From assembly GCA_963675155.1 (NCBI GenBank), contig OY775912.1, positions 296,058 to 360,057 on the forward strand: a DNA stretch of 64,000 bases, in the 5' to 3' direction. Below, piece by piece: positions 1 to 64,000 of the stretch. The number at the start of each line of letters is the position of its first letter. Position 1 is the stretch's first letter. This DNA is from Anaerohalosphaeraceae bacterium (GTDB lineage: Bacteria > Planctomycetota > Phycisphaerae > Sedimentisphaerales > Anaerohalosphaeraceae). Below the pieces are notes generated by a model. That model was not told where the DNA came from. It saw only the letters and a list, made by a program, of their open reading frames with translations, and did not search any database. The translations under genes and the position numbers were made by a program.

Positions 1-523
1 TGCTTTTGCGGGGATACAGTGGCTGTCGGCAAATGTGAATACACGGGAGGTCATGCATGCGTTTGAGATGCTCCATGACATACCGGAGATTTTTGGCCTT
101 GCTGACCTCAGTGATACGGAGGTACCTAAGCACTTCTTCCTCGGTCATTAAATCCGGAACGGGCTGCCATTGCCCATTTGCATCTTGCATCATAGAGCCA
201 TTCATCGTCAAATTTTCATATGTTCTATTGTCATTCATTTTAATCATCTTTCAATTTTGTCGTGACATTATTTTGTTCAAACTACCGCCGAATAGCGATC
301 ATTGCAGGGCTATAATTATGCAGAATGGATGTGCGTTTTAGGGAGGGAAGAAAAGGTTAATCCAGGTCCGTTGTGTGCAACAGCACTTGCAACAAGCAAG
401 CACATTTTGCTTTCAGACCAATTACAGATGTGTTTCAGTCAGCGTCGTAAGTCTTTATAACACCGTTGTTAATCGTTTAATTACAAATACTTACAAAACC
501 CTCGGATCGCACTGAAAATCCGT

Positions 524-3500
524 GTGTCGGCGGTTCACGAGACGGTCGAACTTCGTACATCTGACGGTGTTGAAGTGGATCAGGTGGATTATCAGTTGGG
601 TTTTCCCTGGCCGACGGTCGGCGATTCGGTGCCGGAGACAACGACGGGCAACGGGTATTCGATTCAGCTTGTCAATCCGGGTTTTGATAATGATTTAGCG
701 GGGAGTTGGCGCAGTGCGTATCCTACGCCGGGAGCGGCAAATTCGTCGGTTTATGCGGCGAACCTGCCGCCCGCCATTCGTCAGGTTCAACACAGCCCCA
801 AGCAGCCGACTTCGACTGATACCGTGATCGTGACGGCCAAAGTTACGGATCCTGACGGCGTTGATTTCGTTACACTCCAATTTCAACTTGTTGAGCCGGG
901 CAGTTATATCCCGATTCGATTTCCAAGTGGATCGGAGAATTCCGCTTATAGCAGCGGATGGTCTTCTACTCAAATGTATGACAACGGATTGAATGGCGAT
1001 CAATACGCCGGGGATTCGGTTTATTCCGTTCAGGTGCCGGCTTTTGTACAGAATCATCGCAATTTGATTCGCTATCGAATTGTTGCGCAAGACACCGGTG
1101 GTCGGAGCCTTACGGTTCCTTATGCCGATGATCCGCAGCCGAATTTTGCGTATTTTATTTACGATGGCGCCCCTGCCTGGAGCGGCGCTTTCAAATCCGG
1201 TGATCCGGTTGTGAGCTATGGCACGGATGTTATGAATTCGCTGCTGATTTTCCAGGTCATTTCCAGAGCGACGGATATTCAAACGTGCCATCTGGGTCCG
1301 GAAACGGAAGAGTATCTATATGCCGCCACGGTCATTTGTGACGGTGAAGTCTATGACCATGTTGGTTACCGAATCAAAGGCGCCTATTCTTTTAATATCG
1401 AGGGCAAGAAGAAATGGAAATTCAACTTTAATCGAGGCCATCATTTGCAGCTTCGTGACAACTATGGAAAAAAATACAACCAGAAGTGGGATAAAATTAA
1501 CCTCTCAACAGGAACCTGTCCATATTGGCAGGAGTTCGGCTGGGATGGCGGCATTGACGGGATGGTTCTCAATGAAGCGGCGTCCTTTAAGCTCTTTAAC
1601 ATGTCCGGTGTGCCGGCGTGTAATACCACCTTTCTCCATATGCGCGTTGTTGATGATTCCTCTGAGACGGGAGCCAATCAATATGCCGGTGATTTCTGGG
1701 GGCTTTATATCGGCGTTGAACAAATGGATACACGTTACCTAAAAGAACATGATCTGCCGGACGGAAATCTTTATAAAATGGCAGGCAGTCCTTTGGGCGC
1801 CAGCCAGGGGCCGACAGAGCAGGTGATAACTGATCCAAGTGACGCATGGGCTCTTATCAATGGTATCGAATCGCATCCATCCTTGTCCTGGTGGCAAAGC
1901 AATGTCAATTTGCAGGGATATTACGCATATCGTACCGTGTCCACGGTGGTGAACAATTCAGATCCGCGTGTGAACTGGAATTGCTATTATTTCCATGATC
2001 CGTTGGCTGACAAATGGTCTATCCTGCCGTGGGATTTGGATCTGACCTATGAATATGCCACTCACTACACGGACAATGAGCATTTCAGGTATGTTGTTGA
2101 AGACTATGCCCAGGCTGGTCTTGACTATAAAAACAGAGCCAGGGAGCTACAGGATTTGTTATTCAACGGTGAACAAGCTGCGCAGGTGATCGATGAACTC
2201 GCATCAGTTGTCAGCCATCCGTCAACTACGGAAAAATTTACCGAAGCCAACCGTGCCCGCTGGGAAAATGACCCCTGGGTTGTCAACAAGGGACGAGATG
2301 ATTTATTTTATATCAGCAGTTGGTGGGATCCGGATCATGATTTTGCGACGGTTGTGCAATACATGAAAGATTTTCTGACACCGGAAGGGATTGGCAATCA
2401 GTTTGGCGGCGGAAAACTGTCGGTGGATATCGCGGACTCGGCCATTCCCGATACGCCGACGATTAGCTATATCGGTGAACCCAATTATCCGGAAAACGAT
2501 TTGCGATTCCAGACCAGCCCGTTCAGTGATTCAACCGGTTCATTTGCGGCGATGAAATGGCGGATTGCCGAAGTCGAATCTTATATACAGCCGGAAATTC
2601 CGCCTACTTCAGGAGGAACGGTCGCGCTGATCCCTGAAGATTCGCAGTGGCAGTATTTCAAGGGGCAAGCTGAGCCTTCAAGCCCGACAACCCAATGGCG
2701 GCAGATATCCTTCAATGACAGTGGTTGGCTGAGTGGTTATACGCCGATTGGTTATGGCGTGACAGTTAATACCGAACTGACGGATATGCGGCGTATTAAT
2801 GGGGCTCAGGACGGCTACTCCAGTGTGTATCTGCGAAAGGAGTTTCAGATTACCTCACCGTCGGATGTTGAAACGTTGCGGTTAACATTAGGGTATGACG
2901 ACGGCTTTAATGTCTGGATCAACGGGACGCATCTGGATTCGGTCAACGTTGCCCAGGAAAATATGGCCTATGACAGCACTGCTTTAGTGTATGAGGGCTC
3001 CGGCCAGGCTTCAACACAGCTGACATATGAGAATCCGGAAACATTTCTGGTTTCCGGTAAGAATGTGATAGCGGTTCAGTTATTAAACTACGAAATAACA
3101 AGTTCTGATTCGTTTTTTGATCCGGTTTTAGACGCTGATATTGTCAGTGACCCCGGCAGCGGCGGATCGTATGACTTTGTTTATACCGGTCAGCCCGGCA
3201 AATACGAGATTGACGCGGTCTGGGAAAGTGACGAACTGGCGACGTTTACCAGTGAGGTTCAGATTCCTGCTGACGGCATCAAGCCGGGCAGGACGTATCG
3301 TGTCCGTTGTAAAATGAAGGACGATACCGGCCGCTGGAGCCATTGGTCCGTTCCGATTCAATTTGTCGCTGGTGAGGCAATTGATGCCGACATCCTGACC
3401 TATTTGCGGGTTACCGAACTGATGTATAACAATGATGATGCCGATTTTATCGAACTGAAAAACATCAGCAGCACGGCGACACTGGATTTAAGCGATGTCT

Positions 3501-3892
3501 CGATCACAAGCGGGGTGCAATTCAGTTTTGCCGGCAGTGACGTCACCACCCTTGCTCCGGGCGCCTTTGTCTTGGTGGTAAAAGATCAGGGTGATTTTGA
3601 AACGCAATACGGAACCGGACACAATAGTAAAATTGCGGGTGTGTTTGTTGACAGTAGTTTGTCCAACGGCGGCGAAACCGTCAAATTGGAAGATACATGG
3701 AATGGGACAATTGTTGAATTTGAATACAATGATAGTCGCGGCTGGCCGCTGGCGGCCGACGGTCCCGGTCACTCGCTGGTTCCCTTACCCTTGACGATCG
3801 AAGAGCAACCTCTGGGGACCCTTGATTTTGGCGGAAACTGGCGACAAAGTACCTATATCGGCGGTTCCCCCGGCGCCGAGTGTCGTTATTAA
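524..3892 (+). CDS. CotH-domain / lamin-tail-domain (LTD) protein, N-terminal portion. It begins mid-LTD and is probably continued by 3822..4865 after a frameshift
   Basis: CotH-like block (FWGLYIGVEQMD...GNLYKMAG). LTD-like segment near residue 950 (ELMYNNDDADFIELKN). Ends GGSPGAECRY* exactly where the GSPGA-P-VVINE linker of LTD proteins is expected. GTG start, no signal peptide; the first ~70 aa look like the C-terminal half of an LTD. Confidence 0.55.
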   Translation: MSAVHETVELRTSDGVEVDQVDYQLGFPWPTVGDSVPETTTGNGYSIQLVNPGFDNDLAGSWRSAYPTPGAANSSVYAANLPPAIRQVQHSPKQPTSTDTVIVTAKVTDPDGVDFVTLQFQLVEPGSYIPIRFPSGSENSAYSSGWSSTQMYDNGLNGDQYAGDSVYSVQVPAFVQNHRNLIRYRIVAQDTGGRSLTVPYADDPQPNFAYFIYDGAPAWSGAFKSGDPVVSYGTDVMNSLLIFQVISRATDIQTCHLGPETEEYLYAATVICDGEVYDHVGYRIKGAYSFNIEGKKKWKFNFNRGHHLQLRDNYGKKYNQKWDKINLSTGTCPYWQEFGWDGGIDGMVLNEAASFKLFNMSGVPACNTTFLHMRVVDDSSETGANQYAGDFWGLYIGVEQMDTRYLKEHDLPDGNLYKMAGSPLGASQGPTEQVITDPSDAWALINGIESHPSLSWWQSNVNLQGYYAYRTVSTVVNNSDPRVNWNCYYFHDPLADKWSILPWDLDLTYEYATHYTDNEHFRYVVEDYAQAGLDYKNRARELQDLLFNGEQAAQVIDELASVVSHPSTTEKFTEANRARWENDPWVVNKGRDDLFYISSWWDPDHDFATVVQYMKDFLTPEGIGNQFGGGKLSVDIADSAIPDTPTISYIGEPNYPENDLRFQTSPFSDSTGSFAAMKWRIAEVESYIQPEIPPTSGGTVALIPEDSQWQYFKGQAEPSSPTTQWRQISFNDSGWLSGYTPIGYGVTVNTELTDMRRINGAQDGYSSVYLRKEFQITSPSDVETLRLTLGYDDGFNVWINGTHLDSVNVAQENMAYDSTALVYEGSGQASTQLTYENPETFLVSGKNVIAVQLLNYEITSSDSFFDPVLDADIVSDPGSGGSYDFVYTGQPGKYEIDAVWESDELATFTSEVQIPADGIKPGRTYRVRCKMKDDTGRWSHWSVPIQFVAGEAIDADILTYLRVTELMYNNDDADFIELKNISSTATLDLSDVSITSGVQFSFAGSDVTTLAPGAFVLVVKDQGDFETQYGTGHNSKIAGVFVDSSLSNGGETVKLEDTWNGTIVEFEYNDSRGWPLAADGPGHSLVPLPLTIEEQPLGTLDFGGNWRQSTYIGGSPGAECRY

Positions 3893-4865
3893 TGAATTGA
3901 TGGCGCATACCGATTTCAGTGATCCGGTCAATTATCCGGACTATGACAGTAATGACTGGATCGAGCTGTACAATGCCGGTGACTCCTCTGTTAGTCTCAG
4001 TGGTAACTGGTATCTCAGCGACGATCCGGACGACCTCAAGAAATGGGCTCTTCCGAGCCGTACGCTGAATGCAGGTGGCCGGATCAGCGTTGATGAGATT
4101 ACCGGGTTCCATAGCCCGATCACCAGCGGCTTCGGTCTGGACAAAGCCGGCGAACAGATTTACCTGTCGTATTTGCCGGGCACCAGTGCTGACCGTGTGG
4201 TCGATTGCATTCAGTTCAAAGGACAGGCAAACAGTATTTCCTTAAGCCGTTATCCGGACGGCGGCAGCGATTGGTTCTCCGCCTCACCGGGTACACAGAA
4301 CGCAGCCAACACGAATCTTGTTGCCCATGTCGTGATCAGCGAGATCATGTACCATCCCACCGAGGGAACAACGAATGAGGAATATATCGAACTGTACAAC
4401 CCGACCGGTTCAAGTGTCAATTTATGGACCGATACTGGTTCGTGGGCACTGGATGGCGGCGTTGATTATGAATTCCCGCCCAACACGACGCTGTCCAGCG
4501 GCGATCGTTTTTTGGTGGTGGATTTTGACCCGGCGACAGAATCCACTCGTTTAGATGCTTTCAAAATCAGTTACACTAATACAAATTTGACAGCGGGTGT
4601 TAATATCTTCGGTCCCTGGAGTGGTAATCTTTCCAATAATGGTGAGCGAGTTACATTGGAAAGGCCGCAGGATTCCGATGATCCACTGGATCCGACGTCG
4701 ATCTCCTGGATCATTGTCGATGAGTGCATCTATAACGACTACTGGCCGTGGCCGACGGGAGCCGACGGTACGGGCACGGCACTGTCTCGCCAGTCATCGT
4801 CAGCGGCCGCTTCCGGAAACGATGCTGCTAACTGGCTGGCGCAGACTCCGACACCGGGATGGTAA
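3822..4865 (+). CDS. tandem lamin-tail-domain (LTD) module; likely C-terminal continuation (other frame) of 524..3892
   Basis: Two LTD signatures: VVINELMAH...WIELYNAGDSSVSLSGNWYLSDD and VVISEIMYHP...YIELYNPTGSSVNLW. C-terminal ...TPTPGW resembles the ...APTPGL end of 10668..15434. Confidence 0.55.
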   Translation: MILAETGDKVPISAVPPAPSVVINELMAHTDFSDPVNYPDYDSNDWIELYNAGDSSVSLSGNWYLSDDPDDLKKWALPSRTLNAGGRISVDEITGFHSPITSGFGLDKAGEQIYLSYLPGTSADRVVDCIQFKGQANSISLSRYPDGGSDWFSASPGTQNAANTNLVAHVVISEIMYHPTEGTTNEEYIELYNPTGSSVNLWTDTGSWALDGGVDYEFPPNTTLSSGDRFLVVDFDPATESTRLDAFKISYTNTNLTAGVNIFGPWSGNLSNNGERVTLERPQDSDDPLDPTSISWIIVDECIYNDYWPWPTGADGTGTALSRQSSSAAASGNDAANWLAQTPTPGW

Positions 4866-5328
4866 CTAGAAGTTCTGCCGCGTGTTGCAAATACGGTCAC
4901 ATCCCCGGGAGCGGTCCATGAGACCGTTTGGCGAGGAGTATTTAACCGTTTACTCTGAAATGAGTTACGTTGAATTCAGCAGAGAAGCAGAATTTTTGAA
5001 ACCCCTGCTAACAAATGGGGAAATCATCTGTTGCTTTTCGAATGACGCTGTAAGTCCTTGTCTTGTCGTTATTAGTCATTTATTTTAAAGTACTTACGGA
5101 ATTCCTTGACAGGCTGGAACCCCGTATCTCGCGGTTCAGTTTTTTCTCTGACAAATCTTCCCATCGGTTTCGGCGGCCTCCTGAACATTTTGATCATCCA
5201 CCCTAGAAAAATCCGATAAAGAGAAAAATCGTGAATTGTTTTGCACAAACTCCATATAAAATGGCTTTTCTATTACAGACGAGGCAATAAGATACACGCA
5301 TCACATTTTTGAACGAGGAATATGTATT

Positions 5329-5853
5329 TTGAACGAGGAACAAAAAAAAGATATCAAGGGGCCAGAATTTGTAAGGTTGCTGACGGCAAACCAAAACAGA
5401 ATCTCTGCCTATATTTCAGGACTTGTTCCTAATTTCAACGATGCGGATGATATCCTTCAGGAAACGACTGCTATGATGTGGGCAAGAGCGGAAGATTTCA
5501 CTTCCGGGACGGATTTTGCTGCCTGGGGAGTTCGGATTGCATATTATAAAATTCTTGATTACCGGAAAAAGAAGCGTCGCGAGGGGAAATTACTCTTTTC
5601 GGATGAAATGTTTAGCCGGATTGCAGAAAAGGCTCCGACCCGTGTTGGCAAAACAAATACTTATATTGAGAAGCTTCGAGAGTGTACCGACAAACTTCAG
5701 TTGCGGGATAAAGATCTTCTCAATTTACGTTACTCAAATGGCCTGAGCGTTAAAAAAATCTCACTTCGCATCAATTACAGTATTCGAACAGTTTATTATG
5801 ATTTGTCTCGTATTCATGGATTATTGTTAAATTGTATAGAGCGTCCTGAATAA
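5329..5853 (+). CDS. ECF-type sigma-70 family RNA polymerase sigma factor
   Basis: Region 2 (DADDILQETTAMMWARAEDF...FAAWGVRIAYYKILDYRKKK) and region 4 HTH (LRYSNGLSVKKISLRINYSIRTVYYDLSRI). TTG start embedded in a 14-bp direct repeat. Stop overlaps the anti-sigma start (ATGA). Confidence 0.85.
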   Translation: MNEEQKKDIKGPEFVRLLTANQNRISAYISGLVPNFNDADDILQETTAMMWARAEDFTSGTDFAAWGVRIAYYKILDYRKKKRREGKLLFSDEMFSRIAEKAPTRVGKTNTYIEKLRECTDKLQLRDKDLLNLRYSNGLSVKKISLRINYSIRTVYYDLSRIHGLLLNCIERPE

Positions 5854-7541
5854 TGAAAAGTTCAATTAAAGAAAAAACTCAGTTTCGCTGTTTACTCATG
5901 AAGTCGCTGGATGGGACTATCTCCAAAGAAGAAACGGCCGTGTTTAATCAACTCGTTTTCGATTTTCCGGATTTAGAGGAGTATTACTTTAAATGTATGG
6001 ATTTACATTCAGCGCTGGATGGTATTCAAACGCTTGCTGAAATGAGTCATTTGGATGTTGAAGTTGAGCAAAAAAACGCGTTTCTGAGTGAGTTGGGTGA
6101 ATATGAAAAGATTGCCCCCACAATGGAAGTTCTCTCTGCTCCGGAAGACAAGGAATGGTTTCCGGTTAAGAAAATAAGCTATGCAGGGTCCGTCCGGAAG
6201 ATTAACAAGTTTTCATTGGTGACTGCCGTTCTTGGCACGGCTGCGTTTATTCTGATGATTCTGTATGTCCGTATCGTCCCTAATGCTCCCTATCAAGTGG
6301 CGACCATTTGTGATTCCATTGACGCGGAGTGGTCTGCGGGCTTGCCGATTAGCTCGGGAACACGCATTTCTTCTGATTCCCGGCCCATTCAATTGACCCG
6401 GGGAATTATGAAATTGCAGACAGATAGTCAGGTTGAGATTACCTTAGAAGCACCGACAGAATTTTATTTCTCGTCAGACTATAACATGGTAATGAATTAC
6501 GGGAAACTGTTCGCACACGTTTCCAGGCAGGGATTGGGTTTTACAGTTGCGACGCCGAATTCGAGAATTACCGATTTAGGGACTGAATTTGGAGTTCTGA
6601 GTCAAATCGACGGAACCACCGAAGTACACATGTTCAAAGGGAAGGCGAACGTATTTGGGGGCGGTAAAAATCAGACGAAAACATCTCAAATTTTAACCGC
6701 CGGTTCGGCGGTAAGTGTGAGTCGGCATAATTCGACGGTACAAGAAATCTCGCTGGATAAAGGGGTTGTCGTTCGAGATATCATTGGTTCGGAAAATAAG
6801 TTGGCCTGGAGGGGGCAGACAACCCTTCGTTTTGCCGACTTGTTACTAGGCGGCAACGGATTTGGAACAGCGTCTTTGCCGAATATTGAATACGATCCTG
6901 CCGCAGGTACGGTGGTTTCAAGTGGTGTGGCTGGATACAGAAGCGGTCCGGGAAAGAGGAAGGCAATTTCACAAAGTCCCTATCTTGACAGTATCTTTGT
7001 CCCCGGCAGCGAGGATGGCGATGTTATTGTTAGCTCGCTTGGCCATAAATTTGGTGAATGTCCTGAAACGAGTGGCTTGTATTTCGCAAATGTTTTATGT
7101 CAAAAAAACTTTCTATTTTTTGATCCGATCCAACAAGTTTTTAAGCAGTCCAGACAGCAATTTGAAGATTCGGGATTTCTTTACCTGCACAGCAACGTCG
7201 GCCTGACGATTGACCTGAATGCGGTTCGACGGGCTGTTCCCGGCCTTTCTGTCTCTTCGTTCTCTGCTTTTGCCGGGATTATCCGTACCTGGAATGATAC
7301 GCCGGATAGTTCAGAGGCAGATGTATGGATTTTAGTGGATGGCCAGGTTCGGTCTTCTCGGAAAGCTCTTCGAGCTGACGAGGGATATGATATTCATATT
7401 GATATCACTGATGAGGATCGTTTCTTAACCTTGATTGTTACGGATGGCGGAAAAACTTATTCGGAGGGCTTCCCCGCCAATCATTATGATACGTGTGGTT
7501 TTGCCGAACCGGTTTTTAATTTGGTATTGCCTTCAAAATAA
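5853..7541 (+). CDS. FecR-family transmembrane anti-sigma factor with a C-terminal beta-sandwich sensor domain
   Basis: Single TM helix (FSLVTAVLGTAAFILMILYV). FecR-like block (GFTVATPNSRITDLGTEFGVLS...EVHMFKGKANVF). C-terminal domain shared with 24733..26466 (DVWILVDGQV...RFLTLIVTDG). Translationally coupled to the sigma factor. Confidence 0.75.
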   Translation: MKSSIKEKTQFRCLLMKSLDGTISKEETAVFNQLVFDFPDLEEYYFKCMDLHSALDGIQTLAEMSHLDVEVEQKNAFLSELGEYEKIAPTMEVLSAPEDKEWFPVKKISYAGSVRKINKFSLVTAVLGTAAFILMILYVRIVPNAPYQVATICDSIDAEWSAGLPISSGTRISSDSRPIQLTRGIMKLQTDSQVEITLEAPTEFYFSSDYNMVMNYGKLFAHVSRQGLGFTVATPNSRITDLGTEFGVLSQIDGTTEVHMFKGKANVFGGGKNQTKTSQILTAGSAVSVSRHNSTVQEISLDKGVVVRDIIGSENKLAWRGQTTLRFADLLLGGNGFGTASLPNIEYDPAAGTVVSSGVAGYRSGPGKRKAISQSPYLDSIFVPGSEDGDVIVSSLGHKFGECPETSGLYFANVLCQKNFLFFDPIQQVFKQSRQQFEDSGFLYLHSNVGLTIDLNAVRRAVPGLSVSSFSAFAGIIRTWNDTPDSSEADVWILVDGQVRSSRKALRADEGYDIHIDITDEDRFLTLIVTDGGKTYSEGFPANHYDTCGFAEPVFNLVLPSK

Positions 7542-7664
7542 TTTCAACGATGGAGTTGCATCGGAGGCAGGGGGGCACCAAATCGCGATATGTTTTTTAA
7601 GGTCAGGAGGTCTTGGCAGTCGGCCAAGTCAATGAGATGAGAAACATTTTTTGAAAGGAGAATT

Positions 7665-9032
7665 ATGAAAAGGCAAATATTATTATCTGTATTGCTGGTA
7701 CTGATGTTCAGTGTTTCAAGTCAGGCGAATAAGTTAGCGAATGGAGGGTTTGAAGATCCCGCGACCCCTCTTGGATCGTGGAATGGTTTGACGCCGATTC
7801 CCAACTGGAAGTTTGAGGGATATATACCGACCGGTGGCTGGCAAGCTGGTTTAATTGGAAATGACGTCGGTCGCGTTCGGGATATTCAGGGCGCTCGAAT
7901 CTGGGGCAATGACACGGTCCTTTACCAGGAGTTTGATGTCGATGCCGGGGCCGGTTATGTGTTCAGTGTATATTGTCATAACAACGCTGACGGTGATACT
8001 GTTGATGGGATATTCCATCTGGTGGCGTCATTTTACGATGCAGCCAATGCGGAGCTTTCGTCGCAGATTGTCGCATCATTTGATACGGCAGTGGAGCCCA
8101 CACAAGCGTTGGGTGAATGGGTCCAGATTTCCGGTTCCGTTACTGCTCCCATCGGTGCGGTGACAGGTCGAGTTGGTTTGGACCTGGATGACCGGACCAT
8201 TGGCGGCATGGACTTTGACGATGTTTCAGTGCGTAAAGCAGGGGCCTACAATCCGATTCCATCTGACGGTGCCAATGTAGGGCTTGATTTAATTGCATTG
8301 AGTTGGTCCAATCCGGCTGCCAAAGATCCAAACAACAATACGGTGACATGTGATGTATATTTCGAAGAAGACGATGGGGACCCGAATATCCTCAGTCCCG
8401 CAATCGTAACCGGGCTTGAGGATAATACGCTTCTTCTCGCTGACTATGGGATTGTCTTACAGGACGACACTGTTTATCACTGGCGTGTGGATTGTACGGA
8501 TCCCAATAATGGCGGTCCCCTATTCTATGAGGGTGAGACCTGGACTTTCCAGGTTGCTGATTTGCCTCCGGTTGTGACGGTTGGCGATGATGAGTATCTC
8601 TGGCTGAACATGGATGATGGTGACGGTGATCCGGGCAAGGTGACTCTTACGGTATCTGGTACCTATACGGATGACGGAAAGAGCCCGATTACGCGCGTTG
8701 AGTGGATTGCTCCGGATGGCGGGACAATTGTCAGCCAATCAGAGCCGATCCCCGGAACCATTGAGGCGGTTGTCGAGATAGCAGCCCCCACGGTGCCGGA
8801 CTCATTAACGTTGACCCTGGAAGTTGAAGATTCTGCCGGAATAGGGGCAGATTCCCTGGAAGTCACGGTATACAACGACTGTCTTGCAGCGGCGGTGGCT
8901 GATGGTGATATCACTGAAGCTGAATCGCTGGGTGATATCAATCGTGATTGCAATGTAAATCTGGACGATTTCGCGATTCTGGCCGAAAAGTGGTTGCAGT
9001 GTCTGTCGGCAAAAGGCGGATGCACCCCGTAA
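7665..9032 (+). CDS. secreted carbohydrate-binding (CBM4/9-like jelly-roll) protein with Ig-like region and C-terminal dockerin-like EF-hand module
   Basis: Signal peptide MKRQILLSVLLVLMFSVSSQA. NGGFEDP...W motif typical of CBM-like beta-sandwich. C-terminal GDINRDCNVNLDDFAILAEKWLQC. Good RBS aaggag. Confidence 0.6.
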   Translation: MKRQILLSVLLVLMFSVSSQANKLANGGFEDPATPLGSWNGLTPIPNWKFEGYIPTGGWQAGLIGNDVGRVRDIQGARIWGNDTVLYQEFDVDAGAGYVFSVYCHNNADGDTVDGIFHLVASFYDAANAELSSQIVASFDTAVEPTQALGEWVQISGSVTAPIGAVTGRVGLDLDDRTIGGMDFDDVSVRKAGAYNPIPSDGANVGLDLIALSWSNPAAKDPNNNTVTCDVYFEEDDGDPNILSPAIVTGLEDNTLLLADYGIVLQDDTVYHWRVDCTDPNNGGPLFYEGETWTFQVADLPPVVTVGDDEYLWLNMDDGDGDPGKVTLTVSGTYTDDGKSPITRVEWIAPDGGTIVSQSEPIPGTIEAVVEIAAPTVPDSLTLTLEVEDSAGIGADSLEVTVYNDCLAAAVADGDITEAESLGDINRDCNVNLDDFAILAEKWLQCLSAKGGCTP

Positions 9033-9050
9033 TGTAATCAGAAAATACTT

Positions 9051-9079
9051 GTCGGGCGGATTTGCTTATCCGTCCGACA
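9051..9079 (+). terminator. candidate intrinsic terminator hairpin downstream of 7665..9032
   Basis: GTCGGGCGGAT-TTGCTT-ATCCGTCCGAC: 11-bp stem with one G-U. Weak or absent U-tract. Confidence 0.3.
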
Positions 9080-9258
9080 GGACATTACTTTAGTACGACG
9101 CTAAATGTGATAATGTCTCTGGGGGCCGGAGCCGGTAACGCTTACGTTGTTGATTAGGGGGATTTGTTCTCCAAACGCCGCCGAGGGCTGTCTGCCGAAA
9201 TGATTCGTTCGCTTTTTGCTTTTTTGCGTGGATATATTTTTGCTAATAGAGTCCCTAA

Positions 9259-10554
9259 ATGAATAAAAAAAGATTTCATTATAAAATTGTATTCATCACC
9301 CTATTTTTGATAGCGGTTTCGTCTCATGGCTTTGCTCGCAGTCTACTCTGGAGAGATGAATTTGACGGCACTTCGCTTGACACAACAAAGTGGACTGTCG
9401 TGAATGCTGAAGATTGGTATGATTGCTGGTATGCACCGCATAATGTTGAAGTTTCCGAAGGGACGCTCAAATTACATTCACGGGAGCAATTGTATAACGG
9501 CAAGCACTGGACCGGAGCAAAGCTGGAAGGGAAATATCATCCTCAATATAAATACTTAGAAGCAAAGATCCGGCATTCTTTGCCTGATAGCCATATATGG
9601 TCGGCATGGTGGACAATCGGCTGGACCGGTACGACATGGCAATGGCCCCCGGAATTTGATATCTTCGAATTTGCGATACAATGGGAAACCACTCCTTTTC
9701 AAACCTATCATTGGGATAGAGGGTACGGGCACGAGATGGACGGTGAAATAACCGGACTTGACGAAACCGAGTGGCATACTTACGGAGTTTATTGGACGGC
9801 TGCACAATCGGCGGTTTTTTATGTGGATGGTGTGCGGTCCTATCAACCCTACGGACCGGCCGAAAGCGCCCAAATGCAGGCGTTACTGATTTTATCATCT
9901 TCTCCTAACAGAGATGACCACTACAGTGGCTGTTCTTTGGGAGATTTTGAGGTGGATTATGTGCGTGTGTATGACAGTCCGCCGGACCACGACATGTCGG
10001 TGACAAATCTGGCACTGAATAAACCCGTTCAGGTTTCATCATCTCAGTCCGGTCATGACGGCAGTTATGCTGTTGACGGAGATGCCGGTACCCGCTGGGC
10101 ATCTGACTGGAGCGATCCTCAGTTTATTGTTGTAGATCTGGGCCAAGAAACACCCTTTAGCATTGTCCGTCTCAATTGGGAAAACGCCTATGCCAGCCGG
10201 TTTCTGATTCAGGTTTCCAACGATAACTCGACCTGGACAACGGTTGTGAATGAACAAAATGGCTCCGTTGGAATTCGTGAATACTCCGTGGACGCTAACG
10301 CAAGGTACCTGAAAATTTTGGGGACCGAGCGAGGTACCGAATGGGGTTATTCATTGTATGAGGTCCAGATTTACCAATGCAGAAAATATGATCTGGCTTT
10401 TTTTGATTCAATGGCTTATAATTGGTTAGAAACCGATTGCGGTTCAAATAACTGTGAGGGCGCCGATATGGATTTTGATAACGATGTGGATATCATCGAC
10501 CTTCAGGAGTTGGCTTTTCAATGGCTAGGCCTCAACTGCTTCGGTAATTCATAG
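9259..10554 (+). CDS. GH16 family beta-glucanase (laminarinase-like) + F5/8 type C (discoidin/CBM32-like) domain + dockerin-like C-terminus
   Basis: Signal peptide. WRDEFDG start of GH16. Intact catalytic motif E-F-D-I-F-E (PPEFDIFEF). Discoidin signature (AVDGDAGTRWASDW...FIVVDLG). C-terminal DMDFDNDVDIIDLQELAFQWL. Confidence 0.8.
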   Translation: MNKKRFHYKIVFITLFLIAVSSHGFARSLLWRDEFDGTSLDTTKWTVVNAEDWYDCWYAPHNVEVSEGTLKLHSREQLYNGKHWTGAKLEGKYHPQYKYLEAKIRHSLPDSHIWSAWWTIGWTGTTWQWPPEFDIFEFAIQWETTPFQTYHWDRGYGHEMDGEITGLDETEWHTYGVYWTAAQSAVFYVDGVRSYQPYGPAESAQMQALLILSSSPNRDDHYSGCSLGDFEVDYVRVYDSPPDHDMSVTNLALNKPVQVSSSQSGHDGSYAVDGDAGTRWASDWSDPQFIVVDLGQETPFSIVRLNWENAYASRFLIQVSNDNSTWTTVVNEQNGSVGIREYSVDANARYLKILGTERGTEWGYSLYEVQIYQCRKYDLAFFDSMAYNWLETDCGSNNCEGADMDFDNDVDIIDLQELAFQWLGLNCFGNS

Positions 10555-10667
10555 GAACGGATTTCAACAAGAAATAAGTCGAATAACTCAAGAAACTGGA
10601 GCGTGGAAGTCTATTTTTGAATTTTCGAGATGATTTGGAATTGTTAAATGATTGGCAGGATTCAACC

Positions 10668-13600
10668 ATGAGAATGTCGTGTTTCAGAGTAGCGTCCCTT
10701 GTTGTTTTGGTTTTCAGTCTTTTAACTTATGCGGCATCTCCTGTCGGCGACCTTGACGGGAATTACTATGTGGACTTTGAAGACCTTGTCCTTTTTGCGC
10801 AGCAATGGATGCAGTACCCTGATTGCTATGGTGCTCCGGGTTGTGGGGATGTTGAAGGCGATGATGGCGTGAATCTCGAAGATTTCGCACTCATTGCATT
10901 TAATTGGCAAATACGTGGCGAGATCGCACTGGTGATTAACGAAGTGATGGCTTCCAATGACAGCACGTTGGAAGATCCGGATGAACCCGGAGAATACCCG
11001 GACTGGATCGAAATTTATAATTATGGGGATGATACGGTATCTTTGTCGGGGATGTATCTGCGGGACGACAACAATACATGGCAGATCCCGGCAGGCATTT
11101 CCATAGAACCCGATGAGTATGTTTTGTTCTGGGCTGATGATGATGACGAGCAGGGCGATTATCATACCACTCTGAAATTGGGCAAATCTGATGATGAAGT
11201 GACGCTTGTGTCGTATGATGGAGAAACCATTGTTGATTCGATGAGCTATTCAGATCAGGTAACAGATGTTTCTTACGGACGATATCCGGATGCTTCGGAT
11301 GACTGGTATTTGATGGACGCACCTTCCCCCGAATTGACGAACGCGATGGGAATGGCCGGTAAGGTCTATTTTTCAAGCCTGGGCGGAACTTTTACATCAA
11401 GCTTTTCCCTGACCCTGTCAACAACGTCACCGACGGCACAGATTCGTTATACTACTGATGGCTCGATTCCATCTGCTTCTTCATTTCCGTATACTGCGCC
11501 GATAACGATTTCAAATTCTCAGACCCGACGCATCAGGGCCAGGGCCTATGATGCGTTGCTGGCGCCCGGTCCGGTGCATACGGAGGTCTATGTTCCCCTG
11601 GCGGCGGATATACAGACCTTCACTTCGAATCTTCCAATTGTCATTCTGGACACTCATGGAAGCGGCATCAGTAACACAACATACGGCGAAATATCTTCGA
11701 TCTTTGTCGATGTCGACAAAGACACCGGTGTATCCAGCATGACTGACTTCTCCGATTTTGCAGGAAGAGGTGCAGCAAAGATTCGCGGGGAAAGTTCCCA
11801 GGCATGGCCCAAGAAACAGTACTCCCTGGAACTCTGGGATGAGAACGACATGGACGCGAAAGCTTCATTACTGGGAATGCCGTCGGGATCGGATTGGATT
11901 TTGAATGCGCCATACGGCGACAAAACACTTTTGCGGAATGTGTTGGCATTTAAGTGGTCAAATGATATTGAAAACGGTTTTGCTGCTCCGGGGACCAAAT
12001 TGGTCGAAGTCTTCCTGAACGATGACGGCGGAAACTGTTCATATGCAGACTACAACGGAATTTATGTTTTGATGGAAAAAATCAAAGTGTCAGACAATAG
12101 AGTCGATATCGGTTCTCTCGATTCCGGTGACATTGCCGAACCGGATGTAACCGGCGGATATATTTTAAGGGTCGACAAGAATAATGGGCAGGAAACGTTT
12201 ACAACAAATGCAAACATGGTCGGATCAATTCAGTATTACGATCCGGACGAGACCGCTCTTTCCGCCACACAAAAAAGCTGGATACAAAACTGGCTTAATA
12301 CCTTTGAAACCCATCTTAACGCAAGTGATTTCAATGATCCCCTGGCAGGTTATGCACACTATATCGATGTCGAAAACTTCATCGAATATGATATGATACT
12401 GGAGTTATTTAAAAATGCAGATGGTTTTAAGCTTAGCACTTATTTTCATAAAGAGCGAAATGGGAAGCTGAGGTTTGGACCTCAATGGGACTTTAATTTC
12501 AGTTCCGGAAATACAACAAATCCAGATTGGTGGTATCCCTCGTATTTTTCCAAGGCGTCTGCAACTGAAGAAGGGTGGTTCTGTGATCAACCCGATTTTA
12601 AAGTGTACAGCTGGCATCAACGGTTATTGCAGGATCCCGATTATATGATTCGTTATGCAGATAAATGGTTTGAACACAGAGAAGATAAACTCTCCGATGC
12701 ACAAATAACCGCAGATATCGATACTTACTATTCGCTGCTGACAACCAATCATGCATTTGCGGGTGGCGCAGACAATGCGGCAGACAGAAACTTTGCCAAA
12801 TGGAACATACTTAACAATCAGGAGTGGTGTAATTACTACTTCGGATACAACGCCCAATTGAGCGTTTATGATCCCTACACCGGCCAAACAACGCAAATAC
12901 CTCCAGAAGAACGCGAACAAGCCAACATGCCGCACACCTATCATATGGAAACCGAATGGCTGAAGAACTGGTTTAACGGCGAAGGAACTCCTACAGGGAG
13001 TGAATGGTATCAAACTGATTATTCTGACAGGATCGGGAAACTTGACGCGTTATGGCAATCCGACCGGAATATTTGTATGCCGCCGACGCTGAATATTAAC
13101 GGTACGCCCATGAATTTGGGAGGCCGGGTCGATCTGGGTGACGGTCTGACAATGAGTTCTGCCTGTGCGGGGACCATTTATTACACGACTGACGGTACGG
13201 ACCCGAGAACCTGGACCACTGTGTCGAATCCGGGCTTCGCTGCAACACTGGTGGCGGAAGACGCGGCTAAAGCGGTCTTGATCCCCACCGAAACGGTCAG
13301 TAACGATTGGAAGGGAGGCAATGAACCCTTTGATGATTCAACCTGGACAGATTTCGATTTTATTGCCGGTAAACCCGGAAGTGTTGGATATGAAAATTCG
13401 AGCGGTTATCAGGAGTTTATCAGCTATGACGTTAAAAATGACCTGCTTGGAAATAACAACACGCAAAGCTGTCTGATCAGAATCCCGTTTTTTGTTGATT
13501 CCGCCCAGTTGGCGGAGATGACTTATCTCACCCTTCGTGTAAGGCACGATGACGCATTTGTGGCTTACATTAACGGTATCGAAGTCTATCGAAGTTCACT

Positions 13601-15434
13601 TGTTCCCAATCCGCTTGAGTGGAGTTCATCGGCGGATTCCTATTTGGATTCTGATGCGACAAATCTCGTGAATTATAATATCAGTTCCTATCTCTACCTG
13701 CTTCAGGCTGGCGGTAATAATATTCTGGCAATTCACGGTCTCAACTCTGATTCTGGAAGTTCAGATTTTCTCATCTCTGCACAGCTTGAGGCTGGCGCCG
13801 TCAGCAGCGGTGGTCATACGCCTGGCGGCGAAATTTCACCCAGTGCTGTTGTATATGCCGATCCGATTACTTTGATGAAGAGTGAAAAGATCAAGGCTCG
13901 TTTAAAGAATGGATCCGATTGGGGGGCTTTGAACGAGGCGTGCTATTCGGTTGGTCCAGTAGGTGACAACCTGCGGATTACCGAGATCATGTATCACCCG
14001 GCCGATCCCAACCAGGAGTTCGTTGAGGTCCGGAACATTGGTGCGTCGACCATCAATCTGGCATGGGTTAAATTTACAGAGGGTATCGATTTCACCTTCC
14101 CCGATCTATCACTTGGAGCAGGTCAATATGCTGTTGTGGTTCGTAATCAGGCCGTCTTTGAAGCGTTGCACGGCACGGGAATAACCATTGCCGGACAGTT
14201 CAGCGGCGCACTGGATAACGGGGGTGAAGAAATCGTTCTGAAGGACGCATTTGGGGCTAAAATCCTCGATTTCGATTACAATGATAATTGGTATCCGATT
14301 ACGGATGGGGCTGGTTTCTCATTAAATATCATCAACTCGTCCAATCCGGATCCGAACAGTTGGGACGATAAAGATGCCTGGCAGGCAAGCAGTGTACTCA
14401 ACGGAAGTCCGGGAGCACACAATCCCGTCAATGTTGTTCCAAACGGCGCGATTGTCATTAATGAGATACTGACACATTCCAATGACTATCCGAATGACTG
14501 GATTGAGTTACATAATACGACCGGATCAGAAATCAGCATTGGAGGTTGGTTCCTAAGCGATAATTCAGATAATTTTAAAAAATATCAAATTGGTTCCGGG
14601 ACGTCCATTCCCGCATACGGTTATATCGTCTTTACCCAGGACGATAACTTTGGATCTTCGTCAAGCGATCCGGGCAGACTTGTCGGTTTTGGATTGAGTG
14701 AACTGGGAGAAGAGGTTTATCTTTCCAGCGGCTCTGGTGGAAATCTCGCCGGAGGTTACAGTGTTTGGCAGGATTTCGAAGCCGCTGAATGGGATATTTC
14801 CTTTGGAAGACATGTCAAGAGTACGGCGGAAAACAACGATGTTGATTTTGTTTTAATGCAAGCCATGACTTATGAAAACTCCAACTCCGGGCCGCTTATC
14901 CCCGATGTCATCATCAGCGAAATTATGTATAATCCATCGACGACTCATGACGAACTGGGCGAATATATCGAGTTGAAGAACAGAACCACTTCGACGGTTG
15001 ACCTCTTTGACCCGGCCAATCCGTCTAACACCTGGAAGTTTACAAAGGGAATTAATTATACATTTCCGCCAGGTGTCTCGATCTCTGCAGGAGAGCGGAT
15101 TCTTGTGGTTCGAACCGATCCGGAAATCTTCCGAGTGATCCACCCAACTATACCCGCAGGTGTGCAAGTTTTCGGTCCTTTTATCAATTCGAAGCTTGAA
15201 AATGATGGTGAAAAAATTGAACTTTCCAGACCGAGCAATCCGGAGCCCGGCGGTTTTGTTCCCTATATTCGTGTTGAGCAAGTCAATTACAGTGATGGTA
15301 CGCACCCGATTGGCAATGACCCGTGGCCGACAACCGCCGACGGTGAGGGCAATGCTTTGAGCCGAACTTCGGAAACCGGCTACTCCAATGATGTCAGTCA
15401 TTGGACGGCCGCCGCGCCGACTCCGGGACTGTGA
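10668..15434 (+). CDS. giant secreted CotH-domain protein with N-terminal dockerin-like repeats, CHB_HEX_C-like (YTTDGS) domains and >=4 lamin-tail domains
   Basis: Signal peptide from internal Met (MRMSCFRVASLVVLVFSLLTYAA). EF-hand-like DLDGNYYVDFEDLVLFAQQWMQ and GDVEGDDGVNLEDFALIAFNW. LTDs (LVINEVMASND...WIEIYNYGDDTVSLSGMYLRDD; RITEIMYHPADPNQEFVEVRNIG; IVINEILTHSND...WIELHNTTGSEISIGGWFLSDN; VIISEIMYNPST...YIELKNRTTSTVDLFD). IRYTTDGSIPS and GTIYYTTDGTDP motifs. CotH-like core (GIYVLMEKIKV...GGYILRVDK). Paralog of 524..4865. Confidence 0.7.
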   Translation: MRMSCFRVASLVVLVFSLLTYAASPVGDLDGNYYVDFEDLVLFAQQWMQYPDCYGAPGCGDVEGDDGVNLEDFALIAFNWQIRGEIALVINEVMASNDSTLEDPDEPGEYPDWIEIYNYGDDTVSLSGMYLRDDNNTWQIPAGISIEPDEYVLFWADDDDEQGDYHTTLKLGKSDDEVTLVSYDGETIVDSMSYSDQVTDVSYGRYPDASDDWYLMDAPSPELTNAMGMAGKVYFSSLGGTFTSSFSLTLSTTSPTAQIRYTTDGSIPSASSFPYTAPITISNSQTRRIRARAYDALLAPGPVHTEVYVPLAADIQTFTSNLPIVILDTHGSGISNTTYGEISSIFVDVDKDTGVSSMTDFSDFAGRGAAKIRGESSQAWPKKQYSLELWDENDMDAKASLLGMPSGSDWILNAPYGDKTLLRNVLAFKWSNDIENGFAAPGTKLVEVFLNDDGGNCSYADYNGIYVLMEKIKVSDNRVDIGSLDSGDIAEPDVTGGYILRVDKNNGQETFTTNANMVGSIQYYDPDETALSATQKSWIQNWLNTFETHLNASDFNDPLAGYAHYIDVENFIEYDMILELFKNADGFKLSTYFHKERNGKLRFGPQWDFNFSSGNTTNPDWWYPSYFSKASATEEGWFCDQPDFKVYSWHQRLLQDPDYMIRYADKWFEHREDKLSDAQITADIDTYYSLLTTNHAFAGGADNAADRNFAKWNILNNQEWCNYYFGYNAQLSVYDPYTGQTTQIPPEEREQANMPHTYHMETEWLKNWFNGEGTPTGSEWYQTDYSDRIGKLDALWQSDRNICMPPTLNINGTPMNLGGRVDLGDGLTMSSACAGTIYYTTDGTDPRTWTTVSNPGFAATLVAEDAAKAVLIPTETVSNDWKGGNEPFDDSTWTDFDFIAGKPGSVGYENSSGYQEFISYDVKNDLLGNNNTQSCLIRIPFFVDSAQLAEMTYLTLRVRHDDAFVAYINGIEVYRSSLVPNPLEWSSSADSYLDSDATNLVNYNISSYLYLLQAGGNNILAIHGLNSDSGSSDFLISAQLEAGAVSSGGHTPGGEISPSAVVYADPITLMKSEKIKARLKNGSDWGALNEACYSVGPVGDNLRITEIMYHPADPNQEFVEVRNIGASTINLAWVKFTEGIDFTFPDLSLGAGQYAVVVRNQAVFEALHGTGITIAGQFSGALDNGGEEIVLKDAFGAKILDFDYNDNWYPITDGAGFSLNIINSSNPDPNSWDDKDAWQASSVLNGSPGAHNPVNVVPNGAIVINEILTHSNDYPNDWIELHNTTGSEISIGGWFLSDNSDNFKKYQIGSGTSIPAYGYIVFTQDDNFGSSSSDPGRLVGFGLSELGEEVYLSSGSGGNLAGGYSVWQDFEAAEWDISFGRHVKSTAENNDVDFVLMQAMTYENSNSGPLIPDVIISEIMYNPSTTHDELGEYIELKNRTTSTVDLFDPANPSNTWKFTKGINYTFPPGVSISAGERILVVRTDPEIFRVIHPTIPAGVQVFGPFINSKLENDGEKIELSRPSNPEPGGFVPYIRVEQVNYSDGTHPIGNDPWPTTADGEGNALSRTSETGYSNDVSHWTAAAPTPGL

Positions 15435-15594
15435 TCCGATTTTTTAAATCACTTAAATAATTTTAAATTTATAGACGAACCCTTTAGGTTATGGAAATCA
15501 GGCTTAACAGCGTAACTTGGCATATTCGAAAGGATAACTCCAGGTCAAAAGATATTGCGTCGTCTGATTCGCAGCTATTTGCGATGGTGTCATT

Positions 15595-18498
15595 ATGAAT
15601 CAACTGTTTTTCAAGATTTGTTTTTTCTTAGTCAGTACCATTTTGCTGGGCGATCTTCAGAGTGCGTCATTTTACACAAAGCGATTGGAAGACCCCGCCG
15701 CGGTCTATTTGAACAAGATAAATTTTCCCGTTCATGGCGATGGGGTGGGTGATGATTCGGTGGCGTTGCAGCAGGCGATTGATAAGGTTGCTTCCAGTAC
15801 CGGAGCGGGGGTCTTATTTATTCCGGAGGGAACCTATCGTCTCGCAAAGACCGTTTATATCTGGCCGGGGGTTCGTTTAATCGGTTATGGGGAGAAACGG
15901 CCGATTTTTACATTGGGTCCAAACACGCCGGGTTTTCAGGAGGGAATCGGTTACATGTTATTCTTTTCCGGGGGGCGGCGTGATGGGACTCCTCGAGACG
16001 GCAATCCCGGAACATTTTACAGTGCAATGAGCAATATTGACATCGAAATCGGGTCAGGAAATCCGGCGGCCGTTGGAATTCGGTTTCATGTTGCTCAGCA
16101 CTGCTACCTTTCTCATATGGACTTCCGGCTTGGTACGGCTAAGGCGGGATTAGAGGATATTGGCAACGAGGTCGAAGATCTCAGCTTCCACGGGGGCCAA
16201 TATGGCATTATCACCAGACGGTCAGCCCCCGGATGGCCCATCCTGTTAATCGATTGTACGTTCGAGGGGCAGAGCCGCTCGGCGATCAGTTCTGACGAAG
16301 CGGGATTGGCCGTAATACGACCTGTTTTTAAGAATGTTTCTGCCGCAGTCTCTATCGTTCCGAATAAGCCGGACGAGCTCTGGATCAGCGATGCCTTGCT
16401 GGAGAATATTTCCGGCCCGGCGATGGTTATCAGTAATGAGCACAATGCGAGAACCCAGATTAACATGCAAAATGCTATCTGCAAAAATGTTCCAACTCTC
16501 GCCCGTTTCCGCCAAAGCGGCAAGACTATCTCAGGGACCGGAACTGCATATCAAGTCAAGCAGTTCTCTCATGGATTGCATATCGCCGATCAGGTCGCAT
16601 CGCGGGAGATCAAGACCACATTTTCGGCTCGAGAAGTGACGACGTTTCCGACTCTGGTCGAATCGGATATTCCCGCCCTTCCCGATTGCGCCACATGGGT
16701 CAATGTCCGATCGCTGGGGGTCATGGGTGATAATCAAACGGACAATACGGCCGCACTGAAAAAGGCGATTGCCGTCCATCAAGTGCTTTATTTTCCGATG
16801 GGGTGGTATCGTGTCAGTGATACACTGAAACTCAGGCCGGATACGGTATTGATCGGGCTTAATCCTTCGGGCACGGTGATTAGCTTGTCAGAAGAGACAC
16901 CTGCATTTCAGGGGTCCGGCACGCCCAAACCAGTCATCGAAGCCCCGCAGGGAGGGGCGAATATTATCACGGGCATCGGTGTCTATACAGGTGCCGTCAA
17001 CCCTCGCGCCGCTGGTATCAAGTGGATGGCCGGAGCCAATTCCATGATAAACGATGTTCGCCTGCACGGCGGGCATGGCACGAAGATCCCGGGACAGGAT
17101 CGCTACGGCAGGCTGGGCAATCGGGATGCCTGGAATAGCCAGAATGCCAGCTTGTGGGTGACGGGCGGAGGCGGCGGAACGTTCAAAAACATCTGGACAC
17201 CCAGTCCTTACGCCAGTGCCGGCATGGAGATCTCCAATACGTCAACTCCCGGTCGGGTTTATGCGATGTCCATTGAACACCACGTTCGCAATGAGATGGT
17301 TATTCGCAATTGTTCCCAATGGCAATTCTACGCGCTGCAATTTGAGGAGGAACGGGAAGAAGGCCCCGAGGCTCTACCTTTAGAGATTGATAACGCGAGC
17401 AACCTTCTGTTTGCCAATATGTTTTTTTATCGTGTGATCAGCTCCTTTGTGCCTTTTCCCTATGCAGTGAAGATCAGCGACAGTCACGATATTCGGTTTC
17501 GTAATTTCCATTGCTACAGTAACAGTAAGGTTTCCTTTGACAGTGCCGTTTACGATGAAACGGTTGACGTCGAAGTGCGTGATGTTGAGTTGGCGGTATT
17601 GAATATGACCGGTGATTCCGTCCCGGAAGTGTCTGCGTCAGATTCGAGGATTCCTGCCAAAGGAGCCAAGGTGAAAAAGCTGGCCGATGGATTCCTGAAT
17701 ATTTCCAGTATTGCTGTTGACAGCAAGGGGGATGTTTATTTCTCTGACATTCGTCAAGGTTGCATTTACCGATGGTCGATTGAAAAAAAATGTGTCGAAC
17801 ACGTCCGTGATATTTCCCAGCAGCCGGTTCAATTGGCTTTTGACAAGGCAGACAATCTATTGGTTATTTCATATGAAGGCGACGGTACGGTATTGGCCTT
17901 CCGGCCGGATAATAAAAAGAGTGAGATAATTTCTCTGAAGCCCCAAGCGGCTGCATCACACCCGAAAATGACAGCAGTGCTTCCTGTCAATCGCTGGATG
18001 AGTGATGCTGCATTCATTCGAGATTCGATTGGGAAGAAACCGTTCCATTATATTTCGCCGGACGGCACAATGTTTATCCCTGCCGGCGAGGACTTTACGA
18101 CGGGCGCCAAGCAATGGGGCATCAAGGCATCGGACCTGATTCGAGCTTTCGGAATTTCCCCGGCTGTGTCAGGGCGACCCTTTTATGTCACCAATGAACT
18201 GGAGCTGAAAACATGGTCTTTCGATGTTGGACCTGATGGGACGCTTTCCAATCCAACGCTATTTGCTCAGGAAGGGGGTGAGTCTGTAACGGCCGATGAG
18301 CGGGGCAATGTCTACATTGCGGCCGGGCAAGTCTTCGTTTTTGATCCTTCCGGCAGACGCATGGAGACCCTCAATGTGCCCCAGCGTCCGATCTGTCTCG
18401 TTTTCGGAGGCAAGGATCGAAAAACACTGTTTATTACAACCCGGTCCTCCCTTTACAGTGCCAGTGGCCATTTTGCAGATGCGGATAAAATCCGATAA
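15595..18498 (+). CDS. secreted protein with two pectate-lyase-superfamily (right-handed beta-helix; GH55-like arrangement) domains fused to a C-terminal SMP-30/gluconolactonase/LRE-like beta-propeller
   Basis: Signal peptide. Two copies of the Pectate_lyase_3-type start motif (HGDGVGDDSVALQQAIDKVASSTGAGVLFIPEGTYRL and LGVMGDNQTDNTAALKKAIAVHQVLYFPMGWYRV). C-terminal SGL-like repeats (GDVYFSDIRQGCIYRW, GNVYIAAGQVFVFDPSGRRMETL, KTLFITT). Confidence 0.6.
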   Translation: MNQLFFKICFFLVSTILLGDLQSASFYTKRLEDPAAVYLNKINFPVHGDGVGDDSVALQQAIDKVASSTGAGVLFIPEGTYRLAKTVYIWPGVRLIGYGEKRPIFTLGPNTPGFQEGIGYMLFFSGGRRDGTPRDGNPGTFYSAMSNIDIEIGSGNPAAVGIRFHVAQHCYLSHMDFRLGTAKAGLEDIGNEVEDLSFHGGQYGIITRRSAPGWPILLIDCTFEGQSRSAISSDEAGLAVIRPVFKNVSAAVSIVPNKPDELWISDALLENISGPAMVISNEHNARTQINMQNAICKNVPTLARFRQSGKTISGTGTAYQVKQFSHGLHIADQVASREIKTTFSAREVTTFPTLVESDIPALPDCATWVNVRSLGVMGDNQTDNTAALKKAIAVHQVLYFPMGWYRVSDTLKLRPDTVLIGLNPSGTVISLSEETPAFQGSGTPKPVIEAPQGGANIITGIGVYTGAVNPRAAGIKWMAGANSMINDVRLHGGHGTKIPGQDRYGRLGNRDAWNSQNASLWVTGGGGGTFKNIWTPSPYASAGMEISNTSTPGRVYAMSIEHHVRNEMVIRNCSQWQFYALQFEEEREEGPEALPLEIDNASNLLFANMFFYRVISSFVPFPYAVKISDSHDIRFRNFHCYSNSKVSFDSAVYDETVDVEVRDVELAVLNMTGDSVPEVSASDSRIPAKGAKVKKLADGFLNISSIAVDSKGDVYFSDIRQGCIYRWSIEKKCVEHVRDISQQPVQLAFDKADNLLVISYEGDGTVLAFRPDNKKSEIISLKPQAAASHPKMTAVLPVNRWMSDAAFIRDSIGKKPFHYISPDGTMFIPAGEDFTTGAKQWGIKASDLIRAFGISPAVSGRPFYVTNELELKTWSFDVGPDGTLSNPTLFAQEGGESVTADERGNVYIAAGQVFVFDPSGRRMETLNVPQRPICLVFGGKDRKTLFITTRSSLYSASGHFADADKIR

Positions 18499-18519
18499 CG
18501 ATTCAGAAAGGAATACGGA

Positions 18520-19947
18520 ATGTTAAAAAAAGTATTGTTTATTATGGCGGGTTTGCTGATGATTGTTTCCGGCTGCGAAACGGATTCAAAAAAAATGGAA
18601 GAAGAAACAAAAATGATTCATGTTATTCTCACGGCTAAAGAAACCGGCGATCGGTTGACGACTAAAGAACCGATCACATTAAGTTCTGATGCAGCAATGC
18701 ATATTTCAGAGACGATTACAGTCGATGATTCAAAGACATATCAACGTATCGTTGGTTTTGGCGGTTCATTTACAGAAGCCAGTGCTTATACGCTGTCTAA
18801 GATGAGTGCTGACAAACGTGCTGAAGTGATTAAAGCCTACTTTGATCCGAAAGAGGGAATTGGTTACACCCTTTGTAGGACACATTTGAACAGTGCGGAC
18901 TTTTCGCTTGGCAACTATGCTTACTCTGAAGTTGAGGGGGATTTTGATCTTAAACACTTCGATATCTCCCGTGATAAAAAATGGCTTCTCCCGATGATTA
19001 AAGATGCGATGGCTGTCGAAGGTGCGAATTTCAAGCTGTTTTCGTCGCCATGGAGTCCGCCTGCGTGGATGAAAACAAATGGTCAGATGAACTACGGGGG
19101 ACAGCTTAAGCCGGAATGTCGTGATGTGTGGGCACGATATTATGCCAGATACATCAAGGAGTACGCCCAAGAAGGGATTGCAATCTGGGGGCTGACGGTT
19201 CAGAACGAGCCGGCGGCAACCCAAACATGGGACTCCTGTCTCTATTCAGCTGAAGAAGAAGGGGCCTTTGTGCGTGACCATCTGGGGCCAACCCTTGAAA
19301 AAGAAGGATTGGGTGATGTCAAGATCATTGTCTGGGATCATAATAAGGATATCATTTATGAACGTGCAGAACCGATCCTGTCCGACCCTGAGACAACAAA
19401 ATATGTCTGGGGAGTTGGGTTCCACTGGTATTCCGGCGACGAATTTGAAAATCTGGAAAAAGTCCACAATGCCTTTCCGGATAAACATCTTCTGTTTACC
19501 GAAGGCTGTCAGGAAGGTGGTGTCCGCCTGGGTGCGTGGGATCTTGGGGAGCGGTATGCACACGATATCATCGGTGATTTAAATAACTGGACTGTGGGCT
19601 GGGTTGATTGGAACATGGTTTTAAATGAAAGAGGCGGCCCTAACCACGTGGACAATCTTTGCGATGCACCCGTTATCGCTGATACGACTCGAAATGATCT
19701 GTATTACCAAAATTCCTTCTACTATCTGGGACATTTCAGTAAATATATCCGCCCAGACGCTGTTCGTGTTGCCAGTTCAGTAACCAAGGAGGCACTGGAA
19801 ACGACTGCCTTTAAAAATTCAGATGGGTCTATCGCTATCGTTGTGATGAATCGAACCGATGCAGAAATCCCATTCAATCTTAAGATTGACGGGCAAATAG
19901 CCGCTTGTTCGAGTCCGGCTCATTCGATCATAACCATGGTATATTAA
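18520..19947 (+). CDS. GH30 family glycoside hydrolase (glucosylceramidase/beta-1,6-glucanase-like) lipoprotein
   Basis: Lipobox-like MIVSGCE. GH30 blocks (FSSPWSPPAWMKTNG, LTVQNEPAA, LLFTEGCQEG). Confidence 0.8.
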   Translation: MLKKVLFIMAGLLMIVSGCETDSKKMEEETKMIHVILTAKETGDRLTTKEPITLSSDAAMHISETITVDDSKTYQRIVGFGGSFTEASAYTLSKMSADKRAEVIKAYFDPKEGIGYTLCRTHLNSADFSLGNYAYSEVEGDFDLKHFDISRDKKWLLPMIKDAMAVEGANFKLFSSPWSPPAWMKTNGQMNYGGQLKPECRDVWARYYARYIKEYAQEGIAIWGLTVQNEPAATQTWDSCLYSAEEEGAFVRDHLGPTLEKEGLGDVKIIVWDHNKDIIYERAEPILSDPETTKYVWGVGFHWYSGDEFENLEKVHNAFPDKHLLFTEGCQEGGVRLGAWDLGERYAHDIIGDLNNWTVGWVDWNMVLNERGGPNHVDNLCDAPVIADTTRNDLYYQNSFYYLGHFSKYIRPDAVRVASSVTKEALETTAFKNSDGSIAIVVMNRTDAEIPFNLKIDGQIAACSSPAHSIITMVY

Positions 19948-19992
19948 TCTTAAAGTAACAGTCAGTCGTCATTGTTTTTGAAAGGGCATCCA

Positions 19993-21522
19993 ATGTATAA
20001 AAAAGTCAATCTCGTCTTATTTTTTATTCTATTATCTTCGGTTTCATTGAAAGCAGATTATAAACTCATCTGGTCGGAGGAATTTGATCAGGCGAAAATT
20101 GACACCAAGGCATGGAAAGCTGAAACAAATCCAGGAGTTGTATACGATGCTCATCAGAAACAGTTTTACACTGATAAAGAAAGCAACAGCTTTATAAAAA
20201 ATGGAAATTTGGTCATCCGTGCCCAAAAAGAAGACTATGCGATCAATGAGTACACATCTGCCCGACTGAATACGTATGGCGCGTTTGGTTTGTGTTACGG
20301 AAAGATCGAGGCCCGGATCAAAACAGCAAGTGCAGACGGAGTTCAATGTAAACTCTTTATGCTTCCCGAAACACTGGAATACGGCGCTTGGGCTCGAAGC
20401 GGCCAGATTGATATCATGGAAACTCAGGGAGCCAATCCGGATCGCATAAAAGGCGGCATCTACCACGGCGGCCAAGGGCACTATAATAAGTACTCCGGTC
20501 GAGAATATTTATCGGAAGGTGTGGATTTCTCAGATGACTATCATGTCTATACGATCGAGTGGCAACCCTATGAAATACGATGGTTCATTGACGGAAAACT
20601 TTATGCCATGCAGAATCAATGGAGCAGTTTTTCTGCGGACTACCCGGCACCATTCGACAAGCGATTTTATCTAATATTAAGTGTTGCCGTTGCCGGCGAT
20701 ACAGATGACAGTCAACTCCCGGCTGAAATGAGTGTTGATTGGATTCGGGCCTATCAAATCGAAGGCGATAATCAGCCTCCTCGAATTAAAATCACTTCTC
20801 CGGCCAATAACGCAGCAGTCGATGCGGGAAATCTTCAGGTCGCTGTTAACGCAACAGATGCAGATAATAACCTTGAAAAAGTTGAATTTTACAATCATTA
20901 CGACTTATTGGGAGTTGCCACAGATGCTCCTTATAGTTTTACCTGGGATGTGCCCGATGGGTGCCATCTGCTCATCGCAAGAGCTGTTGACAGTTCCGGA
21001 TTCGGGTACAGCAACAGTGTTGAGATTGTGGCCGGGGTCGGTTGTCCGCCCACACCTTATCACGGCAGTCCCGTTAACCTGCCCGGAAGGATAGAAGCCG
21101 AGGATTTTGACACAAGCCCAAAAGAAAAAGCTTACTGGGACTTTGATGAAAGCAACAACGGCGGCGCTTACCGTAAAACCGGTGTTGACATTCAGGATTG
21201 CCTTGAAGGCGGCTACAATCTCGCTTGGATCGAATCGGGGGAATGGGTGGAATATACGGTAAACGTCAAAAAAGACGGCATGTATGACATCATATGTCGG
21301 ACCAGCTCACCGTTAGACGGGGGCAAGCTGCATGTAGAGTTTGACGGAGAGAATAAAACAGGGACCCTGCAGGTTGTAAATACAGGTGACTGGCAGAATT
21401 ACACACATCTGATCAAAAAAAATGTGCCTCTCAAAGCAGGTGTCCGGAAGATGAAAGTTGTCATAGAAAACGGTGGTTTAAATCTCAACTACATTGAAGT
21501 GAACGCTTCAATGTCTCCTTGA
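19993..21522 (+). CDS. GH16-like domain with Gln at the catalytic nucleophile position (QIDIME) + Ig-like domains + C-terminal CBM6/35-like module
   Basis: Signal peptide. LIWSEEFDQ GH16 start. Motif G-Q-I-D-I-M-E instead of G-E-I-D-I-M-E (codon cag at 20409-20411). C-terminal CBM6-like (GRIEAEDFD...GGYNLAWIESGEWVEYTVNV...LNLNYIEV). Confidence 0.75.
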   Translation: MYKKVNLVLFFILLSSVSLKADYKLIWSEEFDQAKIDTKAWKAETNPGVVYDAHQKQFYTDKESNSFIKNGNLVIRAQKEDYAINEYTSARLNTYGAFGLCYGKIEARIKTASADGVQCKLFMLPETLEYGAWARSGQIDIMETQGANPDRIKGGIYHGGQGHYNKYSGREYLSEGVDFSDDYHVYTIEWQPYEIRWFIDGKLYAMQNQWSSFSADYPAPFDKRFYLILSVAVAGDTDDSQLPAEMSVDWIRAYQIEGDNQPPRIKITSPANNAAVDAGNLQVAVNATDADNNLEKVEFYNHYDLLGVATDAPYSFTWDVPDGCHLLIARAVDSSGFGYSNSVEIVAGVGCPPTPYHGSPVNLPGRIEAEDFDTSPKEKAYWDFDESNNGGAYRKTGVDIQDCLEGGYNLAWIESGEWVEYTVNVKKDGMYDIICRTSSPLDGGKLHVEFDGENKTGTLQVVNTGDWQNYTHLIKKNVPLKAGVRKMKVVIENGGLNLNYIEVNASMSP

Positions 21523-21634
21523 CCGGGATAATTTCTGAATTTTGTGCGGATAATTATCTTGCCAAGATTTTGTTCTGTCATATGATTTGAATTCATCGGT
21601 TGTCTCGGGAAATTGTTTAATCAATCAGGGAGAG

Positions 21635-23992
21635 ATGATGAAGGCATGCAATATTTTGACGGTATCGGTTTTGGCGGCGACGCTTACACTGGCCCCGGCG
21701 TATGGCCAAACCATTCTAATCGATTTTGGTAACGCTTCTTCGTGGCGTGGAGTTGACACGCCGAGTCCCGATGAAAACGGAAACTCCTGGAACTGCGTGT
21801 GGAGTGCCGCTTACTATCCCAACTTAATTGACATTGACGGAAATGTTACGCCCGTCGACTTTGGTTTTTCTTCTGCCGGCGGAACCGACAGCTATAACAG
21901 TCCTGCAGGTGTCACTTCTGATCCCGTTACTCAGGCAATGATTGACGCGACGGACATCAATGCCGCAGCCCTGGGCAACCTGGGTGTCAATGAGGCGGCA
22001 ATGGACTTCTACGATTCGTCGACATTTGAGATTCAAGGGTTGGATCCGACAAAAACCTATGATCTGACTTTTTTTGGATCACACAAGTACAGCGACGATG
22101 ACACGACGGTCTATTCGGTCTACACCGACAATACGCTTACCACTCTGGTCGACTTGGCCAGCCTTAATGTTCAGCAAAGCGGAAGTCCCTCGCTGCACAA
22201 TCGGGATATGGTTGTGACGATCACCGGACTGTCCCCGCAGGCTGCCAATAGCCTGTATATCAGGTTTACCGGCTCAAACGGAAATTTAGGCTATCTCAAC
22301 TGCATGCAGATCGAGGAAGTCTCCGGAGACATGACAACCAATCCCCTTCCCGGTGATGGTGAGACCGTCGCAATGCTCACAACGAATTTGATATGGAACC
22401 AGCCCAGTGAGTATTCTCCCATGAAGTATGTTCTCCGTTTTCGTGCCAATAATTCCAACTGGCTTGATACGGCCAACACAACTGTGGTGGACCCCGTGGT
22501 CGATCTTGATCTTGACGGCGATGTGTCCACAACCGAAGCTGCGGTGCCGGTCGCACTGGATTACAATACTGTCTATTATTGGAAAGTTACTGCATTTGAG
22601 TCCGCCGCTCCGTCTCCCATCGAACATGACGGGCCGGTCTGGTCGTTCACGACCGAAACAGACACTTCCAGCTCCCCAGTTCGCAAAAAGATAATGGCTC
22701 ATTACATGCCGTGGTATCAGTCGCAACCCATCAGCGGATACTGGGGCTGGCACTGGCATATGAACCATTTCAGTCCGCCGACCACCATTGCATCGCACTA
22801 CCATCCCCTCTTTGGGCCCTACGACTCCAGTGACCCGCACGTCTTAGCGTCTCAGTCGCTTTTGATGAAGTTCGGGGGAATCGACGGGATGATTGCCGAT
22901 TGGTACGGCATTGAGGATTTTTGGGATTACGGCCGCGTAAGGGACGCTACGAATGCCTTTGTCCCCTATATCAAGCAGGCCCAACTAGAATTTTCCATCT
23001 GCTATGAAGACCAGACCGTTGGCCATATGCTCAACAATGGTCACTTTGCAGACAGAAATGAGGCCGTTGCACATGGTGTAGAGGTTATGGAGTGGCTGGA
23101 CAACCACTATTTTAGTGACTCCTCGTACCTGAAAATAGACGGCAGGCCGGTCTTGCTTTGTTTTGGCCCGCAATTTTTTACATACAGTGAATGGGAGCTG
23201 TTGTTTGAGGCACCGGTTTCGCCGCCGCACTTTTTCCCGCTGAAGTATCACACCGCGCCAAACACCGGTGAATTTGACTGGCCGTCTCCGGGTGCCGGCA
23301 CCGAAGGGATTACCTCGAATCTCAACGCTTTTTACGACAGGGCTGCTTCTTTGGGATGGGATCATTACGTTGGCGGTGTCTTTCCCCGGTTTCATGATAT
23401 TTACGAAGAGGCCGGAATAGGGTCTTCTTACGGCTATATTGACGATCAGGATACGGCTACTTTCACCCAAACACTGGAAAGAGCAATCTTAAGCGATGCC
23501 GATATTGTTCAAATTGTGACGTGGAACGATTACGGAGAAGGCACGGTGATTGAGCCAACTGAGGAAGACAGCTATACGTACCTGGAAATTATTCAACAGT
23601 ATCGAACCCGTTATATTGATCCGAATTTTCCCTACACGGCTGCGGACCTGAGACTTCCCACAAGACTGTATGCGATGCGGCAGACCTACCAAGCCGATCC
23701 CGTAAAAATGACTCAGCTTGATTCCGTTGAAGCCTGTTTATTTGCCGACCAGCTGGCACAGGCTGAAATGCTGATGAATCAGATTGATTGCGACACTGTC
23801 ATTGTAGGAGATTTTAATGCCGACTGCAGGGTGAGCCTCTTCGACTTTGAGCTGTTATCCGATGCATGGCTCAGCGGGGCCGCTGATCCGAATTGGCGTC
23901 CCGAGGTTGACATCAGCGACCCCAAAGATGGTAAGATTGACATTCTGGATTTGCGTCAATTTGCTGAAAATTGGCTGGAAATCAATTTATGA
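21635..23992 (+). CDS. secreted protein: novel ~220-aa N-terminal domain (paralog family A) + Ig-like domain + GH99/GH71-like glycosidase domain + dockerin-like C-terminus
   Basis: Signal peptide MMKACNILTVSVLAATLTLAPAYG. N-domain shared with 26609 and 27500. GH99-like start pattern AHYMPWYQSQPISGYWGWHWHMNHFSPP...FGPYDSSDPHV...GIDGMIADWYG. C-terminal GDFNADCRVSLFDFELLSDAWL and DPKDGKIDILDLRQFAENWLE. Confidence 0.55.
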   Translation: MMKACNILTVSVLAATLTLAPAYGQTILIDFGNASSWRGVDTPSPDENGNSWNCVWSAAYYPNLIDIDGNVTPVDFGFSSAGGTDSYNSPAGVTSDPVTQAMIDATDINAAALGNLGVNEAAMDFYDSSTFEIQGLDPTKTYDLTFFGSHKYSDDDTTVYSVYTDNTLTTLVDLASLNVQQSGSPSLHNRDMVVTITGLSPQAANSLYIRFTGSNGNLGYLNCMQIEEVSGDMTTNPLPGDGETVAMLTTNLIWNQPSEYSPMKYVLRFRANNSNWLDTANTTVVDPVVDLDLDGDVSTTEAAVPVALDYNTVYYWKVTAFESAAPSPIEHDGPVWSFTTETDTSSSPVRKKIMAHYMPWYQSQPISGYWGWHWHMNHFSPPTTIASHYHPLFGPYDSSDPHVLASQSLLMKFGGIDGMIADWYGIEDFWDYGRVRDATNAFVPYIKQAQLEFSICYEDQTVGHMLNNGHFADRNEAVAHGVEVMEWLDNHYFSDSSYLKIDGRPVLLCFGPQFFTYSEWELLFEAPVSPPHFFPLKYHTAPNTGEFDWPSPGAGTEGITSNLNAFYDRAASLGWDHYVGGVFPRFHDIYEEAGIGSSYGYIDDQDTATFTQTLERAILSDADIVQIVTWNDYGEGTVIEPTEEDSYTYLEIIQQYRTRYIDPNFPYTAADLRLPTRLYAMRQTYQADPVKMTQLDSVEACLFADQLAQAEMLMNQIDCDTVIVGDFNADCRVSLFDFELLSDAWLSGAADPNWRPEVDISDPKDGKIDILDLRQFAENWLEINL

Positions 23993-24194
23993 TGAGAATC
24001 TCCTGATTGCGATAAGGTGTGTCAGTTCATTTCTTTATAGTACTCGATTATTGGCGTCTTGTTTCTAATGTGAGGCCTGAGATGGGATAGAGAAGGTAAA
24101 GTCGAAAAATTATGAAATAATTTAAAAAACGCAGGGTGTCAAATCTGACAAATCTGGAATATCTATATGAAGTACCTTTTTCCTGAGGAGGATT

Positions 24195-24746
24195 ATGGGT
24201 CATATAAATAATTCAACCAGCACCGAAGAACGTTCGAAAAGGTTCATCTCTTTGTTGATGCCTGTCCAGCGAAAAGTGTATGCTTATGTCGCTTATCACG
24301 TTCCCGATAAGAATAACTCCGATGACCTTTTTCAAGAAGTCGTCGCAACCCTATTAACCAAGTTTGACGATTACGAAGAAGGTACGAGCTTCCTGAAGTG
24401 GGCCATCACTGTTGCCAAATATAAGATTCTTTCTTTTCACCGAGATAACAAACGCATGAAGATTGTGTTTGATGAAGCCGACATGGACCAAATTTATATC
24501 GAAGCGCAGGAAAAGATTGAGTCGCTGGAGGAAGAGTCAAAGGCATTAACAGGATGCTTAGAGAAATTATCCGATAAGCAGCGAAGCTTGGTGAATTATC
24601 GATACGGCTATGAAATGACCTACCGTCAAATTGCAAAAAAACTCAATATTTCAATGCAATCGACATACAGAGCAATTTATCGTATCCATGGATCCCTCCT
24701 GAAATGTATTCATCTGTCATTGAAGTTCAGAGGTGTCAATGAATAA
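24195..24746 (+). CDS. ECF-type sigma-70 family sigma factor (paralog of 5329..5853)
   Basis: Region 2 (DDLFQEVVATLLTKFDDYEE...LKWAITVAKYKILSFHRDNKRMK). Region 4 (LVNYRYGYEMTYRQIAKKLNISMQSTYRAIYRIHGSL). RBS gaggagg. Overlaps the downstream anti-sigma. Confidence 0.85.
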   Translation: MGHINNSTSTEERSKRFISLLMPVQRKVYAYVAYHVPDKNNSDDLFQEVVATLLTKFDDYEEGTSFLKWAITVAKYKILSFHRDNKRMKIVFDEADMDQIYIEAQEKIESLEEESKALTGCLEKLSDKQRSLVNYRYGYEMTYRQIAKKLNISMQSTYRAIYRIHGSLLKCIHLSLKFRGVNE

Positions 24747-26466
24747 TAACGACTCATTTTTAGACAATTATCCCGAGTTCTTCCCTCTCATTGCAGACAG
24801 AGAGATGACCGATGAAGAGTTTGAAGTGGTTAAAGCTTTACTGAAAACCAATCAAGCGGCCCGAAACGCTTATTTTGACATGATTAACCTTGAAGTCTTG
24901 TTACGGGACTCAAAAGAGCTGGGGGAAGGATTTGAGGGAAACCCCTGTATTGACATGGATTTTTGGCGACTTCTGGCTCACGAAGAAGAAACAAAACCAG
25001 CCATTGAAATCCCCCCCCAACAGCCGCCCCGGGAGTTGATACAAAAGGTTATTTGGCCTCAGAAAAATAAATATAAAGTGAGTAAATTCAGCATTTTTGG
25101 AATTGCGATGAATGTTGCGGCGATCCTTTTTGTCGTTCTGTTTTTGAAGTTTGCTCCCCAGCGATTTCACGCCTTTGAGGTTGCAACTCTGGTTGATCAA
25201 TTGAATGTCAAATGGGCTCATCCCGATAAAATCCGGGGAAAAGGAAGCCGTTTATGGACCGATGAAGGGCTGTTGGATTTGAAACAGGGAATGGTTAAAA
25301 TCCGATATGACGACGGCGTCGACGTTGTGATTGAAGGACCGGCATTATTTGAAATTAACCAATCGCAGGTTTATCTTGAATACGGACGTTTATACGGCTG
25401 TGTTTCGAAGTCGGGCTTGGGATTTAGAGTGGAAACGCCCACGTCACAGTTTTTGGATCATGGAACTGAATTCGGCGTATTGGCTAATATTGACGGCTCC
25501 TCGGAATTGCATGTCATGGAAGGTAAAGTTGAATTATTTACCGGTTCCAGAGGCCAATTCAAAAGCTGTCAGATGGTGCCTGAAAAAAAGGCAATAAAGT
25601 ATAATGCGACGATCGATCAAGTCAACAAGATCCCTATTCAAAAAGAGGTCTTCGCTCGGTCTTTCAATTCCGAAAGCAAGATGGTCTGGCGAGGCAAGAT
25701 GCATCTCAATCTGGCCGATATCATCGGTGGCGGCAATGGTTTTGGAGATGGGGCAATCGATGCAGGAATCGATGCGACCACCGGAAAAACGCTGGACCGT
25801 CTTTTGAATTATAATCCATTTGAAGGTTCTGCGGGATATAAGGCGGTCAGCAGCAGTCCGTATATTGACGGTGTTTTTATTCCGGGTGCCGGTGACGGTC
25901 CAATCCCCATTACGTCGGAAGGATCGTATACGGCGATATTCCCGCATACAAGCGGAGCATTGTGGGGCTATATATTCAATGGGGCATTTCATCAGGGAAC
26001 TCCTGCAACCCAAACTCCACTGGAATTAGCGGGTGTTGTTTTTGGGACGCCGGATAATCCTGCGATCACCATCCATTCGAATCAGGGGGTTACGTTCGAC
26101 CTTTCTGAAATACGAAAGAGTCTGCCGGCGTTGTCGATAACAGGCTTTCGGTCGCTTGCAGGTATTTCACAAACAGTGCAGGATGTTTTGGAGAAAAAAG
26201 AAGGTGGGGCTACTGATATTTTGCCGGAATCTCAAAAGGGTTTTAACGCTGACAGGTCAAACGTTGAATTTTGGGTTTTTCTGGACGGAAAACAGGCGTT
26301 TTGCCAGAAAATATCCAGTGCTGACGAGGCTGCTGAACTGGAGATACCCATCGCAGATAATGTTCGATTTCTGACATTGGCGGTGACAGAATCCGATGAC
26401 TCCGTTTCGTATGACTGGGCGTTATTCGGCCGACCGGAGTTGATTTTGGAGTTGGCCCGGCAGTAG
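24733..26466 (+). CDS. FecR-family transmembrane anti-sigma factor (paralog of 5853..7541)
   Basis: TM helix FSIFGIAMNVAAILFVVLFL. FecR block (GFRVETPTSQFLDHGTEFGVLANIDGSSELHVMEGKVELF). Conserved C-terminal sensor domain (VEFWVFLDGKQ...VRFLTLAVTESDD). Confidence 0.75.
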   Translation: MSMNNNDSFLDNYPEFFPLIADREMTDEEFEVVKALLKTNQAARNAYFDMINLEVLLRDSKELGEGFEGNPCIDMDFWRLLAHEEETKPAIEIPPQQPPRELIQKVIWPQKNKYKVSKFSIFGIAMNVAAILFVVLFLKFAPQRFHAFEVATLVDQLNVKWAHPDKIRGKGSRLWTDEGLLDLKQGMVKIRYDDGVDVVIEGPALFEINQSQVYLEYGRLYGCVSKSGLGFRVETPTSQFLDHGTEFGVLANIDGSSELHVMEGKVELFTGSRGQFKSCQMVPEKKAIKYNATIDQVNKIPIQKEVFARSFNSESKMVWRGKMHLNLADIIGGGNGFGDGAIDAGIDATTGKTLDRLLNYNPFEGSAGYKAVSSSPYIDGVFIPGAGDGPIPITSEGSYTAIFPHTSGALWGYIFNGAFHQGTPATQTPLELAGVVFGTPDNPAITIHSNQGVTFDLSEIRKSLPALSITGFRSLAGISQTVQDVLEKKEGGATDILPESQKGFNADRSNVEFWVFLDGKQAFCQKISSADEAAELEIPIADNVRFLTLAVTESDDSVSYDWALFGRPELILELARQ

Positions 26467-26608
26467 GGGAGGACTTGATGAGTGGTTAAAAATATGATGT
26501 TAATAAAGGTTGACAGAGATGAGAGAATTGAGCCGTCTCGCTCACACAACCACCGGATCCAATCGTAGGTCCATAAAAATTGTATAACCGGCTCAGTATT
26601 GGAGGAAC

Positions 26609-27376
26609 ATGATGGAAACACGAAATATGATGAACGTATCAATTTTGGCAGTATTACTTGTATTTGGACTGAACCTGGTTGCTCCGGTTTATGGTGTAAC
26701 CGTTCTGGTCGATTTTGGTAACAACGACTCGTATGGCGGAGTCACCGCGCCAAGTCCCGATGGAAACGGTAACTACTGGACCAGTGTCTGGAGCGGCGCC
26801 TACTATCCCGACATGGTTGACATTGACGGCAATGCCACCACCATCGACTTCGGCTTTGCCACCCCCGGCGGAACCGACAGCTACAACGGACCTGCCGGTG
26901 TCACTTCCCAGCCCGACCCAACTCAAGCGAATATTGACGCGACGGATATCGATGCCGTTGCGCTGGGCAACCTTGGCGTCAATGAGGCCGCGATGGACTT
27001 CTATACGAATTCAACATTTGAGATCCAGGGTTTGGATCCGACCAAAACCTATAATCTGACCTTCTTCGGTTCCCACAAGTGGGGTGGTCTCACAACCGTG
27101 TATTCGATTTATACCGACAACACCTATTCAACCTTGGTCGATTCAGCCAGTCTCGACGTCATGGATGCGGCCAGCAACTGGCTGCATAATCGCGATACAG
27201 TGGTGACGATCAGCGGACTGGCACCGCAGACGAGCGATATCCTGTATGTCAAGTTCGAAGGGATAAATGCCACTGAAGGTTATCTCAACGCTATGCAGAT
27301 CGAAGAAGTTCCCGAACCGGCAACGATGATATTGCTTTTGGCAGGCGGACTGCTGGCGCGTAAACGCCGACAGTAG
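26609..27376 (+). CDS. PEP-CTERM-anchored protein carrying only the novel family-A N-terminal domain
   Basis: Signal peptide. ~85% nt identity to the N-domains of 21635 and 27500. Ends MQIEEVPEPATMILLLAGGLLARKRRQ*, a classic PEP-CTERM (PEP + TM + basic tail). Confidence 0.7.
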   Translation: MMETRNMMNVSILAVLLVFGLNLVAPVYGVTVLVDFGNNDSYGGVTAPSPDGNGNYWTSVWSGAYYPDMVDIDGNATTIDFGFATPGGTDSYNGPAGVTSQPDPTQANIDATDIDAVALGNLGVNEAAMDFYTNSTFEIQGLDPTKTYNLTFFGSHKWGGLTTVYSIYTDNTYSTLVDSASLDVMDAASNWLHNRDTVVTISGLAPQTSDILYVKFEGINATEGYLNAMQIEEVPEPATMILLLAGGLLARKRRQ

Positions 27377-27499
27377 ATCGAATTTACAGCCGCCGGACTG
27401 ATGAGCATATTTACGGATCAGCAAACAGGATTGATGATATCAGGGAGTCAATAAATAGATCAGTCTAAGGTGCAAAATTGTCAAGAACAGGAGAGAACA

Positions 27500-28966
27500 A
27501 TGAAAACATGGAACATGATGACAGTATCAGTTTTAGCCATACTGCTTGCAGTCGGCTTGAACCTACCTGCCCCGGCATACGGCGAAACCGTTCTCATTGA
27601 CTTTGGGAACGATTCCTCGTGGGGCGGAGTTACCACGCCGAGTCCCGATGTAAACGGCAATTACTGGACGAGCGTCTGGAGCGACGCTTACTATCCCGAC
27701 ATGGTTGACATTGATGGTAACCCTACCACCATCGACTTCGGCTTTGCCCCGGGCGGTGCAGGCGGAACCGACAGCTACAACGGCCCGGCCGGTGTCACGT
27801 CCCAACCCGACCCCACTCCGGCGAACATTGCCGCGACGGATATCGATGCCGTTGCCCTCGGCAACCTGGGCGTCAATGAAGCGGCAATGGACTTCTATAC
27901 CTCGTCGAGTTTTGAGATTCAGGGCCTGAATCCGGACAAAACCTACAACCTGACGTTCTTTGGGTCGCATAAGTACAGTACCGATGCCACAACGGTGTAT
28001 GAGATCTATACCGATAACACCTATACCTCCATGATTGCTTCCGCCAACCTCGACATCTCAGATGCTCCACAAAGTGCATCCCACAATCGGGATATGGTGG
28101 CTACGATCAATGATCTCGACCCCCAGGATGATAATATCCTGTATGTCAAGTTTATCGGTATAGATGGTGGTTTCGGCTATCTCAACTGCATGCAGATCGA
28201 AGAAGCCCTTGGTGTTAAAGCACGGAATCCGGTACCTCGTGATGGAGCAACGGTTGTACCGGTCACAACGAATTTAAAATGGAACCGGCCGAGCGAGTAT
28301 TCACCTGCCAAGTCTGTTCTTCGTTTCCGGCCCGCTGACACTTCAGATCCCAACTGGATCGTGGTCGATCCGGTGGACGATCTTGACCTGGATGGCGATT
28401 TGGCCACGATCGAAGCAGCGGTGCCGATGGTGCTGGACTTCAACACGAAGTATGATTGGAAAGTTACTTCTTTTAAGCTTAATGACCCCAATGAGTTTGA
28501 GGGGCCGATCTGGTCGTTTACCACTGAAGCGGAACTGCGGGTAGATGCCGGTCCCAGCATCATAACCTGGCTGCAGGACGGCAGTGTCAACGTTGATTTA
28601 AACGGATCGATCACCTATCCGGATACTTTGAGCAGTATACTATGGTCTGTGGTGGATAAGCCTGTCACGGCCACGGTTGACATTGATGATGACACCTCAG
28701 CAGTCACGTCGGCGTCGCTTGATGTAACCGGCGACTATGTCCTGAAATTGTGGGCTCAGGACGATAGTGTGCCGCTCGAAGATGAAGACACTATTGAGAT
28801 CCATGTGTTCGCAGACGCCTGCCTGGCGGCCAAAGCCAATCCCGCCGGCTACACGCCTCTGTTGCATGATTCTACCGATGATTGCCGGGTAGACCTTGAA
28901 GACTTCGTGCAGTTCGCTGCCGACTGGCTCACAGACCTCTCGCTGACGGAAAACCTTGAATATTAG
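27500..28966 (+). CDS. secreted protein: family-A N-terminal domain + Ig/fn3-like domains + dockerin-like C-terminus
   Basis: Signal peptide MKTWNMMTVSVLAILLAVGLNLPAPAYG. Shared N-domain. Shared Ig-like segment (WNRPSEYSPAKSVLRFRP...YDWKVTSF). C-terminal DDCRVDLEDFVQFAADWL. Confidence 0.6.
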   Translation: MKTWNMMTVSVLAILLAVGLNLPAPAYGETVLIDFGNDSSWGGVTTPSPDVNGNYWTSVWSDAYYPDMVDIDGNPTTIDFGFAPGGAGGTDSYNGPAGVTSQPDPTPANIAATDIDAVALGNLGVNEAAMDFYTSSSFEIQGLNPDKTYNLTFFGSHKYSTDATTVYEIYTDNTYTSMIASANLDISDAPQSASHNRDMVATINDLDPQDDNILYVKFIGIDGGFGYLNCMQIEEALGVKARNPVPRDGATVVPVTTNLKWNRPSEYSPAKSVLRFRPADTSDPNWIVVDPVDDLDLDGDLATIEAAVPMVLDFNTKYDWKVTSFKLNDPNEFEGPIWSFTTEAELRVDAGPSIITWLQDGSVNVDLNGSITYPDTLSSILWSVVDKPVTATVDIDDDTSAVTSASLDVTGDYVLKLWAQDDSVPLEDEDTIEIHVFADACLAAKANPAGYTPLLHDSTDDCRVDLEDFVQFAADWLTDLSLTENLEY

Positions 28967-29056
28967 AGAGATAAATTAAACCAATTGCGGATGCTGGATC
29001 TTGCCTCGGCGATCCGGCATCCCTTCATTTCCAGAAAGATAATCAACTGACAACGA

Positions 29057-30649
29057 TTATATATTGTTGATTTCTTTCCATGAAATGCTGAATTTAGCTA
29101 AATATTTCTTTAATCGGTCTGCATCATTGGGCCGGGCCTTTTGTGTTCTGGAGACATTGAAAAGCTGTCGTCCTGCCTCAGATAGACTTTTGGCTTTTGA
29201 ACATACTTTTATGACATGAGCCAGTTGCGGCCTGTCAAATTCGTCAATTTTAGCCAGTCTTTCTTTTCCGAGGAGTTTTTCCAAGAGATCGGTATTGTTA
29301 TCTTGTCTGGCCGATTGCCAGGATTTAAGGAGTCTCTGGATTTCTTCTTCCACAATATCTTCGCAGATTCGGCCTCCGGGGGCCAGTGTGGCCATGCGGG
29401 TAATCGCCCCGATCAGATCACGGAAATTCGATTTCCACATTGCTTGGCCCGACGTACTGAATGACAGGAAGCGTCTTTGAGCTTCTTTATTAAATCTGAC
29501 ATGCGTGCCGGCTTTACTGGCGTATTGATCCAGTTCGTACTGGATATTAGGCTCGATGTCTTCGCGGCGATCCTTCAAACCCGGCAGGTGAAACGTCCAC
29601 AGGTTGATTCTGGCCAGCAGGTCTTCGCGGAATTGCCCGGAATTGATATTGGCCTGTAAATCTCTATTGGTCCCACAGATCAGCTGAAAGTCGCTGCTGA
29701 CCTCTTTGTCAGATCCAACGGGCAGGAATTTCTTTTCTTCGATGGCTCGAAGCAGCATCGATTGCTCCTCAATGCCCAGTTCGCCAACTTCATCGAGGAA
29801 TAGAATACCGCCATCGGCTGTTTTTAAGAGACCCTCTCTGGCCTGTACAGCACCTGTAAACGCTCCTTTTGTATGCCCAAAGAGGGCTGACATCGCTGCG
29901 TCACCCCGAATGGTTGCACAGTTGACCTCTACAAAATCCCCTCTGAGTTTTTTGTGCGTCTTTTTAAGCTCAAAGATTCGTTGGGCTAGCTGGGATTTAC
30001 CGGCTCCGGTAGGTCCCATGAGCAGAATAGGATCTGTTGTCCGGGCTCCAACATGCTCGATCCGTTCAATCAGGGCATTGAAATTCTTATTCTTTGTTTG
30101 GATACCGGATTTTAAAAATGAGATATCGTCACACAACTGCTGCTTGAACCGCATCGCGATTCGGTCATACTTGGACAGGTCTAAATCGATAATTTGATAA
30201 CTGCCCGGTCCCTGATCTGTTTCTCGTTTTGGAGGGCTTGTTTGCAGCAGTCTGCCGGGGAAGTAGCGAGATTCGGTTAACAGGAACTCGCATATCTGAG
30301 AAACGTGTGTCCCTGTTGTGATATGGACTAAATACTCTTCATGGTCAGGGTCAAAGTCATAGTCTTTCGAAAAGTCATGGAGGACGCCGTACACCTCCTG
30401 GAAGTCCCAGGGATTATCCCAGTCAATGACATGAGGGACCACCTTTGTTTCCGGGGAAACAAGACCGATGTCTTTGATCACGCTTTTAGCGATCTTCTCG
30501 AATTTCCGTTGAAAGAGTAATTCAAAACGATCGACCAGCAGTTCTTCGTGTTGGCAGATTGAGACCGTTGGCCGCCAGAAGTTCCAGCGATCCGGTCCTT
30601 GCCCGCGGTCGAGATTAGGCCCCAACAATCCGATGACTACATTCTTCAT
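29057..30649 (-). CDS. rtcR: RtcR: sigma-54-dependent transcriptional activator with N-terminal CARF-like domain
   Basis: AAA+ sigma-54 interaction domain with GAFTGA (HTKGAFTGA), Walker A GPTGAGKS, ILFLDEVGEL. Long N-terminal non-receiver domain typical of RtcR CARF. Divergent from the rtcA/rtcB block. Confidence 0.85.
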   Translation of the reverse strand: MKNVVIGLLGPNLDRGQGPDRWNFWRPTVSICQHEELLVDRFELLFQRKFEKIAKSVIKDIGLVSPETKVVPHVIDWDNPWDFQEVYGVLHDFSKDYDFDPDHEEYLVHITTGTHVSQICEFLLTESRYFPGRLLQTSPPKRETDQGPGSYQIIDLDLSKYDRIAMRFKQQLCDDISFLKSGIQTKNKNFNALIERIEHVGARTTDPILLMGPTGAGKSQLAQRIFELKKTHKKLRGDFVEVNCATIRGDAAMSALFGHTKGAFTGAVQAREGLLKTADGGILFLDEVGELGIEEQSMLLRAIEEKKFLPVGSDKEVSSDFQLICGTNRDLQANINSGQFREDLLARINLWTFHLPGLKDRREDIEPNIQYELDQYASKAGTHVRFNKEAQRRFLSFSTSGQAMWKSNFRDLIGAITRMATLAPGGRICEDIVEEEIQRLLKSWQSARQDNNTDLLEKLLGKERLAKIDEFDRPQLAHVIKVCSKAKSLSEAGRQLFNVSRTQKARPNDADRLKKYLAKFSISWKEINNI

Positions 30650-30786
30650 GGTATATATATCCGTATATAGAATTATAATATATTATAAGTATAAGTGTCG
30701 GCTCATTTATGGTCAATGCTTAATTGATAATTTTTATGCCATTCTAAATAAAGGAGTTATGTTCATTTTTGCTTTTATTTAAAAGT

Positions 30787-30802
30787 CTGGCACGCAGGTT
30801 GT
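30787..30802 (+). promoter_or_regulatory. sigma-54 (-24/-12)-type promoter candidate, oriented toward the tRNA-like element / SPFH / tRNA array / rtcAB
   Basis: TGGCACG-CAGG-TTGTA versus consensus TGGCACG-N4-TTGCW; the -12 element is GT instead of GC. Lies ~140 bp from the rtcR start, on the opposite strand. Confidence 0.45.
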
Positions 30803-31000
30803 ACATAGTAGATCAAGTAATTAACGCTCTTATGAAAATTAAAGATGAAGTTTCCGCCGGGCCAGCGGCATACCAGTGACAGCCATGCTGTTTCATTGCG
30901 TATGTACCGTGAGTGGGTTCTAACGAAGGTGGAACTATTCGAGCGGCGAGAATTGGAAAATGCGACCAATGTCAATTCTTTCGATTCCCGCATCGGATCC

Positions 31001-31085
31001 CAATGGTTAGCTCAGAGGGTAGAGCATCGGGCCGTTAACCCGAAGTCGTGGGTTCGATTCCCACACCGACCGCCGCGAGAGCGGC
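31001..31085 (+). ncRNA. tRNA-like element with canonical D-arm, anticodon arm (GTT, Asn-type) and T-arm but no good 7-bp acceptor stem, followed by a GNRA-capped hairpin
   Basis: TAGCTCAGAGGGTAGAGC D-arm. TCGGG-CCGTTAA-CCCGA anticodon arm. GTGGG-TTCGATT-CCCAC T-arm. The 5' strand CAATGGT pairs only 4/7 with the 3' strand ACCGACC. Then GCCGC-GAGA-GCGGC. Confidence 0.4.
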
Positions 31086-31448
31086 TCAAAGAAGGGCTCG
31101 AAGGAAACATTTGGTCTATCTGGCAGTTGACAGGTTTTTCTGACTCACCTCGTTGGCCTGTCAACACCATTTGTAAACGCTCTGCAGTATGCGGATACCG
31201 CTTACTTCTGGCCAAGAGCAAAGACGTCGATGACGAACAAGCAATGACGGATTTCGCTGGTAATAGGAAATCTGAAATTGCGACCTTCCGAATCGCCTCT
31301 TACCTTGTTCAAAGTGAACTTAAGCATGCTCCGCGTGAAAGATGGGGCAATAGTCAAATGTTTCCTGAAAGCCTCTTATGACAAATGCCCGGCGATAAAT
31401 GAAAGAATAAATACAAGGTGAGAAAATAGAATAAAAAGGAGAATTAAA

Positions 31449-32552
31449 ATGAGTATTAAAACGATCAAAATCCATTCGTATGAAAAGGGATTCCACTTCC
31501 GTAACGGTGAGCTGATTGGTTTGCTGGACGAAGGTCGCCACTGGTTTCTGAAACCTGTTGCGAAGGACCAGGTTTATGTATCAAACCTGCGAGATCCTTG
31601 GATTCGCCATAACGACCTTGACTTGATTGTTAAGTCCGGCGTTTTGGAAGGCAAGGCTCAGGTTCTGGACCTTCAGGACTTCCAACGCGGGTTGGTCTGG
31701 GTGGATGGTCGTTTTGAAGCGATTGTGTCCGGCGGAATCTATGCGATCTGGACGACGCATCGTGCCGTGAAAGTGGAAATCATTGATGCACGGGACGTTC
31801 GGTTTAACCACCGTGACATCAGCGTTATCCTGAAATCCTCAGGTGCCAAAGAGCTTTTGGATGAGAACACCGTCGCTGAAGATCACGTGGGTGTTTACTT
31901 CCAGAATGGCCGCTATGTGGAAACGCTGGATGCCGGGCGCTATGTGTTCTGGAAAGGCATTGAGAAAGTACATGTTTTTCAGGTGGATCTGTCCGAGTTG
32001 TCTTTGGATATCTCCGGCCAGGAAATCATGACGGCGGATAAAGTGACTTTGCGTATGAATGCGGTGGTTGCTTACACCGTTCAGGATGCTGAAAAGGCCG
32101 TTCGTTCGACAACGGATGTCAAGCAGTCGCTGTACCGCGAAACTCAGTTGGCCTTGCGAGCGATTGTTGGGTCACGTCAGCTGGATGAATTGCTGGCTGA
32201 TAAGGATGCTCTGGCTGATGAACTACAAGGTCAGATTGCAGAGCGAGCCGAGTCATTCGGTTTGAAGCTGACAGCTCTGGGAATTCGAGATGTGATCCTG
32301 CCCGGTGAAATGAAGAATCTGTTGAATAAGGTGACTGAGGCTAAAAAGGCGGCAGAAGCGAACCTGATTGCTCGCAGAGAAGAGACCGCCGCGATGCGTT
32401 CTCAGGCAAACACAGCCAAGTTGCTGGAAAACAACCCTGTATTGATGCGGCTGCGTGAACTGGAAGTACTGGAAAACATCTCAACCAATTCCAAGTTGAA
32501 TGTGGTGCTGGGTGAAAAAGGGCTGGCCGATAGAGTGGTCAACCTGTTGTAG
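31449..32552 (+). CDS. SPFH/band-7 (stomatin/flotillin-like) domain protein
   Basis: SPFH-like core (LRMNAVVAYTVQDAEKAVRSTTDVKQSLYRETQLALRAIVGSRQLDELLADKDALADEL...LKLTALGIRDVILPGEM) and coiled-coil tail. RBS aaaaaggag. Confidence 0.7.
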   Translation: MSIKTIKIHSYEKGFHFRNGELIGLLDEGRHWFLKPVAKDQVYVSNLRDPWIRHNDLDLIVKSGVLEGKAQVLDLQDFQRGLVWVDGRFEAIVSGGIYAIWTTHRAVKVEIIDARDVRFNHRDISVILKSSGAKELLDENTVAEDHVGVYFQNGRYVETLDAGRYVFWKGIEKVHVFQVDLSELSLDISGQEIMTADKVTLRMNAVVAYTVQDAEKAVRSTTDVKQSLYRETQLALRAIVGSRQLDELLADKDALADELQGQIAERAESFGLKLTALGIRDVILPGEMKNLLNKVTEAKKAAEANLIARREETAAMRSQANTAKLLENNPVLMRLRELEVLENISTNSKLNVVLGEKGLADRVVNLL

Positions 32553-32618
32553 GCGGCAGAAGAAGGGGCAGGCCGGAAGTTTCACCGGTCTGTCCCGCGC
32601 AAAAAAGTAAAGGTTGAA

Positions 32619-32692
32619 TGCTCCGTGGCCCAACTGGAAGAGGCAGCGGGTTTTGAACCCGTTCGTTGCAGGTTCGATTCCTGCCGGAGCTG
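32619..32692 (+). tRNA. tRNA-Gln (anticodon TTG)
   Basis: Manual fold: acceptor TGCTCCG/CGGAGCT (U1.U72 mismatch). Anticodon arm GCGGG-TTTTGAA-CCCGT. T-arm GCAGG-TTCGATT-CCTGC. Confidence 0.65.
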
Positions 32693-32697
32693 AATGA

Positions 32698-32772
32698 CTG
32701 GATGTAGGGCAGCCTGGGTAGCCTACTCGCCTTGGAAGCAAGACGTCGTTGGTTCGAATCCAACCATCCAGA
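32698..32772 (+). tRNA. tRNA-Pro (anticodon TGG)
   Basis: Acceptor CTGGATG/CATCCAG perfect. D-arm GGGCAGCCTGGGTAGCCT. Anticodon loop CTTGGAA. T-arm GTTGG-TTCGAAT-CCAAC. Confidence 0.7.
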
Positions 32773-32774
32773 CT

Positions 32775-32847
32775 GTGACCGTAGCTTAATTGGTAAAGCA
32801 CCAGATTGTGATTCTGGGGAGTACGGGTTCGAGTCCCGCCGGTCACC
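32775..32847 (+). tRNA. tRNA-His (anticodon GTG); no encoded G-1
   Basis: Acceptor GTGACCG/CGGTCAC, discriminator C. Anticodon arm CCAGA-TTGTGAT-TCTGG. T-arm ACGGG-TTCGAGT-CCCGC. The nucleotide at -1 is T. Confidence 0.65.
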
Positions 32848-32867
32848 CTTTGAAAAGAGAATGTTGA

Positions 32868-32938
32868 GCGTTGACGGTATAATGGCAACATACGGGCTTG
32901 CCAAGTCTGTGATGGGAGTTCGAATCTCCCTCGACGCA
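32868..32938 (+). tRNA. tRNA-Gly (anticodon GCC)
   Basis: Acceptor GCGTTGA/TCGACGC. Anticodon loop TTGCCAA; the anticodon stem has two G-U pairs. T-arm GGGAG-TTCGAAT-CTCCC. Confidence 0.6.
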
Positions 32939-32941
32939 ATC

Positions 32942-33012
32942 GGCCTCGTCGTCTAGTGGCAGGACACCAGATTTTCGATCTGTGAACGTGAGTTTGATTC
33001 TCACCGAGGCTA
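32942..33012 (+). tRNA. tRNA-Glu (anticodon TTC)
   Basis: D-arm TCGTCTAGTGGCAGGAC typical of tRNA-Glu. Anticodon loop TTTTCGA. T-arm GTGAG-TTTGATT-CTCAC. Acceptor GGCCTCG/CGAGGCT (G1.U72). Confidence 0.6.
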
Positions 33013-33018
33013 TTAATC

Positions 33019-33092
33019 GGCTCTGTAGCCCAATTGGCAGAGGCGGCGGACTTAGAATCCGCTCAGTGTAGGTTCGACTCCTACCGGGGCTA
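33019..33092 (+). tRNA. atypical tRNA: Gln-like body with anticodon TAG (would read CUA Leu codons) and a short class-I variable loop
   Basis: D-arm GCCCAATTGGCAGAGGC and T-arm GTAGG-TTCGACT-CCTAC closely resemble the tRNA-Gln at 32619. Anticodon arm GCGGA-CTTAGAA-TCCGC. 5-nt variable loop, unlike class-II tRNA-Leu. Acceptor has three G-U pairs. Confidence 0.45.
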
Positions 33093-33097
33093 GTAAA

Positions 33098-33169
33098 GGA
33101 ACGGTAGCTGAGATGGTTTAGCGAAAGCCTGAAAAGGTTCAGACGTTGGTTCGAACCCATCCCGTTCCA
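33098..33169 (+). tRNA. tRNA-Phe-like (anticodon GAA) with weak anticodon stem and one T-stem mismatch; possibly a pseudo-tRNA
   Basis: Acceptor GGAACGG/CCGTTCC perfect. Loop CTGAAAA. The anticodon stem AAAGC/GGTTC has only 3 Watson-Crick pairs. Confidence 0.45.
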
Positions 33170-33254
33170 CTTAATGGAAATATAATTTGAATAACCTAAT
33201 TAAGATGGATACAATCTCATAGACAACAATAAAGGAGTTTAAAGGAATACAGCA

Positions 33255-34274
33255 ATGATTACGATTGATGGATCATTTGGAGAAGGTGGCGGACAAATTC
33301 TTCGCAGCAGCGTGGCATTGTCGCTGATTACCGGGAAACCATTTCAAATCGAGAATATTCGAGCCGGACGTAAAAAGCCCGGTTTGATGCGGCAGCACTT
33401 AACCGCAGTTAATGCGGCCGTTGAAGTGGGTGCCGCTGATGTGAGCGGTAATGCGATTGGATCGCAGAGCTTGACCTTCGCACCGAAAGCAATTAATGCG
33501 GGTACTTACAAGTTTGCGGTTGGGACTGCAGGCAGCACAACGCTTGTGCTGCAAACAATTCTGCCAGCTTTGCTGATTGCTGATAAACCCTCTGAGATTA
33601 CATTGGAAGGTGGAACACACAATCCGTTTGCTCCGCCATTCAGCTTCCTGGAAAAGGTGTTCGTTCCTGTTCTGAATAAAATGGGACCTGAGATCAGCCT
33701 GGACCTTCAACGCCCGGGTTTTTATCCTGCCGGTGGTGGATGCTTTACGGTCAAGATTCAACCTAAAGCGAAGTTGGACAGAATTGACATCATCGAGCGA
33801 GGTGAGATTGTCAGCCGATCTGCTAAGGCCTATGTGGCTTATCTGTCGGAGAAAATCGCCAGCCGGGAACTGAGAGTGATACGGAACAAGCTTTCGTGGG
33901 ACGAAAAGGACACGGAGATTATCAAAGTACGGGATTCAAATGGTCCGGGTAATATCGTGACGGCAGAGATTCAAAGTGAGAATATTACTGAGCTATTTAC
34001 TGGTTTTGGAATGAAGGGTTTGCCTGCGGGTAAAGTGCCGCTGGGGATGGTCGATGAAGCTCGGGAGTACTTGGCCGCAGGGGTTCCTGTGGCAAGACAC
34101 CTGGCCGATCAGTTGATGATTCCGATGGCCATGGCTGGCGGTGGAACGTTTAGAACGCTGCCGTTGACGCTGCATTCGACGACGAATATCGAGATTCTGA
34201 AAAAGTTCTTGGATGTTCAGGTTGAAGTCACCAAACTGGAAAAAGATTTTTATGAAATCAATATCATCGCGTGA
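33255..34274 (+). CDS. rtcA: RNA 3'-terminal phosphate cyclase RtcA
   Basis: N-terminus ITIDGSFGEGGGQILRSSVALSLITGKPFQIENIRAGR, typical of RtcA. ~339 aa. RBS aaaggag. Confidence 0.9.
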   Translation: MITIDGSFGEGGGQILRSSVALSLITGKPFQIENIRAGRKKPGLMRQHLTAVNAAVEVGAADVSGNAIGSQSLTFAPKAINAGTYKFAVGTAGSTTLVLQTILPALLIADKPSEITLEGGTHNPFAPPFSFLEKVFVPVLNKMGPEISLDLQRPGFYPAGGGCFTVKIQPKAKLDRIDIIERGEIVSRSAKAYVAYLSEKIASRELRVIRNKLSWDEKDTEIIKVRDSNGPGNIVTAEIQSENITELFTGFGMKGLPAGKVPLGMVDEAREYLAAGVPVARHLADQLMIPMAMAGGGTFRTLPLTLHSTTNIEILKKFLDVQVEVTKLEKDFYEINIIA

Positions 34275-35704
34275 TGATTGACGATGGAGATAATGAAATG
34301 AAAACACGACAATTAGCGAATCTTGGAATCCCTCGCGGGGAAACCATGAAGATGACTCAGGACGCGATTAAGCAATGGCTTCAATCGTATGACGGCTATC
34401 TGAATAATGCGGCGATCTGCCAGAAGATCAATGACCTGGCCAAGAATCCATCTGAATATCTGGAAGATGAGCACTTTGGTCAAATTGCTAAAATACTGAA
34501 TGAAAGCAAGGAGGCACGAGCGACTTATGTCGATCGCCCAGAGCCGGCTTACTACCAGCGGTGGGGTTCGGATCTGGAAGATAAGGCGATTGAGCAGATG
34601 GAAAATGCGTGCAAACTGCCGATTTCCATTTGTGGTGCCTTGATGCCGGATGCTCATGTGGGTTATGGCTTGCCGATCGGCGGCGTTCTGGCAACTCAAG
34701 ATGCGGTTATCCCATACGCCGTTGGGATGGACATTGCCTGCCGTATGAAAATGACGGTGTTGGATTTGCCGGTTAATGCGTTGACGGGACAAGCGGATCG
34801 TTTGAAAAATGCTCTTGAGACTGAAACGCGTTTTGGTGTTGGGGCATCGTTCAAAAAATACCGTGAACATGACGTGATGGATGAAGACTGGTCGTTTAGC
34901 CCGATTGTTAATCGATTTAAGGACAAAGCCTGGAGTCAGCTTGGAACCAGCGGAAGCGGAAACCATTTTGCCGAATTTGGAACATTGATGCTGGATCAGG
35001 ATGATCTTGGGCTTAAGGCCGGGACTTATCTAGCCTTGCTGAGTCATAGTGGAAGCCGGGGGATTGGAAACGAAATCGCTACGTACTTCAGCAAGCTGGC
35101 AGTCCAGAAGCATCCGGAATTGCCAAAAGAGCTGATGCATCTGTCATGGTTGGATACCGATAGTGCCGAGGGCCAGGAATACTGGCAGGCGATGGAACTG
35201 ATGGGACGCTATGCGGCGGCCAATCATAAGCTGATCCATCGGCATATTGCCAAAAACCTGAACGTTAAGGTGCTTTTGGATGTGGAAAACCACCATAACT
35301 TTGCCTGGAAAGAAGTGCATGACGGGCAGGAAGTAATTGTTCACCGTAAGGGTGCGACGCCTGCCGATGACGGTGCGCTTGGAATTATTCCCGGATCAAT
35401 GGGGACATCCGGCTATGTGGTTCGCGGAAAAGGTAAGCCCGAATCGCTAAACTCTGCTTCTCATGGAGCAGGCCGGAAGATGAGCCGTAAGAAAGCCAAA
35501 GAGACATTTACCTGGCATGATGCCAAGAAATTTCTCAAGGATCGCGGTGTTCAGCTGATCTCTGCAGGACTGGATGAGGTCCCAATGGCGTATAAAGATA
35601 TCGAGGAAGTGATGGCTGCTCAGAATGATCTGGTTCAGCCAATCGCTCGCTTCGATCCAAAAATCGTAAAAATGGCCCCAGCCGGAGAAAGACCGGAGGA
35701 TTAA
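34271..35704 (+). CDS. rtcB: RNA-splicing ligase RtcB (3'-phosphate/5'-hydroxyl RNA ligase); the called ORF has an N-terminal extension
   Basis: RtcB blocks (MPDAHVGYGLPIGGV, HNFAWKEVHDGQEVIVHRKGATPA, IIPGSMGTSGYVVRG, SASHGAGR). Start overlaps the rtcA stop (ATGA). Confidence 0.9.
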   Translation: MMIDDGDNEMKTRQLANLGIPRGETMKMTQDAIKQWLQSYDGYLNNAAICQKINDLAKNPSEYLEDEHFGQIAKILNESKEARATYVDRPEPAYYQRWGSDLEDKAIEQMENACKLPISICGALMPDAHVGYGLPIGGVLATQDAVIPYAVGMDIACRMKMTVLDLPVNALTGQADRLKNALETETRFGVGASFKKYREHDVMDEDWSFSPIVNRFKDKAWSQLGTSGSGNHFAEFGTLMLDQDDLGLKAGTYLALLSHSGSRGIGNEIATYFSKLAVQKHPELPKELMHLSWLDTDSAEGQEYWQAMELMGRYAAANHKLIHRHIAKNLNVKVLLDVENHHNFAWKEVHDGQEVIVHRKGATPADDGALGIIPGSMGTSGYVVRGKGKPESLNSASHGAGRKMSRKKAKETFTWHDAKKFLKDRGVQLISAGLDEVPMAYKDIEEVMAAQNDLVQPIARFDPKIVKMAPAGERPED

Positions 35705-35706
35705 CA

Positions 35707-36279
35707 ATGTGTCATTTTCTAACAGCTGTATTATCAGCAGACGCTGATATTGAAAATTGTAGTTTAATTGCAGAGAAATTCCAGCGAATTTTTGAACCTG
35801 TTTCAAATCAACACGTTCAAAAACAGCTGGAACCTAAGATGAAATACTATTGCATGACAAAGGGTAATTGTGATTGCGGCACAATATGGGGCAAGGGGAA
35901 CGGATCTGGAGATATCAAGAAGAAAATGAATCGTAAACTTAAAAAGCTTCGAAATAAAGGATGGTCTGAAGCTAAAATAAAACGATTTATAGAAAGCAAA
36001 AATCAGGCTTCTCAAGGTGATCAAGCAAGTCTCAAGAAACAACATGTAGATTGTGAAACGTTAGCACAGCAATGGATATCATTTGTTTCGGAAATCATTG
36101 ACCAAGGTTTATCAGACTATATGGGGATTCTTCTGCATTGGTACTCCGGAAATCTTGAAAAGGAAAAAGTTGATATCCAGCAAATAGAGAAAATTACGTT
36201 GAGTGAGCTCACCCCAACCTTTATATGGAAAGCCAAAGAAGACGTGCTGTATATCTTTAAGAAAAATAGGGGTGTATAG
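35707..36279 (+). CDS. hypothetical Cys- and Lys-rich protein (unknown family), translationally coupled between rtcB and prfH
   Basis: ATG 3 nt after the rtcB stop. Stop TAG overlaps the GTG start of the next gene (tagtg). CMTKGNCDCG cluster and basic stretch KKKMNRKLKKLRNKGW. Locally lower GC than the neighbours. Confidence 0.5.
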   Translation: MCHFLTAVLSADADIENCSLIAEKFQRIFEPVSNQHVQKQLEPKMKYYCMTKGNCDCGTIWGKGNGSGDIKKKMNRKLKKLRNKGWSEAKIKRFIESKNQASQGDQASLKKQHVDCETLAQQWISFVSEIIDQGLSDYMGILLHWYSGNLEKEKVDIQQIEKITLSELTPTFIWKAKEDVLYIFKKNRGV

Positions 36280-36938
36280 TGACAAATTGGTTACAAGTTA
36301 CCTCAGGGCGTGGACCAGATGAATGCTGTTGGGTTGTGGCCAGGGTTGTCGAGGCAATCACTCAAGATGCGTCGGCAAATGGCTATAACTTAAATGTATT
36401 GGAAGTCGTGCCGGGAAGTAAGCCGGATTTGTTTAAGTCAGCACTGCTTTCTATTGAAGGCGACGGTTTATCTGAATTCTTGTCTCAATGGGAAGGGACG
36501 ATTCAGTGGATTGGAAAAAGTCAATTCCGTCCCAAGCATAAGCGGAAAAACTGGTTTGTGGGTGTCACATCTTATGAAGCTCCTGAAGAAGTTGATTATA
36601 GCTGCAGTGAATTTCGATTTGAAAGCATGCGATCATCCGGTCCCGGCGGTCAGCACGCTAACAAAATCGAATCGGCCGTGCGTGTCACCCATATGCCCAC
36701 GGGAATTAATGCCATCGCACAGGAAGAACGATCCCAGCATATGAATCGAAAATTGGCATTAAGCCGGTTGCATAAAAAACTCCAGCAACAAAAGCAGAGT
36801 ACTGAAATGCAGCTCCAGCAGGAACGATGGGATGAACATAATGCCTTGGAAAGAGGCAACCCCATCCGAGTGTATGAAGGTCTCAAATTCAAGCTAAAAA
36901 GAATAGACAAAAATAAAGAGTTAAGGATTATTCGATGA
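36279..36938 (+). CDS. prfH: PrfH-type (RF-H) peptide chain release factor homolog with GGQ motif, lacking the RF domain 1
   Basis: SSGPGGQHANKIESAVRVTH GGQ domain. N-terminal SGRGPDECCWVV...GTIQWIG...RPKHKRKNWF pattern characteristic of the RF-H family. ~219 aa. Encoded immediately after rtcB, as in described rtcB-prfH pairs. Confidence 0.75.
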   Translation: MTNWLQVTSGRGPDECCWVVARVVEAITQDASANGYNLNVLEVVPGSKPDLFKSALLSIEGDGLSEFLSQWEGTIQWIGKSQFRPKHKRKNWFVGVTSYEAPEEVDYSCSEFRFESMRSSGPGGQHANKIESAVRVTHMPTGINAIAQEERSQHMNRKLALSRLHKKLQQQKQSTEMQLQQERWDEHNALERGNPIRVYEGLKFKLKRIDKNKELRIIR

Positions 36939-38705
36939 GATAGAGATTTTTTGGATGATTAATTGTCCCGATTCTGCTGTTGTACACTGGCTATGATAAT
37001 ACCATGGTTTTTTCCATAGCTTGATCGCCAAACCGGTTACTGCTTGCGGGCGGGCCAGCATTCCCAATCGGCCCGATGCCGGAATTGTATAGGTCCGGGT
37101 TTTAGAGTCAATGTCTTCGATAAATGCATATTGTGATTGTCCCTGATCGTCGAACAGATAAACTCGCAGCCCGCCGAAGTCGTCTTTTGAAATTGCCGAA
37201 CAGGTGATTGTCAGTTCATCAAGATTCCTTGCGTCAATAGGTGGGAATTCAAATTTACATTCAACTTCGCTCTCTTTTTCAGCACTCAAATCGAAATCAA
37301 TGAGTAATCCTTTTGGCGTTTGGCTGGTATTTATTTTACCCGCTGCCCATGTATTCGTATTTATTGGCAGTTTTTCTTCCTGGGTAAAATCCAGAACAAT
37401 ATTTGGAGATTTGCCCGCAGATACAATAACAGGTTTTGGTTCTGATGCGTCTCGCCGAGCCCATTTTTTCAGCATCGCTGGTTTTTTGGAAAAATAGGTA
37501 TTTAATTTAGCCATGCCGTTTTGGACGAGGGGGTCGCCGACAAATGATTTTCGAATCATACCGTCTTCGGTGTAGTTGGCCAGTGACAAAAATAACATTG
37601 CCTGGTCCAGACACAGATAGCGGTTATCGACGAGACCGCTATTCAGATCAACGGAATCCCGGAATCCGAATGCGGTATCATTTAAAATGGGTTTACGAAG
37701 CCCCATGGCTTCAAGCTGTCGCAAATTTTTGATGACATGTTGTGGGTAAAAGTCAATGACTAACGCTGATGCATGCGGTGTGACGACCCACCACGGCAAA
37801 AATCCGCCTTCGGTGTAACCCTTCCCCGGGATGTTGCAGTTTGACCATCCCCACACCTTCAGTCCGCGTTGTTGAGATTCGCGAATCTGATGCCAGGCCA
37901 GGTCTGCGATCGAACAGCCGATCTCTGTTGTCCGCTCATCCAGAAAGATGGAGTCGATGGCCTGCATGAACAGTCCACCCATGTGATAGCCCGGTTCGAA
38001 AAATTCCAGTCCGTCGGCCTGAATTTTTCGGCGGTGTGTTTCGTACCATACATTTGGCGGGACATCACCACTGGCAATCATATAGAAAACGACGAGTCTG
38101 CAATCAGACGCCAGAAAGAAACGCCCTGAGCCAACGGGCTGATCTTTAATGAGGTCATATCCCCAACATGTATTGCCTGTTTGACTGTCATAAAGCCGGT
38201 TCCACTCAACCCGGTTAATAATTGCGGATGCTTCGTCATTTAGTTCCGGAAAAAATTGCCGTACCAGGATTAGGCCCGTAATCAATTTATTAAAGTCTGA
38301 GGTGGCTAAAACGGGTTCCGCGATTTCTGTTTTTCCGCCGACATCGACCCAGTTGGGCAAGAAGCCGTGTTTGCTTTCCAAACGGTTGACGGATCGGATA
38401 ATTTTTCGTATGCGCGTAATCGCTTCGTCTCTTGAAAGGTAGTCGAGTTTATACGCGGGGCCGATTGAGGCAAGATACAGGCCGATATTGGTGGTGTTGG
38501 TCTTTCCGCCGCCGGTCTGGGAGTCGGTTGGAAAACCGGTCTCCTTTGCCAGATGGCTGTCCAGATAATCCCAGGTTTCTCTCATGATGGTTTGCAGGTA
38601 TCGCCGATTGGCCTCTGAAATAGACCGAGATTGGTCAGTGGTTGTTTGAGCCGCTGAGACATTCAATGTCATTAACATCATTATGCACAGGATTATCTGT
38701 TTCAT
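36921..38705 (-). CDS. secreted six-hairpin glycosidase-like protein (glucoamylase-like/DUF3131-type; paralog family B)
   Basis: Signal peptide MKQIILCIMMLMTLNVSAAQ. Shares the W..LYD..G...GYD...FY.IA....P..WY pattern with 45554, 54904 and 57975. Convergent with and overlapping the prfH end. Confidence 0.5.
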   Translation of the reverse strand: MKQIILCIMMLMTLNVSAAQTTTDQSRSISEANRRYLQTIMRETWDYLDSHLAKETGFPTDSQTGGGKTNTTNIGLYLASIGPAYKLDYLSRDEAITRIRKIIRSVNRLESKHGFLPNWVDVGGKTEIAEPVLATSDFNKLITGLILVRQFFPELNDEASAIINRVEWNRLYDSQTGNTCWGYDLIKDQPVGSGRFFLASDCRLVVFYMIASGDVPPNVWYETHRRKIQADGLEFFEPGYHMGGLFMQAIDSIFLDERTTEIGCSIADLAWHQIRESQQRGLKVWGWSNCNIPGKGYTEGGFLPWWVVTPHASALVIDFYPQHVIKNLRQLEAMGLRKPILNDTAFGFRDSVDLNSGLVDNRYLCLDQAMLFLSLANYTEDGMIRKSFVGDPLVQNGMAKLNTYFSKKPAMLKKWARRDASEPKPVIVSAGKSPNIVLDFTQEEKLPINTNTWAAGKINTSQTPKGLLIDFDLSAEKESEVECKFEFPPIDARNLDELTITCSAISKDDFGGLRVYLFDDQGQSQYAFIEDIDSKTRTYTIPASGRLGMLARPQAVTGLAIKLWKKPWYYHSQCTTAESGQLIIQKISISSNNP

Positions 38706-38722
38706 CAGTTATACTCCGCCTT

Positions 38723-41179
38723 TTAAATAGTATCCGATACAAAGTTAAGAATGAGTTTATCCGAAGTCATCTGGTGTTGGTATCGTAAAGTGATTTTTTG
38801 ATTTTTCTGTTCAAATAAAACCTGCTCTCCGTTGAGGGAAACATCACGGACGCGGTGATTGCATTCCAGGAGCATGTATCCGTCAGTGTCAGGATGTCCA
38901 CAGAGTTCTAAAGTAATCTTTTTGTCTGATGAGTCAATGCTCAGGATTTCCGATGTTGTCAATTTTAACTCACATTTATCATTTAGCGGCATATTGAAGG
39001 GCAAGACCAACCCACCGAAAGGCGGCAGGTTGAATTGAATGCCTGCCAAGCCGTTCATGCCGGTGCTGACAGTCGTTTCTTGCGGCTGATTATGATAATT
39101 CAACATGAAAAAGTAGCCGCTGTTTTGTCCGATTTTTCGAGTCCGCGTAATGATCCGTGGATTGTCACATAGAATAGAGCCTCGGAAATCTTCATTCAGC
39201 CCTAGTTTCTGCCAAGCCGTTTGATGAGCGACAGCCTGATAGTTAAATCCTGTCCCCAATACGGTTGCCGAACCCTTTCCGCAAGTGACTTTGAGGCCGC
39301 AAGGTTTACCATTTCGGGCCGTGGCAATGACTTTTGCATTATTTGGATTGAAGGTTTCGATATACCGTGTTGCGTGTATTTCTTCATTACTGTCGGCCCA
39401 GCGTATCATCCCGTCAAAATCATCCAGAACTTCATCGGCCCGGACATTGAGTCCATCGGCCAGTAGAGTACAGAAATTGGACTGAAGATCATATTTTGGT
39501 AGTGTGGGAAAACAAATCAGATGCCCGCCGTTTTGTACGTATTTTAGCAGCATCATCTGGGAATCAGCATCCATGCGATCTGTGGAAGCCACCCAAAGCT
39601 GTTTATAGTGTGACATCTGCTGGCTGTCTGCACGGGTAATGTCAATGGCATCATATTCTTGATTATCCATGGCCAGAAGCTTACCCACGCCGTCAAAAAG
39701 CAATTGATCTGTGATGGTTGGCAGGTCGAATCGACAGTCGATGCCCGTTCGAGGATCAAAATTTTCTTTGCTGAATAAAGGTCGGGTTAACTCCCGGTAA
39801 TAGTAGGGCGGATAAAAAGCCAGGGCCTGAGATGCGTTCGTTGCTGCCTTGCAGAGCCGGCTTCCGTGGGTTTTGATCAACTTGCCGATTTTTCGGATAA
39901 CCGGGTACTGGTCGCCGGGATTGCCGTCAACGTCAAGTGGTGTTTGAAGATAAAACGAGGAGTCATAGACGCTCCATCCGGGCGGGTTTTGTCCCGCACT
40001 GAACATGTAATAGTTCATTGAGACCACACCGTTGGCCAGGCAGGCTTTATAAAAGAGTTCCATTTCTGTCGGGTATACGGTGACATTGGCTTCACGTGTT
40101 CCGGCCTGAAGTTCGGCAACATACATTGGGCCGCGACCGCCCTGAATAGCTTTTGTGAATTCATTGATGATCCGGTCGTCATGGAAATTCCGGTAGGACA
40201 GGTTTTCCGGGATGTGATCGACGCCGAGAAGAATATCCGGATACAGGCGAGACAATTCGTGATACATGGACAGGCAAACCGGCATCTCTTTAGCTCTTGA
40301 GAAAACCCAGCCAGGGACATTATGAAAGAGGGGAGTTTGAATTCCTCTGCTGCGTATCTCTTTAATCAGTTGGCCAATATAGCCGGCGTAGAATTGGCGA
40401 TGATAAGCTTGCCAGTCCTGGTATCCGGCATGGTCGGCCCGAGTTTTGACATGCCCTGAAGGGGGGCGAACTTGCTGCCAGCTTGTATAGTCAGTGCCAT
40501 AGCCGCTATTCAATTGTCTGATATCATCATAAATGGAGCGTAGATAATTTCGATAGTCCTGCAGTGATGCGTCACTGTAGTCGCCGGCGCCGCCGAGCCA
40601 TTGAAACAATCCGACTTCATTGCAGACCTGCGTTAGAGCAATGGGGCCTGATTGAGACACTTGATGACGGGCCAGCAGGGGCATGACTGCATCGTACCAC
40701 TGCATGGCCTTGCGTTTGTAGTCCGGATGGACCAGACAAGTGTATTGAGCCGGATACGGTTTGCCACTGGGACCACACGCCATCGCATCGGGATAGTTTT
40801 CGAAAAACCAGCGGGGAATTCCATGCATTGCTAATTCCGCCAGAATATACGGACCGGGTTTGACGGTCAAATTCAATTCCATGTCTTTGCACAGGCCGAT
40901 AAAACGCTCCAGGTCCAGGTTGGCTCCATAGCAGCCGGAGAAATCGGGCTCTCCTTCGATTTGTTCGTGCAGTGACCATGGGATATAAGAAGAAACAGTA
41001 TTGAGGCCCGCTTCTTTCATGCGTTTCAGATGTATTGGCCAGCGGTCTGCGTTAATGCGGAAATAATGCATTTCTCCGCTTAAAATAAAATAATATTTTC
41101 CATCTCGCAGAAATGCCCGATGATCAAATGACAGTTCGCTCGGCTGTGTTGTTTTCTGTTTTAATGTGTCTGTAATCAA
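38723..41179 (-). CDS. GH35 family beta-galactosidase
   Basis: GH35 N-terminal block (FILSGEMHYFRINADRWPIHLKRMKEAGLNTVSSYIPWSLHE) and LTQVCNEVG (equivalent of the QVENEYG motif). No obvious signal peptide. Confidence 0.8.
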   Translation of the reverse strand: MITDTLKQKTTQPSELSFDHRAFLRDGKYYFILSGEMHYFRINADRWPIHLKRMKEAGLNTVSSYIPWSLHEQIEGEPDFSGCYGANLDLERFIGLCKDMELNLTVKPGPYILAELAMHGIPRWFFENYPDAMACGPSGKPYPAQYTCLVHPDYKRKAMQWYDAVMPLLARHQVSQSGPIALTQVCNEVGLFQWLGGAGDYSDASLQDYRNYLRSIYDDIRQLNSGYGTDYTSWQQVRPPSGHVKTRADHAGYQDWQAYHRQFYAGYIGQLIKEIRSRGIQTPLFHNVPGWVFSRAKEMPVCLSMYHELSRLYPDILLGVDHIPENLSYRNFHDDRIINEFTKAIQGGRGPMYVAELQAGTREANVTVYPTEMELFYKACLANGVVSMNYYMFSAGQNPPGWSVYDSSFYLQTPLDVDGNPGDQYPVIRKIGKLIKTHGSRLCKAATNASQALAFYPPYYYRELTRPLFSKENFDPRTGIDCRFDLPTITDQLLFDGVGKLLAMDNQEYDAIDITRADSQQMSHYKQLWVASTDRMDADSQMMLLKYVQNGGHLICFPTLPKYDLQSNFCTLLADGLNVRADEVLDDFDGMIRWADSNEEIHATRYIETFNPNNAKVIATARNGKPCGLKVTCGKGSATVLGTGFNYQAVAHQTAWQKLGLNEDFRGSILCDNPRIITRTRKIGQNSGYFFMLNYHNQPQETTVSTGMNGLAGIQFNLPPFGGLVLPFNMPLNDKCELKLTTSEILSIDSSDKKITLELCGHPDTDGYMLLECNHRVRDVSLNGEQVLFEQKNQKITLRYQHQMTSDKLILNFVSDTI

Positions 41180-44127
41180 TTGTCTGTCCTTGTTGTGGTA
41201 TTAGATTGAATGACCAGTTTGATGTCTTTGGGGACAATAAACCCGTTCGGGGGCTTTCTTGTATATCGAAGTTTCAATAGAGCCTGTCCGTTTGAGGATT
41301 CTTTCAAATCATAGCTGACAGGGCCCCACCATGTCTGAAGATTTTTAACTGAAATACCTGTTTTGAGCCAGTCGGGCGGGATTGCCGCCGCGAGGAAAAG
41401 GGCGTCGCGTTCTTCATAGACCAGCATGTCGCGGATGGCATTAATAAGGCCCGCGCCGACCCATGTATGCGGCATATCACCGATATAACTGGGCGTTCTC
41501 AGGTCGCCGTGCACGACTTCGGCCATGTGATTCCAGCCGGTCGGTCGCACGGCGTCATCAAGAAAATAATCGACCAGCATGATGGCGTCTTCCGGGCGTC
41601 CCATGCGAATCAATGCTGAAATGTTTCGCACTTCATAGGGTGTATAGGTTGAACGGGTTCCGAGCGGTTGTGAAACTCTGTGTCTGCTTTCGCTGACATA
41701 GCGATCATAGCTATTTTTCAGTGCGTCCTGCGGCAATGTATCACGTTCATCCGCCGTCATAATTGCGATGGATGTAGAAGTCGGATCGAAATCGCCTAAT
41801 TCTGCGCAGCCCGGTATTATCTCCAGCTTGTCTCGCTCACGCACCCGTTGGATAGAAGTCAGCAGGGACTGTCTGAAATCATTTTCAAATGAGGCGAGCC
41901 AATTGGCCTCGTCGGTATGTCCCAGACGCAGTGCCAGTGCTTGCGCGTCCTGGATACCTTTGAGGGCAAAAAAATCGTCCCAATAACTGTGTTTCGCGGG
42001 GAAATATCCTTCATGGCTGTTGGATTCCGGCAGAATTCCTTCATAGACCGTTCCCTTGTATTCCTCCGTCAATCGCTGGGTTCGTAGTGCCTCCATATGC
42101 TTCATGGCGGCTTTGACTTTGGGCCAAGAATGTTCTGCGATCGCATCATCATCCGCTAACTCCGTCGCTTGGCGAACCAGGAAAGCATATTGTCCGAATG
42201 AATCGTGCTCGTGCCATGAGCGTGCGAACCAAGCCATTTCGCCGGTGTTGGTCTCAACCAGAAACGGAACGAAGCCATCTTCCTTGATCAGGTCGGTGAA
42301 CCAGTTCAGATAATTTTGTCCCTGCTCAAACAAACCGAACCGCATCATCGCTGTCGCACTGATAGCCCCATCACGAATCCAGGAGCTGTTATAGTTTCTG
42401 GAACCTGGCTGCGTTGCCGGACCGTCGGCGTTGATACATAGATAAGCCAGGTTCGAGCGAACAAGATCCACTAATTTCTGATTCGGTAGATCAATCTGCC
42501 AGTTATCGATCAATGCTGACCAGTTCGAGATCGACTTTTTCATCTCTGTCTGAAAAAGAGATTCCGAATTGGCCGGGATGTCAACATGAGAAGAATCTGT
42601 ATTCGGATAAACAGCTAATAGGGTTTTAGATTGTCCGGGTTCGAGAAAATAATCATAACGCATGCCGGCACAAGCCAGCCCCTCTTGTGATGATATGCTA
42701 TTTGATTGAGTTTTTCGATTGACTAATTGTTCGGTAATATCAATGGCGTCGGCCTCTTGTGTTTGTGCATGCAGTGAGACAAAGTCCGGCTTCGGATACA
42801 GCGATATTGCCTTCACGTCATTGATTGAGAGGGTGTTTTCCTGGGGTGTCCATGCCATTCTTTGTATTGCTGAGAAGCCCCCGTGCTGCCAGGGCGGATT
42901 GATCGGCAAAGGGCGGACTGCAAACAGCAGCGATAGATCAATTTCTTTTAGACTGGTATTTTTGAGCTTGTAGAGAACCACGGTTGTATCCGGCTCAATG
43001 GTATTCGCAGTGATATCAACGGTCAGGTGTTGATTTTTCCACTGTACAGATGGAATGGGCATCCAGCCGTTGACCAGTGTTTGTGTGCAATCGAAGCTTT
43101 TAGCGGAAATCAGTTCGTTATTGATCAACAGTGCCGGAGTCACGCTGAAATTTCGCAAGCCCGATTCCACTTTTCCGTATTCATCCAGTAGTGACTCGTT
43201 GAAGCTTCCGGGTAAGCCGGTAACTGTCCAGAAGGTCTGCTCACGCCGAAGCCAACCGGGGAAAAGCCCGTCTGGCAGACGCTGAGAGAGCATTTCAAAA
43301 TGTCGTTCGGGTGTCCATGACTCAGAGGGCTGTTTAAGCTGAATCTCTGCAATTCGCACAGGTTTGTCCGAACTCGGAAAATTCAGTCGAAGTTTCCGGG
43401 TTGTAATTGTTTTAAAGAAAACATCTTCGATGGCAGAGACACCTTCTTTTTTGTTAACGAGTGTTTCCCACTGGTTATTTTCGGAGAAGTACTGGATCGA
43501 GCAGGGACAGGCATAATCATCCGCCCACTCAATTCTCATGCCGCCGGTTTCAATCGGCTGCGGAGAGATAATTTCGAGTACAGATGTTTCTGAATCGGTC
43601 TTTGCCGGTTGCCAGAACGTTTCTTTCCGGCCGTCCATGACGTGATTGGGTGATGTGCCGTCTGTGCTGCTGGTGGCCTGAACCGTTCGCTGTTTGTCGA
43701 GTCCGAGCAATTCGATTTCCCAAATTGAGTAGCCCCAGCCGGTTCCGCGACGTAAACCCTTTAATCTCAAAGCGTTACACTGTTGCGGTCCGAAATAGAG
43801 TGCATCGATCCCACCGTCGGAGGTTCTGACTTCGCTGAGGGTGGTCCATTGGTTGTCCTCATTCCGGACTTCGATATTGTAATCCCGTCCGTAGGCGGTT
43901 TCCCAGTGAATATTTAAGCCGGCGATAGCTGTTGTCTTCTCAAATTCAATCAGCAGCCATTGGTCATCGGAGAAATTGCTCGACCAGCGGGTGTCCATTT
44001 TTCCATCCATTGCCAAAGCGGGGTCATAACTGCCCTGGCCGGAGCTGGATGAGAGTTTTGCTGCGAAAATCGTCTGTGTTGCGACCCATAAGCAAAGTAG
44101 TGTCTGCAATGATAACCTTGAAATCAC
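41176..44127 (-). CDS. secreted protein with tandem F5/8 type C (discoidin) domains and a C-terminal (alpha/alpha)6 six-hairpin glycosidase domain (GH15/GH63-like W-I-R-D motif)
   Basis: Signal peptide. Discoidin-like LAMDGKMDTRWSS and VMDGRKETFWQP. SWIRDGAISATAMM motif typical of glucoamylase/processing-glucosidase-type barrels. 4-nt overlap with the GH35 gene (operon). Confidence 0.6.
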   Translation of the reverse strand: MISRLSLQTLLCLWVATQTIFAAKLSSSSGQGSYDPALAMDGKMDTRWSSNFSDDQWLLIEFEKTTAIAGLNIHWETAYGRDYNIEVRNEDNQWTTLSEVRTSDGGIDALYFGPQQCNALRLKGLRRGTGWGYSIWEIELLGLDKQRTVQATSSTDGTSPNHVMDGRKETFWQPAKTDSETSVLEIISPQPIETGGMRIEWADDYACPCSIQYFSENNQWETLVNKKEGVSAIEDVFFKTITTRKLRLNFPSSDKPVRIAEIQLKQPSESWTPERHFEMLSQRLPDGLFPGWLRREQTFWTVTGLPGSFNESLLDEYGKVESGLRNFSVTPALLINNELISAKSFDCTQTLVNGWMPIPSVQWKNQHLTVDITANTIEPDTTVVLYKLKNTSLKEIDLSLLFAVRPLPINPPWQHGGFSAIQRMAWTPQENTLSINDVKAISLYPKPDFVSLHAQTQEADAIDITEQLVNRKTQSNSISSQEGLACAGMRYDYFLEPGQSKTLLAVYPNTDSSHVDIPANSESLFQTEMKKSISNWSALIDNWQIDLPNQKLVDLVRSNLAYLCINADGPATQPGSRNYNSSWIRDGAISATAMMRFGLFEQGQNYLNWFTDLIKEDGFVPFLVETNTGEMAWFARSWHEHDSFGQYAFLVRQATELADDDAIAEHSWPKVKAAMKHMEALRTQRLTEEYKGTVYEGILPESNSHEGYFPAKHSYWDDFFALKGIQDAQALALRLGHTDEANWLASFENDFRQSLLTSIQRVRERDKLEIIPGCAELGDFDPTSTSIAIMTADERDTLPQDALKNSYDRYVSESRHRVSQPLGTRSTYTPYEVRNISALIRMGRPEDAIMLVDYFLDDAVRPTGWNHMAEVVHGDLRTPSYIGDMPHTWVGAGLINAIRDMLVYEERDALFLAAAIPPDWLKTGISVKNLQTWWGPVSYDLKESSNGQALLKLRYTRKPPNGFIVPKDIKLVIQSNTTTRTDN

Positions 44128-44154
44128 ATTAATCCCTTTCCTGTTGAAAAAAGT

Positions 44155-44172
44155 AGTAAAAACGTTTTCATG
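44155..44172. promoter_or_regulatory. LacI-family operator-like palindrome (site 1) in the leader of the divergent GH35 operon
   Basis: GTAAAAACGTTTTCATG with perfect core AAAACGTTTT. One of five near-identical sites. Confidence 0.5.
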
Positions 44173-44358
44173 TTTTAGAGTTTCTCATTTCCCCATCTTT
44201 TTGTCAAGAAAAAATATTTATTCAGGTCCGCAATTATCGGTCGCAGGATTTTCAGGACAGAATAAATTTCCATTAAGTCCTTTTTTATAAGACAGATATG
44301 ATTTTTTTAAGAAATTTTCACTCTGCTGTTCTTCCTGCATGACCCTCTCAGAAAAAGC

Positions 44359-44398
44359 TTGACAAAGTGTGAAAATAATGGTAAAAACGTTTTTATGG
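44359..44398 (+). promoter_or_regulatory. sigma-70-like promoter (TTGACA-N17-TAAAAA) with overlapping LacI-family operator palindrome (site 2) upstream of the lacI-family gene
   Basis: TTGACA at 44359-44364, -10 TAAAAA at 44382-44387 embedded in GTAAAAACGTTTTTATGG. Same architecture at 51989..52028. Confidence 0.5.
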
Positions 44399-44457
44399 CA
44401 TATTCGTCTAATAGCAAAGTTGTTTTATGATGCGTTCTATAAAAGGATTTTTGACCA

Positions 44458-45498
44458 ATGTCAATCAAGACAAAAAATGTAACGATTCACAATGTCGCAA
44501 AGGTGGCCGGGGTGTCAATTTCAACGGTTTCCAGGGTTGTTAATAAACTGGGGCGTGTTGCCCCTGAGACCCGGCGTAAGGTTGAATTGGCGATTCAGGA
44601 GTTGGATTTCCATCCCAACATGAGAGCTCAGGCATTGAGTAAAAAGTGTACTGATACGATCGGATTGGTGGTTCCTGATTTTGAAGGCCAATATTTTTCA
44701 ATGCTGATGGAAGGTGCCAACGAAGAAGCTGAACGCAACGGTGTTCACCTGATGGTTCTGAAAGCCAAGGGGTCAGAGTCCAAGGTTGAGGCGATTATTC
44801 GTCTTTGTTCTGGTGGGCGAACGGATGGTTTGATCTTAATGCTGGATGAGCTTTGGGATAATGTGCTGGATGTGGTCGGCAATATTGACAGTCCTTTGGT
44901 GATTCTGGATAAAGATGTCAATTATAAACGCCTGGATAACATTTTAGTGGATAACCGAATGGGGGCGTTTGAAGCCGCTAAGCATTTGATCGATGTGCAT
45001 GATGCAAAGGAGTTATTTTTCATTGGCGGACCTGAAAATAATGTTGACACGACAGACCGCGCGAAAGGCTTTTCAGATGCGTTGACGTTAGCGGGTCTGA
45101 ATGCCAAAGGCCGGCAATATTACGGCCGGACCTATAGCTATGATGAGGGGTATAAGCTTACCAAAGACAGGATTGCGAGAATCATTGAATCAGGACGCCA
45201 GACCGGTATCGTTGCGGCCAATGATGATATTGCCTGTGGAGTGATCGACGCGTTAGAGGACATGGATATTAAAGTTCCTGAACAGGTCGGAGTCATTGGT
45301 TTTGACGATTCGTACATTGCCATCCGGCGGCGACTGAAACTTTCTTCGATGCGTATCCCTATGAAGGAAATTGGAAGCGCGGCGGTCAAGATGGTTTTAA
45401 ACCGGATCGAAGACCGGGAACTGGAACCTTCAAAAGTCATTTTAAAGGCGCGTCTGGTTGTTCGTGAATCATGCGGATGCAACCGCAAGCCTCACTAA
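44458..45498 (+). CDS. LacI-family transcriptional regulator
   Basis: N-terminal HTH VTIHNVAKVAGVSISTVSRVVNK...ETRRKVELAIQELDFHPNMRAQALSKK. Periplasmic-binding-protein-like effector domain. Confidence 0.85.
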   Translation: MSIKTKNVTIHNVAKVAGVSISTVSRVVNKLGRVAPETRRKVELAIQELDFHPNMRAQALSKKCTDTIGLVVPDFEGQYFSMLMEGANEEAERNGVHLMVLKAKGSESKVEAIIRLCSGGRTDGLILMLDELWDNVLDVVGNIDSPLVILDKDVNYKRLDNILVDNRMGAFEAAKHLIDVHDAKELFFIGGPENNVDTTDRAKGFSDALTLAGLNAKGRQYYGRTYSYDEGYKLTKDRIARIIESGRQTGIVAANDDIACGVIDALEDMDIKVPEQVGVIGFDDSYIAIRRRLKLSSMRIPMKEIGSAAVKMVLNRIEDRELEPSKVILKARLVVRESCGCNRKPH

Positions 45499-45553
45499 TC
45501 GCCGGATATTCATCGAAATGAAAGTTTTATTAAACCACAATGGAGGCCCTCTG

Positions 45554-46909
45554 ATGTTTCGAATGGCATTTCATCTCTTCTGGGCAGTTATCATATTCAC
45601 ACAGGCGTGCGGCGTATCTGCAGAAGCAATTTATCCGGAAAGGTTTACGGATGAAGATGCCCAATTGTTGGACGAAATTACTGAAGCCAGCTTTTCATTT
45701 TTCTGGCGTGAAGCGGATGCTGAATCCGGGCTGGTTAAAGACCGGTCCAATCACAATGTTTGCAGTGTTGCCTCATTGGGATTTGGCTTGGCGGCATTGC
45801 CTGTCGGAGTTGAGCGGGGGTATGTGTCCTATGAAGCTGCGAAGGAAAGGGCTTTCAGGGCTTTGCGGACACTGGAACAATCGAATGCACATCACCAAGG
45901 CATGTTTTGCCATTTTATTGACTTGAAAACAGGCCATACAACGCCGATGGGATATGAAAGCATTGCGTCTTCGGTTGATACGGCTTTAATGGTTGCCGGA
46001 GCGATTGTTGCCGGTGAATACTTTGGAGGAGAAGTCAAGCAGTCAGCCGGACGTCTTTTTGCGAGAGTGGATTGGAAGAACTTTGTGAACCCTGCTAATG
46101 GGCAGGTTTATATGGCTTGGGCTGCCGATACGGCGGGACATATGAACGGCACAGGCAAATTCGAGAAACAAACTTGGGATTGGTATACCGATGAAACGCT
46201 TTTGATTGTTTTGCTGGGGCAGGCTTCTCCGGTTTCAGCACATCGTTTGCCGCCGGAGTCGATGACCAATTGGCATCGGCCTCAAGACAGCTATAAGCAG
46301 GGCCAACCGTTTGTTTACTCATTTCCCGGAACGCTGTTTACCTATATGTTTGCCCATTGCTTCTATGATTTCAAGGCGATGGGGCCGGATTGTCAGGGGA
46401 TTGACTGGTTTGAGAATACGCGACGGGCAGTGTTGGCCAACCGCGACTGGTGTCGAGATCATGCGGATGAATATGCCAGCTATGGAGAAAATCTGTGGGG
46501 GATTACCGCCGGCTCCGGTCCCAACGATCGATATGTTGTTCCCGGGCACCAACCATGCGGAGAAAAGACGGACCGACCGGAGTCCGGTACGCTGCATCCG
46601 TATGGAGCGGGTATGTCTGTGCCGTTTGCCCCGGCTGACGCGATCGCATCCCTTCGATATATGCGGACTCTGAAAATCAAGGGGGAAAAACCGGTTTGGC
46701 GATCTGTTGAAGATGGCGGATATGGGTATTGGGACGGTTTTAATGTCGATGAAAATTGGGTTTCAGATCATGTGATTGGAATCGCACAGGGTCCGATGCT
46801 TTTATTGATTGAAAATGCTCGTAGCGGATTGGTTTGGGAATTAATGATGAAGAATAAATGGGTTCGGTCCGGGATTCATAGAGCCGGTTTCAAGTCCATT
46901 CATCACTGA
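45554..46909 (+). CDS. secreted six-hairpin glycosidase-like protein, paralog family B (glucoamylase-like/DUF3131-type; possibly GH144-like beta-1,2-glucanase)
   Basis: Signal peptide MFRMAFHLFWAVIIFTQACG. FSFFWREADAESGLVKDR...ASLGFGLAALPVGVERGY block shared with 54904 and 57975. RBS ggagg. Confidence 0.5.
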   Translation: MFRMAFHLFWAVIIFTQACGVSAEAIYPERFTDEDAQLLDEITEASFSFFWREADAESGLVKDRSNHNVCSVASLGFGLAALPVGVERGYVSYEAAKERAFRALRTLEQSNAHHQGMFCHFIDLKTGHTTPMGYESIASSVDTALMVAGAIVAGEYFGGEVKQSAGRLFARVDWKNFVNPANGQVYMAWAADTAGHMNGTGKFEKQTWDWYTDETLLIVLLGQASPVSAHRLPPESMTNWHRPQDSYKQGQPFVYSFPGTLFTYMFAHCFYDFKAMGPDCQGIDWFENTRRAVLANRDWCRDHADEYASYGENLWGITAGSGPNDRYVVPGHQPCGEKTDRPESGTLHPYGAGMSVPFAPADAIASLRYMRTLKIKGEKPVWRSVEDGGYGYWDGFNVDENWVSDHVIGIAQGPMLLLIENARSGLVWELMMKNKWVRSGIHRAGFKSIHH

Positions 46910-46926
46910 AGTTTTTTTGGATAAAA

Positions 46927-46945
46927 ATGAAAACGTTTTTACTGG
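46927..46945. promoter_or_regulatory. LacI-family operator-like palindrome (site 3) upstream of the phosphorylase-like gene
   Basis: ATGAAAACGTTTTTACTGG; reverse orientation of site 2. Confidence 0.5.
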
Positions 46946-46996
46946 AATTAAAGCAGCAAAACCTGAATGACGGTTTAACACCGGGGATTATGTGAC

Positions 46997-49900
46997 ATGA
47001 AGTTTAAAGAGAGTACACTTATTGAAAAAGACCAGATTCATCGTCTCGGGAACGGGGCGGGATTAGGTTTTGCAATACATAAAAACGGAAGCATTCATCG
47101 TATCCGGCATGAGGCAATTCAGCTTGACCTCTTTGCCGGCTCTCCGTTGGAAGCCGGGTGCAGCAATATTTATTTGCGTATTCGAGGCAAAGAAATCGTT
47201 GCGGTTCCGTTGATAGGGCCCGGTAGTTCCGGTAGCCACTATTTCGGTGAAGACTTTTTTGGCGTTAAGGGCCACTTTGGCGGGATATCATTTTCGTGCC
47301 GGTTATTGCTTGCCGATCAGTCACCTTGCTGGTTTTGGGAGATCCACCTGGTTAATAACAGCTCACAAGCTGTGCAGGCTGATCTCGTTTATGTACAGGA
47401 CGTTGGCTTGATCCCGGCCGAAAGCGGTGAAAATAACGAACTTTATATCAGCCAGTATATTGATTACACCGCATTGGACAGTGAGCGATACGGGCACGTC
47501 GTATGTTGTCGTCAAAATGAACATGTTCCGGGGCGTATTCCCTGGTTAGCGTTAGGATCGTTGGGCTATACAGAAAGTTTCTCGACGGACGGCATGCCTT
47601 TTTTGGGTGCGCAGTACCGGGTAACGGGTGTGCCAAAAGGATTGTCTTCGGCTCATCTTTCGGGACTTTTGCAAAAAGAAACAGCGATTGTTGCGTTACA
47701 GGAAAAACCGTTTAATCTGAAGCCGCAAGAATCCCGGCAGAGTGCTTTTTTCGGTGTTTATTGTGAGCATCATGAGTTGCAGACAGATCTGACTGATCTT
47801 GATTTTATTCATTCACGTGTGGATTCTTTTGATCTTCAGAGTATTGATATCTGGCCTGAGGAATGTGTTGGAAGTGAGCCTGTCCAGAGCCTTTTTTCAC
47901 AAAGTACGCTTTGGTCGGGCGATGATCTGACGGAAGATGATCTGGTGGGTCTTTTCGGCGATGAGAAGCGGCATTGTGAGTTGCTGAATGGTGATCTGCT
48001 TTCATTTTTTTACGGTGAGAATCAACACGTTGTTTTGAGGCGCAAAGAAATTCTGGCTGAACGGCCTCATGGGCATATTATGAAAAGTGGATCTTCGCTT
48101 GTGCCTGCCGATTCCGTAATGAGTTCGACGGCCTATATGTATGGTGTTTTCCACTCGCATGTCTGCCAGGGTAATGTAAACTTCAACCGGTTTTTGACGG
48201 TGAATAAAAGCCCGTTTAATCTGACCCGGCATACAGGTCAACGTATTTTTATTGAATTGGCGGGTTGTTATCACCAATTGGCAGTGCCTTCGGCTTTTGA
48301 AATGAGTTTAAACGGTTGCCGGTGGATCTATAAACGCGATGGACTGCTTTTTGAAGTCATTGCCCGATCGAATCCGGATGATCCGGAAGTGGCACTTCAG
48401 CTTCGTGTCATCAATGGGCCGCAACTTCGATGGCTGATTTCAAATGAACTCGAGCCGGAACATGGTTGGACATTTACGCGGCCATTATTGCCGCTTCAGA
48501 AAGATCAATCGATTCAATTTGTTCCCTCGCAGGAAAGTCAGCTTGCTCAGTTATATCCCGGTGGCACTTTTAAGATGTATTTTGAAAATCCGGAATACGT
48601 TAAGCAAATTGGCGGAGATGAACTTTTATTTTCTGACGGCAAGAGCCGCGGCCTATCTTTCGCTGTTATTACTATTGGCCAAACAAAAGATTTTACGCTC
48701 CGACTGTGCGGGCATCTGGCGAGTGCCGGTGAGACGATGGAATATATCGATCTGGATGCCGGTAAACAATTTTCTATATGGCAGGGAATGAGTTCAGGGC
48801 TTCGGGTGTGCCTGCCGCCGAAGGCCGATTGCCGTGAGATGGATGAAATCGTTGAGATATTACCTTGGTTTGCTCAAAATGCACGGATTCACTATCTCAC
48901 GCCGCATGGTCTTGAACAATACGGCGGGGCTGCTTGGGGGACGCGTGATATTTGTCAGGGGCCGCTGGAGATGCTATTGAGTCTGGGGTATTATCCGCAG
49001 GCCAGGGACATTTTGCGCCGGATTTTTTCAAATCAGAATGCTGATGGTAACTGGCCGCAATGGTGGATGTTTGACCGCTATGATCAAGTGCGATGCTCCG
49101 AAGCCCATGGCGACGTGATTCTCTGGCCGATTCTGGCTTTGAGCGACTACCTGGCGGCTTCGGGAGACTATGAATTTCTTGAAACCGAGCTGCCTTTTTA
49201 TATTGCCGGACAGTCCGGTAATCACGAATCCGTCAGTGTGCTGGACCATGTTCTCAGGTGCTTTGAACATATTGAATTACATCGTTTTACGAACGGTAGT
49301 TCGCTGCTGAACTATAGCGAAGGTGACTGGAACGATGCGATGCAGCCGGCCAATCCAAAACTGAAGGACCGTTTAATCAGCAGTTGGGCGGTGGCTCTGA
49401 GTTTTCAAGCTTTTAAGCGGTTTGCCGTTGCCTGCCGGATGTCGGGGCGAAATGCTTTGGCTGACAAAATTGAGTCACGCTGCGATTGTATTCAGACTGA
49501 CTTTAACAAGCTACTGGTTAGAAATGATGTCGTTGCCGGCTTTGGTTATTTAAATGACTGGCAGGCAATGGACCTGCTGCTTCATCCCTCTGATGGGACA
49601 ACCGGGATTCATTACCGTTTACTTCCGATGATTCGAGGGATTATCAGCGAAATTTTTTCGCCGCAACAGGCTCAATCTCACGCCGATTTGATCGAAAAAT
49701 ATCTCAAAGGGCCGGATGGGGCTCGGCTCATGGATCGTCCGCCTCGGTATCACGGTGGTGTACAGCAGTTCTTTAAACGTGCCGAAAGCAGTCCGTATTT
49801 TGGCCGTGAAATTGGGTTGATGTATACCCATGCTCATTTGCGATATGCCGAAGCTATGGCCAAGTTGGGACGCTCTGAAGAATTCGTCAAGGCGCTTCGT

Positions 49901-50398
49901 CAAATTATTCCGATTCGAATCCAGGATATAATCCCGCAAGCCTCCGTTCGCCAATCTAATTGCTATTATAGCAGTTCTGATGCGGAGATTAGAAATCGAT
50001 ACGAAGTGGATGAGCGTTACGAGGAGATCCAATCGGGGAAAGTGACGTTAAACGGCGGGTGGAGAATTTACTCCAGTGGGCCGGGGATTGTGGTTCGGTT
50101 GATTGTATCGCATTTATTTGGGATACGGCACGCGTTCGGGAAAACAATATTCGATCCGGTTCTACCGCGACGGTTCAATGGATTGACAGCTCAGATGGAG
50201 TTCTGCAGTCATCCTGTAACCGTGGAATATAAGATTGGTAAGAAACAGCAGGGTGTGACGGGTGTTGTGATCAATGGCAATGAATGCCCATTTGATCGCG
50301 AGGCGAATCCGTATCGTCCGGGCGGAGCGATGGTAGAAGATGCCGCAATACGGGCTTTACTGGAGCGGCGGGGCAATCGGATTAAGATTACTCTTTAA
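46997..50398 (+). CDS. large cytoplasmic (alpha/alpha)6-barrel glycoside phosphorylase/hydrolase-like protein (GH94-like size and organisation; GH149/GH161 are alternatives)
   Basis: 1133 aa, no signal peptide. Helical barrel region (GNWPQWWMFDRYD...HGDVILWPILALSDYLAASGDYEFL). Sits between a LacI regulator and a sugar symporter. Confidence 0.45.
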   Translation: MKFKESTLIEKDQIHRLGNGAGLGFAIHKNGSIHRIRHEAIQLDLFAGSPLEAGCSNIYLRIRGKEIVAVPLIGPGSSGSHYFGEDFFGVKGHFGGISFSCRLLLADQSPCWFWEIHLVNNSSQAVQADLVYVQDVGLIPAESGENNELYISQYIDYTALDSERYGHVVCCRQNEHVPGRIPWLALGSLGYTESFSTDGMPFLGAQYRVTGVPKGLSSAHLSGLLQKETAIVALQEKPFNLKPQESRQSAFFGVYCEHHELQTDLTDLDFIHSRVDSFDLQSIDIWPEECVGSEPVQSLFSQSTLWSGDDLTEDDLVGLFGDEKRHCELLNGDLLSFFYGENQHVVLRRKEILAERPHGHIMKSGSSLVPADSVMSSTAYMYGVFHSHVCQGNVNFNRFLTVNKSPFNLTRHTGQRIFIELAGCYHQLAVPSAFEMSLNGCRWIYKRDGLLFEVIARSNPDDPEVALQLRVINGPQLRWLISNELEPEHGWTFTRPLLPLQKDQSIQFVPSQESQLAQLYPGGTFKMYFENPEYVKQIGGDELLFSDGKSRGLSFAVITIGQTKDFTLRLCGHLASAGETMEYIDLDAGKQFSIWQGMSSGLRVCLPPKADCREMDEIVEILPWFAQNARIHYLTPHGLEQYGGAAWGTRDICQGPLEMLLSLGYYPQARDILRRIFSNQNADGNWPQWWMFDRYDQVRCSEAHGDVILWPILALSDYLAASGDYEFLETELPFYIAGQSGNHESVSVLDHVLRCFEHIELHRFTNGSSLLNYSEGDWNDAMQPANPKLKDRLISSWAVALSFQAFKRFAVACRMSGRNALADKIESRCDCIQTDFNKLLVRNDVVAGFGYLNDWQAMDLLLHPSDGTTGIHYRLLPMIRGIISEIFSPQQAQSHADLIEKYLKGPDGARLMDRPPRYHGGVQQFFKRAESSPYFGREIGLMYTHAHLRYAEAMAKLGRSEEFVKALRQIIPIRIQDIIPQASVRQSNCYYSSSDAEIRNRYEVDERYEEIQSGKVTLNGGWRIYSSGPGIVVRLIVSHLFGIRHAFGKTIFDPVLPRRFNGLTAQMEFCSHPVTVEYKIGKKQQGVTGVVINGNECPFDREANPYRPGGAMVEDAAIRALLERRGNRIKITL

Positions 50399-50449
50399 TA
50401 AAGGTTTAAACGGCAGTCTAAGGAACAGAAATTAGATAATCGAGGCAGC

Positions 50450-51850
50450 ATGGACACAAAAAATCATCATTTGACTTCGAAGGAAGACAAGATACCCGTT
50501 CGTCAAAAAGTTGGATATGCCATGGGAGCAATGGCGACCAATGTTGCGATTAATTCGATCGCTAATCTGACGACCCTGATTTACAACATTGGCCTTGGAG
50601 TCAGTCCCGTCATGATCGGTATTGCGCAGGGAATCCCCCGGCTTTGGGATGCGATTAGCGATCCGCTTATCGGTAATTTTTCAGACAATACACGAAGCCG
50701 ATACGGCCGCAGGATTCCATATATTTTCGTGGGCAGCATTGCGATGGGGATTACCTTTTGGCTGTTTTGGATGGCTCCACGCGGTTGGGATGAGCGTGCG
50801 ACGTTTGGCTATCTGGTCGTGGTGTCGTTGTTGTTTTATACGGCATACACATTGATGGAGGTTCCACGCGGGGCACTTGGTTACGAGATGACAAACGATT
50901 ACCACGAGCGTACAAGGATTTTTGCGTACTGCAGTTTCTTTGTCAATGTGGGATCTCTGACGATTCCATGGCTTTATTTTTTGGCCAATCTTAAGATTTT
51001 TGGTGATGAAGTGAATGGAATGAGATATGTCGGCCTTGGTTTAGCGTGTTTTCTTGTAGTTTCCGGCATGGTCTGCGCGATTGTGTGTAAAGAGGAAAAG
51101 TTACAGCAAGCACGAAAACAGGAAAAAATTAAGTTCTGGGACAGCATTGTTATTACCTTTAGGAATAAAACTTTTTTGTGGCTGCTGGCCGTTGTTTTTC
51201 TTGTGACAATAGGGTTTTACTTCGTCTCCGGTTTCACCAACTACATTATGATTTATTTTGTTTACGCCGGTGACAAGGCCGCCGCTTCGGTCATGATGGG
51301 CTGGTGTGGAACGTTGTGGTCGACGCTTTCTTTGGTCGGCGTATTTGCGATGACGTGGATCGCCACCCGACTGGGAAAATCAAAAACGGTCATGATCTTT
51401 CTGGTCGTGATGGCTTTGGGTAATCTGCTTAAAATCGTGTGCTATAACCCCGATCGTCCCTGGCTTGTGTTGATCCCGACGGCGTCGCTTTCGATGGGCA
51501 TGCTTGTGTTGTTTTCCTTAATCTATTCGATGATGGCGGATATTTGTGACGAAGATGAATTAAATACCGGCAAGAGAAGGGAAGGCAGTTATCAGGCGAT
51601 CTATGGGCTTTTATGGAAACTTGGAATCGGGCTGGCTTACTTTGCGGCCGGCGCTTTGCTGGAGAGTACCGGTTTTGATGAAGACCTTGTGACACAGGAG
51701 GCTTCGACACTGTTTTGGCTTCGATTCTGGGATATTGCATTGCCGTCTTTTGTCTGTCTTTTGGGGGCCTCCCTGTTGGTCAAATACCCACTGACGGAAG
51801 AACGCGCATATGAAATAAAGATAATTCTTGAAGAAAGAAGGAAAAACTGA
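50450..51850 (+). CDS. MFS transporter of the glycoside-pentoside-hexuronide (GPH):cation symporter family
   Basis: GPH signature DAISDPLIGNFSDNTRSRYGRRIPY. 12 predicted TM segments. Confidence 0.8.
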   Translation: MDTKNHHLTSKEDKIPVRQKVGYAMGAMATNVAINSIANLTTLIYNIGLGVSPVMIGIAQGIPRLWDAISDPLIGNFSDNTRSRYGRRIPYIFVGSIAMGITFWLFWMAPRGWDERATFGYLVVVSLLFYTAYTLMEVPRGALGYEMTNDYHERTRIFAYCSFFVNVGSLTIPWLYFLANLKIFGDEVNGMRYVGLGLACFLVVSGMVCAIVCKEEKLQQARKQEKIKFWDSIVITFRNKTFLWLLAVVFLVTIGFYFVSGFTNYIMIYFVYAGDKAAASVMMGWCGTLWSTLSLVGVFAMTWIATRLGKSKTVMIFLVVMALGNLLKIVCYNPDRPWLVLIPTASLSMGMLVLFSLIYSMMADICDEDELNTGKRREGSYQAIYGLLWKLGIGLAYFAAGALLESTGFDEDLVTQEASTLFWLRFWDIALPSFVCLLGASLLVKYPLTEERAYEIKIILEERRKN

Positions 51851-51865
51851 CGATAACGTATTATA

Positions 51866-51880
51866 GTAAAAACGTTTTCC
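51866..51880. promoter_or_regulatory. LacI-family operator-like palindrome (site 4) just downstream of the MFS gene
   Basis: GTAAAAACGTTTTCC. Confidence 0.4.
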
Positions 51881-51988
51881 TCTTTCGCGGCGTTTTTTAT
51901 TGAAATCTGAAGAATTCATAAAGCTATTTTTTGAATAGGCTTACGGGTATTTCGGTCGATTTGTGCAGTAACTGTAGGGATTTTATTC

Positions 51989-52028
51989 TTGACTTGTATT
52001 CGCAAAAAGAGTAAAAACGTTTTCATGG
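51989..52028 (+). promoter_or_regulatory. sigma-70-like promoter (TTGACT-N17-TAAAAA) with overlapping LacI-family operator palindrome (site 5) upstream of 52155..52787
   Basis: TTGACT at 51989-51994, GTAAAAACGTTTTCATGG at 52011-52028. Near-duplicate of the 44359..44398 module. Confidence 0.5.
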
Positions 52029-52154
52029 CAACGTCAGATAATGCGAGTGATTAAACATTGGCTTTGGACTCATGAGTTCTCGGTAGATCCGGGATTGAAC
52101 GATTGTTGAATGTATTCAAGGAAATGTAAATTAGGAATGTTAGGAGGATTGACG

Positions 52155-52787
52155 ATGAAAAAGAATGTGATGGTATTGGTATTGATCGGGTGTTTGGTGT
52201 CAAATGTCCAGGCGAATCTATTGCTCAATGGCGGCTTTGAAGATGGCGACTTGGGTCAATTGGGTTCGGTGACGATTAACAACTGGATAACATGGGGTGA
52301 CAGCGGTTGGCACCATAATGATGCCGGTTTCAAGTTTGATGAAAAGGGTATTAAGCTCTGGCATGATTCGACGGGTGTGTATCAGGATTTCGATGTAGTT
52401 GTTGGGACTGAATATACGGTTGGTCTCAGTGCAATTACCGCCGGCAGCGATGCCCTGAAAGGCTGGGATGGTGTGGTTAAAATCGAATGGACAGATGCCT
52501 CGTGGATAAATGTAGGCGGAAGTGAAGTGGGTCGGTTTTATGGAGCGAAAGATGACAAGGGTATTGCCGGTGATGCCAGTGACACATGGAAAGAGATTTC
52601 CGGGGCGGCAGTTGCTCCGGCCGGCGCTGTTCACGGCCGACTGGTATATTATCTGGAGCAGGCGGACAATTGGGAATCCACAACCGGCGGCAGCCTTTAC
52701 TGGGATAATGCTTTTGTGACCCCCGAGCCTGCGACCCTTATTTTGTTGGGACTTGGCAGTGTCGTATTAGGCAGATGCAAAAAATAA
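52155..52787 (+). CDS. PEP-CTERM-anchored CBM-like (CBM4/9-type jelly-roll) protein
   Basis: Signal peptide MKKNVMVLVLIGCLVSNVQA. NGGFEDGDLGQ...W motif. Ends TPEPATLILLGLGSVVLGRCKK* (PEP-CTERM). Confidence 0.65.
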   Translation: MKKNVMVLVLIGCLVSNVQANLLLNGGFEDGDLGQLGSVTINNWITWGDSGWHHNDAGFKFDEKGIKLWHDSTGVYQDFDVVVGTEYTVGLSAITAGSDALKGWDGVVKIEWTDASWINVGGSEVGRFYGAKDDKGIAGDASDTWKEISGAAVAPAGAVHGRLVYYLEQADNWESTTGGSLYWDNAFVTPEPATLILLGLGSVVLGRCKK

Positions 52788-52811
52788 ATGGTTTATGAAA
52801 GGACGTGCGTT

Positions 52812-54788
52812 ATGAGAAAAATAGTAGTCGTAATTGTTGCTTTGGCATGCTTAGCTTCGGGCAGCGCATCTGCAAACATTCTCTATAATGACGGTTTTGA
52901 AGAGGGTGACTTAGGACAGTTCAGTTCGGTTGACATTCCCGGCTGGGTTGCATATGGCAGCAGCGGCTGGCATCATGAAGACGGCGGTGCCCACTTTGAT
53001 GCCAAGGCTATCAAGGAATGGTCGGATGACACCGGGATTTTCCAGGATTTCGATGTTATTGTCGGTATGGAATATGATTTCAGCGTCTATGCGATCAGTC
53101 TTGATTCGGATGCCGGCGGTCTTCACGGCTGGGATGCGGTTTTCAAGGTTGAATGGCTGGACAGTGATTATGTTCTTATTCGTGCAGATGAAATTGGACG
53201 TTACTATGGCATTAAAGACGCCGGTTCTTCCGGACAGGCGGGCGATCCTTTGAACACATGGAAGTTTCTGTCAGGTACAAAGACGGCTCCATATCCGGCG
53301 GCTGTTGGCAGGGTGGTACTGCATTTGACGGATGGAGACAGCGGATATACGGCCAAAAGCGGTTCGATTAACTGGGATAACGTAACTGTTGCAGTCCCTT
53401 ATAGCGCCGAAAATCCCACTCCGCCTAACTATGCAAACAATCTTGTGCCTTCTGAGGTTACGGCTCTGTACTGGGATCGGCCCGAACCGCGTCAGGCGGG
53501 AAATACCGTTTTGTGCGATGTCTGGTTCGGCATCGATCCCAATGTGCCGGGTAACAATACGTTGATTCTTGATCATCAAGATGCCGATTCGGTTTCGATT
53601 GGACCGTTGGATTCCGATCAGGATTACTATTGGCGAGTGGATTGCTATGATCCGAATGGCATGACGTATATTAAAACCCAAGGAGTTGTCTGGACATTTA
53701 ACACGGGCAACATTGCTCCTGTGGCCGATGCGGGTGATAAGCAAAAAGTCTGGCTTGAGTCAGGAGCAGCGTCCGTGTCTCTGGACGGTACAGCTTCAGA
53801 TGACGGCCAGCCGGACCCTCCCGGACAATTGTCGTATACATGGACGGTGATTGACGGTCCTGCCAATGTGGTTTATACACCTAGCAACCAGGTTGAGGAC
53901 CCGACTGTTATGTTTACAACGGCGGGTGACTATGTCTTTGAGTTGTTTGTCAGTGACGGTTTAGCGGATGCCAATGATGTGGTTACGGTTCAGGTGTATC
54001 CCGAAGGTTATACCGGCTTAATTGCACATTGGACATTGGACGAAACGAGCGGCACGACGGCGGCTGACAGCATTGGCGGCCATGATGGTACGCTGGTTGG
54101 CGATGCAGCCTGGACTTCGGAAGGTAAGGTCAATGGTGCGATTCTTCTGGACGGTGACGGCGATTACATTAACTGCGGCGGCGGAACGGATGCAAACACG
54201 CTTTCCTGGGCGGATCTCACCGAAGAAATGACGGTTGCTGCCTGGATGAAGGGTACGTTTGATAAGTCGTGGCAGGCGATTGTCAACAAAGGCGATTCCA
54301 GTTGGAGGCTCTTTAGAGATTGCGTGAACGGCGATTCGGATAACGCCAGCTTTACTTGCAGTAATATTGGTGCAGTTGCATCCGGAAATACCGGCAGTGT
54401 GAATGATAACAAATGGCATCAGGTTGTCGGGACTTATGACGGTGTTTATCTGAGCATCTATGTGGATGGCCTTTTGGCTGTGTCACAACGGCATGATCAG
54501 GGCACCATTGCCGTGAATGATTATAATGTGTTCATCGGCGGAGATGATCAGTTTCCGGGTCAGCGTGACTTCACTGGGTTGATCGACGAAGTTCGAATTT
54601 ATGAAATCGGGCTCTCGGCTGATCAGGTTTTGGATTTGTTTATCGCCGATGGCGGGCAAAACAGTTGCGGACTGGACACGATCGTTGGTGATGTCAACGG
54701 CGACTGTTATGTGGATATTTCCGATTTGTCCGATATGGCCGCCAACTGGCTGCAATGCAATGACATCGCAAATGCAACGTGCCAGTAG
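52812..54788 (+). CDS. secreted multi-domain protein: CBM-like N-domain (paralog of 52155) + Ig/PKD-like domains + LamG/concanavalin-A-like domain + dockerin-like C-terminus
   Basis: Signal peptide MRKIVVVIVALACLASGSASA. YNDGFEEGDLGQ. LamG-like (NKWHQVVGTYDGVYLSIYVDGLL...DEVRIYE). C-terminal GDVNGDCYVDISDLSDMAANWLQC. Confidence 0.6.
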   Translation: MRKIVVVIVALACLASGSASANILYNDGFEEGDLGQFSSVDIPGWVAYGSSGWHHEDGGAHFDAKAIKEWSDDTGIFQDFDVIVGMEYDFSVYAISLDSDAGGLHGWDAVFKVEWLDSDYVLIRADEIGRYYGIKDAGSSGQAGDPLNTWKFLSGTKTAPYPAAVGRVVLHLTDGDSGYTAKSGSINWDNVTVAVPYSAENPTPPNYANNLVPSEVTALYWDRPEPRQAGNTVLCDVWFGIDPNVPGNNTLILDHQDADSVSIGPLDSDQDYYWRVDCYDPNGMTYIKTQGVVWTFNTGNIAPVADAGDKQKVWLESGAASVSLDGTASDDGQPDPPGQLSYTWTVIDGPANVVYTPSNQVEDPTVMFTTAGDYVFELFVSDGLADANDVVTVQVYPEGYTGLIAHWTLDETSGTTAADSIGGHDGTLVGDAAWTSEGKVNGAILLDGDGDYINCGGGTDANTLSWADLTEEMTVAAWMKGTFDKSWQAIVNKGDSSWRLFRDCVNGDSDNASFTCSNIGAVASGNTGSVNDNKWHQVVGTYDGVYLSIYVDGLLAVSQRHDQGTIAVNDYNVFIGGDDQFPGQRDFTGLIDEVRIYEIGLSADQVLDLFIADGGQNSCGLDTIVGDVNGDCYVDISDLSDMAANWLQCNDIANATCQ

Positions 54789-54903
54789 TATTGTATATGA
54801 CTCTTCCCGTGATGCGGGATGATTGACGAAAATAAGCAATAAGAGCGATTGGACGGGAGATTCAATCCTCTTATTGCTCTTTTAAAGAAAAAGAAAACGT
54901 GAC

Positions 54904-57042
54904 ATGAAAAGACATCGGTTGAGCAATTTTGTTATTTTTGCCTTATCAGTGATAGTGTTGCAGCTTCCATTGTCAGCAGAGGTGACGATTGAAAATCTGG
55001 TTGCGACAGGCCATGACAGCAGAATTGATTTGCGATGGTCACCGTCTTCGACGTCTGGCCTGGATGGTTACAATATCTATCGAAGCCGGTATGTTGCGGG
55101 CAACTACACTAAAATGAATAGTTCCATGCATACAGTGTCCGTCTACAGTGATTTTTTGGGCGAAAATGTCAGGCCGTATTGTTACTATGTCAAGCCCGTT
55201 GTCAATGGTGTTGAAGGAGCGGCTTCAGGTATTGTGACCGCCACACCCTATGCGATGACGGATGAGCAGCTTTTAACGTCTGTACAGGAAGCCGCCTTCA
55301 GATACTTCTGGGATTTTGCCCATCCTGACAGTGGGATGGCTCGAGAGCGATATGCTGCCTATGACCGACAGTCGGTCGCCACCGGCGGGTCAGGGTTCGG
55401 ACTGATGAATTTAATTGTCGGTGTTGAACGGGGCTTTATTACCCGCCCGGAAGCTGCGGGTCTGACGCTCAAAGTGCTGACTTTTCTTCAAGACACCGCT
55501 CCCCGCTATCACGGGGCATGGTCGCATTGGATGGATGGCACCACCGGAGCATCGCTTCCAATTGATTATGATGATGATGACAATCCGGTTATTGCGGCCG
55601 ATATTGTTGAAACATCCTATATAATTCAAGGGATGCTGACTTCACGGCAATATTTTGACGGTAATGATCCTGTTGAGGTGGAGATTCGCACCAGGGCGAC
55701 GGAACTTTTTGAACAGGTCGATTGGGATTGGTATCGCCGGCCGGACGAAACGGATGGAACCCACTTGTATTGGTATTGGTCGCCAACGCACGGTTGGTAC
55801 AAAAGCTTTCCATTTGGCGGTGCCGAAGTGATGATTACTTATCTGTTGGCGATTGCTTCGCCGACACATCCCATTCCGGCGTCTTGTTATTATGACGGGT
55901 TTGGCGGCGGGGGAGCGTATAAAAATGGTAGCCGCTATTATGGATTGACCCAGTGGGTCAGTGCCTATGAGACACCGATGTTCTGGACGCATTATTCGTT
56001 TCTCGGATTTGATCCTCGCGGCAAGCATGATAACTACTGCAACTATTTTGAGAACAGCCAAAATATTGCGCTGATTGACCGGGCGTATTGTGACCACAAC
56101 CCCAACGAGTTTGCCGGCTACAGCAATTTAGTCTGGGGCTTAACTGCCAGTTATAACCCGTGGGGCTATGTTGCCCATGCGCCGGGCGATGCCGATAACG
56201 GGACGATTACTCCGACAGCGGCGATCAGTTCGATGCCTTATACGCCGACTGAATCGCTGGCAACGCTGAAGCACTTTTATTACACCTATGGCAGTGACCT
56301 GTGGGGGCCCTTTGGCTTCTACGATGCATTTAATCTGCAGGAGAGCTGGTATTCAAATGGCTACCTAGTGATTGATCAGGGGACGATGGCCCCGATGATT
56401 GAAAATTATCGAACCGGTCTTTGTTGGGACTTATTTATGGCCAATCCGGAAATATTACCCATGCTGGAAAGTATCGGCTGGGCTGTCAGAGGCGATAACG
56501 GATTGAATTATGCATATTATGAAGGGACTTGGACGTCATTGCCGGACTTCGATTCTTTAACACCGGTTGCAACGGGAAAAGCGAATAACTTCGATATTGG
56601 CCTTCGTCAGCAGGACGACTCATTCGCGTTGCGCTTTACCGGTTATATTGAAATTCCATCCAACGGAGGCTACACCTTTTATCTTAATTCAGATGACGGC
56701 AGTAAGCTGTATGTGAATGATGAATTGGTCGTAGACAATGACGGAACACACGGCATGCAGGAAAGCAGCGGGTATCGCTATCTGCTCGAAGGAATTCACC
56801 CGATTACGGTGACATATTTCGACCATGATGGGGAAAATGATCTGATGGTCAGCTATTCCAGTCTACATATACCTAAAACTCAAATCCCAGTTGATACGTT
56901 GTTTCGCTGTCATTGGCAGGGAGATTACAATCAGGATTGTGTCGTTGATATCAGCGATCTCATGACAATCGCAGAAAGCTGGTTGACGGCGTATGATTAT
57001 ATTGATTTTTCGAACGTCGCTTCTGATTGGCAACAACAATAA
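54904..57042 (+). CDS. secreted family-B six-hairpin glycosidase-like domain + PA14 domain + dockerin-like C-terminus
   Basis: Signal peptide. [20 protein letters not shown]...[18 protein letters not shown] block. PA14-like ([38 protein letters not shown]...[14 protein letters not shown]). [22 protein letters not shown]. Confidence 0.55.
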
Positions 57043-57083
57043 GGATAAAAGTCGGAGTTTCTAAAATGGATAGGGGAAATGAG

Positions 57084-57914
57084 ATGCACAATAAAAAAGG
57101 TTTTACACTGATCGAATTGCTCGTCGTCATCGCGATAATTGCATTACTGTTGGCGATTCTTTCACCGGCGCTGCGCAAAGCCAAAGAGCAAGCCAGGTTT
57201 GTGATTTGCAAAAATAACCTTAGATCGTATGCACTGGCAGGGAGTTTATATCTTCAGGATAACGATGAGGCTTTTCCGCATCCCATGGTGTGTGTGGATG
57301 GCGCGGAAACGTTCGGAGGAACTTATATCACAGAACATCCCAAAGAATGTCGCTGGCATGATGGCGATGTCGAGCCGACCGGCGCTTTCTGGCCTTATTT
57401 GGATGCACAGGGTGTGCATAGCTGTCCCAGTTTTTTGTCCATTGTTAAAAGTCGGGGACCGGATCATCCGGGGCATCATCCGGATATTCCGATTGTTCCT
57501 CGAAACACCTATAGCATGAACGGTTATCTCGGCAAAGGCGGGATGGTGGGCAGTTCGTATGATGACTTAGTTGCCGCAAACGGAAATGAACAGATGCCGA
57601 AAATCACGGATGTGAAATATACTGCCGGCGTGCTTTTTATAACGGAAGAGAATATCTGGCCAGTCAATGAAGACAACGAGGATGATATCAGGTTATCCGA
57701 AGATGCGTTAAACGATATGTATTTCTTTCCGCGATTGTACGGCAACGGAGACTGTATTGCGACATTCCATAAGGCTACGGATTCCAAGCTCAATACGGGG
57801 GTTAGTAATGTCTTGTTTCTGGACGGTCATGTGGGTGAAGAGAAAGCTTTTGATGAAGCAGATTTGGCGTTGAGCTATTCAAACAAAAGCTTGAGTCTGG
57901 TTCGGCGAAAGTAG
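57084..57914 (+). CDS. prepilin-type N-terminal cleavage/methylation domain protein of the DUF1559 type (pseudopilin-like)
   Basis: [23 protein letters not shown]-terminal motif. C-terminal NVLFLDGHV motif typical of PVC DUF1559 proteins. Confidence 0.75.
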
Positions 57915-57974
57915 AGTGACAATCCAGACTGTTCAATGATCATAGTTTTCTTATAAGGGGATGGGGACTCCGTT

Positions 57975-60545
57975 ATGACGACTCGAAGGTGGCTTTGCAT
58001 TGCAGTCTGTATGTTGCCGCTAAAAGCTTTTGCGGTGACCCTCTTGTGCGGCTATGAGGCGGATGAACCGGTTGTTTCAATCAGTACGCCGGATTCAACC
58101 GCTACCGCAGAGATTATTAGCGGCGGAGGAGATGTGCCGTATCCTGTTGACGGTGATGGCATGCTCAGCCTTTCCTGGGCAAATGAAACCGACAGGAAAG
58201 TGGAAGTCAAACATCAGTGGACAGATCTGAGTTTTTCTCTCACTGGGGATGATCGTATTCTTGCCGACGTGTATATTCCCAATGCAGTGATGCCCGGGTT
58301 GATTGGAATCTGGGATTCTCTTTTTGACTGGCACCCCGCTGTAGGTTCCGTTAATGCCGATGGCTGGTTTACAGTGGAATTTGATGTTGCTGCCAACACG
58401 GAAACCGATTTAAATGAAATCTCTGCTTTGCTTTTTGAATATCTGCCGACAGATTCAGGGACGATTTATATTGACAATCTGCGTCTGTTAAGCCTGACGC
58501 CGGAGATACAAACCGTTACCGGCCAGGAACAAGCGATTGAGGTTGTGTGGAATCCGGTCAACGTTGCTGGTTTTCAGGGGTATAATATTTATCGTGCCCC
58601 GATGGGAACCGATGATTATACGAAACTCAACAGTGATGTTTATCCCGGCTTTGTTTATGTCGATTTTGTCGGTGGTAATGGCTTTTCTTATACTTACAAA
58701 GTCACTTCGATGATCAATGGTGTTGAATCCTCCTATTCGAATTCCATGGGAGGTGTTTCAGTTGCACAAACCGACGGGGAATTCTTGACCACCTATCAAA
58801 AAGCGGCATTCAGATTTTATTGGGAGTATGCCCATCCGGCCAGCGGTCTATCCAGAGATTTATTTGGCTACAATGAGTTCTATAATGATAAGTGTGCAGT
58901 GGGTGGTTCCGGGATGGGATTGCTTTCAATTCTGGTCGGCTCGGAGCGAGGCTTTGTGACTCGAGCACAAGCAGCGGGACGTACATTGAAAATACTTCGG
59001 TTCCTAAGTCAGGCCAAGCGTTTCAAGGGCGTATGGCCGCATATGTCCAATGGAGCGACCGGGCAGGCGATCGTCTTCGGTACGTATGATGATGGAGCCG
59101 ATTTGGTTGAAACAGGTTATGTGGCTCAGGCCTTATTGACAATCCGACAGTATTATTCACAGTCAGATCCAATTGAGACGCAAGTTCGTGCATTGGCTGA
59201 TCAGTTGTGGAGGGAGATCGAATGGGACTGGTTCCGGCGGTTGGATGAGACGGATGGCAAGCATCTATATTGGCACTGGTCGGAAAACTATGGCTGGCAG
59301 ATGGATTATCCAATCAACGGTTTTAATGAAGCCATGATGACCTATATTTTGGCGGCAGCTTCGACGACTCACGGCGTACCGGCCTCCTGCTATCACGAGG
59401 GGTGGGTCGGCTGGGGCTATCTGGACGGCTCGGAATACTATGGGCATCGGCTTTGGGTGGGTTCGCTTGATAAACCGATGTTCCTGACACACTATCAATT
59501 CCAGGCGTTGGACCCGCGTAACAAAAGAGATAACTATTGCAATTATTATGATAACGGCAGGAGCATGGTATTAGCTCATCGTGCATATTGTATAGATAAT
59601 CCTGGCGGTTATACGGATTACGGTTCGAACGAATGGGGTTTGTCGGCCGATGTTGATCCATGGGGATACGATGCCCACTGTCCGGTTACGGTTGATAACG
59701 GAACCATTTCGACCCATGCGTCGATCGCCTCCATGCCTTTTACGCCCGATGAATCGGTTGCTGCAATGCGGGCCTTATATGCAAAATATACCTCAAAAAT
59801 TTATGGGGCTTTCGGCTTTATTGATTCGTTTAATATCAGTCAGAACTGGTTTTCAAACGGCTTTACTTCGATTAATGTCGGATCCAATATTATTATGATC
59901 GAAAATGAACGGACGCAGTTACTTTGGAATTATTTTATGTCAGCTCCGGAAATAAAGCCGGCACTAAAAGAGCTGGGGTGGGGGTTGTACCCTGACTCCG
60001 GTTTGAACTGCAGTTACTACGAAGGCCAGTGGGACTCCCTGCCGGCCTTTTCATCGTTGACGCCGATATTCGAAGATACGGTGGGTTCTTTCCACCCGAT
60101 GCTTCGGAATCGGGATGATCATTATGCCCTTTGTTTCACCGGCTACATTCTCATCGAAACGGAAGGACGATATTTGTTTTATTTGAAATCCGATGATGGC
60201 AGTAAGCTTTATCTTGATAATAGACTGATTGTGAACAATGATGGAATCCATCCTGAACGGGAAATTATGGGGGAGATCGATCTGTCTGTCGGCTTGCATC
60301 CAATCAGACTGAATTATTTTGAGTACGCAGGCGTCGAATGTCTGCAAGTCTGCTATTCGGGGCCGTCCGTGACAAAGCAGATTATCCCGGCATCTGTTCT
60401 GCGAACCAATATTCACTGTGGGGACATTAACACCGACGGTTTTGTGGACATCGATGATGTTCTGGAATTAGCCGATGGTTGGTTGACGGAATATGACTTG
60501 CCAAACTTCACCTGTGTTTCGGATGCATGGCTGATGTTTGAATGA
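57975..60545 (+). CDS. secreted protein: N-terminal beta-sandwich + fn3-like + family-B six-hairpin glycosidase-like domain + PA14 + dockerin-like C-terminus (paralog of 54904..57042)
   Basis: Signal peptide MTTRRWLCIAVCMLPLKAFA. AAFRFYWEYAHPASGLSRD...GGSGMGLLSILVGSERGF. PA14-like ([38 protein letters not shown]). GDINTDGFVDIDDVLELADGWL. Confidence 0.55.
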   Translation: MTTRRWLCIAVCMLPLKAFAVTLLCGYEADEPVVSISTPDSTATAEIISGGGDVPYPVDGDGMLSLSWANETDRKVEVKHQWTDLSFSLTGDDRILADVYIPNAVMPGLIGIWDSLFDWHPAVGSVNADGWFTVEFDVAANTETDLNEISALLFEYLPTDSGTIYIDNLRLLSLTPEIQTVTGQEQAIEVVWNPVNVAGFQGYNIYRAPMGTDDYTKLNSDVYPGFVYVDFVGGNGFSYTYKVTSMINGVESSYSNSMGGVSVAQTDGEFLTTYQKAAFRFYWEYAHPASGLSRDLFGYNEFYNDKCAVGGSGMGLLSILVGSERGFVTRAQAAGRTLKILRFLSQAKRFKGVWPHMSNGATGQAIVFGTYDDGADLVETGYVAQALLTIRQYYSQSDPIETQVRALADQLWREIEWDWFRRLDETDGKHLYWHWSENYGWQMDYPINGFNEAMMTYILAAASTTHGVPASCYHEGWVGWGYLDGSEYYGHRLWVGSLDKPMFLTHYQFQALDPRNKRDNYCNYYDNGRSMVLAHRAYCIDNPGGYTDYGSNEWGLSADVDPWGYDAHCPVTVDNGTISTHASIASMPFTPDESVAAMRALYAKYTSKIYGAFGFIDSFNISQNWFSNGFTSINVGSNIIMIENERTQLLWNYFMSAPEIKPALKELGWGLYPDSGLNCSYYEGQWDSLPAFSSLTPIFEDTVGSFHPMLRNRDDHYALCFTGYILIETEGRYLFYLKSDDGSKLYLDNRLIVNNDGIHPEREIMGEIDLSVGLHPIRLNYFEYAGVECLQVCYSGPSVTKQIIPASVLRTNIHCGDINTDGFVDIDDVLELADGWLTEYDLPNFTCVSDAWLMFE

Positions 60546-60742
60546 TCCACAGATCGGGAGCAGATTCGATTGAGTTGTATATTAGACAGGCGATGTCTGC
60601 TGTCTAAAAACAGAGTGTTTTGCGTTTTTCTACATCATTCCATTGCAGACCGCAGATTGTTTTGTATAATCCACTTCATGATTGCAAGGGCAGAAGTGTC
60701 TTAAACAATACAATTACAGACTCAATAAAGTATGGGAAAGGG

Positions 60743-62602
<1,860 letters not shown>

Positions 62603-62829
62603 CGGGAATGAGCGTTAAAAGTTATAATGCTTCTTGTATGTTAGAAATATTAAGATCCGGGTGCTGTTAGCGGCTACCCGGATCTTTTAATTTGAGACGA
62701 GAATTTCCGGTTTCTTGAGTGAATTCAGTGATATCAGTCCTTCTGTCCACGATACTTGACATGAGAGGTGCTATATATAGAAGAGGAACCGCTATTTCAG
62801 GCCAACAAAAGCGACGATGTTTCACGGTT

Positions 62830-63666
62830 TCATCTCAATTGGAATTGGTATTGTTTTGGGGTTTTTTTTGTGATCTTTTTGAAGATCCTGCAAAAATAGA
62901 CAACATCATTGTAGCCGCATCGTTTCGCAATCTGGGACAGGGACAAATCGTAATTTTGCAGTAGAAATTTTGCCCTGTTGATGCGTACATAATTAATATA
63001 ATCGCAAAATCTCATATAGCCGTTGGTTTTGAACAGGCGTGACAGATGATTGGGGGAGATGTCATAGTGTGTTGCCACCGAGTTGCGAGAGATGTCATGT
63101 TGGAAATTTTCCTGGATATAGGCACAAATATCCTGAAACAGGAGTTCTGAACGTGGCGATACCGGTTTGTCGTAGTCTTCCAATCGGTTTACATAGCAGG
63201 CGAGCAACGCTGTGATTAATTGATTAAATGCTGTGAAGTTCTTTTTCATTCGTTGAAGCTCGCCGATGGCGTCGATTATTTTTTGCTCGGGACCGGCTAA
63301 AGCATGTGCAATCGCAATTTTCTCTGCTTTGACTTCCTCATCCGAAGTGACCAAGCTGATGCCGGTATGATTTCTGCCGAATAAAAAGTGAATTGTTTTA
63401 GACTTTTTGTCCATATCCGGCTTATCCCAACTGTTGGCAGGAATAAAGATCCCTTCTCCGGGCTTGAGTTGAAGCATTGTAATCTCACGATTCTGCTCGA
63501 GTTGCGTTTCGTATTGTCCTTCGATTAAAAGGGTTAACCGCGGAAAATGTACGGCAAATGCGAAAAGCGGCGGAGGCGTGTTATCGCCGGCAAAATAGAT
63601 ACGGCCTGTTCCACTATTGGAACAGATGTTTCTGAGAATATTCAGGATTTGTCTTTGTGTTTCCAT
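62830..63666 (-). CDS. AraC-family transcriptional regulator (cupin sensor + HTH)
   Basis: C-terminal AraC HTH (ISPNHLSRLFKTNGYMRFCDYINYVRINRAKFLLQNYDLSLSQIAKRCGYNDVVYFCRIFKKITKKTPKQY). Confidence 0.8.
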   Translation of the reverse strand: METQRQILNILRNICSNSGTGRIYFAGDNTPPPLFAFAVHFPRLTLLIEGQYETQLEQNREITMLQLKPGEGIFIPANSWDKPDMDKKSKTIHFLFGRNHTGISLVTSDEEVKAEKIAIAHALAGPEQKIIDAIGELQRMKKNFTAFNQLITALLACYVNRLEDYDKPVSPRSELLFQDICAYIQENFQHDISRNSVATHYDISPNHLSRLFKTNGYMRFCDYINYVRINRAKFLLQNYDLSLSQIAKRCGYNDVVYFCRIFKKITKKTPKQYQFQLR

Positions 63667-63934
63667 TGCCTTGGCTTCAGTTTATGTTACGAAATTCATA
63701 TGTTAGATGTGTGATTATATTCAAAACAACGATCGATTTCAAGTGTATATGCGTTAATAAGCTTAAAATGCGTAATTATTCAGGACGTGATGTAATTAAA
63801 AATGAAATCGGATGTTACAATAGTACAACACTTGGTGTGATATTCCTATGTGATTGAAGGCCCCATTTAAGTATAATCCATCTGTGTGATTTGATGGGTA
63901 TTAGGCCAATTTAGGTGTAACTGGAAGGTTGTAG

Positions 63935-64000
63935 ATGAAACAGTTGATTCAAAAGAATAAACAATATCTTTTAAGCGGCGTATCTTTTGCCATCCCTTTT
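63935..64000 (+). CDS. 5' end of an unassigned ORF running off the window (MKQLIQKNKQYLLSGVSFAIPF...), divergent from the AraC gene
   Basis: ATG at 63935 with an open frame to the window end. Hydrophobic start suggests a membrane or secreted protein. Confidence 0.25.
   Translation, partial: MKQLIQKNKQYLLSGVSFAIPF

What the first reader, a model, noticed from the sequence alone, without database searches (positions are those of the whole stretch)
30787..30802. Sigma-54-type promoter positioned to drive the whole tRNA/SPFH/rtcAB/prfH block
TGGCACG-CAGG-TTGTA matches the -24/-12 consensus in spacing and at 11 of 12 conserved positions; the -12 element is GT rather than GC. It is divergent from rtcR with ~140 bp available for an upstream activator site, as at E. 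coli rtcR-rtcBA. No comparable motif lies directly upstream of rtcA. The site at 33174..33190 has wrong spacing and no GC. This implies tRNAs may be transcribed from an activator-dependent sigma-54 promoter, which is unusual.
Basis: partly seen in the sequence, partly recalled or inferred. Interest (0 to 1): 0.55.

Follow-up and report, generated by a model that had tools for sequence, protein, structure and literature searches.

The report
RtcR sigma-54 promoter driving embedded tRNAs
The motif is very probably the activator-dependent (sigma-54) promoter of an RNA-repair operon, ordinary in kind, except that this operon also carries seven tRNA genes, so fresh tRNAs would be made exactly when damaged tRNAs are sensed.

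Summary
TGGCACGcaggTTGTA lies at 30788-30803 (+), 138 nt from the divergent rtcR start codon. E. coli rtcR-rtcBA has the same layout, with 134 nt. The GT at -12 has an exact precedent in the E. coli pspA promoter (TGGCACGcaaaTTGTA).

The motif alone is not beyond chance in 64 kb, but its position is. 46 of 55 RtcR loci from many phyla carry such a motif 100-200 nt from rtcR, where about 0.0075 per locus is expected. A weight matrix built from 38 independent RtcR-linked sites ranks this site first in the window. RtcR keeps its GAFTGA loop.

Downstream lie a roughly 635-nt conserved non-coding leader with the band-7-associated tRNA-like element, a Band-7/SPFH gene, a conserved hairpin without a U tract, seven closely packed tRNAs, then rtcA-rtcB-p190-prfH. 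Only 22 nt separate the hairpin from the first tRNA. tRNAs are similarly embedded in RtcR operons of at least four other lineages.

Co-transcription is therefore likely but not shown. A conserved sigma-70-like promoter just upstream of rtcA probably adds RtcR-independent expression of rtcA-prfH. Whether the organism has rpoN could not be checked.

Verdict: a new member of a known promoter class, in a new operon variant.

The parts
29057..30649 (-). rtcR: CARF-type RtcR domain, sigma-54-interaction AAA+ domain and C-terminal region; GAFTGA at residue 262, Walker A GAGKS at residue 215
   Evidence: Pfam RtcR 4.9e-81 and Sigma54_activat 5.8e-50; motifs
30688..30716 (-). sigma-70-like promoter of rtcR itself (TTGACC-17-TATACT)
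   Evidence: Consensus scan. The same TTGACC-17-TATATT occurs at the equivalent place in L001. Predicted only.
30664..30687 (.). two overlapping TATAA-N4-TTATA dyads 10 bp apart (TATATAGAATTATA, TATAATATATTATA), 124 and 114 nt upstream of the -24 motif; candidate RtcR upstream activator sequence
   Evidence: The dyad is found in 16 of 40 RtcR intergenic regions against 0.25 expected, in 10-bp phased tandems at about -145 to -102 in several phyla. Inferred; the region is AT-rich.
30788..30803 (+). sigma-54 -24/-12 promoter TGGCACGcaggTTGTA; predicted start near 30814
   Evidence: precedents in E. coli rtcBA and pspA
30814..31448 (+). about 635-nt conserved non-coding leader; the mechanical ORF 30845-31381 is not a gene
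   Evidence: Alignment with L001 and L078 shows high conservation with 1-nt and 23-nt indels that break the frame; no Pfam hit; nhmmer finds parts of it in 36 loci
30937..30998 (+). decayed first tRNA-like element (the 5' half of the T stem is lost through a 23-nt deletion relative to L001 and L078)
   Evidence: Alignment. The intact counterpart in L078 (300-379) scores 46.4 bits on Rfam tRNA and is called tRNA-Leu(gag) by ARAGORN in L001 and L078.
31005..31067 (+). band-7-associated tRNA-like element (b7a-tRNA core): D, anticodon and T arms, with only a 3-bp acceptor stub
   Evidence: Rfam tRNA 53.2 bits, model positions 5-66 of 71; not called by ARAGORN; a 38-sequence alignment shows compensatory changes in the anticodon and T stems; described in 10.1101/312249
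31449..32552 (+). Band-7/SPFH (slipin-type) protein, 367 aa
   Evidence: Pfam Band_7 1.5e-31; more than 6000 homologues, about 60% identical across phyla
32565..32596 (+). 12-bp GC-rich hairpin just after the SPFH stop codon, with no U tract; probable mRNA 3'-end stabiliser or attenuator
   Evidence: Fold -25.9 kcal/mol, z -3.4. Conserved in L001 and L078, and by position in L002, L117 and L140. In L140 rtcA starts about 22 nt after it.
32619..33170 (+). seven tRNA genes with spacers of 1-19 nt: Gln(UUG), Pro(UGG), His(GUG), Gly(GCC), Glu(UUC), Leu(UAG), Phe(GAA); none encodes CCA
   Evidence: ARAGORN; Rfam tRNA 48.7-65.1 bits; sequence features
33187..33215 (+). sigma-70-like promoter TTGAAT-17-TACAAT, 40 nt upstream of rtcA
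   Evidence: Scan. The hexamers and the 17-nt spacing are kept in L001 (TTGAAT/TAAAAT) and in L078 although the spacer sequence has diverged. Predicted only.
33255..34274 (+). rtcA, RNA 3'-phosphate cyclase
   Evidence: Pfam RTC 1e-82
34271..35704 (+). rtcB, RNA ligase; overlaps rtcA by 4 nt
   Evidence: Pfam RtcB 6.9e-90; NCBIfam RtcB families, below the equivalog cut-offs
35707..36279 (+). p190: AT-rich (GC about 0.35) 190-aa ORF of unknown function, absent from the closest relatives
   Evidence: No Pfam or NCBIfam hit; composition; absent from L001 and L078
36279..36938 (+). prfH, release-factor homologue H, with a GGQ motif
   Evidence: NCBIfam TIGR03072, 257.7 bits against a cut-off of 166.65; GGQ seen in the translation

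Best explanation
The site is the RtcR-activated sigma-54 promoter of a composite operon that responds to damage of the translation apparatus.

How it would work (inferred by homology to E. coli and Salmonella):
1. tRNA fragments ending in a 2',3'-cyclic phosphate bind the CARF domain of RtcR.
2. RtcR assembles on the phased TATAA-N4-TTATA dyads about 115-125 bp upstream of the -24 element.
3. Through its GAFTGA loop it opens the sigma-54 holoenzyme bound at 30788-30803, and transcription starts near 30814.

What the transcript would contain (inferred from anatomy and synteny): first a structured roughly 635-nt leader holding the band-7-associated tRNA-like element, then the Band-7/SPFH gene. 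It then passes a U-less hairpin and runs through seven tRNA genes into rtcA-rtcB-p190-prfH.

Processing (not shown): RNase P and RNase Z would cut out the tRNAs, and the CCA-adding enzyme would finish them. Cutting would leave the SPFH mRNA ending in the protective hairpin.

Second promoter (predicted): a conserved sigma-70-like promoter at 33187-33215 would give rtcA-prfH a basal level that does not depend on RtcR.

Net effect: sensing of broken tRNAs induces fresh (or decoy) tRNAs, end-healing and ligation enzymes and a ribosome-rescue factor together.
For: - Motif and spacing.
- Same geometry as the E. coli rtcBA promoter, CTGGCACGACGGTTGCA 134 nt from rtcR.
- Same TTGTA -12 variant as the E. 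coli pspA promoter.
- 46 of 55 RtcR loci have the motif at 100-200 nt, against 0.0075 expected.
- Best PWM score in the whole window.
- RtcR has RtcR/CARF and Sigma54_activat domains with GAFTGA.
- Phased dyads in the spacer.
- All genes from 30804 to 36938 are on one strand. No terminator-like site lies on that strand, and no sigma-70-like site lies between 30400 and 33186.
- The hairpin ends 22 nt before tRNA-Gln, and spacers between tRNAs are 1-19 nt.
- In L140 rtcA follows the equivalent hairpin by about 22 nt. In L010 SPFH-rtcA-tRNA gaps are 24 and 36 nt, followed by 18 tRNAs. In L018 three tRNAs sit 10 nt after an ORF and 37 nt before rtcB. L001 has 8 tRNAs at the same place, and L002 and L003 also carry co-oriented tRNAs.
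- Literature precedent: RtcR/sigma-54 drives the tRNA-like YrlA RNA in Salmonella and is activated by tRNA halves (PMC7790460).
- Literature precedent: in Anabaena a tRNA array, rtcB and a slipin gene are co-induced by translational stress (PMC8421152, PMC10272220).
Against: - No transcript data exist.
- rpoN is not in the window and could not be sought in the rest of the genome.
- The -12 element is GT, not GC, which occurs at this position in only about 6% of the RtcR-linked sites used for the matrix. The site scores 16.9 bits against a median of 21.1.
- A 12-bp GC-rich hairpin (-25.9 kcal/mol) lies between SPFH and the tRNAs and might terminate or attenuate transcription in this phylum.
- The conserved sigma-70-like promoter upstream of rtcA shows that the block is not necessarily a single-promoter unit.
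- L078, a close relative, has the same operon without tRNAs, so the tRNAs are not essential to it.
- Promoter rules for Planctomycetota are poorly known, so an unrecognised tRNA promoter inside the 3' end of SPFH cannot be excluded.
Confidence: 0.72

Rival explanations
1. The sigma-54 promoter is real but serves only the leader/b7a-tRNA and SPFH. The hairpin after SPFH acts as a U-less terminator. The tRNAs and rtcA-prfH are then expressed from other promoters that do not depend on RtcR.
For: Strong conserved hairpin immediately after the SPFH stop codon. Conserved sigma-70-like promoter before rtcA. The b7a-SPFH module occurs without rtcAB in many metagenome loci.
Against: The hairpin has no U tract and is followed by an A-rich stretch. 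Only 22 nt separate it from the first tRNA, and no promoter-like site is predicted upstream within SPFH. In L140 the equivalent hairpin is about 22 nt from the rtcA start, so read-through is required there. In L010 there is no hairpin and SPFH-rtcA-tRNA gaps are 24 and 36 nt. RtcR would then not control rtcA and rtcB, the genes it controls in every studied system (PMC7790460).
Confidence: 0.15
2. The seven tRNAs are ordinary housekeeping genes expressed constitutively from an unrecognised promoter within the 3' part of SPFH or the hairpin region. Their position inside the rtc operon is incidental, and the sigma-54 promoter adds at most a little.
For: tRNA genes are usually driven by strong sigma-70 promoters (general knowledge). 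Promoter consensus in Planctomycetota is poorly defined. The array content differs between the window and L001 and is absent from L078, as expected for insertions.
Against: tRNAs recur, always co-oriented and tightly packed, inside RtcR operons of five unrelated lineages and at different positions. The same SPFH family is linked to tRNA arrays in 31 of 42 metagenome loci, with 447 of 449 tRNAs co-oriented. Several of these tRNAs look atypical: a class-I-shaped tRNA-Leu and a tRNA-His without G-1. No sigma-70-like site is predicted.
Confidence: 0.1
3. The motif is a chance match with no promoter function.
For: Single-window statistics are unimpressive. The -12 element is GT, not GC.
Against: Positional conservation in 46 of 55 RtcR loci, the top PWM score in the window, a layout matching E. 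coli to within 4 nt, the aligned motifs in L001 (TGGCACACCGATTGTT) and L078 (TGGTATGAGTGTTGCC), and the functional pspA precedent for TTGTA.
Confidence: 0.03

Closest known systems
E. coli rtcR-rtcBA and Salmonella rtcR / rsr-yrlBA-rtcBA sigma-54 promoters (Genschik et al. 1998; Hughes et al. 2020, PMC7790460)
   Same: Divergent rtcR. A -24/-12 motif 134 nt (E. coli) against 138 nt (here) from the rtcR start. An RtcR with CARF-type, AAA+ (GAFTGA) and C-terminal DNA-binding parts. rtcA and rtcB downstream. In Salmonella a tRNA-like RNA (YrlA) is made from the same promoter.
   Different: Here the operon starts with a b7a-tRNA leader and a Band-7 gene in place of rsr and Y RNAs. It contains seven bona fide tRNA genes and ends with prfH. 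The -12 element is GT. A sigma-70-like internal promoter precedes rtcA. The candidate activator sites (TATAA-N4-TTATA) are not seen in E. coli.
E. coli pspA sigma-54 promoter
   Same: Nearly the same core: TGGCACGCAAATTGTA against TGGCACGCAGGTTGTA, including the TTGTA -12 variant; also divergent from its activator gene.
   Different: Different activator (PspF, which has no sensory domain) and an unrelated regulon.
Band-7 / b7a-tRNA / RtcB neighbourhoods predicted by Burroughs and Aravind 2016 (as summarised in 10.1101/312249)
   Same: A tRNA-like non-coding RNA directly upstream of a Band-7 gene next to RtcB.
   Different: The original paper could not be read here, so I cannot say whether it noted true tRNA genes, the sigma-54 promoter or the long conserved leader. 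In this window one of the two tandem tRNA-like elements has decayed.
Long tRNA arrays (L-arrays) and the TrcR regulon of Anabaena (PMC8421152, PMC10272220)
   Same: Auxiliary tRNAs co-regulated with rtcB and a slipin/Band-7 gene and induced when translation is damaged. The metagenome relatives of this SPFH gene sit at the end of arrays of up to about 40 tRNAs that contain an HNH ORF, as the cyanobacterial arrays do.
   Different: In Anabaena control is by a repressor at sigma-70 promoters, and cyanobacteria have no RtcR or sigma-54. The genes there are dispersed. Here only seven tRNAs are present and they lie inside the repair operon.
RtcB2-PrfH ribosome repair and rescue module (PMC9304027, PMC9223846)
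   Same: rtcB followed by prfH in one operon; PrfH passes the NCBIfam equivalog cut-off.
   Different: Here the pair is joined to rtcA, separated by an extra ORF (p190) and placed under RtcR. The RtcB does not reach the 'release_rtcB' cut-off.

Membership tests
sigma-54 (-24/-12) promoter | GG and GC doublets exactly 10 nt apart within TGGCAC-N5-TTGC | tested here: inconclusive
   GG-N10-GT: the spacing is exact and 11 of 12 consensus positions match, but C(-12) is T. The same variant is found in the E. coli pspA promoter and in L001 and L010.
sigma-54 (-24/-12) promoter | A cognate enhancer-binding protein with an intact GAFTGA loop encoded nearby | tested here: met
   RtcR is divergent at 138 nt, with Sigma54_activat 5.8e-50 and GAFTGA at residue 262.
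sigma-54 (-24/-12) promoter | Upstream activator sites about 80-150 bp upstream | tested here: inconclusive
   Two phased TATAA-N4-TTATA dyads lie at -124 and -114. The dyad is enriched (16 of 40 regions against 0.25 expected) and phased at 10 bp in many lineages. Binding was not tested and the sequence is AT-rich.
sigma-54 (-24/-12) promoter | rpoN present in the genome | not testable with these tools
   rpoN is not in the 64-kb window or in any fetched locus. rpoN is reported for the planctomycete Rhodopirellula baltica (PMC2754498).
sigma-54 (-24/-12) promoter | Transcription start about 12 nt downstream of the -12 element that depends on sigma-54 and the activator | not testable with these tools
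   No transcript data are available.
RtcR-regulated rtc RNA-repair operon | RtcR (CARF-type N-terminal domain plus AAA+) divergent from an operon that contains rtcB and usually rtcA | tested here: met
   Pfam RtcR 4.9e-81, RTC 1e-82 and RtcB 6.9e-90; the orientation is divergent.
RtcR-regulated rtc RNA-repair operon | Promoter at the conserved distance from rtcR | tested here: met
   138 nt here, 134 nt in E. coli, and 129-181 nt in 46 of 55 loci.
Band-7 / b7a-tRNA module | A tRNA-like non-coding RNA immediately upstream of a Band-7 gene next to RtcB | tested here: met
   Rfam tRNA 53.2 bits at 31005-31067, which is 381 nt upstream of the Band_7 gene. The element is present in 57 related places and its stems covary. 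The definition is taken from 10.1101/312249.
YrlA Y RNA (Rfam RF02553) | Score at or above the Rfam gathering threshold; adjacent rsr (Ro60) | tested here: not met
   The only hit scores 22.7 bits against a threshold of 69 and lies inside the tRNA array. In L078 the score is 26 bits. No Ro60 gene is in the operon.
tRNA array unit / L-array | At least 20 tRNA genes at a density of at least 2 per kb (PMC4758250); up to 43 genes (PMC8421152) | tested here: not met
   There are seven tRNAs in 552 nt: the density is met, the number is not. Related SPFH loci do carry arrays of 20-40 tRNAs.
RtcB2-PrfH module | PrfH equivalog next to a PrfH-associated RtcB | tested here: inconclusive
   PrfH TIGR03072 scores 257.7, above the 166.65 cut-off. 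RtcB TIGR03073 'release_rtcB' scores 162, below the 271.8 cut-off.

The most novel reading that the evidence does not exclude
RtcR/sigma-54 operons in several phyla have recruited sets of tRNA genes. The same sensor that detects cleaved tRNAs would then switch on replacement or decoy tRNAs together with repair and ribosome-rescue enzymes. The b7a-tRNA/Band-7 module is the common link that also caps the long tRNA arrays seen in metagenomes. This would make stress-inducible, activator-dependent tRNA supply a widespread arm of the defence of the translation apparatus, wired independently through sigma-54 here and through a repressor in cyanobacteria.
Probability: 0.45. Interest if true: 0.7.

Novelty: new variant of a known kind. 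Interest (0 to 1): 0.55.

Why it matters
tRNA genes are textbook examples of strong, growth-rate-controlled sigma-70 transcription. A set of tRNAs placed behind an activator-dependent sigma-54 promoter would be different, because the activator (RtcR) is known to be switched on by broken tRNAs. That arrangement would form a closed damage-and-replacement circuit.

It gives a concrete, testable function for auxiliary tRNA arrays: resupply, or decoys against anticodon nucleases. It also bears on the still uncharacterised Band-7/b7a-tRNA module. And it parallels the experimentally shown co-induction of a tRNA array, rtcB and a slipin gene in Anabaena, which uses a completely different regulator.

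The promoter itself is ordinary. The operon content is the interesting part.

Tried and rejected
- **Motif statistics in the window alone.** They do not exceed chance at 2 mismatches and only marginally at 1, so I rejected them as sufficient evidence and used comparative position instead.
- **The second near-consensus site at 61504.** It is inside a 660-aa ORF with no activator nearby, so I treated it as chance.
- **ORF 30845-31381 (178 aa) as a gene.** Rejected: there is no family hit, and the frame is broken by indels in L001 while the DNA stays conserved.
- **The leader as a YrlA-type Y RNA.** Rejected on the Rfam score and the absence of Ro60.
- **The SPFH hairpin as an intrinsic terminator.** It has no U tract, and read-through is required in L140.
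- **Looking for rpoN.** The RpoN-box search of the window and of all fetched loci found nothing. An exact look-up of window proteins gave only an unnamed 4.9-Mb contig and no DNA.
- **Burroughs and Aravind 2016.** It could not be opened by DOI or PMC id.
- **Plasmid and viral collections.** These gave no close SPFH relatives except one IMG/VR contig that duplicates a metagenome array.
- **p190.** No family was found; a HamA/DUF1837 hit at E 0.0035 is not significant.
- **tRNA sequence comparison.** The window tRNAs are only 57-77% identical to same-anticodon tRNAs of the long arrays, so direct derivation from those arrays is not shown.

Full report
**1. The observation**

The window reads TGGCACGCAGGTTGTA at 30788-30803 on the + strand. 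It fits TGGCACG-N4-TTGCW at 11 of 12 specified positions. GG (30789-30790) and the -12 doublet (30801-30802) have the canonical spacing, but the doublet is GT instead of GC.

As a bare pattern it is not remarkable. With up to two mismatches the window has 8 matches against 10.1 expected. With up to one mismatch it has 2 against 0.47, and 7 of 100 shuffles do as well. The other one-mismatch site (61504) lies inside a long ORF.

**2. Why it is nevertheless real**

The ORF at 29057-30649 (-) is RtcR: Pfam RtcR 4.9e-81 and Sigma54_activat 5.8e-50. Its Walker A motif and the GAFTGA loop that contacts sigma-54 are intact. The motif starts 138 nt from the rtcR start codon and points away from it.

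In E. coli K-12 the rtcBA promoter motif CTGGCACGACGGTTGCA starts 134 nt from the rtcR ATG in the same arrangement. I fetched 77 loci encoding RtcR relatives from one genome per species; the closest is a Sedimentisphaerales MAG at 90% identity. In 46 of the 55 loci with enough upstream DNA, a motif with GG and at least 10 of 12 consensus matches lies 100-200 nt from rtcR in the divergent orientation. The density of such motifs over all this DNA predicts 0.0075 per locus.

A weight matrix built from 38 distinct RtcR-linked sites, leaving out the window and its 90% relative, gives the window site 16.9 bits. That is the best score on either strand of the 64 kb; the next is 12.5 bits. The training range is 13.0-27.6, with a median of 21.1.

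The TTGTA variant of the -12 element is that of the E. coli pspA promoter, TGGCACGCAAATTGTA. That pspA is sigma-54-dependent is established knowledge. The closest relative L001 has TTGTT and L010 has TTGTA at the same place. L078 has TGGTATGAGTGTTGCC at the aligned position.

**3. The activator space**

The 138-nt spacer is AT-rich. It holds two overlapping dyads 10 bp apart: TATATAGAATTATA (30664-30677) and TATAATATATTATA (30674-30687).

The dyad TATAA-N4-TTATA occurs in 16 of 40 RtcR spacers against 0.25 expected from shuffles. It typically comes as two to five copies phased by 10 bp between about -145 and -102 from the -24 motif. It is seen in Lentisphaerota, Ignavibacteria, Planctomycetota and others, but not in the GC-rich alphaproteobacterial loci or in E. 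coli.

I take this as a candidate RtcR binding array. It is inferred, not shown, and it overlaps a sigma-70-like promoter for rtcR itself (TTGACC-17-TATACT, 30716-30688, minus strand) that is conserved in L001.

**4. What lies downstream**

*Leader.* From the predicted start (about 30814) to the SPFH start (31449) there are about 635 nt. The mechanical ORF there (30845-31381) has no family hit. In L001 it is interrupted by 1-nt and 23-nt indels while the DNA stays highly conserved, so it is non-coding.

*tRNA-like element.* At 31005-31067 Rfam's tRNA model scores 53.2 bits over model positions 5-66 only, and ARAGORN does not call it. The same element precedes homologous SPFH genes in 57 places. 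In a 38-sequence alignment the D, anticodon and T arms are kept with compensatory changes, the anticodon loop varies, and only a 3-bp acceptor stub is conserved. This matches the 'band 7-associated tRNA' predicted next to RtcB by Burroughs and Aravind 2016, as described by Wang et al. (10.1101/312249). I could not open the original paper.

*Second tRNA-like element.* In L078 and L001 a second, complete tRNA-like element lies 6 nt upstream. In the window it has lost half of its T stem.

*SPFH and hairpin.* The Band-7/SPFH gene (31449-32552) is followed 12 nt later by a 12-bp GC-rich hairpin (32565-32596, -25.9 kcal/mol, z -3.4) with no U tract. The hairpin is conserved in L001 and L078, and by position, not by sequence, in L002, L117 and L140.

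*tRNAs.* Twenty-two nucleotides after the hairpin, seven tRNA genes begin (32619-33170), separated by 1-19 nt. They score 48.7-65.1 bits on Rfam's tRNA model.

*Repair genes.* rtcA, rtcB, p190 and prfH follow with overlaps or 2-nt gaps.

*Transcription signals.* The consensus scan finds no terminator-like site on the + strand between 30400 and 37200. It finds no sigma-70-like site on that strand before 33187.

**5. Is the block one transcription unit?**

Nothing can be proven without RNA data, but the anatomy argues for read-through. The tRNAs have no room for a promoter of their own between the hairpin and tRNA-Gln.

In L140 the equivalent hairpin is about 22 nt from the rtcA start codon, so transcription must pass it. 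In L010 (Ignavibacteriaceae) the SPFH-rtcA and rtcA-tRNA gaps are 24 and 36 nt, and 18 tRNAs follow to the end of the contig.

In L018 three tRNAs lie 10 nt after a 140-aa ORF and 37 nt before rtcB. L001 has eight tRNAs at the same place as the window. Gln, Pro, His, Gly and Leu(UAG) are shared at 89-93% identity and the rest differ. L002 and L003 also carry co-oriented tRNAs. L078 (SPFH 82% identical) has none, so the tRNA cargo turns over quickly.

Against a single-promoter picture stands TTGAAT-17-TACAAT at 33187-33215, 40 nt before rtcA. It is kept as TTGAAT-17-TAAAAT in L001 and L078, although the spacer in L078 has diverged. I read this as an internal sigma-70-type promoter that gives rtcA-prfH a basal level. 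Such a level would make sense because RtcA activity feeds RtcR activation in Salmonella (PMC7790460) and RtcA/B are needed for RtcR activity in E. coli (PMC9650030, abstract). That link is an inference.

**6. Mechanism proposed**

Broken tRNAs with cyclic-phosphate ends activate RtcR; this is shown in Salmonella (PMC7790460, PMC10159003) and inferred here. RtcR, bound at the phased dyads, opens the sigma-54 complex at 30788-30803.

The transcript yields the b7a tRNA-like leader, SPFH, seven tRNAs released by RNase P and RNase Z and completed by the CCA-adding enzyme (none encodes CCA), and then RtcA, RtcB, p190 and PrfH. The hairpin would protect the SPFH mRNA end created by tRNA excision.

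The tRNAs would replace or shield the cell's own tRNAs while RtcA/RtcB heal and seal RNA and PrfH frees damaged ribosomes (PMC9304027, listed). Which of these roles the tRNAs play is open. Some look atypical: tRNA-Leu(UAG) has a short variable region, and tRNA-His has C73 but T at -1.

**7. Comparison with what is known**

The promoter is a new member of a known class, the RtcR-dependent sigma-54 promoters (Genschik 1998, as cited in PMC7790460).

Transcription of a tRNA-like RNA from such a promoter is known (YrlA in Salmonella). The b7a-tRNA/Band-7/RtcB neighbourhood has been predicted.

Co-induction of an auxiliary tRNA array with rtcB and with a slipin gene has been shown in Anabaena. There it works through the TrcR repressor at sigma-70 promoters, in a phylum without RtcR (PMC8421152, PMC10272220).

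I found no paper describing true tRNA genes inside an RtcR/sigma-54 operon. The caveat is that the 2016 survey was not readable. Hence the verdict: new variant of a known kind.

**8. A wider pattern seen on the way**

The SPFH family is very conserved, at about 60% identity across phyla, with more than 6000 homologues.

In metagenome contigs it usually sits, preceded by the b7a element, at the 3' end of long tRNA arrays of up to about 40 genes. These arrays have an HNH ORF between tRNA-His and tRNA-Trp. 31 of 42 loci with at least 1500 nt upstream have co-oriented tRNAs, and 447 of 449 tRNA calls are on the SPFH strand.

The b7a/Band-7 module therefore links tRNA arrays and Rtc repair in either combination. 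The window shows both.

**9. Limits**

- rpoN could not be sought in the genome. Only the GAFTGA loop and the presence of rpoN in another planctomycete (PMC2754498) speak for it.
- All promoter, terminator and activator-site calls are consensus-based.
- The weight matrix was trained on sites first picked by consensus.
- No expression data exist.

Noticed in passing
window 31005-31067 and 30937-30998; L078 300-379 and 386-450: The leader carries the band-7-associated tRNA-like element. Close relatives have two tandem tRNA-like elements 6 nt apart. In the window the first one has decayed through a 23-nt deletion that removes half of its T stem.
   Followed up: partly
window 30814-31448: The whole roughly 635-nt leader is conserved with L001 and L078, including a 9-bp long-range stem (GTTGACAGG at 31126-31134 with CCTGTCAAC at 31157-31165). 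It looks like a large structured RNA rather than a simple 5' UTR. Parts of it (leader positions 40-400) recur in distant SPFH loci.
   Followed up: partly
window 32565-32596: A 12-bp GC-rich hairpin without a U tract lies right after the SPFH stop codon. It is conserved by sequence in close relatives and by position in three distant lineages.
   Followed up: yes
window 33187-33215: A sigma-70-like promoter (TTGAAT-17-TACAAT) lies upstream of rtcA. Its hexamers and spacing are conserved in L001 and L078 while the spacer has diverged. It implies expression of rtcA-prfH that does not depend on RtcR.
   Followed up: partly
window 30664-30687; RtcR loci L009-L011, L034-L057, L117: Tandem TATAA-N4-TTATA dyads are phased 10 bp apart at a fixed distance upstream of the -24 element in several phyla. 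They are a candidate RtcR binding array, apparently undescribed, and are absent from E. coli and alphaproteobacterial loci.
   Followed up: partly
window 33019-33092 and 32775-32848: tRNA-Leu(UAG) is 74 nt long with a 5-nt variable region, so it lacks the long arm typical of bacterial tRNA-Leu. tRNA-His has C73 but T at -1, so no G-1 is encoded. None of the seven tRNAs encodes CCA.
   Followed up: partly
window 35707-36279: p190 is an AT-rich (GC about 0.35) 190-aa ORF inserted between rtcB and prfH. It is absent from L001 and L078 and has no family match, so it is likely a recent acquisition of unknown function.
   Followed up: partly
L080-L152, for example L082 900-7101 and L085 1064-7101: The SPFH family and its b7a element cap long co-oriented tRNA arrays of up to about 40 genes in many metagenome contigs. 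The arrays have a conserved terminal order (Trp, Thr, Arg, Arg, Arg, Cys) and an HNH-motif ORF (L082 4241-4837) between tRNA-His and tRNA-Trp. Most of these contigs show no rtcAB nearby.
   Followed up: partly
L160 (IMG/VR contig IMGVR_UViG_3300007072_000340): A 94-kb contig classified as viral carries the same 36-tRNA array plus SPFH as metagenome locus L082. Otherwise the family is almost absent from the viral collection (2 loci).
   Followed up: no
L080 277-292 and L081 308-323: A GG-containing sigma-54-like string (TGGCACGGGCCCTGGT and TGGCGCGGGCCTTGGT) recurs just after tRNA-His inside long arrays. It has no GC at -12 and probably lies within the HNH ORF region.
   Followed up: no
window 61504-61519: TGGCAAGCAGATTGCT, the second-best sigma-54-like site, lies inside a 660-aa ORF with no activator nearby. 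It is probably chance.
   Followed up: yes

Follow-up and report, generated by a model that had tools for sequence, protein, structure and literature searches.

The tRNA-like element at 31001–31072 (+ strand) of the window, i.e. of the whole 64-kb stretch of DNA that was analysed, is, judging by the conservation pattern of its relatives, neither a tRNA gene nor a pseudogene. Covariation shows its fold to be the middle domain of a conserved, predicted three-domain RNA of ~530 nt (30847–31377) located in front of a slipin (SPFH/Band-7) gene. The best explanation, which we hold to be fairly probable, is that this conserved tRNA-shaped RNA acts as a partner to the slipin when the cell responds to tRNA damage.

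The inner part of the element has the architecture of a tRNA. The D stem (GCTC/GAGC) is perfect, the anticodon stem TCGGG/CCCGA carries the loop CCGTTAA with the triplet GTT, and the T stem GTGGG/CCCAC carries the loop TTCGATT. The strands follow one another in the normal tRNA order (acceptor-D-anticodon-variable-T-acceptor). Position 33, where U is near-universal among tRNAs, is occupied by C. The acceptor strands CAATGGT (31001–31007) and ACCGACC (31065–31071) form four pairs out of seven (three Watson-Crick pairs and one T-G), and the element is followed by the hairpin GCCGC-GAGA-GCGGC (31072–31085, + strand; HP1). The minimum free energy (MFE) structure of 31001–31086 consists of the cloverleaf and this hairpin, with a z-score of -2.4. 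In a search of the whole 64-kb window the Rfam tRNA family RF00005 matches positions 31005–31067 of the + strand with 53.2 bits (E 1.3e-8); the alignment is limited to model positions 5–66, the outer acceptor stem being missing. The earlier note had recognized the tRNA-like folding of the three arms, the incomplete acceptor pairing and the subsequent hairpin from the letters alone; the latter two are present in the sequence as described, and the arms are seen in the sequence, the MFE structure and the Rfam match. Apart from the tRNA family, cmscan of 30500–31600 against Rfam (E ≤ 10) gave three chance-level matches only. The gene-finder check that the note had suggested gave no normal tRNA-Asn: the element is left uncalled by ARAGORN, which calls seven true tRNAs at 32619–33170 of the window. 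The end of the element lies 377 nt before the start of the Band_7 gene.

Conservation was followed in 80 genomic loci encoding relatives of the slipin, so that 81 loci were examined together with the window. Close relatives of this protein number in the thousands and belong mainly to Planctomycetota. A blastn search with the window leader revealed a tRNA-like segment at the equivalent relative position in 27 loci, and a covariance model (R1) was built from 26 copies of the element (alignment A4). Syntenic copies score 63–93 bits with R1 as compared to at most 64 bits for ordinary tRNAs; the window element scores 83.8 bits. R1 places the element 350–810 nt ahead of the slipin start both in the window and in 65 loci, and farther upstream in three additional loci. 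Nine loci are too short upstream for its presence to be judged. Among the ~71 assessable ones it is absent from only three, i.e. the element and the slipin gene occur together in ~95% of them. Copies away from any slipin gene are limited to the second copies in loci L016 and L024. The covariation check in related genomes that had also been suggested earlier thus found the element conserved, at 63–93 bits in 65 other loci. A cultured organism carrying it is Lacipirellula limnantheis I41 (L052; NZ_CP036339.1, around 5.960–5.962 Mb). The whole arrangement is also found on one IMG/VR contig.

The genes of RNA repair follow a different distribution. RtcA/RtcB adjoin the slipin in only 6 of the 81 loci, the window included, and RtcR was found in only four; in more than 90% of loci the element has no RtcR beside it. 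As Rtc genes are rare at slipin loci, the conserved pair consists of the tRNA-like RNA and slipin, not of this RNA and RtcR. The slipin gene had been overlooked in the earlier note, as had the longer conserved RNA that contains both the hairpin and the tRNA-like fold.

The copies in relatives explain the peculiarities of the window element. In the alignment of 26 sequences the D stem is without any variation, the anticodon stem is 98.5% paired with both-side changes at four pairs, and the T stem is 99.2% paired with both-side changes at three pairs. The elbow nucleotides U8, A14, G18, G19, T54, T55, C56 and A58 are invariant in these 26 sequences and have near-zero entropy in the set of 69 copies. 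Conservation of the acceptor stem decays outwards: all 26 sequences keep the pair 7-66, 25 keep 6-67 and 23 keep 5-68, with compensatory changes, whereas the pairs 4-69 and 3-70 remain in 17 and 10, and the pairs 2-71 and 1-72 in four and three, which is the chance level. Accordingly, among the 69 copies the contiguous acceptor helix comprises 3 bp in 23, 4 bp in 16, 5 bp in 16 and 7 bp in a single copy. Half of the copies or so have N-CCA at the place expected for a tRNA 3' end. The anticodon loop has seven nucleotides in 66 of the 69 copies, and its triplet takes 31 different values in these 66 loops (among them ATG, ACT, AGT, ATT and TTA), differing even among close relatives. Position 33 is T in 43 loops, C in 15, G in five and A in three. 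The surroundings of the triplet are more constant: position 32 is a pyrimidine in all 66 loops, position 37 a purine in 63 (95%) and position 38 an A in 56. Over the 69 copies the entropy amounts to 1.7–2.0 bits at positions 1–4, 34–36 and 71–73 and to ~0 in the D and T arms.

Since the short acceptor stem and the variable triplet are found throughout the family, the apparent defects of the window element are family traits and its "Asn" triplet is accidental. Of the features of a canonical tRNA, the element has the D arm, the T arm and the elbow nucleotides; it is devoid of the 7-bp acceptor stem, of a conserved anticodon with U33 and of a gene-finder call. Comparison of the copies shows that the parts which give a tRNA its L-shape are kept (invariant D and T arms with the elbow nucleotides, a 5-bp anticodon stem and a 7-nt loop), and that the features needed for use in translation are lost (a free anticodon, U33 not fixed, an acceptor of 3–5 bp with an unconstrained 5' strand). 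By this pattern the element is a selected mimic of the tRNA shape, not a decaying gene. The view of the earlier note that it is a structured tRNA mimic rather than a decoding tRNA agrees with the family covariation and the variable triplet. Its labels "Asn-type" and "no acceptor stem" have to be given up, as the orthologous copies contain 31 different triplets and a 3–5 bp acceptor with compensatory changes at 5-68, 6-67 and 7-66 is a property of the family.

The tRNA-like domain is flanked by two further structured domains. The upstream one (30847–30940, + strand) has ~95 nt, is conserved in both sequence and structure and was delineated by RNAalifold on 35 loci, a pair test and the fold of the window. 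Its outer helix is formed by UUCCGCC (30852–30858) and GGUGGAA (30928–30934). The conserved CCAGCGG is paired with CCG-NNNN-UGG, which is followed by a conserved single-stranded stretch GGGUUCUAACGA (also given as GGGUUCUGACGA). In most of the 69 loci, 31–48 nt separate the motif from the tRNA-like element that follows it. In the pair test on 35 sequences, for which the structure was predicted from the very alignment that was tested, 88.8% of cells are paired compared to 30–46% when the strands are slid by 1–3 columns. The covariation is 0.45 as compared to at most 0.12 after sliding, and none of 500 shuffles reaches the score. A local hairpin formed from CCG-NNNN-YGG was considered and rejected for the long-range CCA/UGG and CGG/CCG pairing, because columns 38 (A to G) and 107 (U to C) change together in 7 of the 35 sequences with no exceptions.

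At the position of HP1 a hairpin is kept in relatives with stems of different sequence (90% paired, 59 cells with both-side changes). Many loci contain a second hairpin (HP2) after it, often followed by ACCA; HP2 is missing in the clade of the window. In terms of a possible anticodon-loop mimic, 14 of 23 seven-nucleotide loops at HP1 fit Y-U-NNN-R-A/C, a soft count in which the caller mixed HP1 with HP2. The window HP1 has a GAGA tetraloop, whatever the seven-nucleotide loops of the relatives.

The downstream domain (31092–31377, + strand, ~290 nt) is supported by the MFE structure of the window and by the consensus of 61 leaders; its coordinates are those of the window's own fold, the projection of the consensus being partly misaligned. 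It is closed by long-range helices: AAG/CUU, GGCU/AGCC, a 13-bp helix of AGGAAACAUUUGG (31102–31114) with UCAAAUGUUUCCU (31354–31366), and CUAU/AUAG. The consensus structure of the 61 leaders has 70 pairs. Circularity was limited by predicting the structure from 31 leaders and testing it on the other 30, where 84.8% of cells are paired compared to 34–44% after sliding, with a covariation of 0.47 as compared to at most 0.15; both-side changes are seen at 61 of 70 pairs in this test, and the observed score is reached in none of 300 shuffles. Taken in its entirety, the window leader has a better fold than shuffled sequence (z = -3.8). Neither in the window nor in the relative L009 do the flanking domains match an Rfam family, be it at the gathering threshold or at E ≤ 10. 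The closing helix ends at a median distance of 87 nt before the slipin ATG. It is followed by a T-rich tract in 47 of the 61 loci, these tracts being short and irregular; their presence implies that the RNA may stop before the slipin gene or that transcription may be attenuated there. The segment from the helix to the ATG varies in length and sequence, and no conserved structure was found over the Shine-Dalgarno/start region. An open reading frame of 178 amino acids at 30845–31381 was treated as spurious, for it has no Pfam match and overlaps the covarying RNA.

Directly before the element, at 30941–31002 (+ strand), the window contains the remains of an extra tRNA-like element. The earlier note had pointed to a 3' tRNA remnant at 30981–31002; it is real and forms the 3' part of this decayed element. 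The alignment was made with the closest relative of the window (locus L001, slipins 81% identical), in which ARAGORN finds a cloverleaf of 82 nt, intact and with an acceptor stem of 7 bp, at 7480–7561, directly before the b7a-type element. Compared to this homologue, 19 nt are deleted from the window copy, its T stem is ruined, and its fold is no better than that of shuffled sequence (z = -0.7 vs -3.9 for the L001 homologue). An ARAGORN tRNA directly upstream of the element is also found in L002 and L078.

The genes around the RNA connect it with RNA repair and ribosome rescue in the window. The rtcR gene (29057–30649, - strand), divergent from the operon, encodes a CARF-type RtcR N-domain (Pfam RtcR, 4.9e-81) and a sigma-54 AAA+ activator (Sigma54_activat, 5.8e-50). 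The sequence TGGCACGCAGGTTGT at 30788–30802 (+ strand) is the single match to TGGCAC-N5-TTGY in the 64-kb window, which points to sigma-54 promoter activity at this site; in L002 and L010, too, this motif stands after rtcR and ahead of the leader. The earlier note had located the element right after this promoter; the single consensus site stands, and the element begins ~200 nt downstream of it. Between the site and the slipin gene there are ~640 nt with no credible gene. The slipin gene itself (31449–32552, +; Band_7, 1.5e-31) is followed by seven tRNA genes for Gln, Pro, His, Gly, Glu, Leu and Phe (32619–33170, +; called by ARAGORN and matched by Rfam over the full length with 48.7–65.1 bits), rtcA (33255–34274, +; RTC, 1e-82), rtcB (34271–35704, +; RtcB, 6.9e-90), an ORF of 190 amino acids with no Pfam or NCBIfam match (35707–36279, +) and prfH (36279–36938, +; TIGR03072 release_prfH, 257.7 bits at a cut-off of 166.65). 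Pfam assigned no TROVE/Rsr domain to any of the nine real ORFs in the scanned surroundings of the element. The description of the locus as an rtcBA operon controlled by RtcR and sigma-54 and devoid of Rsr was therefore accurate as regards the Pfam-assigned genes.

A different context prevails in relatives. Most of their loci have 20–40 tRNA genes ahead of the unit on the same strand, in a conserved order with tRNA-Cys as the last, and a gene for an HNH endonuclease is inserted between tRNA-His and tRNA-Trp (array and HNH gene are seen together in, e.g., L003, L005, L008, L009, L052 and L081). Genes of tRNAs are also often found downstream of slipin, as are the seven of the window and those in L002, L017, L028, L068 and L078. 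The arrays of the relatives are the "L-arrays" of Santamaria-Gomez et al. 2021 (PMC8421152), which were reported in Planctomycetes and linked to an HNH gene. In Anabaena the L-array is co-induced with rtcB under translational stress (PMC8421152). Neither a slipin/Band-7 gene nor a terminal tRNA-like element is mentioned in that paper or in Tran et al. 2015 (PMC4758250).

The slipin of the window has a beta-rich N-terminal extension, and residues 175–352 match stomatin (5e-24). In its AlphaFold model (pLDDT 80) three beta units of five strands each are joined by an SPFH domain and long helices, that is, the model has a stomatin/HflK-like fold with extra N-terminal beta units. Inspection of the slipin sequence by eye revealed no obvious hydrophobic or membrane segment. 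SPFH proteins assemble into large rings or cages. An apparently soluble SPFH protein beside a dedicated RNA suggests a ribonucleoprotein, which we propose as a model only.

The preferred explanation can be put as follows. In the window the RNA and slipin would be made together with RtcA, RtcB, PrfH and the seven tRNAs from an RtcR-dependent sigma-54 promoter, and since the unit sits behind such a promoter it would be produced upon sensing of RNA damage. With an acceptor of 3–5 bp the tRNA-like domain is probably neither cleaved by RNase P nor aminoacylated; by analogy with YrlA, the short acceptor would leave it uncut and therefore joined to its flanking domains. The large RNA could then be the RNA component of a complex formed by oligomeric slipin, in the way that Y RNA serves Ro60 and vault RNA the vault, and during a response to tRNA damage or translational stress its tRNA-shaped surface may recruit tRNA-recognizing factors, e.g. 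repair enzymes or anticodon nucleases, or compete for them. Both the co-transcription with slipin and the binding of the RNA to slipin are suggested by the conserved adjacency of the two.

Several other explanations have to be weighed against this one. The RNA may act in cis, the ~530-nt structure being a 5'-UTR or attenuator of the slipin gene whose tRNA-like domain senses something, for example by being bound or cut by a tRNA-recognizing factor, and so chooses between termination and read-through. We regard this as unlikely, though it has some support: the RNA is always on the same strand directly upstream of slipin, the closing helix is separated from the ATG by 87 nt in the median and has T-rich tracts behind it in 47 of 61 loci, and the element is never far from a slipin gene save the second copies in L016 and L024. 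However, the Shine-Dalgarno/start region is without conserved structure and the spacer is variable, the T tracts are short and irregular, and three elaborate covarying domains exceed the needs of known attenuators. The proposal that the tRNA mimic is a bait, cut in the anticodon loop by anticodon nucleases, has a smaller chance still. It would account for an anticodon stem and a seven-nucleotide loop whose geometry is kept while the triplet changes, possibly under diversifying selection, and it is in line with the finding that tRNA fragments ending in a cyclic phosphate activate RtcR (PMC7790460) and with the decoy role proposed for YrlA. But absence of constraint explains random triplets equally well, the known anticodon nucleases cut with sequence specificity, and the idea gives no account of the flanking domains. 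Moreover, RtcR is missing in more than 90% of loci, and therefore feeding RtcR cannot be the general function of the element; the idea in the earlier note of a sensor that feeds the RtcR CARF domain is not favoured for the same reason, the element accompanying slipin in ~95% of assessable loci and RtcR being present in only four.

Even less can be said for the element as processing punctuation, i.e. as a signal for RNase P or RNase Z that separates the slipin mRNA from the upstream tRNA-array or leader RNA. Its position after a long same-strand tRNA array in most relatives and the N-CCA at the tRNA 3'-end position in about half of the copies are what such a role would lead one to expect; an acceptor of 3–5 bp in 55 of the 69 copies (7 bp in one) is not, and the invariant D arm, the conserved anticodon arm and the two flanking domains would have no explanation. 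That the element is a decaying or 5'-damaged tRNA-Asn, as the earlier note had considered, or a genuine tRNA-Asn with misjudged ends, is highly improbable. GTT in a seven-nucleotide loop and the strong Rfam tRNA score speak for it; against it stand the missing ARAGORN call, C33, a short acceptor conserved with covariation across 69 copies, orthologous copies with 31 triplets including rare A34 types and TTA, and D and T arms that stay unchanged in divergent lineages, the syntenic position being fixed. Just as slight are the chances of a YrlA-type Y RNA with the Ro60 partner encoded elsewhere. Here the likeness lies in the RtcR-controlled rtcBA operon with its tRNA-like module, as in the Salmonella operon rsr-yrlBA-rtcBA; but the strands of the element are in the normal tRNA order and its anticodon arm is complete, the Rfam matches at E ≤ 10 include neither YrlA nor a Y RNA family (the presence of a YrlA model in Rfam 15 was not confirmed), and the ORFs of the operon encode no TROVE/Rsr protein.

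Going beyond the role of the RNA as a slipin partner, one can tentatively suggest a wider picture, in which we have rather little confidence as a whole. The b7a-type fold would be the central domain of an undescribed three-domain RNA (~530 nt, ~110 covarying or conserved pairs, no Rfam family) that belongs, as its dedicated RNA subunit, to a vault-like assembly of the SPFH protein (slipin) in the cytosol. This unit of RNA and protein would accompany systems of tRNA supply and repair as a portable accessory: in most Planctomycetota it would cap mobile arrays of 20–40 tRNA genes, and in a minority including the window it would be wired to RtcR/sigma-54 with RtcA, RtcB and PrfH.

Among the noncoding RNAs of bacterial RNA-repair operons are the Y RNAs, which go with Ro60, and the b7a-tRNA, which was predicted beside Band-7 proteins. 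The latter prediction now has a testable anatomy, with borders, a covariance model, a short acceptor, a free anticodon and two flanking domains, and the RNA is shown to track the slipin gene, not the Rtc genes. This joins two topics that are kept apart in the literature consulted, the long mobile tRNA arrays and the RNA-repair modules linked to SPFH proteins. Should this RNA and the apparently soluble, stomatin-like protein form a particle, it would be a bacterial parallel to the Ro-Y RNA and vault ribonucleoproteins, and could explain how tRNAs are protected or replaced under nuclease attack. The vault consists of the major vault protein with its SPFH-like shoulder, the vault RNA and the TROVE protein TEP1.

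The known system closest in gene content is the b7a-tRNA. The abstract of Burroughs & Aravind 2016 reportedly mentions SPFH/Band-7 modules with "a novel tRNA-like molecule". In the preprint of Wang et al. (bioRxiv 10.1101/312249), the only literature found on the b7a-tRNA, it appears as a predicted ncRNA beside Band-7 protein and RtcB genes in some bacteria, which strongly resembles authentic tRNA and lacks experimental validation. As far as this second-hand description of Burroughs & Aravind 2016 goes, the window element fits the b7a-tRNA type, and the locus agrees with the description gene for gene: a tRNA-like ncRNA adjoins an SPFH/Band-7 gene, an arrangement seen in 65 further loci, and RtcB is in the operon, which is true of only 6 of the 81 loci. 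The same second-hand description does not contain the 3–5 bp acceptor, the random anticodon, the flanking covarying domains or the prevailing context at the ends of long tRNA arrays without Rtc genes. Two of these features, the flanking covarying domains and the tRNA-array context with the HNH gene, thus appear to go beyond the 2016 prediction as it is rendered there. Literature linking tRNA genes with slipin, or RtcR with a tRNA-like RNA, gave nothing relevant besides Hughes 2020 and Chen 2014.

With the L-arrays the relatives share the long same-strand run of tRNA genes with an embedded HNH gene. In contrast, the cluster of the window has only seven tRNA genes located downstream of slipin and no HNH gene in the operon, and so it falls outside the definition by at least 20 tRNA genes and an HNH gene.

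The closest functional analogy is YrlA, to which the earlier note had compared the element; the analogy stands, and an identity of the two does not, given the normal order of the strands, the absence of an Rfam match and the lack of Rsr. The Salmonella operon rsr-yrlBA-rtcBA carries a tRNA-like module (bioRxiv 10.1101/312249; PMC7790460), a decoy role has been proposed for YrlA (PMC7790460), and the acceptor stem of YrlA is too short for RNase P in most species, only a version with a 7-bp acceptor stem being cut by this enzyme (PMC4201824). Both RNAs are tRNA mimics with conserved D and T arms and a short acceptor that occur in RtcR-regulated rtcBA operons, and the role proposed for YrlA is to assist a scaffold protein, as its cofactor, in repairing or degrading RNA. 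The difference lies in the construction and in the partner: YrlA has a permuted layout with its ends within the Ro60-binding helix, no anticodon arm and Rsr/Ro60 as the partner (PMC4201824), whereas the window element has the normal tRNA order, a full anticodon arm and slipin as its probable partner.

One operon of the window joins the pairing of rtcB and prfH (34271-36938; prfH assigned by TIGR03072 with 257.7 bits) with rtcA, rtcR, the slipin gene and tRNA genes. The seven tRNA genes (Gln, Pro, His, Gly, Glu, Leu and Phe; 32619-33170) are located between the slipin gene and rtcA, inside the RtcR-controlled operon; no tRNA genes are found at the matching position in L001, the slipin-encoding locus of the closest relative. 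An ORF of 190 amino acids (35707-36279), placed between rtcB and prfH, has no match in Pfam or NCBIfam, and there is no space for it in L001, where the RtcB match ends at 11703 and the PrfH match starts at 11760. Another ORF, of 178 amino acids (30845-31381), overlaps the structured leader, i.e. the ~530-nt folded RNA that harbors the tRNA-like element as its middle domain. This ORF has no match in Pfam and is probably spurious.

In many related loci, the tRNA-like element, with the slipin gene behind it, is directly preceded on the same strand by 20-40 tRNA genes, which lie before position ~7400 of the respective locus (among others L003, L005, L006, L008, L009, L028-L031, L037, L039, L042, L043, L052, L055, L058 and L079). 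The gene order is kept among the arrays: Phe-Glu-Pro-Ile-Lys ... His-[gap]-Trp-Thr-Arg-Arg-Arg-Cys. The gap between tRNA-His and tRNA-Trp spans 650-800 nt and encodes an HNH endonuclease in both loci checked (L009, 6337-6999; L052, 4881-5354). Several array tRNAs reported by ARAGORN are 90-95 nt long or carry "anticodons" of 2-4 nt that the program leaves unassigned (L003 1611-1705, L005 2960-3054, L009 3954-4046, L028 3876-3969 and others); these genes may contain introns or be degenerate.

Within one genome, the unit that runs from the tRNA array through the tRNA-like element to the slipin gene is present in two complete copies (L003 and L005, about 50 kb apart on contig CAWDRV010000004.1). 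Additional tRNA-like copies with high scores against the covariance model built from 26 copies of the element lie 3' of the slipin gene in L016 (9282-9358, 76.5 bits) and L024 (10356-10431, 81 bits). The full unit, with 35 tRNAs and a tRNA-like element of 85 bits, also occupies positions 908-7101 of L081 (IMG/VR UViG_3300007072_000340), a 94-kb contig classed as viral; it may represent a prophage or a mobile island, or it may be misclassified.

In about half of the copies of the tRNA-like element, positions 73-76 read N-CCA. The loop of the hairpin that comes first after the element is often a 7-nt CUNNNAA, and many loci contain a second conserved hairpin, GGGCGCG-AAA-GCGUCC followed by ACCA, about 25-55 nt 3' of the element (e.g. 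L024, L048, L060, L063 and L068). The N-CCA end, the CUNNNAA loop and the second hairpin with its ACCA are all absent from the window clade. In the relatives, the CUNNNAA loop resembles a tRNA anticodon loop, and the second hairpin together with ACCA is similar to an acceptor minihelix that ends in CCA.

What the first reader, a model, noticed from the sequence alone, without database searches (positions are those of the whole stretch)
32619..33169. Seven-gene tRNA array with atypical members, including a Gln-like tRNA bearing anticodon UAG
The seven tRNAs (Gln-Pro-His-Gly-Glu-X-Phe) are packed within 550 bp between SPFH and rtcA. The sixth (33019..33092) has D- and T-arms nearly identical to the tRNA-Gln(TTG) but anticodon TAG, with a 5-nt class-I variable loop; bacterial tRNA-Leu, the normal reader of CUA, is class II. 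The seventh has only 3 Watson-Crick pairs in its anticodon stem. tRNA-His lacks an encoded G-1. tRNA-Gln has a U1.U72 mismatch. Irregular tRNA arrays next to an RNA ligase / cyclase / regulator could be substrates, decoys or backup copies for anticodon-nuclease stress, or a mistranslation device (Gln or another identity at CUA codons).
Basis: seen in the sequence. Interest (0 to 1): 0.65.

Follow-up and report, generated by a model that had tools for sequence, protein, structure and literature searches.

The report
Spare tRNA mini-array inside RNA-repair operon
Seven tightly packed accessory tRNA genes sit inside a damage-inducible RNA-repair operon of a planctomycete, most likely as spare or sacrificial tRNAs; the "odd" UAG tRNA is a short-armed leucine tRNA of an already known kind, not a glutamine tRNA in disguise.

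Summary
Seven tRNA genes lie at 32619-33170, 2-20 nt apart, with the stated anticodons and irregularities.

tRNA 6 (UAG) is not Gln-like. It belongs to the type I (short variable loop) tRNA-Leu lineage, matching actinobacterial type I tRNA-Leu at 52 of 58 core positions. That type is known to be leucylated in Streptomyces. It recurs in planctomycete tRNA arrays and in one phage. The neighbouring "Gln" tRNA looks like a remoulded copy of that body.

The array lies in one predicted sigma-54/RtcR transcription unit: two tRNA-like elements (one is the predicted "band-7-associated tRNA"), a 280-nt rod-shaped RNA, slipin, the seven tRNAs, rtcA, rtcB, an unknown ORF and prfH.

Close relatives keep the operon but carry 8, 1 or 0 tRNAs at this spot, so the array is accessory. 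Four compensatory stem changes against the closest relative show selection for folding. The window copies carry extra mismatches.

In other Planctomycetota the same slipin and tRNA-like element end long tRNA arrays of up to about 40 genes that contain an HNH endonuclease.

Best reading: damage-inducible spare or decoy tRNAs, a compact variant of known "L-arrays" fused to the Rtc repair system.

The parts
29057..30649 (-). rtcR: sigma-54-dependent activator with an RtcR (CARF-type) N-terminal domain, divergent from the operon
   Evidence: Pfam RtcR 4.9e-81 and Sigma54_activat 5.8e-50
30788..30802 (+). Sigma-54 promoter-like element TGGCACGCAGGTTGT (-24 GG / -12 TG)
   Evidence: Only match in the window. 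It is conserved in the alignment of six relatives. The motif is present in all RtcR-linked loci about 145 nt upstream of the first tRNA-like element, and at that position in none of the loci without RtcR.
30937..30999 (+). Decayed class II tRNA-like element; the anticodon 3' half and the variable arm are deleted
   Evidence: It aligns to intact 82-90-nt tRNA-like genes in L081, L083, L084 and L001 (Rfam 43.5-44.9 bits in L081 and L001).
31001..31074 (+). Band-7-associated tRNA-like element (b7a-tRNA). Anticodon loop is CCGUUAA (C33, GUU); only 4 acceptor pairs.
   Evidence: Rfam tRNA 53.2 bits, model positions 5-66. A homologous element lies 430-740 nt upstream of the slipin in 57 of 69 loci. 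This kind of element was predicted in the literature.
31095..31373 (+). Long rod-like structured RNA between the b7a-tRNA and the slipin start. The mechanical ORF 30845-31381 that covers it is spurious.
   Evidence: RNAalifold predicts 86 pairs. 93% of cells are paired, and 29 pairs show changes on both sides against 3-7 in slid controls. Gene callers called no gene here in the relatives.
31449..32552 (+). Slipin / SPFH (Band_7) protein, 367 aa
   Evidence: Pfam Band_7 1.5e-31. More than 6000 homologues were found, mostly from Planctomycetota.
32565..32596 (+). Conserved 12-bp hairpin after the slipin stop codon, with no U-tract
   Evidence: Fold energy -28.8 kcal/mol, z-score -2.45. It is conserved in all six relatives. 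It was not called as a terminator.
32619..32692 (+). tRNA(UUG) 'Gln': U1.U72, G73, type I Leu-like D-arm
   Evidence: 51.2 bits. An ortholog in L081/L082 keeps U1.U72 and G73.
32698..32772 (+). tRNA-Pro(UGG): C1:G72, A73, C29.A41 mismatch
   Evidence: 56.4 bits. The L081 ortholog has C29-G41 and a compensatory change at 5:68.
32775..32847 (+). tRNA-His(GUG): no encoded G-1 (U at 32774), C73, A49.C65 mismatch
   Evidence: 65.1 bits. There are two compensatory changes in the anticodon stem against L081. G-1 is encoded in 22 of 27 array tRNA-His genes elsewhere.
32868..32938 (+). tRNA-Gly(GCC): C8, A12.C23, A73
   Evidence: 48.7 bits. The L081 ortholog scores 60.6 bits and has U8 and G12-C23.
32942..33012 (+). 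tRNA-Glu(UUC): U56, G1.U72, A73. Absent from L081.
   Evidence: 57.7 bits. Its closest matches are array tRNA-Glu genes of other loci.
33019..33092 (+). Type I tRNA-Leu(UAG): 5-nt variable loop, A73, A14, A15:U48, D-loop AAUUGGCAG
   Evidence: 56.3 bits. Orthologs occur at the same position in L081, L084 and L002. The core is 52/58 identical to actinobacterial type I tRNA-Leu(UAA).
33098..33169 (+). tRNA-Phe(GAA): three stem mismatches, probably decaying
   Evidence: 49.6 bits. Its closest matches are the first tRNA (Phe-GAA) of the long planctomycete arrays, whose anticodon stems are fully paired.
33255..34274 (+). rtcA, RNA 3'-terminal phosphate cyclase
   Evidence: Pfam RTC 1e-82
34271..35704 (+). 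rtcB, RNA ligase
   Evidence: Pfam RtcB 6.9e-90. NCBIfam RtcB models match but stay below their cut-offs.
35707..36279 (+). ORF of 190 aa with no family match. Present only in the window, between rtcB and prfH.
   Evidence: No significant Pfam or NCBIfam hit. In the relatives rtcB is followed directly by prfH.
36279..36938 (+). prfH, peptide chain release factor H
   Evidence: TIGR03072 at 257.7 bits against a cut-off of 166.65

Best explanation
The seven genes are an accessory, horizontally shuffled mini-version of the 'long tRNA arrays' (L-arrays). Here the array is inserted into an RtcR/sigma-54-controlled RNA-repair operon.

Proposed sequence of events:
1. tRNAs are cut, for example by anticodon nucleases, toxins or translational stress.
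2. RtcR is activated. This is inferred from Salmonella RtcR, whose CARF domain responds to tRNA fragments ending in 2',3'-cyclic phosphate.
3. One transcript is made from the sigma-54 promoter at 30788-30802. It carries the b7a tRNA-like RNA with its rod, the slipin, the seven tRNAs, rtcA, rtcB, orf190 and prfH.
4. RNase P, RNase Z and the CCA-adding enzyme release the tRNAs. They top up the depleted isoacceptors Gln, Pro, His, Gly, Glu, Leu(UAG) and Phe, or absorb nuclease activity.
5. Meanwhile RtcA and RtcB heal and seal broken RNAs, and PrfH frees stalled ribosomes.

tRNA 6 is a type I tRNA-Leu and reads CUA/CUG as leucine. tRNA 1 is a duplicate of that body whose anticodon (A35 to U) and acceptor end (U1.U72, G73) have shifted towards glutamine identity.

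Shown here: the genes, their order, the promoter motif, the absence of a + strand terminator, the presence/absence pattern in relatives, the compensatory changes and the family relationships.

Inferred: co-transcription, induction, processing, charging and physiological benefit.
For: Operon anatomy
- RtcR, Band_7, RTC, RtcB and RF-1/PrfH are all identified by profile searches.
- The sigma-54 motif is unique in the window and conserved in all RtcR-linked relatives.
- No + strand terminator-like site occurs between 30600 and 37100.
- Only 66 nt separate the slipin stop from tRNA 1, and most of that is a conserved hairpin.

The array is accessory
- Relatives with 80-91% identical slipin keep the RtcR - tRNA-like - slipin - RtcA - RtcB - PrfH order.
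- At this spot they hold 8 tRNAs (L081: Gln-Pro-His-Ser-Gly-Leu(UAG)-Arg-Tyr), 1 tRNA (L084: Leu-UAG) or none (L083, L001, L085).

The tRNAs are still under selection to fold
- Across 105 stem pairs compared with L081, 94 are unchanged, 4 show compensatory double changes and 3 show one-sided changes that keep the pair.
- From 7% stem divergence I expect only about 0.2-0.5 double changes.
- All seven tRNAs keep U33 and a purine at position 37. The b7a-tRNA family does not.

Kinship with L-arrays
- tRNAs 2, 5 and 7 match array tRNAs of other Planctomycetota best.
- In 24 of 45 loci with at least 6 kb of upstream sequence, the same slipin is preceded by 5 or more same-strand tRNAs, up to about 40.
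- Those arrays contain an embedded HNH endonuclease, as described for cyanobacterial L-arrays.

Published function of L-arrays
- The Anabaena array is silent until translational stress. Under induction 23 of its 26 tRNAs are aminoacylated, and it is co-regulated with rtcB.
- The TrcR regulon there also contains a slipin.

Identity of tRNA 6.
Against: - No expression, processing or charging data exist for this organism.
- The window copies carry several defects, some at nearly universal positions: C8 in Gly, U56 in Glu, no G-1 in His, three stem mismatches in Phe, and C.A or A.C mismatches in Pro, His and Gly. They score lower than their L081 orthologs for four of five tRNAs. Part of the array may therefore be decaying.
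- Relatives do without the array, so any benefit is conditional.
- The array does not match the codon usage of the operon. CUA makes up 4% of Leu codons both in the operon and in the background genes.
- A sigma-70-like site at 33187-33215 could give rtcA its own promoter.
- E. coli LeuRS cannot charge the Streptomyces type I tRNA-Leu, so charging by this host's LeuRS is unproven.
- I could not check whether the rest of the genome holds a housekeeping set.
Confidence: 0.55

Rival explanations
1. Bait, decoy or signal amplifier. The array tRNAs are not meant for translation. They are sacrificial substrates that soak up the attacking ribonuclease. Their cleaved halves, ending in 2',3'-cyclic phosphate, feed back on the RtcR CARF domain and keep the operon switched on.
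For: - The array sits inside the RtcR unit.
- Salmonella RtcR is reported to be induced by tRNA fragments (abstracts listed: PMC7790460, PMC10159003).
- The L-array authors themselves proposed a 'sponge' role and saw cleavage of array tRNAs.
- Anticodon loops are intact while several body positions needed for efficient charging or folding are degraded (C8, U56, no G-1).
- The adjacent b7a-tRNA family has a hypervariable anticodon loop, as expected in an arms race with loop-reading nucleases.
Against: - Identity elements track the anticodon when the shared body is reused: G73 with UUG, A73 with UAG, G73 with ACG in L081. That pattern fits selection for correct charging.
- Pro keeps C1:G72/A73, and Gly keeps G1:C72, C2:G71 and G3:C70.
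- 23 of 26 Anabaena array tRNAs are charged in vivo.
Confidence: 0.17
2. Decaying cargo. The array is a remnant of a horizontally acquired tRNA cluster that landed in an intergenic spacer and is being lost. It has no present function.
For: - Presence/absence and content vary among close relatives: 8, 7, 1 or 0 genes.
- Three stem pairs are broken in the window but only one in L081, and Rfam scores are lower.
- Phe has three stem mismatches.
- The L084 copy of Leu(UAG) has C8, a T-stem deletion and only 39.4 bits.
- The second upstream tRNA-like element has already decayed in the window.
Against: - Four compensatory double substitutions occur in 105 pairs, far above the neutral expectation.
- All seven loops keep U33 and R37.
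- Gene order and tight spacing are conserved with L081 for Gln-Pro-His.
- A tRNA(UAG) persists at this position in four lineages, including the distant L002.
Confidence: 0.18
3. Housekeeping set. These are simply the genome's only genes for these isoacceptors, and they happen to lie in this operon.
For: No other tRNA genes occur in the 64-kb window. The rest of the genome could not be examined.
Against: - Relatives with the same operon lack the array at this spot or hold a different set.
- Sole copies would not be expected to have C8, U56, a missing G-1 or a three-pair anticodon stem.
- A sigma-54/RtcR stress promoter is an implausible driver for essential tRNAs.
- L-arrays are supernumerary where they have been studied.
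Confidence: 0.04
4. Deliberate mistranslation. A tRNA's body identity and its anticodon disagree. Either Gln is inserted at CUA, or Leu is inserted at CAA/CAG by tRNA 1, which has a type I Leu body and a UUG anticodon.
For: - tRNAs 1 and 6 share a body (56/74 identical) but differ in anticodon.
- Streptomyces LeuRS ignores both the anticodon and A73, so a Leu-type body with UUG could in principle be leucylated.
- CUA is rare (4% of Leu codons), so errors at that codon would be cheap.
Against: - tRNA 6 has every tested Leu feature and a Leu anticodon, so there is no mismatch.
- tRNA 1 has changed exactly the acceptor-end positions that define Gln identity in E. coli (weak 1:72 pair, G73; from my own knowledge). 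These changes are conserved in L081.
- No dedicated synthetase is encoded nearby, unlike the known ProX-type systems.
Confidence: 0.06

Closest known systems
[quoted passage not shown] 2021, PMC8421152; TrcR regulon, PMC10272220)
   Same: - Tandem same-strand tRNA genes with very short spacers.
- Patchy presence among close relatives.
- Divergent, partly defective members.
- Functional link with rtcB and, in Anabaena, a slipin in the same regulon.
- In the related planctomycete loci, an embedded HNH endonuclease.
   Different: - Only 7 genes, against 26-43.
- Physically inside an rtc operon rather than merely co-regulated with one.
- Predicted control by RtcR/sigma-54, not by the TrcR repressor.
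- No HNH gene in the window.
RtcR-regulated rtcBA RNA-repair operon (E. coli; Salmonella rsr-yrlBA-rtcBA, PMC7790460)
   Same: - Divergent RtcR with an RtcR/CARF domain and a sigma-54 AAA+ domain.
- A sigma-54 promoter.
- RtcA and RtcB.
- Non-coding tRNA-like RNA encoded between the promoter and the enzymes.
   Different: - No Rsr/Ro60 and no Y RNA (no Rfam hit).
- Instead a slipin, a b7a-tRNA with a rod RNA, seven bona fide tRNA genes and PrfH.
[quoted passage not shown]
   Same: A Band-7 protein adjacent to RtcB, with a tRNA-like gene directly upstream.
   Different: These features are not mentioned in the one secondary citation I could read; the original paper was not held:
- the tRNA array between the slipin and rtcA;
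- the second, class II tRNA-like element;
- the 280-nt rod RNA;
- the hypervariable anticodon of the b7a-tRNA;
- the position of this module at the 3' end of long arrays.
Type I tRNA-Leu of Streptomyces coelicolor, tRNA-Leu(CAA) (PMC6614811)
   Same: - Leu anticodon with a 5-nt variable loop.
- U8:A14 pair and a closely similar D-arm.
- The related actinobacterial type I tRNA(UAA) is 52/58 identical to tRNA 6 in the core.
   Different: - The anticodon is UAG.
- It lies on an accessory array in a planctomycete.
- The acceptor stem is rich in G.U pairs.
- Charging has not been tested.
RtcB2-PrfH ribosome rescue and repair pair (PMC9304027, PMC9223846)
   Same: A PrfH equivalog (TIGR03072) encoded downstream of an RtcB ligase.
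   Different: - RtcB scores below the 'release_rtcB' cut-off (162 bits against 271.8).
- A 190-aa ORF separates the two genes.
- The pair is combined here with RtcA, RtcR, a slipin and tRNAs.
Phage tRNA clusters that replace host tRNAs cut by defence nucleases (own knowledge; e.g. phage T5)
   Same: Compact arrays of supernumerary tRNAs. Phage LP65 even carries three 75-nt tRNA-Leu genes.
   Different: - The array is chromosomal and sits in a host repair operon.
- No phage genes are adjacent.
- Nucleotide similarity to phage records is only at the level of individual tRNAs, 73-76%.

Membership tests
L-array (long tRNA gene array) | Many tandem same-strand tRNA genes with operon-like spacing (published range up to 43) | tested here: inconclusive
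   The spacing fits (2-20 nt). With only 7 genes the array is too short to qualify as 'long'. Related loci have 15-40.
L-array (long tRNA gene array) | Supernumerary to the housekeeping tRNA set | not testable with these tools
   Only 64 kb of the genome is available, and the look-up of the window's own protein failed. Indirect support comes from relatives that lack the array.
L-array (long tRNA gene array) | Patchy distribution among close relatives / horizontal spread | tested here: met
   Relatives sharing 80-91% slipin identity carry 8, 7, 1 or 0 tRNAs at the same intergenic spot. The operon flanks differ in every relative, with an integrase and AbiE next to it in L083.
L-array (long tRNA gene array) | Linked HNH homing endonuclease and RNA-processing genes | tested here: inconclusive
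   RtcB and RtcA are adjacent. There is no HNH gene in the window. HNH genes are embedded in the related planctomycete arrays.
L-array (long tRNA gene array) | Silent normally, induced by translational stress | not testable with these tools
   Suggested only by the position downstream of an RtcR/sigma-54 promoter.
RtcR-controlled Rtc operon | Activator with an RtcR (CARF) domain and a sigma-54 AAA+ domain | tested here: met
   PF06956 at 4.9e-81 and PF00158 at 5.8e-50.
RtcR-controlled Rtc operon | Sigma-54 (-24/-12) promoter in front of the operon | tested here: met
   TGGCAC-N5-TTGT at 30788-30802. It is unique in the window and conserved in the relatives. This is a motif match only; no transcript data exist.
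RtcR-controlled Rtc operon | RtcA cyclase and RtcB ligase | tested here: met
   PF01137 at 1e-82 and PF01139 at 6.9e-90.
Band-7 / b7a-tRNA module | SPFH/Band-7 protein encoded next to RtcB | tested here: met
   PF01145 at 1.5e-31. The protein lies in the same gene string as RtcA and RtcB.
Band-7 / b7a-tRNA module | tRNA-like gene associated with the Band-7 gene | tested here: met
   RF00005 at 53.2 bits at 31005-31067. The element is found upstream of the slipin in 57 of 69 loci.
Type I tRNA-Leu | Leu anticodon with a short (about 5-nt) variable loop | tested here: met
   Anticodon UAG and variable loop UCAGU.
Type I tRNA-Leu | Sequence kinship with established type I tRNA-Leu | tested here: met
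   52/58 core identity to the 75-nt actinobacterial tRNA(UAA), which occurs in Nocardia and on a contig encoding PE/PPE proteins. I did not compare tRNA 6 directly with the S. coelicolor tRNA-Leu(CAA) sequence itself.
Type I tRNA-Leu | U8:A14, elbow pairs G18G19/U55C56, and a variable loop of at least 5 nt (elements used by S. coelicolor LeuRS) | tested here: met
   U8, A14, G18G19, U55C56 and a 5-nt loop are all present (alignment).
Type I tRNA-Leu | Leucylated by the host LeuRS | not testable with these tools
   This needs biochemistry. E. coli LeuRS fails on the Streptomyces type I tRNA.
tRNA-Gln (as claimed for the body of tRNA 6) | Body closer to tRNA-Gln than to other isotypes | tested here: not met
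   - The D-arm/anticodon-stem pattern retrieved 109 tRNAs from metagenomes, all with Leu anticodons and none with Gln.
- Array tRNA-Gln genes of other loci have a different body.
- The core identity of tRNA 6 is 52/58 to type I Leu but 44/58 to tRNA 1.
RtcB2-PrfH module | PrfH release-factor homologue | tested here: met
   TIGR03072 at 257.7 bits, above the 166.65 cut-off.
RtcB2-PrfH module | RtcB of the PrfH-linked subfamily (TIGR03073) | tested here: not met
   162 bits, below the 271.8 cut-off.
Y RNA / Ro60 (Rsr) module | Rsr/TROVE protein and a Y RNA | tested here: not met
   No TROVE domain was found among the neighbouring genes. No Y RNA family was hit at the gathering threshold or at E up to 1.
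Dedicated mistranslation systems (tRNA-ProX / ProRSx type; own knowledge) | An anticodon that conflicts with body identity, plus a dedicated synthetase gene | tested here: not met
   No synthetase was found in the profiled genes across about 15.6-46.9 kb. The body and anticodon of tRNA 6 agree.

The most novel reading that the evidence does not exclude
The operon may be a self-contained 'tRNA damage sensor plus repair kit', in which the encoded RNAs are the sensors.
- The seven tRNAs, and the b7a tRNA-like RNA with its hypervariable anticodon loop and 280-nt rod, would be baits presented on the slipin scaffold.
- Invading anticodon nucleases would cut them, producing cyclic-phosphate halves that RtcR reads. 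This would give feed-forward induction.
- The set of anticodons carried by each strain would then record which nucleases that lineage has met.

A sub-case: tRNA 1, with a type I Leu body and a UUG anticodon, has dual Leu/Gln identity and causes regulated Gln-to-Leu miscoding during stress.
Probability: 0.15. Interest if true: 0.8.

Novelty: new variant of a known kind. Interest (0 to 1): 0.5.

Why it matters
Tandem arrays of extra tRNA genes are widespread, and their purpose is still debated. The only functional study (in Anabaena) found them co-regulated with rtcB but encoded elsewhere in the genome.

Here a small array is wired directly into an RtcR/sigma-54 repair operon, together with a ligase, a cyclase, a ribosome-rescue factor and the predicted Band-7/tRNA-like module. 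In other Planctomycetota that same slipin/tRNA-like module ends arrays of 15-40 tRNAs.

This gives a compact, genetically tractable arrangement in which to test two questions:
- Are array tRNAs spares, decoys or signals?
- What do the still uncharacterised Band-7 protein and its RNA do?

It also shows that short-armed (type I) leucine tRNAs, so far studied in Streptomyces, are a regular feature of these mobile tRNA arrays: they also turn up in one phage cluster (LP65). That matters for annotation, because such tRNAs can be mistaken for aberrant or recoding tRNAs.

Tried and rejected
1. ORF 30845-31381 (178 aa) as a protein. Rejected.
   - It has no Pfam hit.
   - It overlaps two tRNA-like elements and a covarying RNA rod.
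   - No gene was called there in the relatives.
   - Apparent 'protein' similarity among 43 loci appears in all three frames, which indicates nucleotide conservation.
2. Y RNA or another known RNA family in the leader. Nothing was found beyond the tRNA hit.
3. tRNA 6 as a Gln-derived tRNA. Rejected.
4. Array matched to the operon's codon usage, as for phage tRNAs. There is no enrichment.
5. Recent origin from a phage or plasmid. Only single-tRNA-length matches at 73-85% identity were found.
6. An own promoter for the array. There is no room, because only 66 nt, mostly hairpin, lie upstream.
7. Direct test for housekeeping status. Not possible.
   - The window's own slipin could not be looked up.
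8. Burroughs & Aravind 2016 (PMC5062991) and the L-array supplementary tables were not available. What those authors said about tRNA genes near Band-7 could therefore not be checked.
9. The primary-sequence motifs that close the rod RNA are not conserved in distant loci. I did not model whether the rod exists there.
10. orf190 has no family match in Pfam or NCBIfam.


Full report
**1. The observation**

ARAGORN finds exactly seven tRNA genes in the 64-kb window, all on the + strand between 32619 and 33170. They are Gln(UUG), Pro(UGG), His(GUG), Gly(GCC), Glu(UUC), Leu(UAG) and Phe(GAA). Rfam's tRNA model finds the same seven at 48.7-65.1 bits, against a gathering score of 29. Spacers are 5, 2, 20, 3, 6 and 5 nt, and none of the genes encodes CCA.

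- tRNA 6 has a 5-nt variable loop.
- tRNA 7 has A27.C43 and G30.G40, leaving three Watson-Crick pairs in the anticodon stem, plus a T-stem mismatch.
- The base before tRNA-His is U (32774) although the discriminator is C73.
- tRNA-Gln has U1.U72.

There are further deviations: C8 and A12.C23 in Gly, U56 in Glu, C29.A41 in Pro and A49.C65 in His.

**2. The surroundings**

Profile searches give this gene string:
- RtcR on the minus strand (29057-30649)
- an SPFH/Band_7 'slipin' (31449-32552)
- the seven tRNAs
- RtcA (33255-34274)
- RtcB (34271-35704)
- an unassigned 190-aa ORF (35707-36279)
- PrfH (36279-36938; TIGR03072 at 257.7 bits against a cut-off of 166.65)

A sigma-54-type element, TGGCACGCAGGTTGT, lies at 30788-30802. 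It is the only match in the window. No terminator-like site lies on the + strand between 30600 and 37100. A conserved 12-bp hairpin without a U-tract follows the slipin stop codon.

The rest of the window is rich in glycoside hydrolases, ECF sigma/FecR pairs and a LacI-type regulator. The best slipin homologues come from Planctomycetota.

**3. Related loci**

I aligned slipin homologues and fetched 80 genomic loci. I fetched eight more places for the closest proteins. I then ran ARAGORN on all of them and tblastn with the window's proteins.

Two architectures appear.

(a) Rtc-linked loci, the window's closest relatives (80-91% slipin identity). The order is RtcR, sigma-54 motif, a class II tRNA-like gene, a class I tRNA-like gene, about 380 nt, slipin, hairpin, [variable tRNA array], RtcA, RtcB, PrfH.
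- The sigma-54 motif is present in every one of these loci, about 145 nt before the first tRNA-like element.
- L081 (91%) has eight tRNAs at the array position: Gln-Pro-His-Ser-Gly-Leu(UAG)-Arg-Tyr.
- L084 (87%) has only Leu(UAG).
- L083 (88%), L001 (81%) and L085 (80%) have none.
- The more distant L002 has one Leu(UAG) there.
- L017 carries six tRNAs, including Leu(UAG), after rtcB.
- The genes flanking the operon differ in every relative. L083 has an integrase and an AbiE pair next to it.

The array is therefore a variable, dispensable insert in a mobile operon. That argues against the housekeeping reading, although I could not scan the rest of this genome.

(b) Loci without Rtc genes, mostly Planctomycetia.
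- The slipin is preceded by a tRNA(-like) gene within 800 nt in 56 of 67 loci.
- It is preceded by at least 5, 15 or 25 same-strand tRNAs in 24, 18 and 13 of the 45 loci that have 6 kb of upstream sequence.
- These long arrays have a conserved gene order.
- They contain an embedded 197-aa HNH endonuclease between tRNA-His and tRNA-Trp.
- No conserved gene follows the slipin.

This is the L-array class described by Santamaria-Gomez et al. 2021, which that paper also lists for Planctomycetes. Key points from that work:
- In cyanobacteria an HNH gene and rtcB are recurrent neighbours.
- The Anabaena array is induced by translation inhibitors.
- Under induction 23 of its 26 tRNAs are aminoacylated.
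- The array shares a repressor, TrcR, with rtcB and with a hypothetical-protein/slipin gene pair.

Window tRNAs 2, 5 and 7 find their best matches among these array tRNAs. The seven-gene cluster is best seen as a mini L-array.

**4. What tRNA 6 is**

In the planctomycete arrays the tRNAs with anticodons UAG, CAA, GAG and UAA are almost all 73-79 nt long and have A73. Only Leu(CAG) keeps the long arm (82-85 nt).

The D-arm of tRNA 6 (GCCCAAUUGGCAGAGGC) recurs with Leu anticodons in L055 (UAG, CAA, UAA), L081, L084 and L002. It recurs with UUG only in the window/L081 clade.

All 109 tRNAs that overlapped the match have Leu anticodons. Of these, 105 are a nearly invariant 75-nt tRNA(UAA) that is usually the only tRNA on its contig. 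One such contig encodes PE/PPE proteins. Nocardia farcinica holds a copy.

tRNA 6 is identical to this sequence at 52 of 58 core positions (8-65). It matches its neighbour tRNA 1 at only 44 of 58.

Type I tRNA-Leu is documented. S. coelicolor tRNA-Leu(CAA) has a 5-nt variable loop, could not be deleted, and is leucylated by its LeuRS. That enzyme relies on U8:A14, the elbow and the loop length rather than on A73 or the anticodon. E. coli LeuRS cannot charge it. Lactobacillus phage LP65 also carries three 75-nt tRNA-Leu genes.

tRNA 6 is a type I tRNA-Leu with a matching anticodon.

tRNA 1, and the Arg(ACG) gene of L081, share this body but have G73, and tRNA 1 also has U1.U72. I read them as duplicates whose anticodon and acceptor end were remoulded. 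This is an inference from parsimony and from the E. coli GlnRS identity set (own knowledge).

**5. Are the array genes alive?**

For the five tRNAs shared with L081 I compared 105 stem pairs.

| Class of stem pair | Count |
|---|---|
| Unchanged | 94 |
| Compensatory double change | 4 |
| One-sided change, pair kept | 3 |
| Broken in the window | 3 |
| Broken in L081 | 1 |

The four compensatory changes are His 27:43, His 31:39, Pro 5:68 and Gly 7:66. With 15 differences over 210 stem positions, about 0.5 pairs should change on both sides by chance, and fewer still would stay paired. Folding has therefore been under selection.

All seven tRNAs keep U33 and a purine at position 37. However, the window copies score lower than the L081 orthologs for four of five tRNAs.

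| tRNA | Window (bits) | L081 (bits) |
|---|---|---|
| Pro | 56.4 | 63.2 |
| His | 65.1 | 68.5 |
| Gly | 48.7 | 60.6 |
| Leu | 56.3 | 60.6 |
| Gln | 51.2 | 49.4 |

G-1 is encoded in 22 of 27 array tRNA-His genes in other loci, but not in the window or in L081. Phe looks the most degraded. The array is a mixture of constrained and eroding members, as reported for Anabaena, where 3 of 26 genes are pseudogenes.

**6. The upstream RNAs**

The element at 31001-31074 belongs to a family found upstream of the slipin in 57 of 69 loci. This kind of element is already in the literature as a prediction: the 'band 7-associated tRNA' of Burroughs & Aravind 2016, as cited in bioRxiv 10.1101/312249. I could not obtain the original paper.

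Three things stand out.
- The body of this tRNA-like element is highly conserved, but 62 copies carry 32 different anticodon triplets, and 23 of the 62 lack U33. Even the six closest relatives differ: GUU, GCU, GUA, CAG and GUG. This is not a decoding tRNA.
- A class II tRNA-like gene precedes it in the close relatives. In the window it has lost its anticodon and variable arms (30937-30999).
- The 380 nt between the tRNA-like element and the slipin start fold into a long rod (31095-31373). It has 86 predicted pairs, and 93% of cells are paired. 29 pairs show changes on both sides, against 3-7 in slid controls.

The 178-aa ORF that the ORF listing reports here is therefore spurious. No known RNA family matches this region beyond the tRNA hit.

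**7. Mechanism**

My best reading (confidence 0.55) runs as follows. tRNA damage activates RtcR, by analogy with Salmonella (PMC7790460, PMC10159003, as listed). A single sigma-54 transcript then delivers the slipin with its RNA partner, fresh copies of seven isoacceptors, the end-healing and sealing enzymes, and the ribosome-rescue factor PrfH.

The rival readings, with my confidence in each:
- Bait, sponge or signal amplifier (0.17). This fits the intact loops, the eroded bodies and the hypervariable b7a loop.
- Decaying cargo (0.18).
- Housekeeping set (0.04).
- Deliberate mistranslation (0.06).

Codon usage does not link the array to the operon's own genes. CUA makes up 4% of Leu codons in both the operon and the background.

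**8. Novelty**

Every component belongs to a described kind: the Rtc/RtcR operon, the Band-7/b7a-tRNA module, PrfH, L-arrays and type I tRNA-Leu.

Four things did not appear in the literature I could search:
- the physical fusion of a tRNA array inside an RtcR operon;
- the slipin/b7a module as the regular 3' end of planctomycete L-arrays;
- the rod RNA and the hypervariable b7a anticodon;
- type I tRNA-Leu as a standard feature of these arrays.

I rate this a new variant of a known kind, of moderate interest. The specific headline of the finding, a Gln-like tRNA reading CUA, is not supported.

Noticed in passing
window 31001-31074; homologues in L001-L088, about 430-740 nt upstream of the slipin: The band-7-associated tRNA-like element has a highly conserved body but a hypervariable anticodon loop. 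62 copies carry 32 different triplets, and 23 of the 62 lack U33. Even close relatives differ (GUU, GCU, GUA, CAG, GUG) while the stem co-varies.
   Followed up: partly
window 31095-31373: A rod-like structured RNA of about 280 nt lies between the tRNA-like element and the slipin start. It has 86 pairs, and 29 show compensatory changes against 3-7 in slid controls. No Rfam family matches. It makes the mechanical ORF 30845-31381 spurious. The same spacer is conserved at nucleotide level in 43 more distant loci, but the rod was not modelled there.
   Followed up: partly
window 30937-30999; L081 7468-7554, L083 7472-7555, L084 4674-4763, L001 7480-7561: A second tRNA-like gene of class II type (82-90 nt, variable anticodon) sits directly upstream of the b7a-tRNA in the close relatives. 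The window copy has lost its anticodon and variable arms.
   Followed up: partly
L003, L005, L006, L008, L009, L030, L043, L052, L058, L079 and others (positions about 1400-7400): Long arrays of 25-40 tRNAs in Planctomycetota have a conserved gene order and an embedded 197-aa HNH endonuclease between tRNA-His and tRNA-Trp. They always end in tRNA-Cys, the b7a-tRNA and the slipin. No conserved gene follows the slipin.
   Followed up: partly
L089-L208 (metagenome contigs); L210 (Nocardia farcinica); L211 (Lactobacillus phage LP65): A nearly invariant 75-nt type I tRNA(UAA) is widespread as a stand-alone gene on high-GC contigs. One of these contigs encodes PE/PPE proteins. Phage LP65 carries three 75-nt tRNA-Leu genes. 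I did not determine whether it is the sole UUA/UUG reader in those genomes.
   Followed up: partly
window 35707-36279: A 190-aa ORF with no Pfam or NCBIfam match is inserted between rtcB and prfH. The relatives have rtcB followed directly by prfH.
   Followed up: partly
window 32565-32596: A 12-bp GC-rich hairpin lies right after the slipin stop codon. It is conserved in all six relatives, lacks a U-tract, and marks the 5' edge of the array insertion site.
   Followed up: partly
window 33187-33215: A sigma-70-like site (TTGAAT-17-TACAAT, 9 of 12) lies in a block conserved between the array and rtcA. It could give rtcA-rtcB-prfH an RtcR-independent promoter.
   Followed up: no
L083 2667-5476; L001 12956-16562: The Rtc/slipin operon sits in a different genomic context in each relative. 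In L083 it lies next to an integrase and an AbiEi/AbiEii pair. In L001 it lies next to an rRNA operon (Ile-Ala-23S-5S).
   Followed up: no
L081 9732-9806: A tRNA-Arg(ACG) in the sister array shares the type I Leu-like body of window tRNAs 1 and 6. One tRNA body has therefore been reused for three anticodons within this clade.
   Followed up: partly
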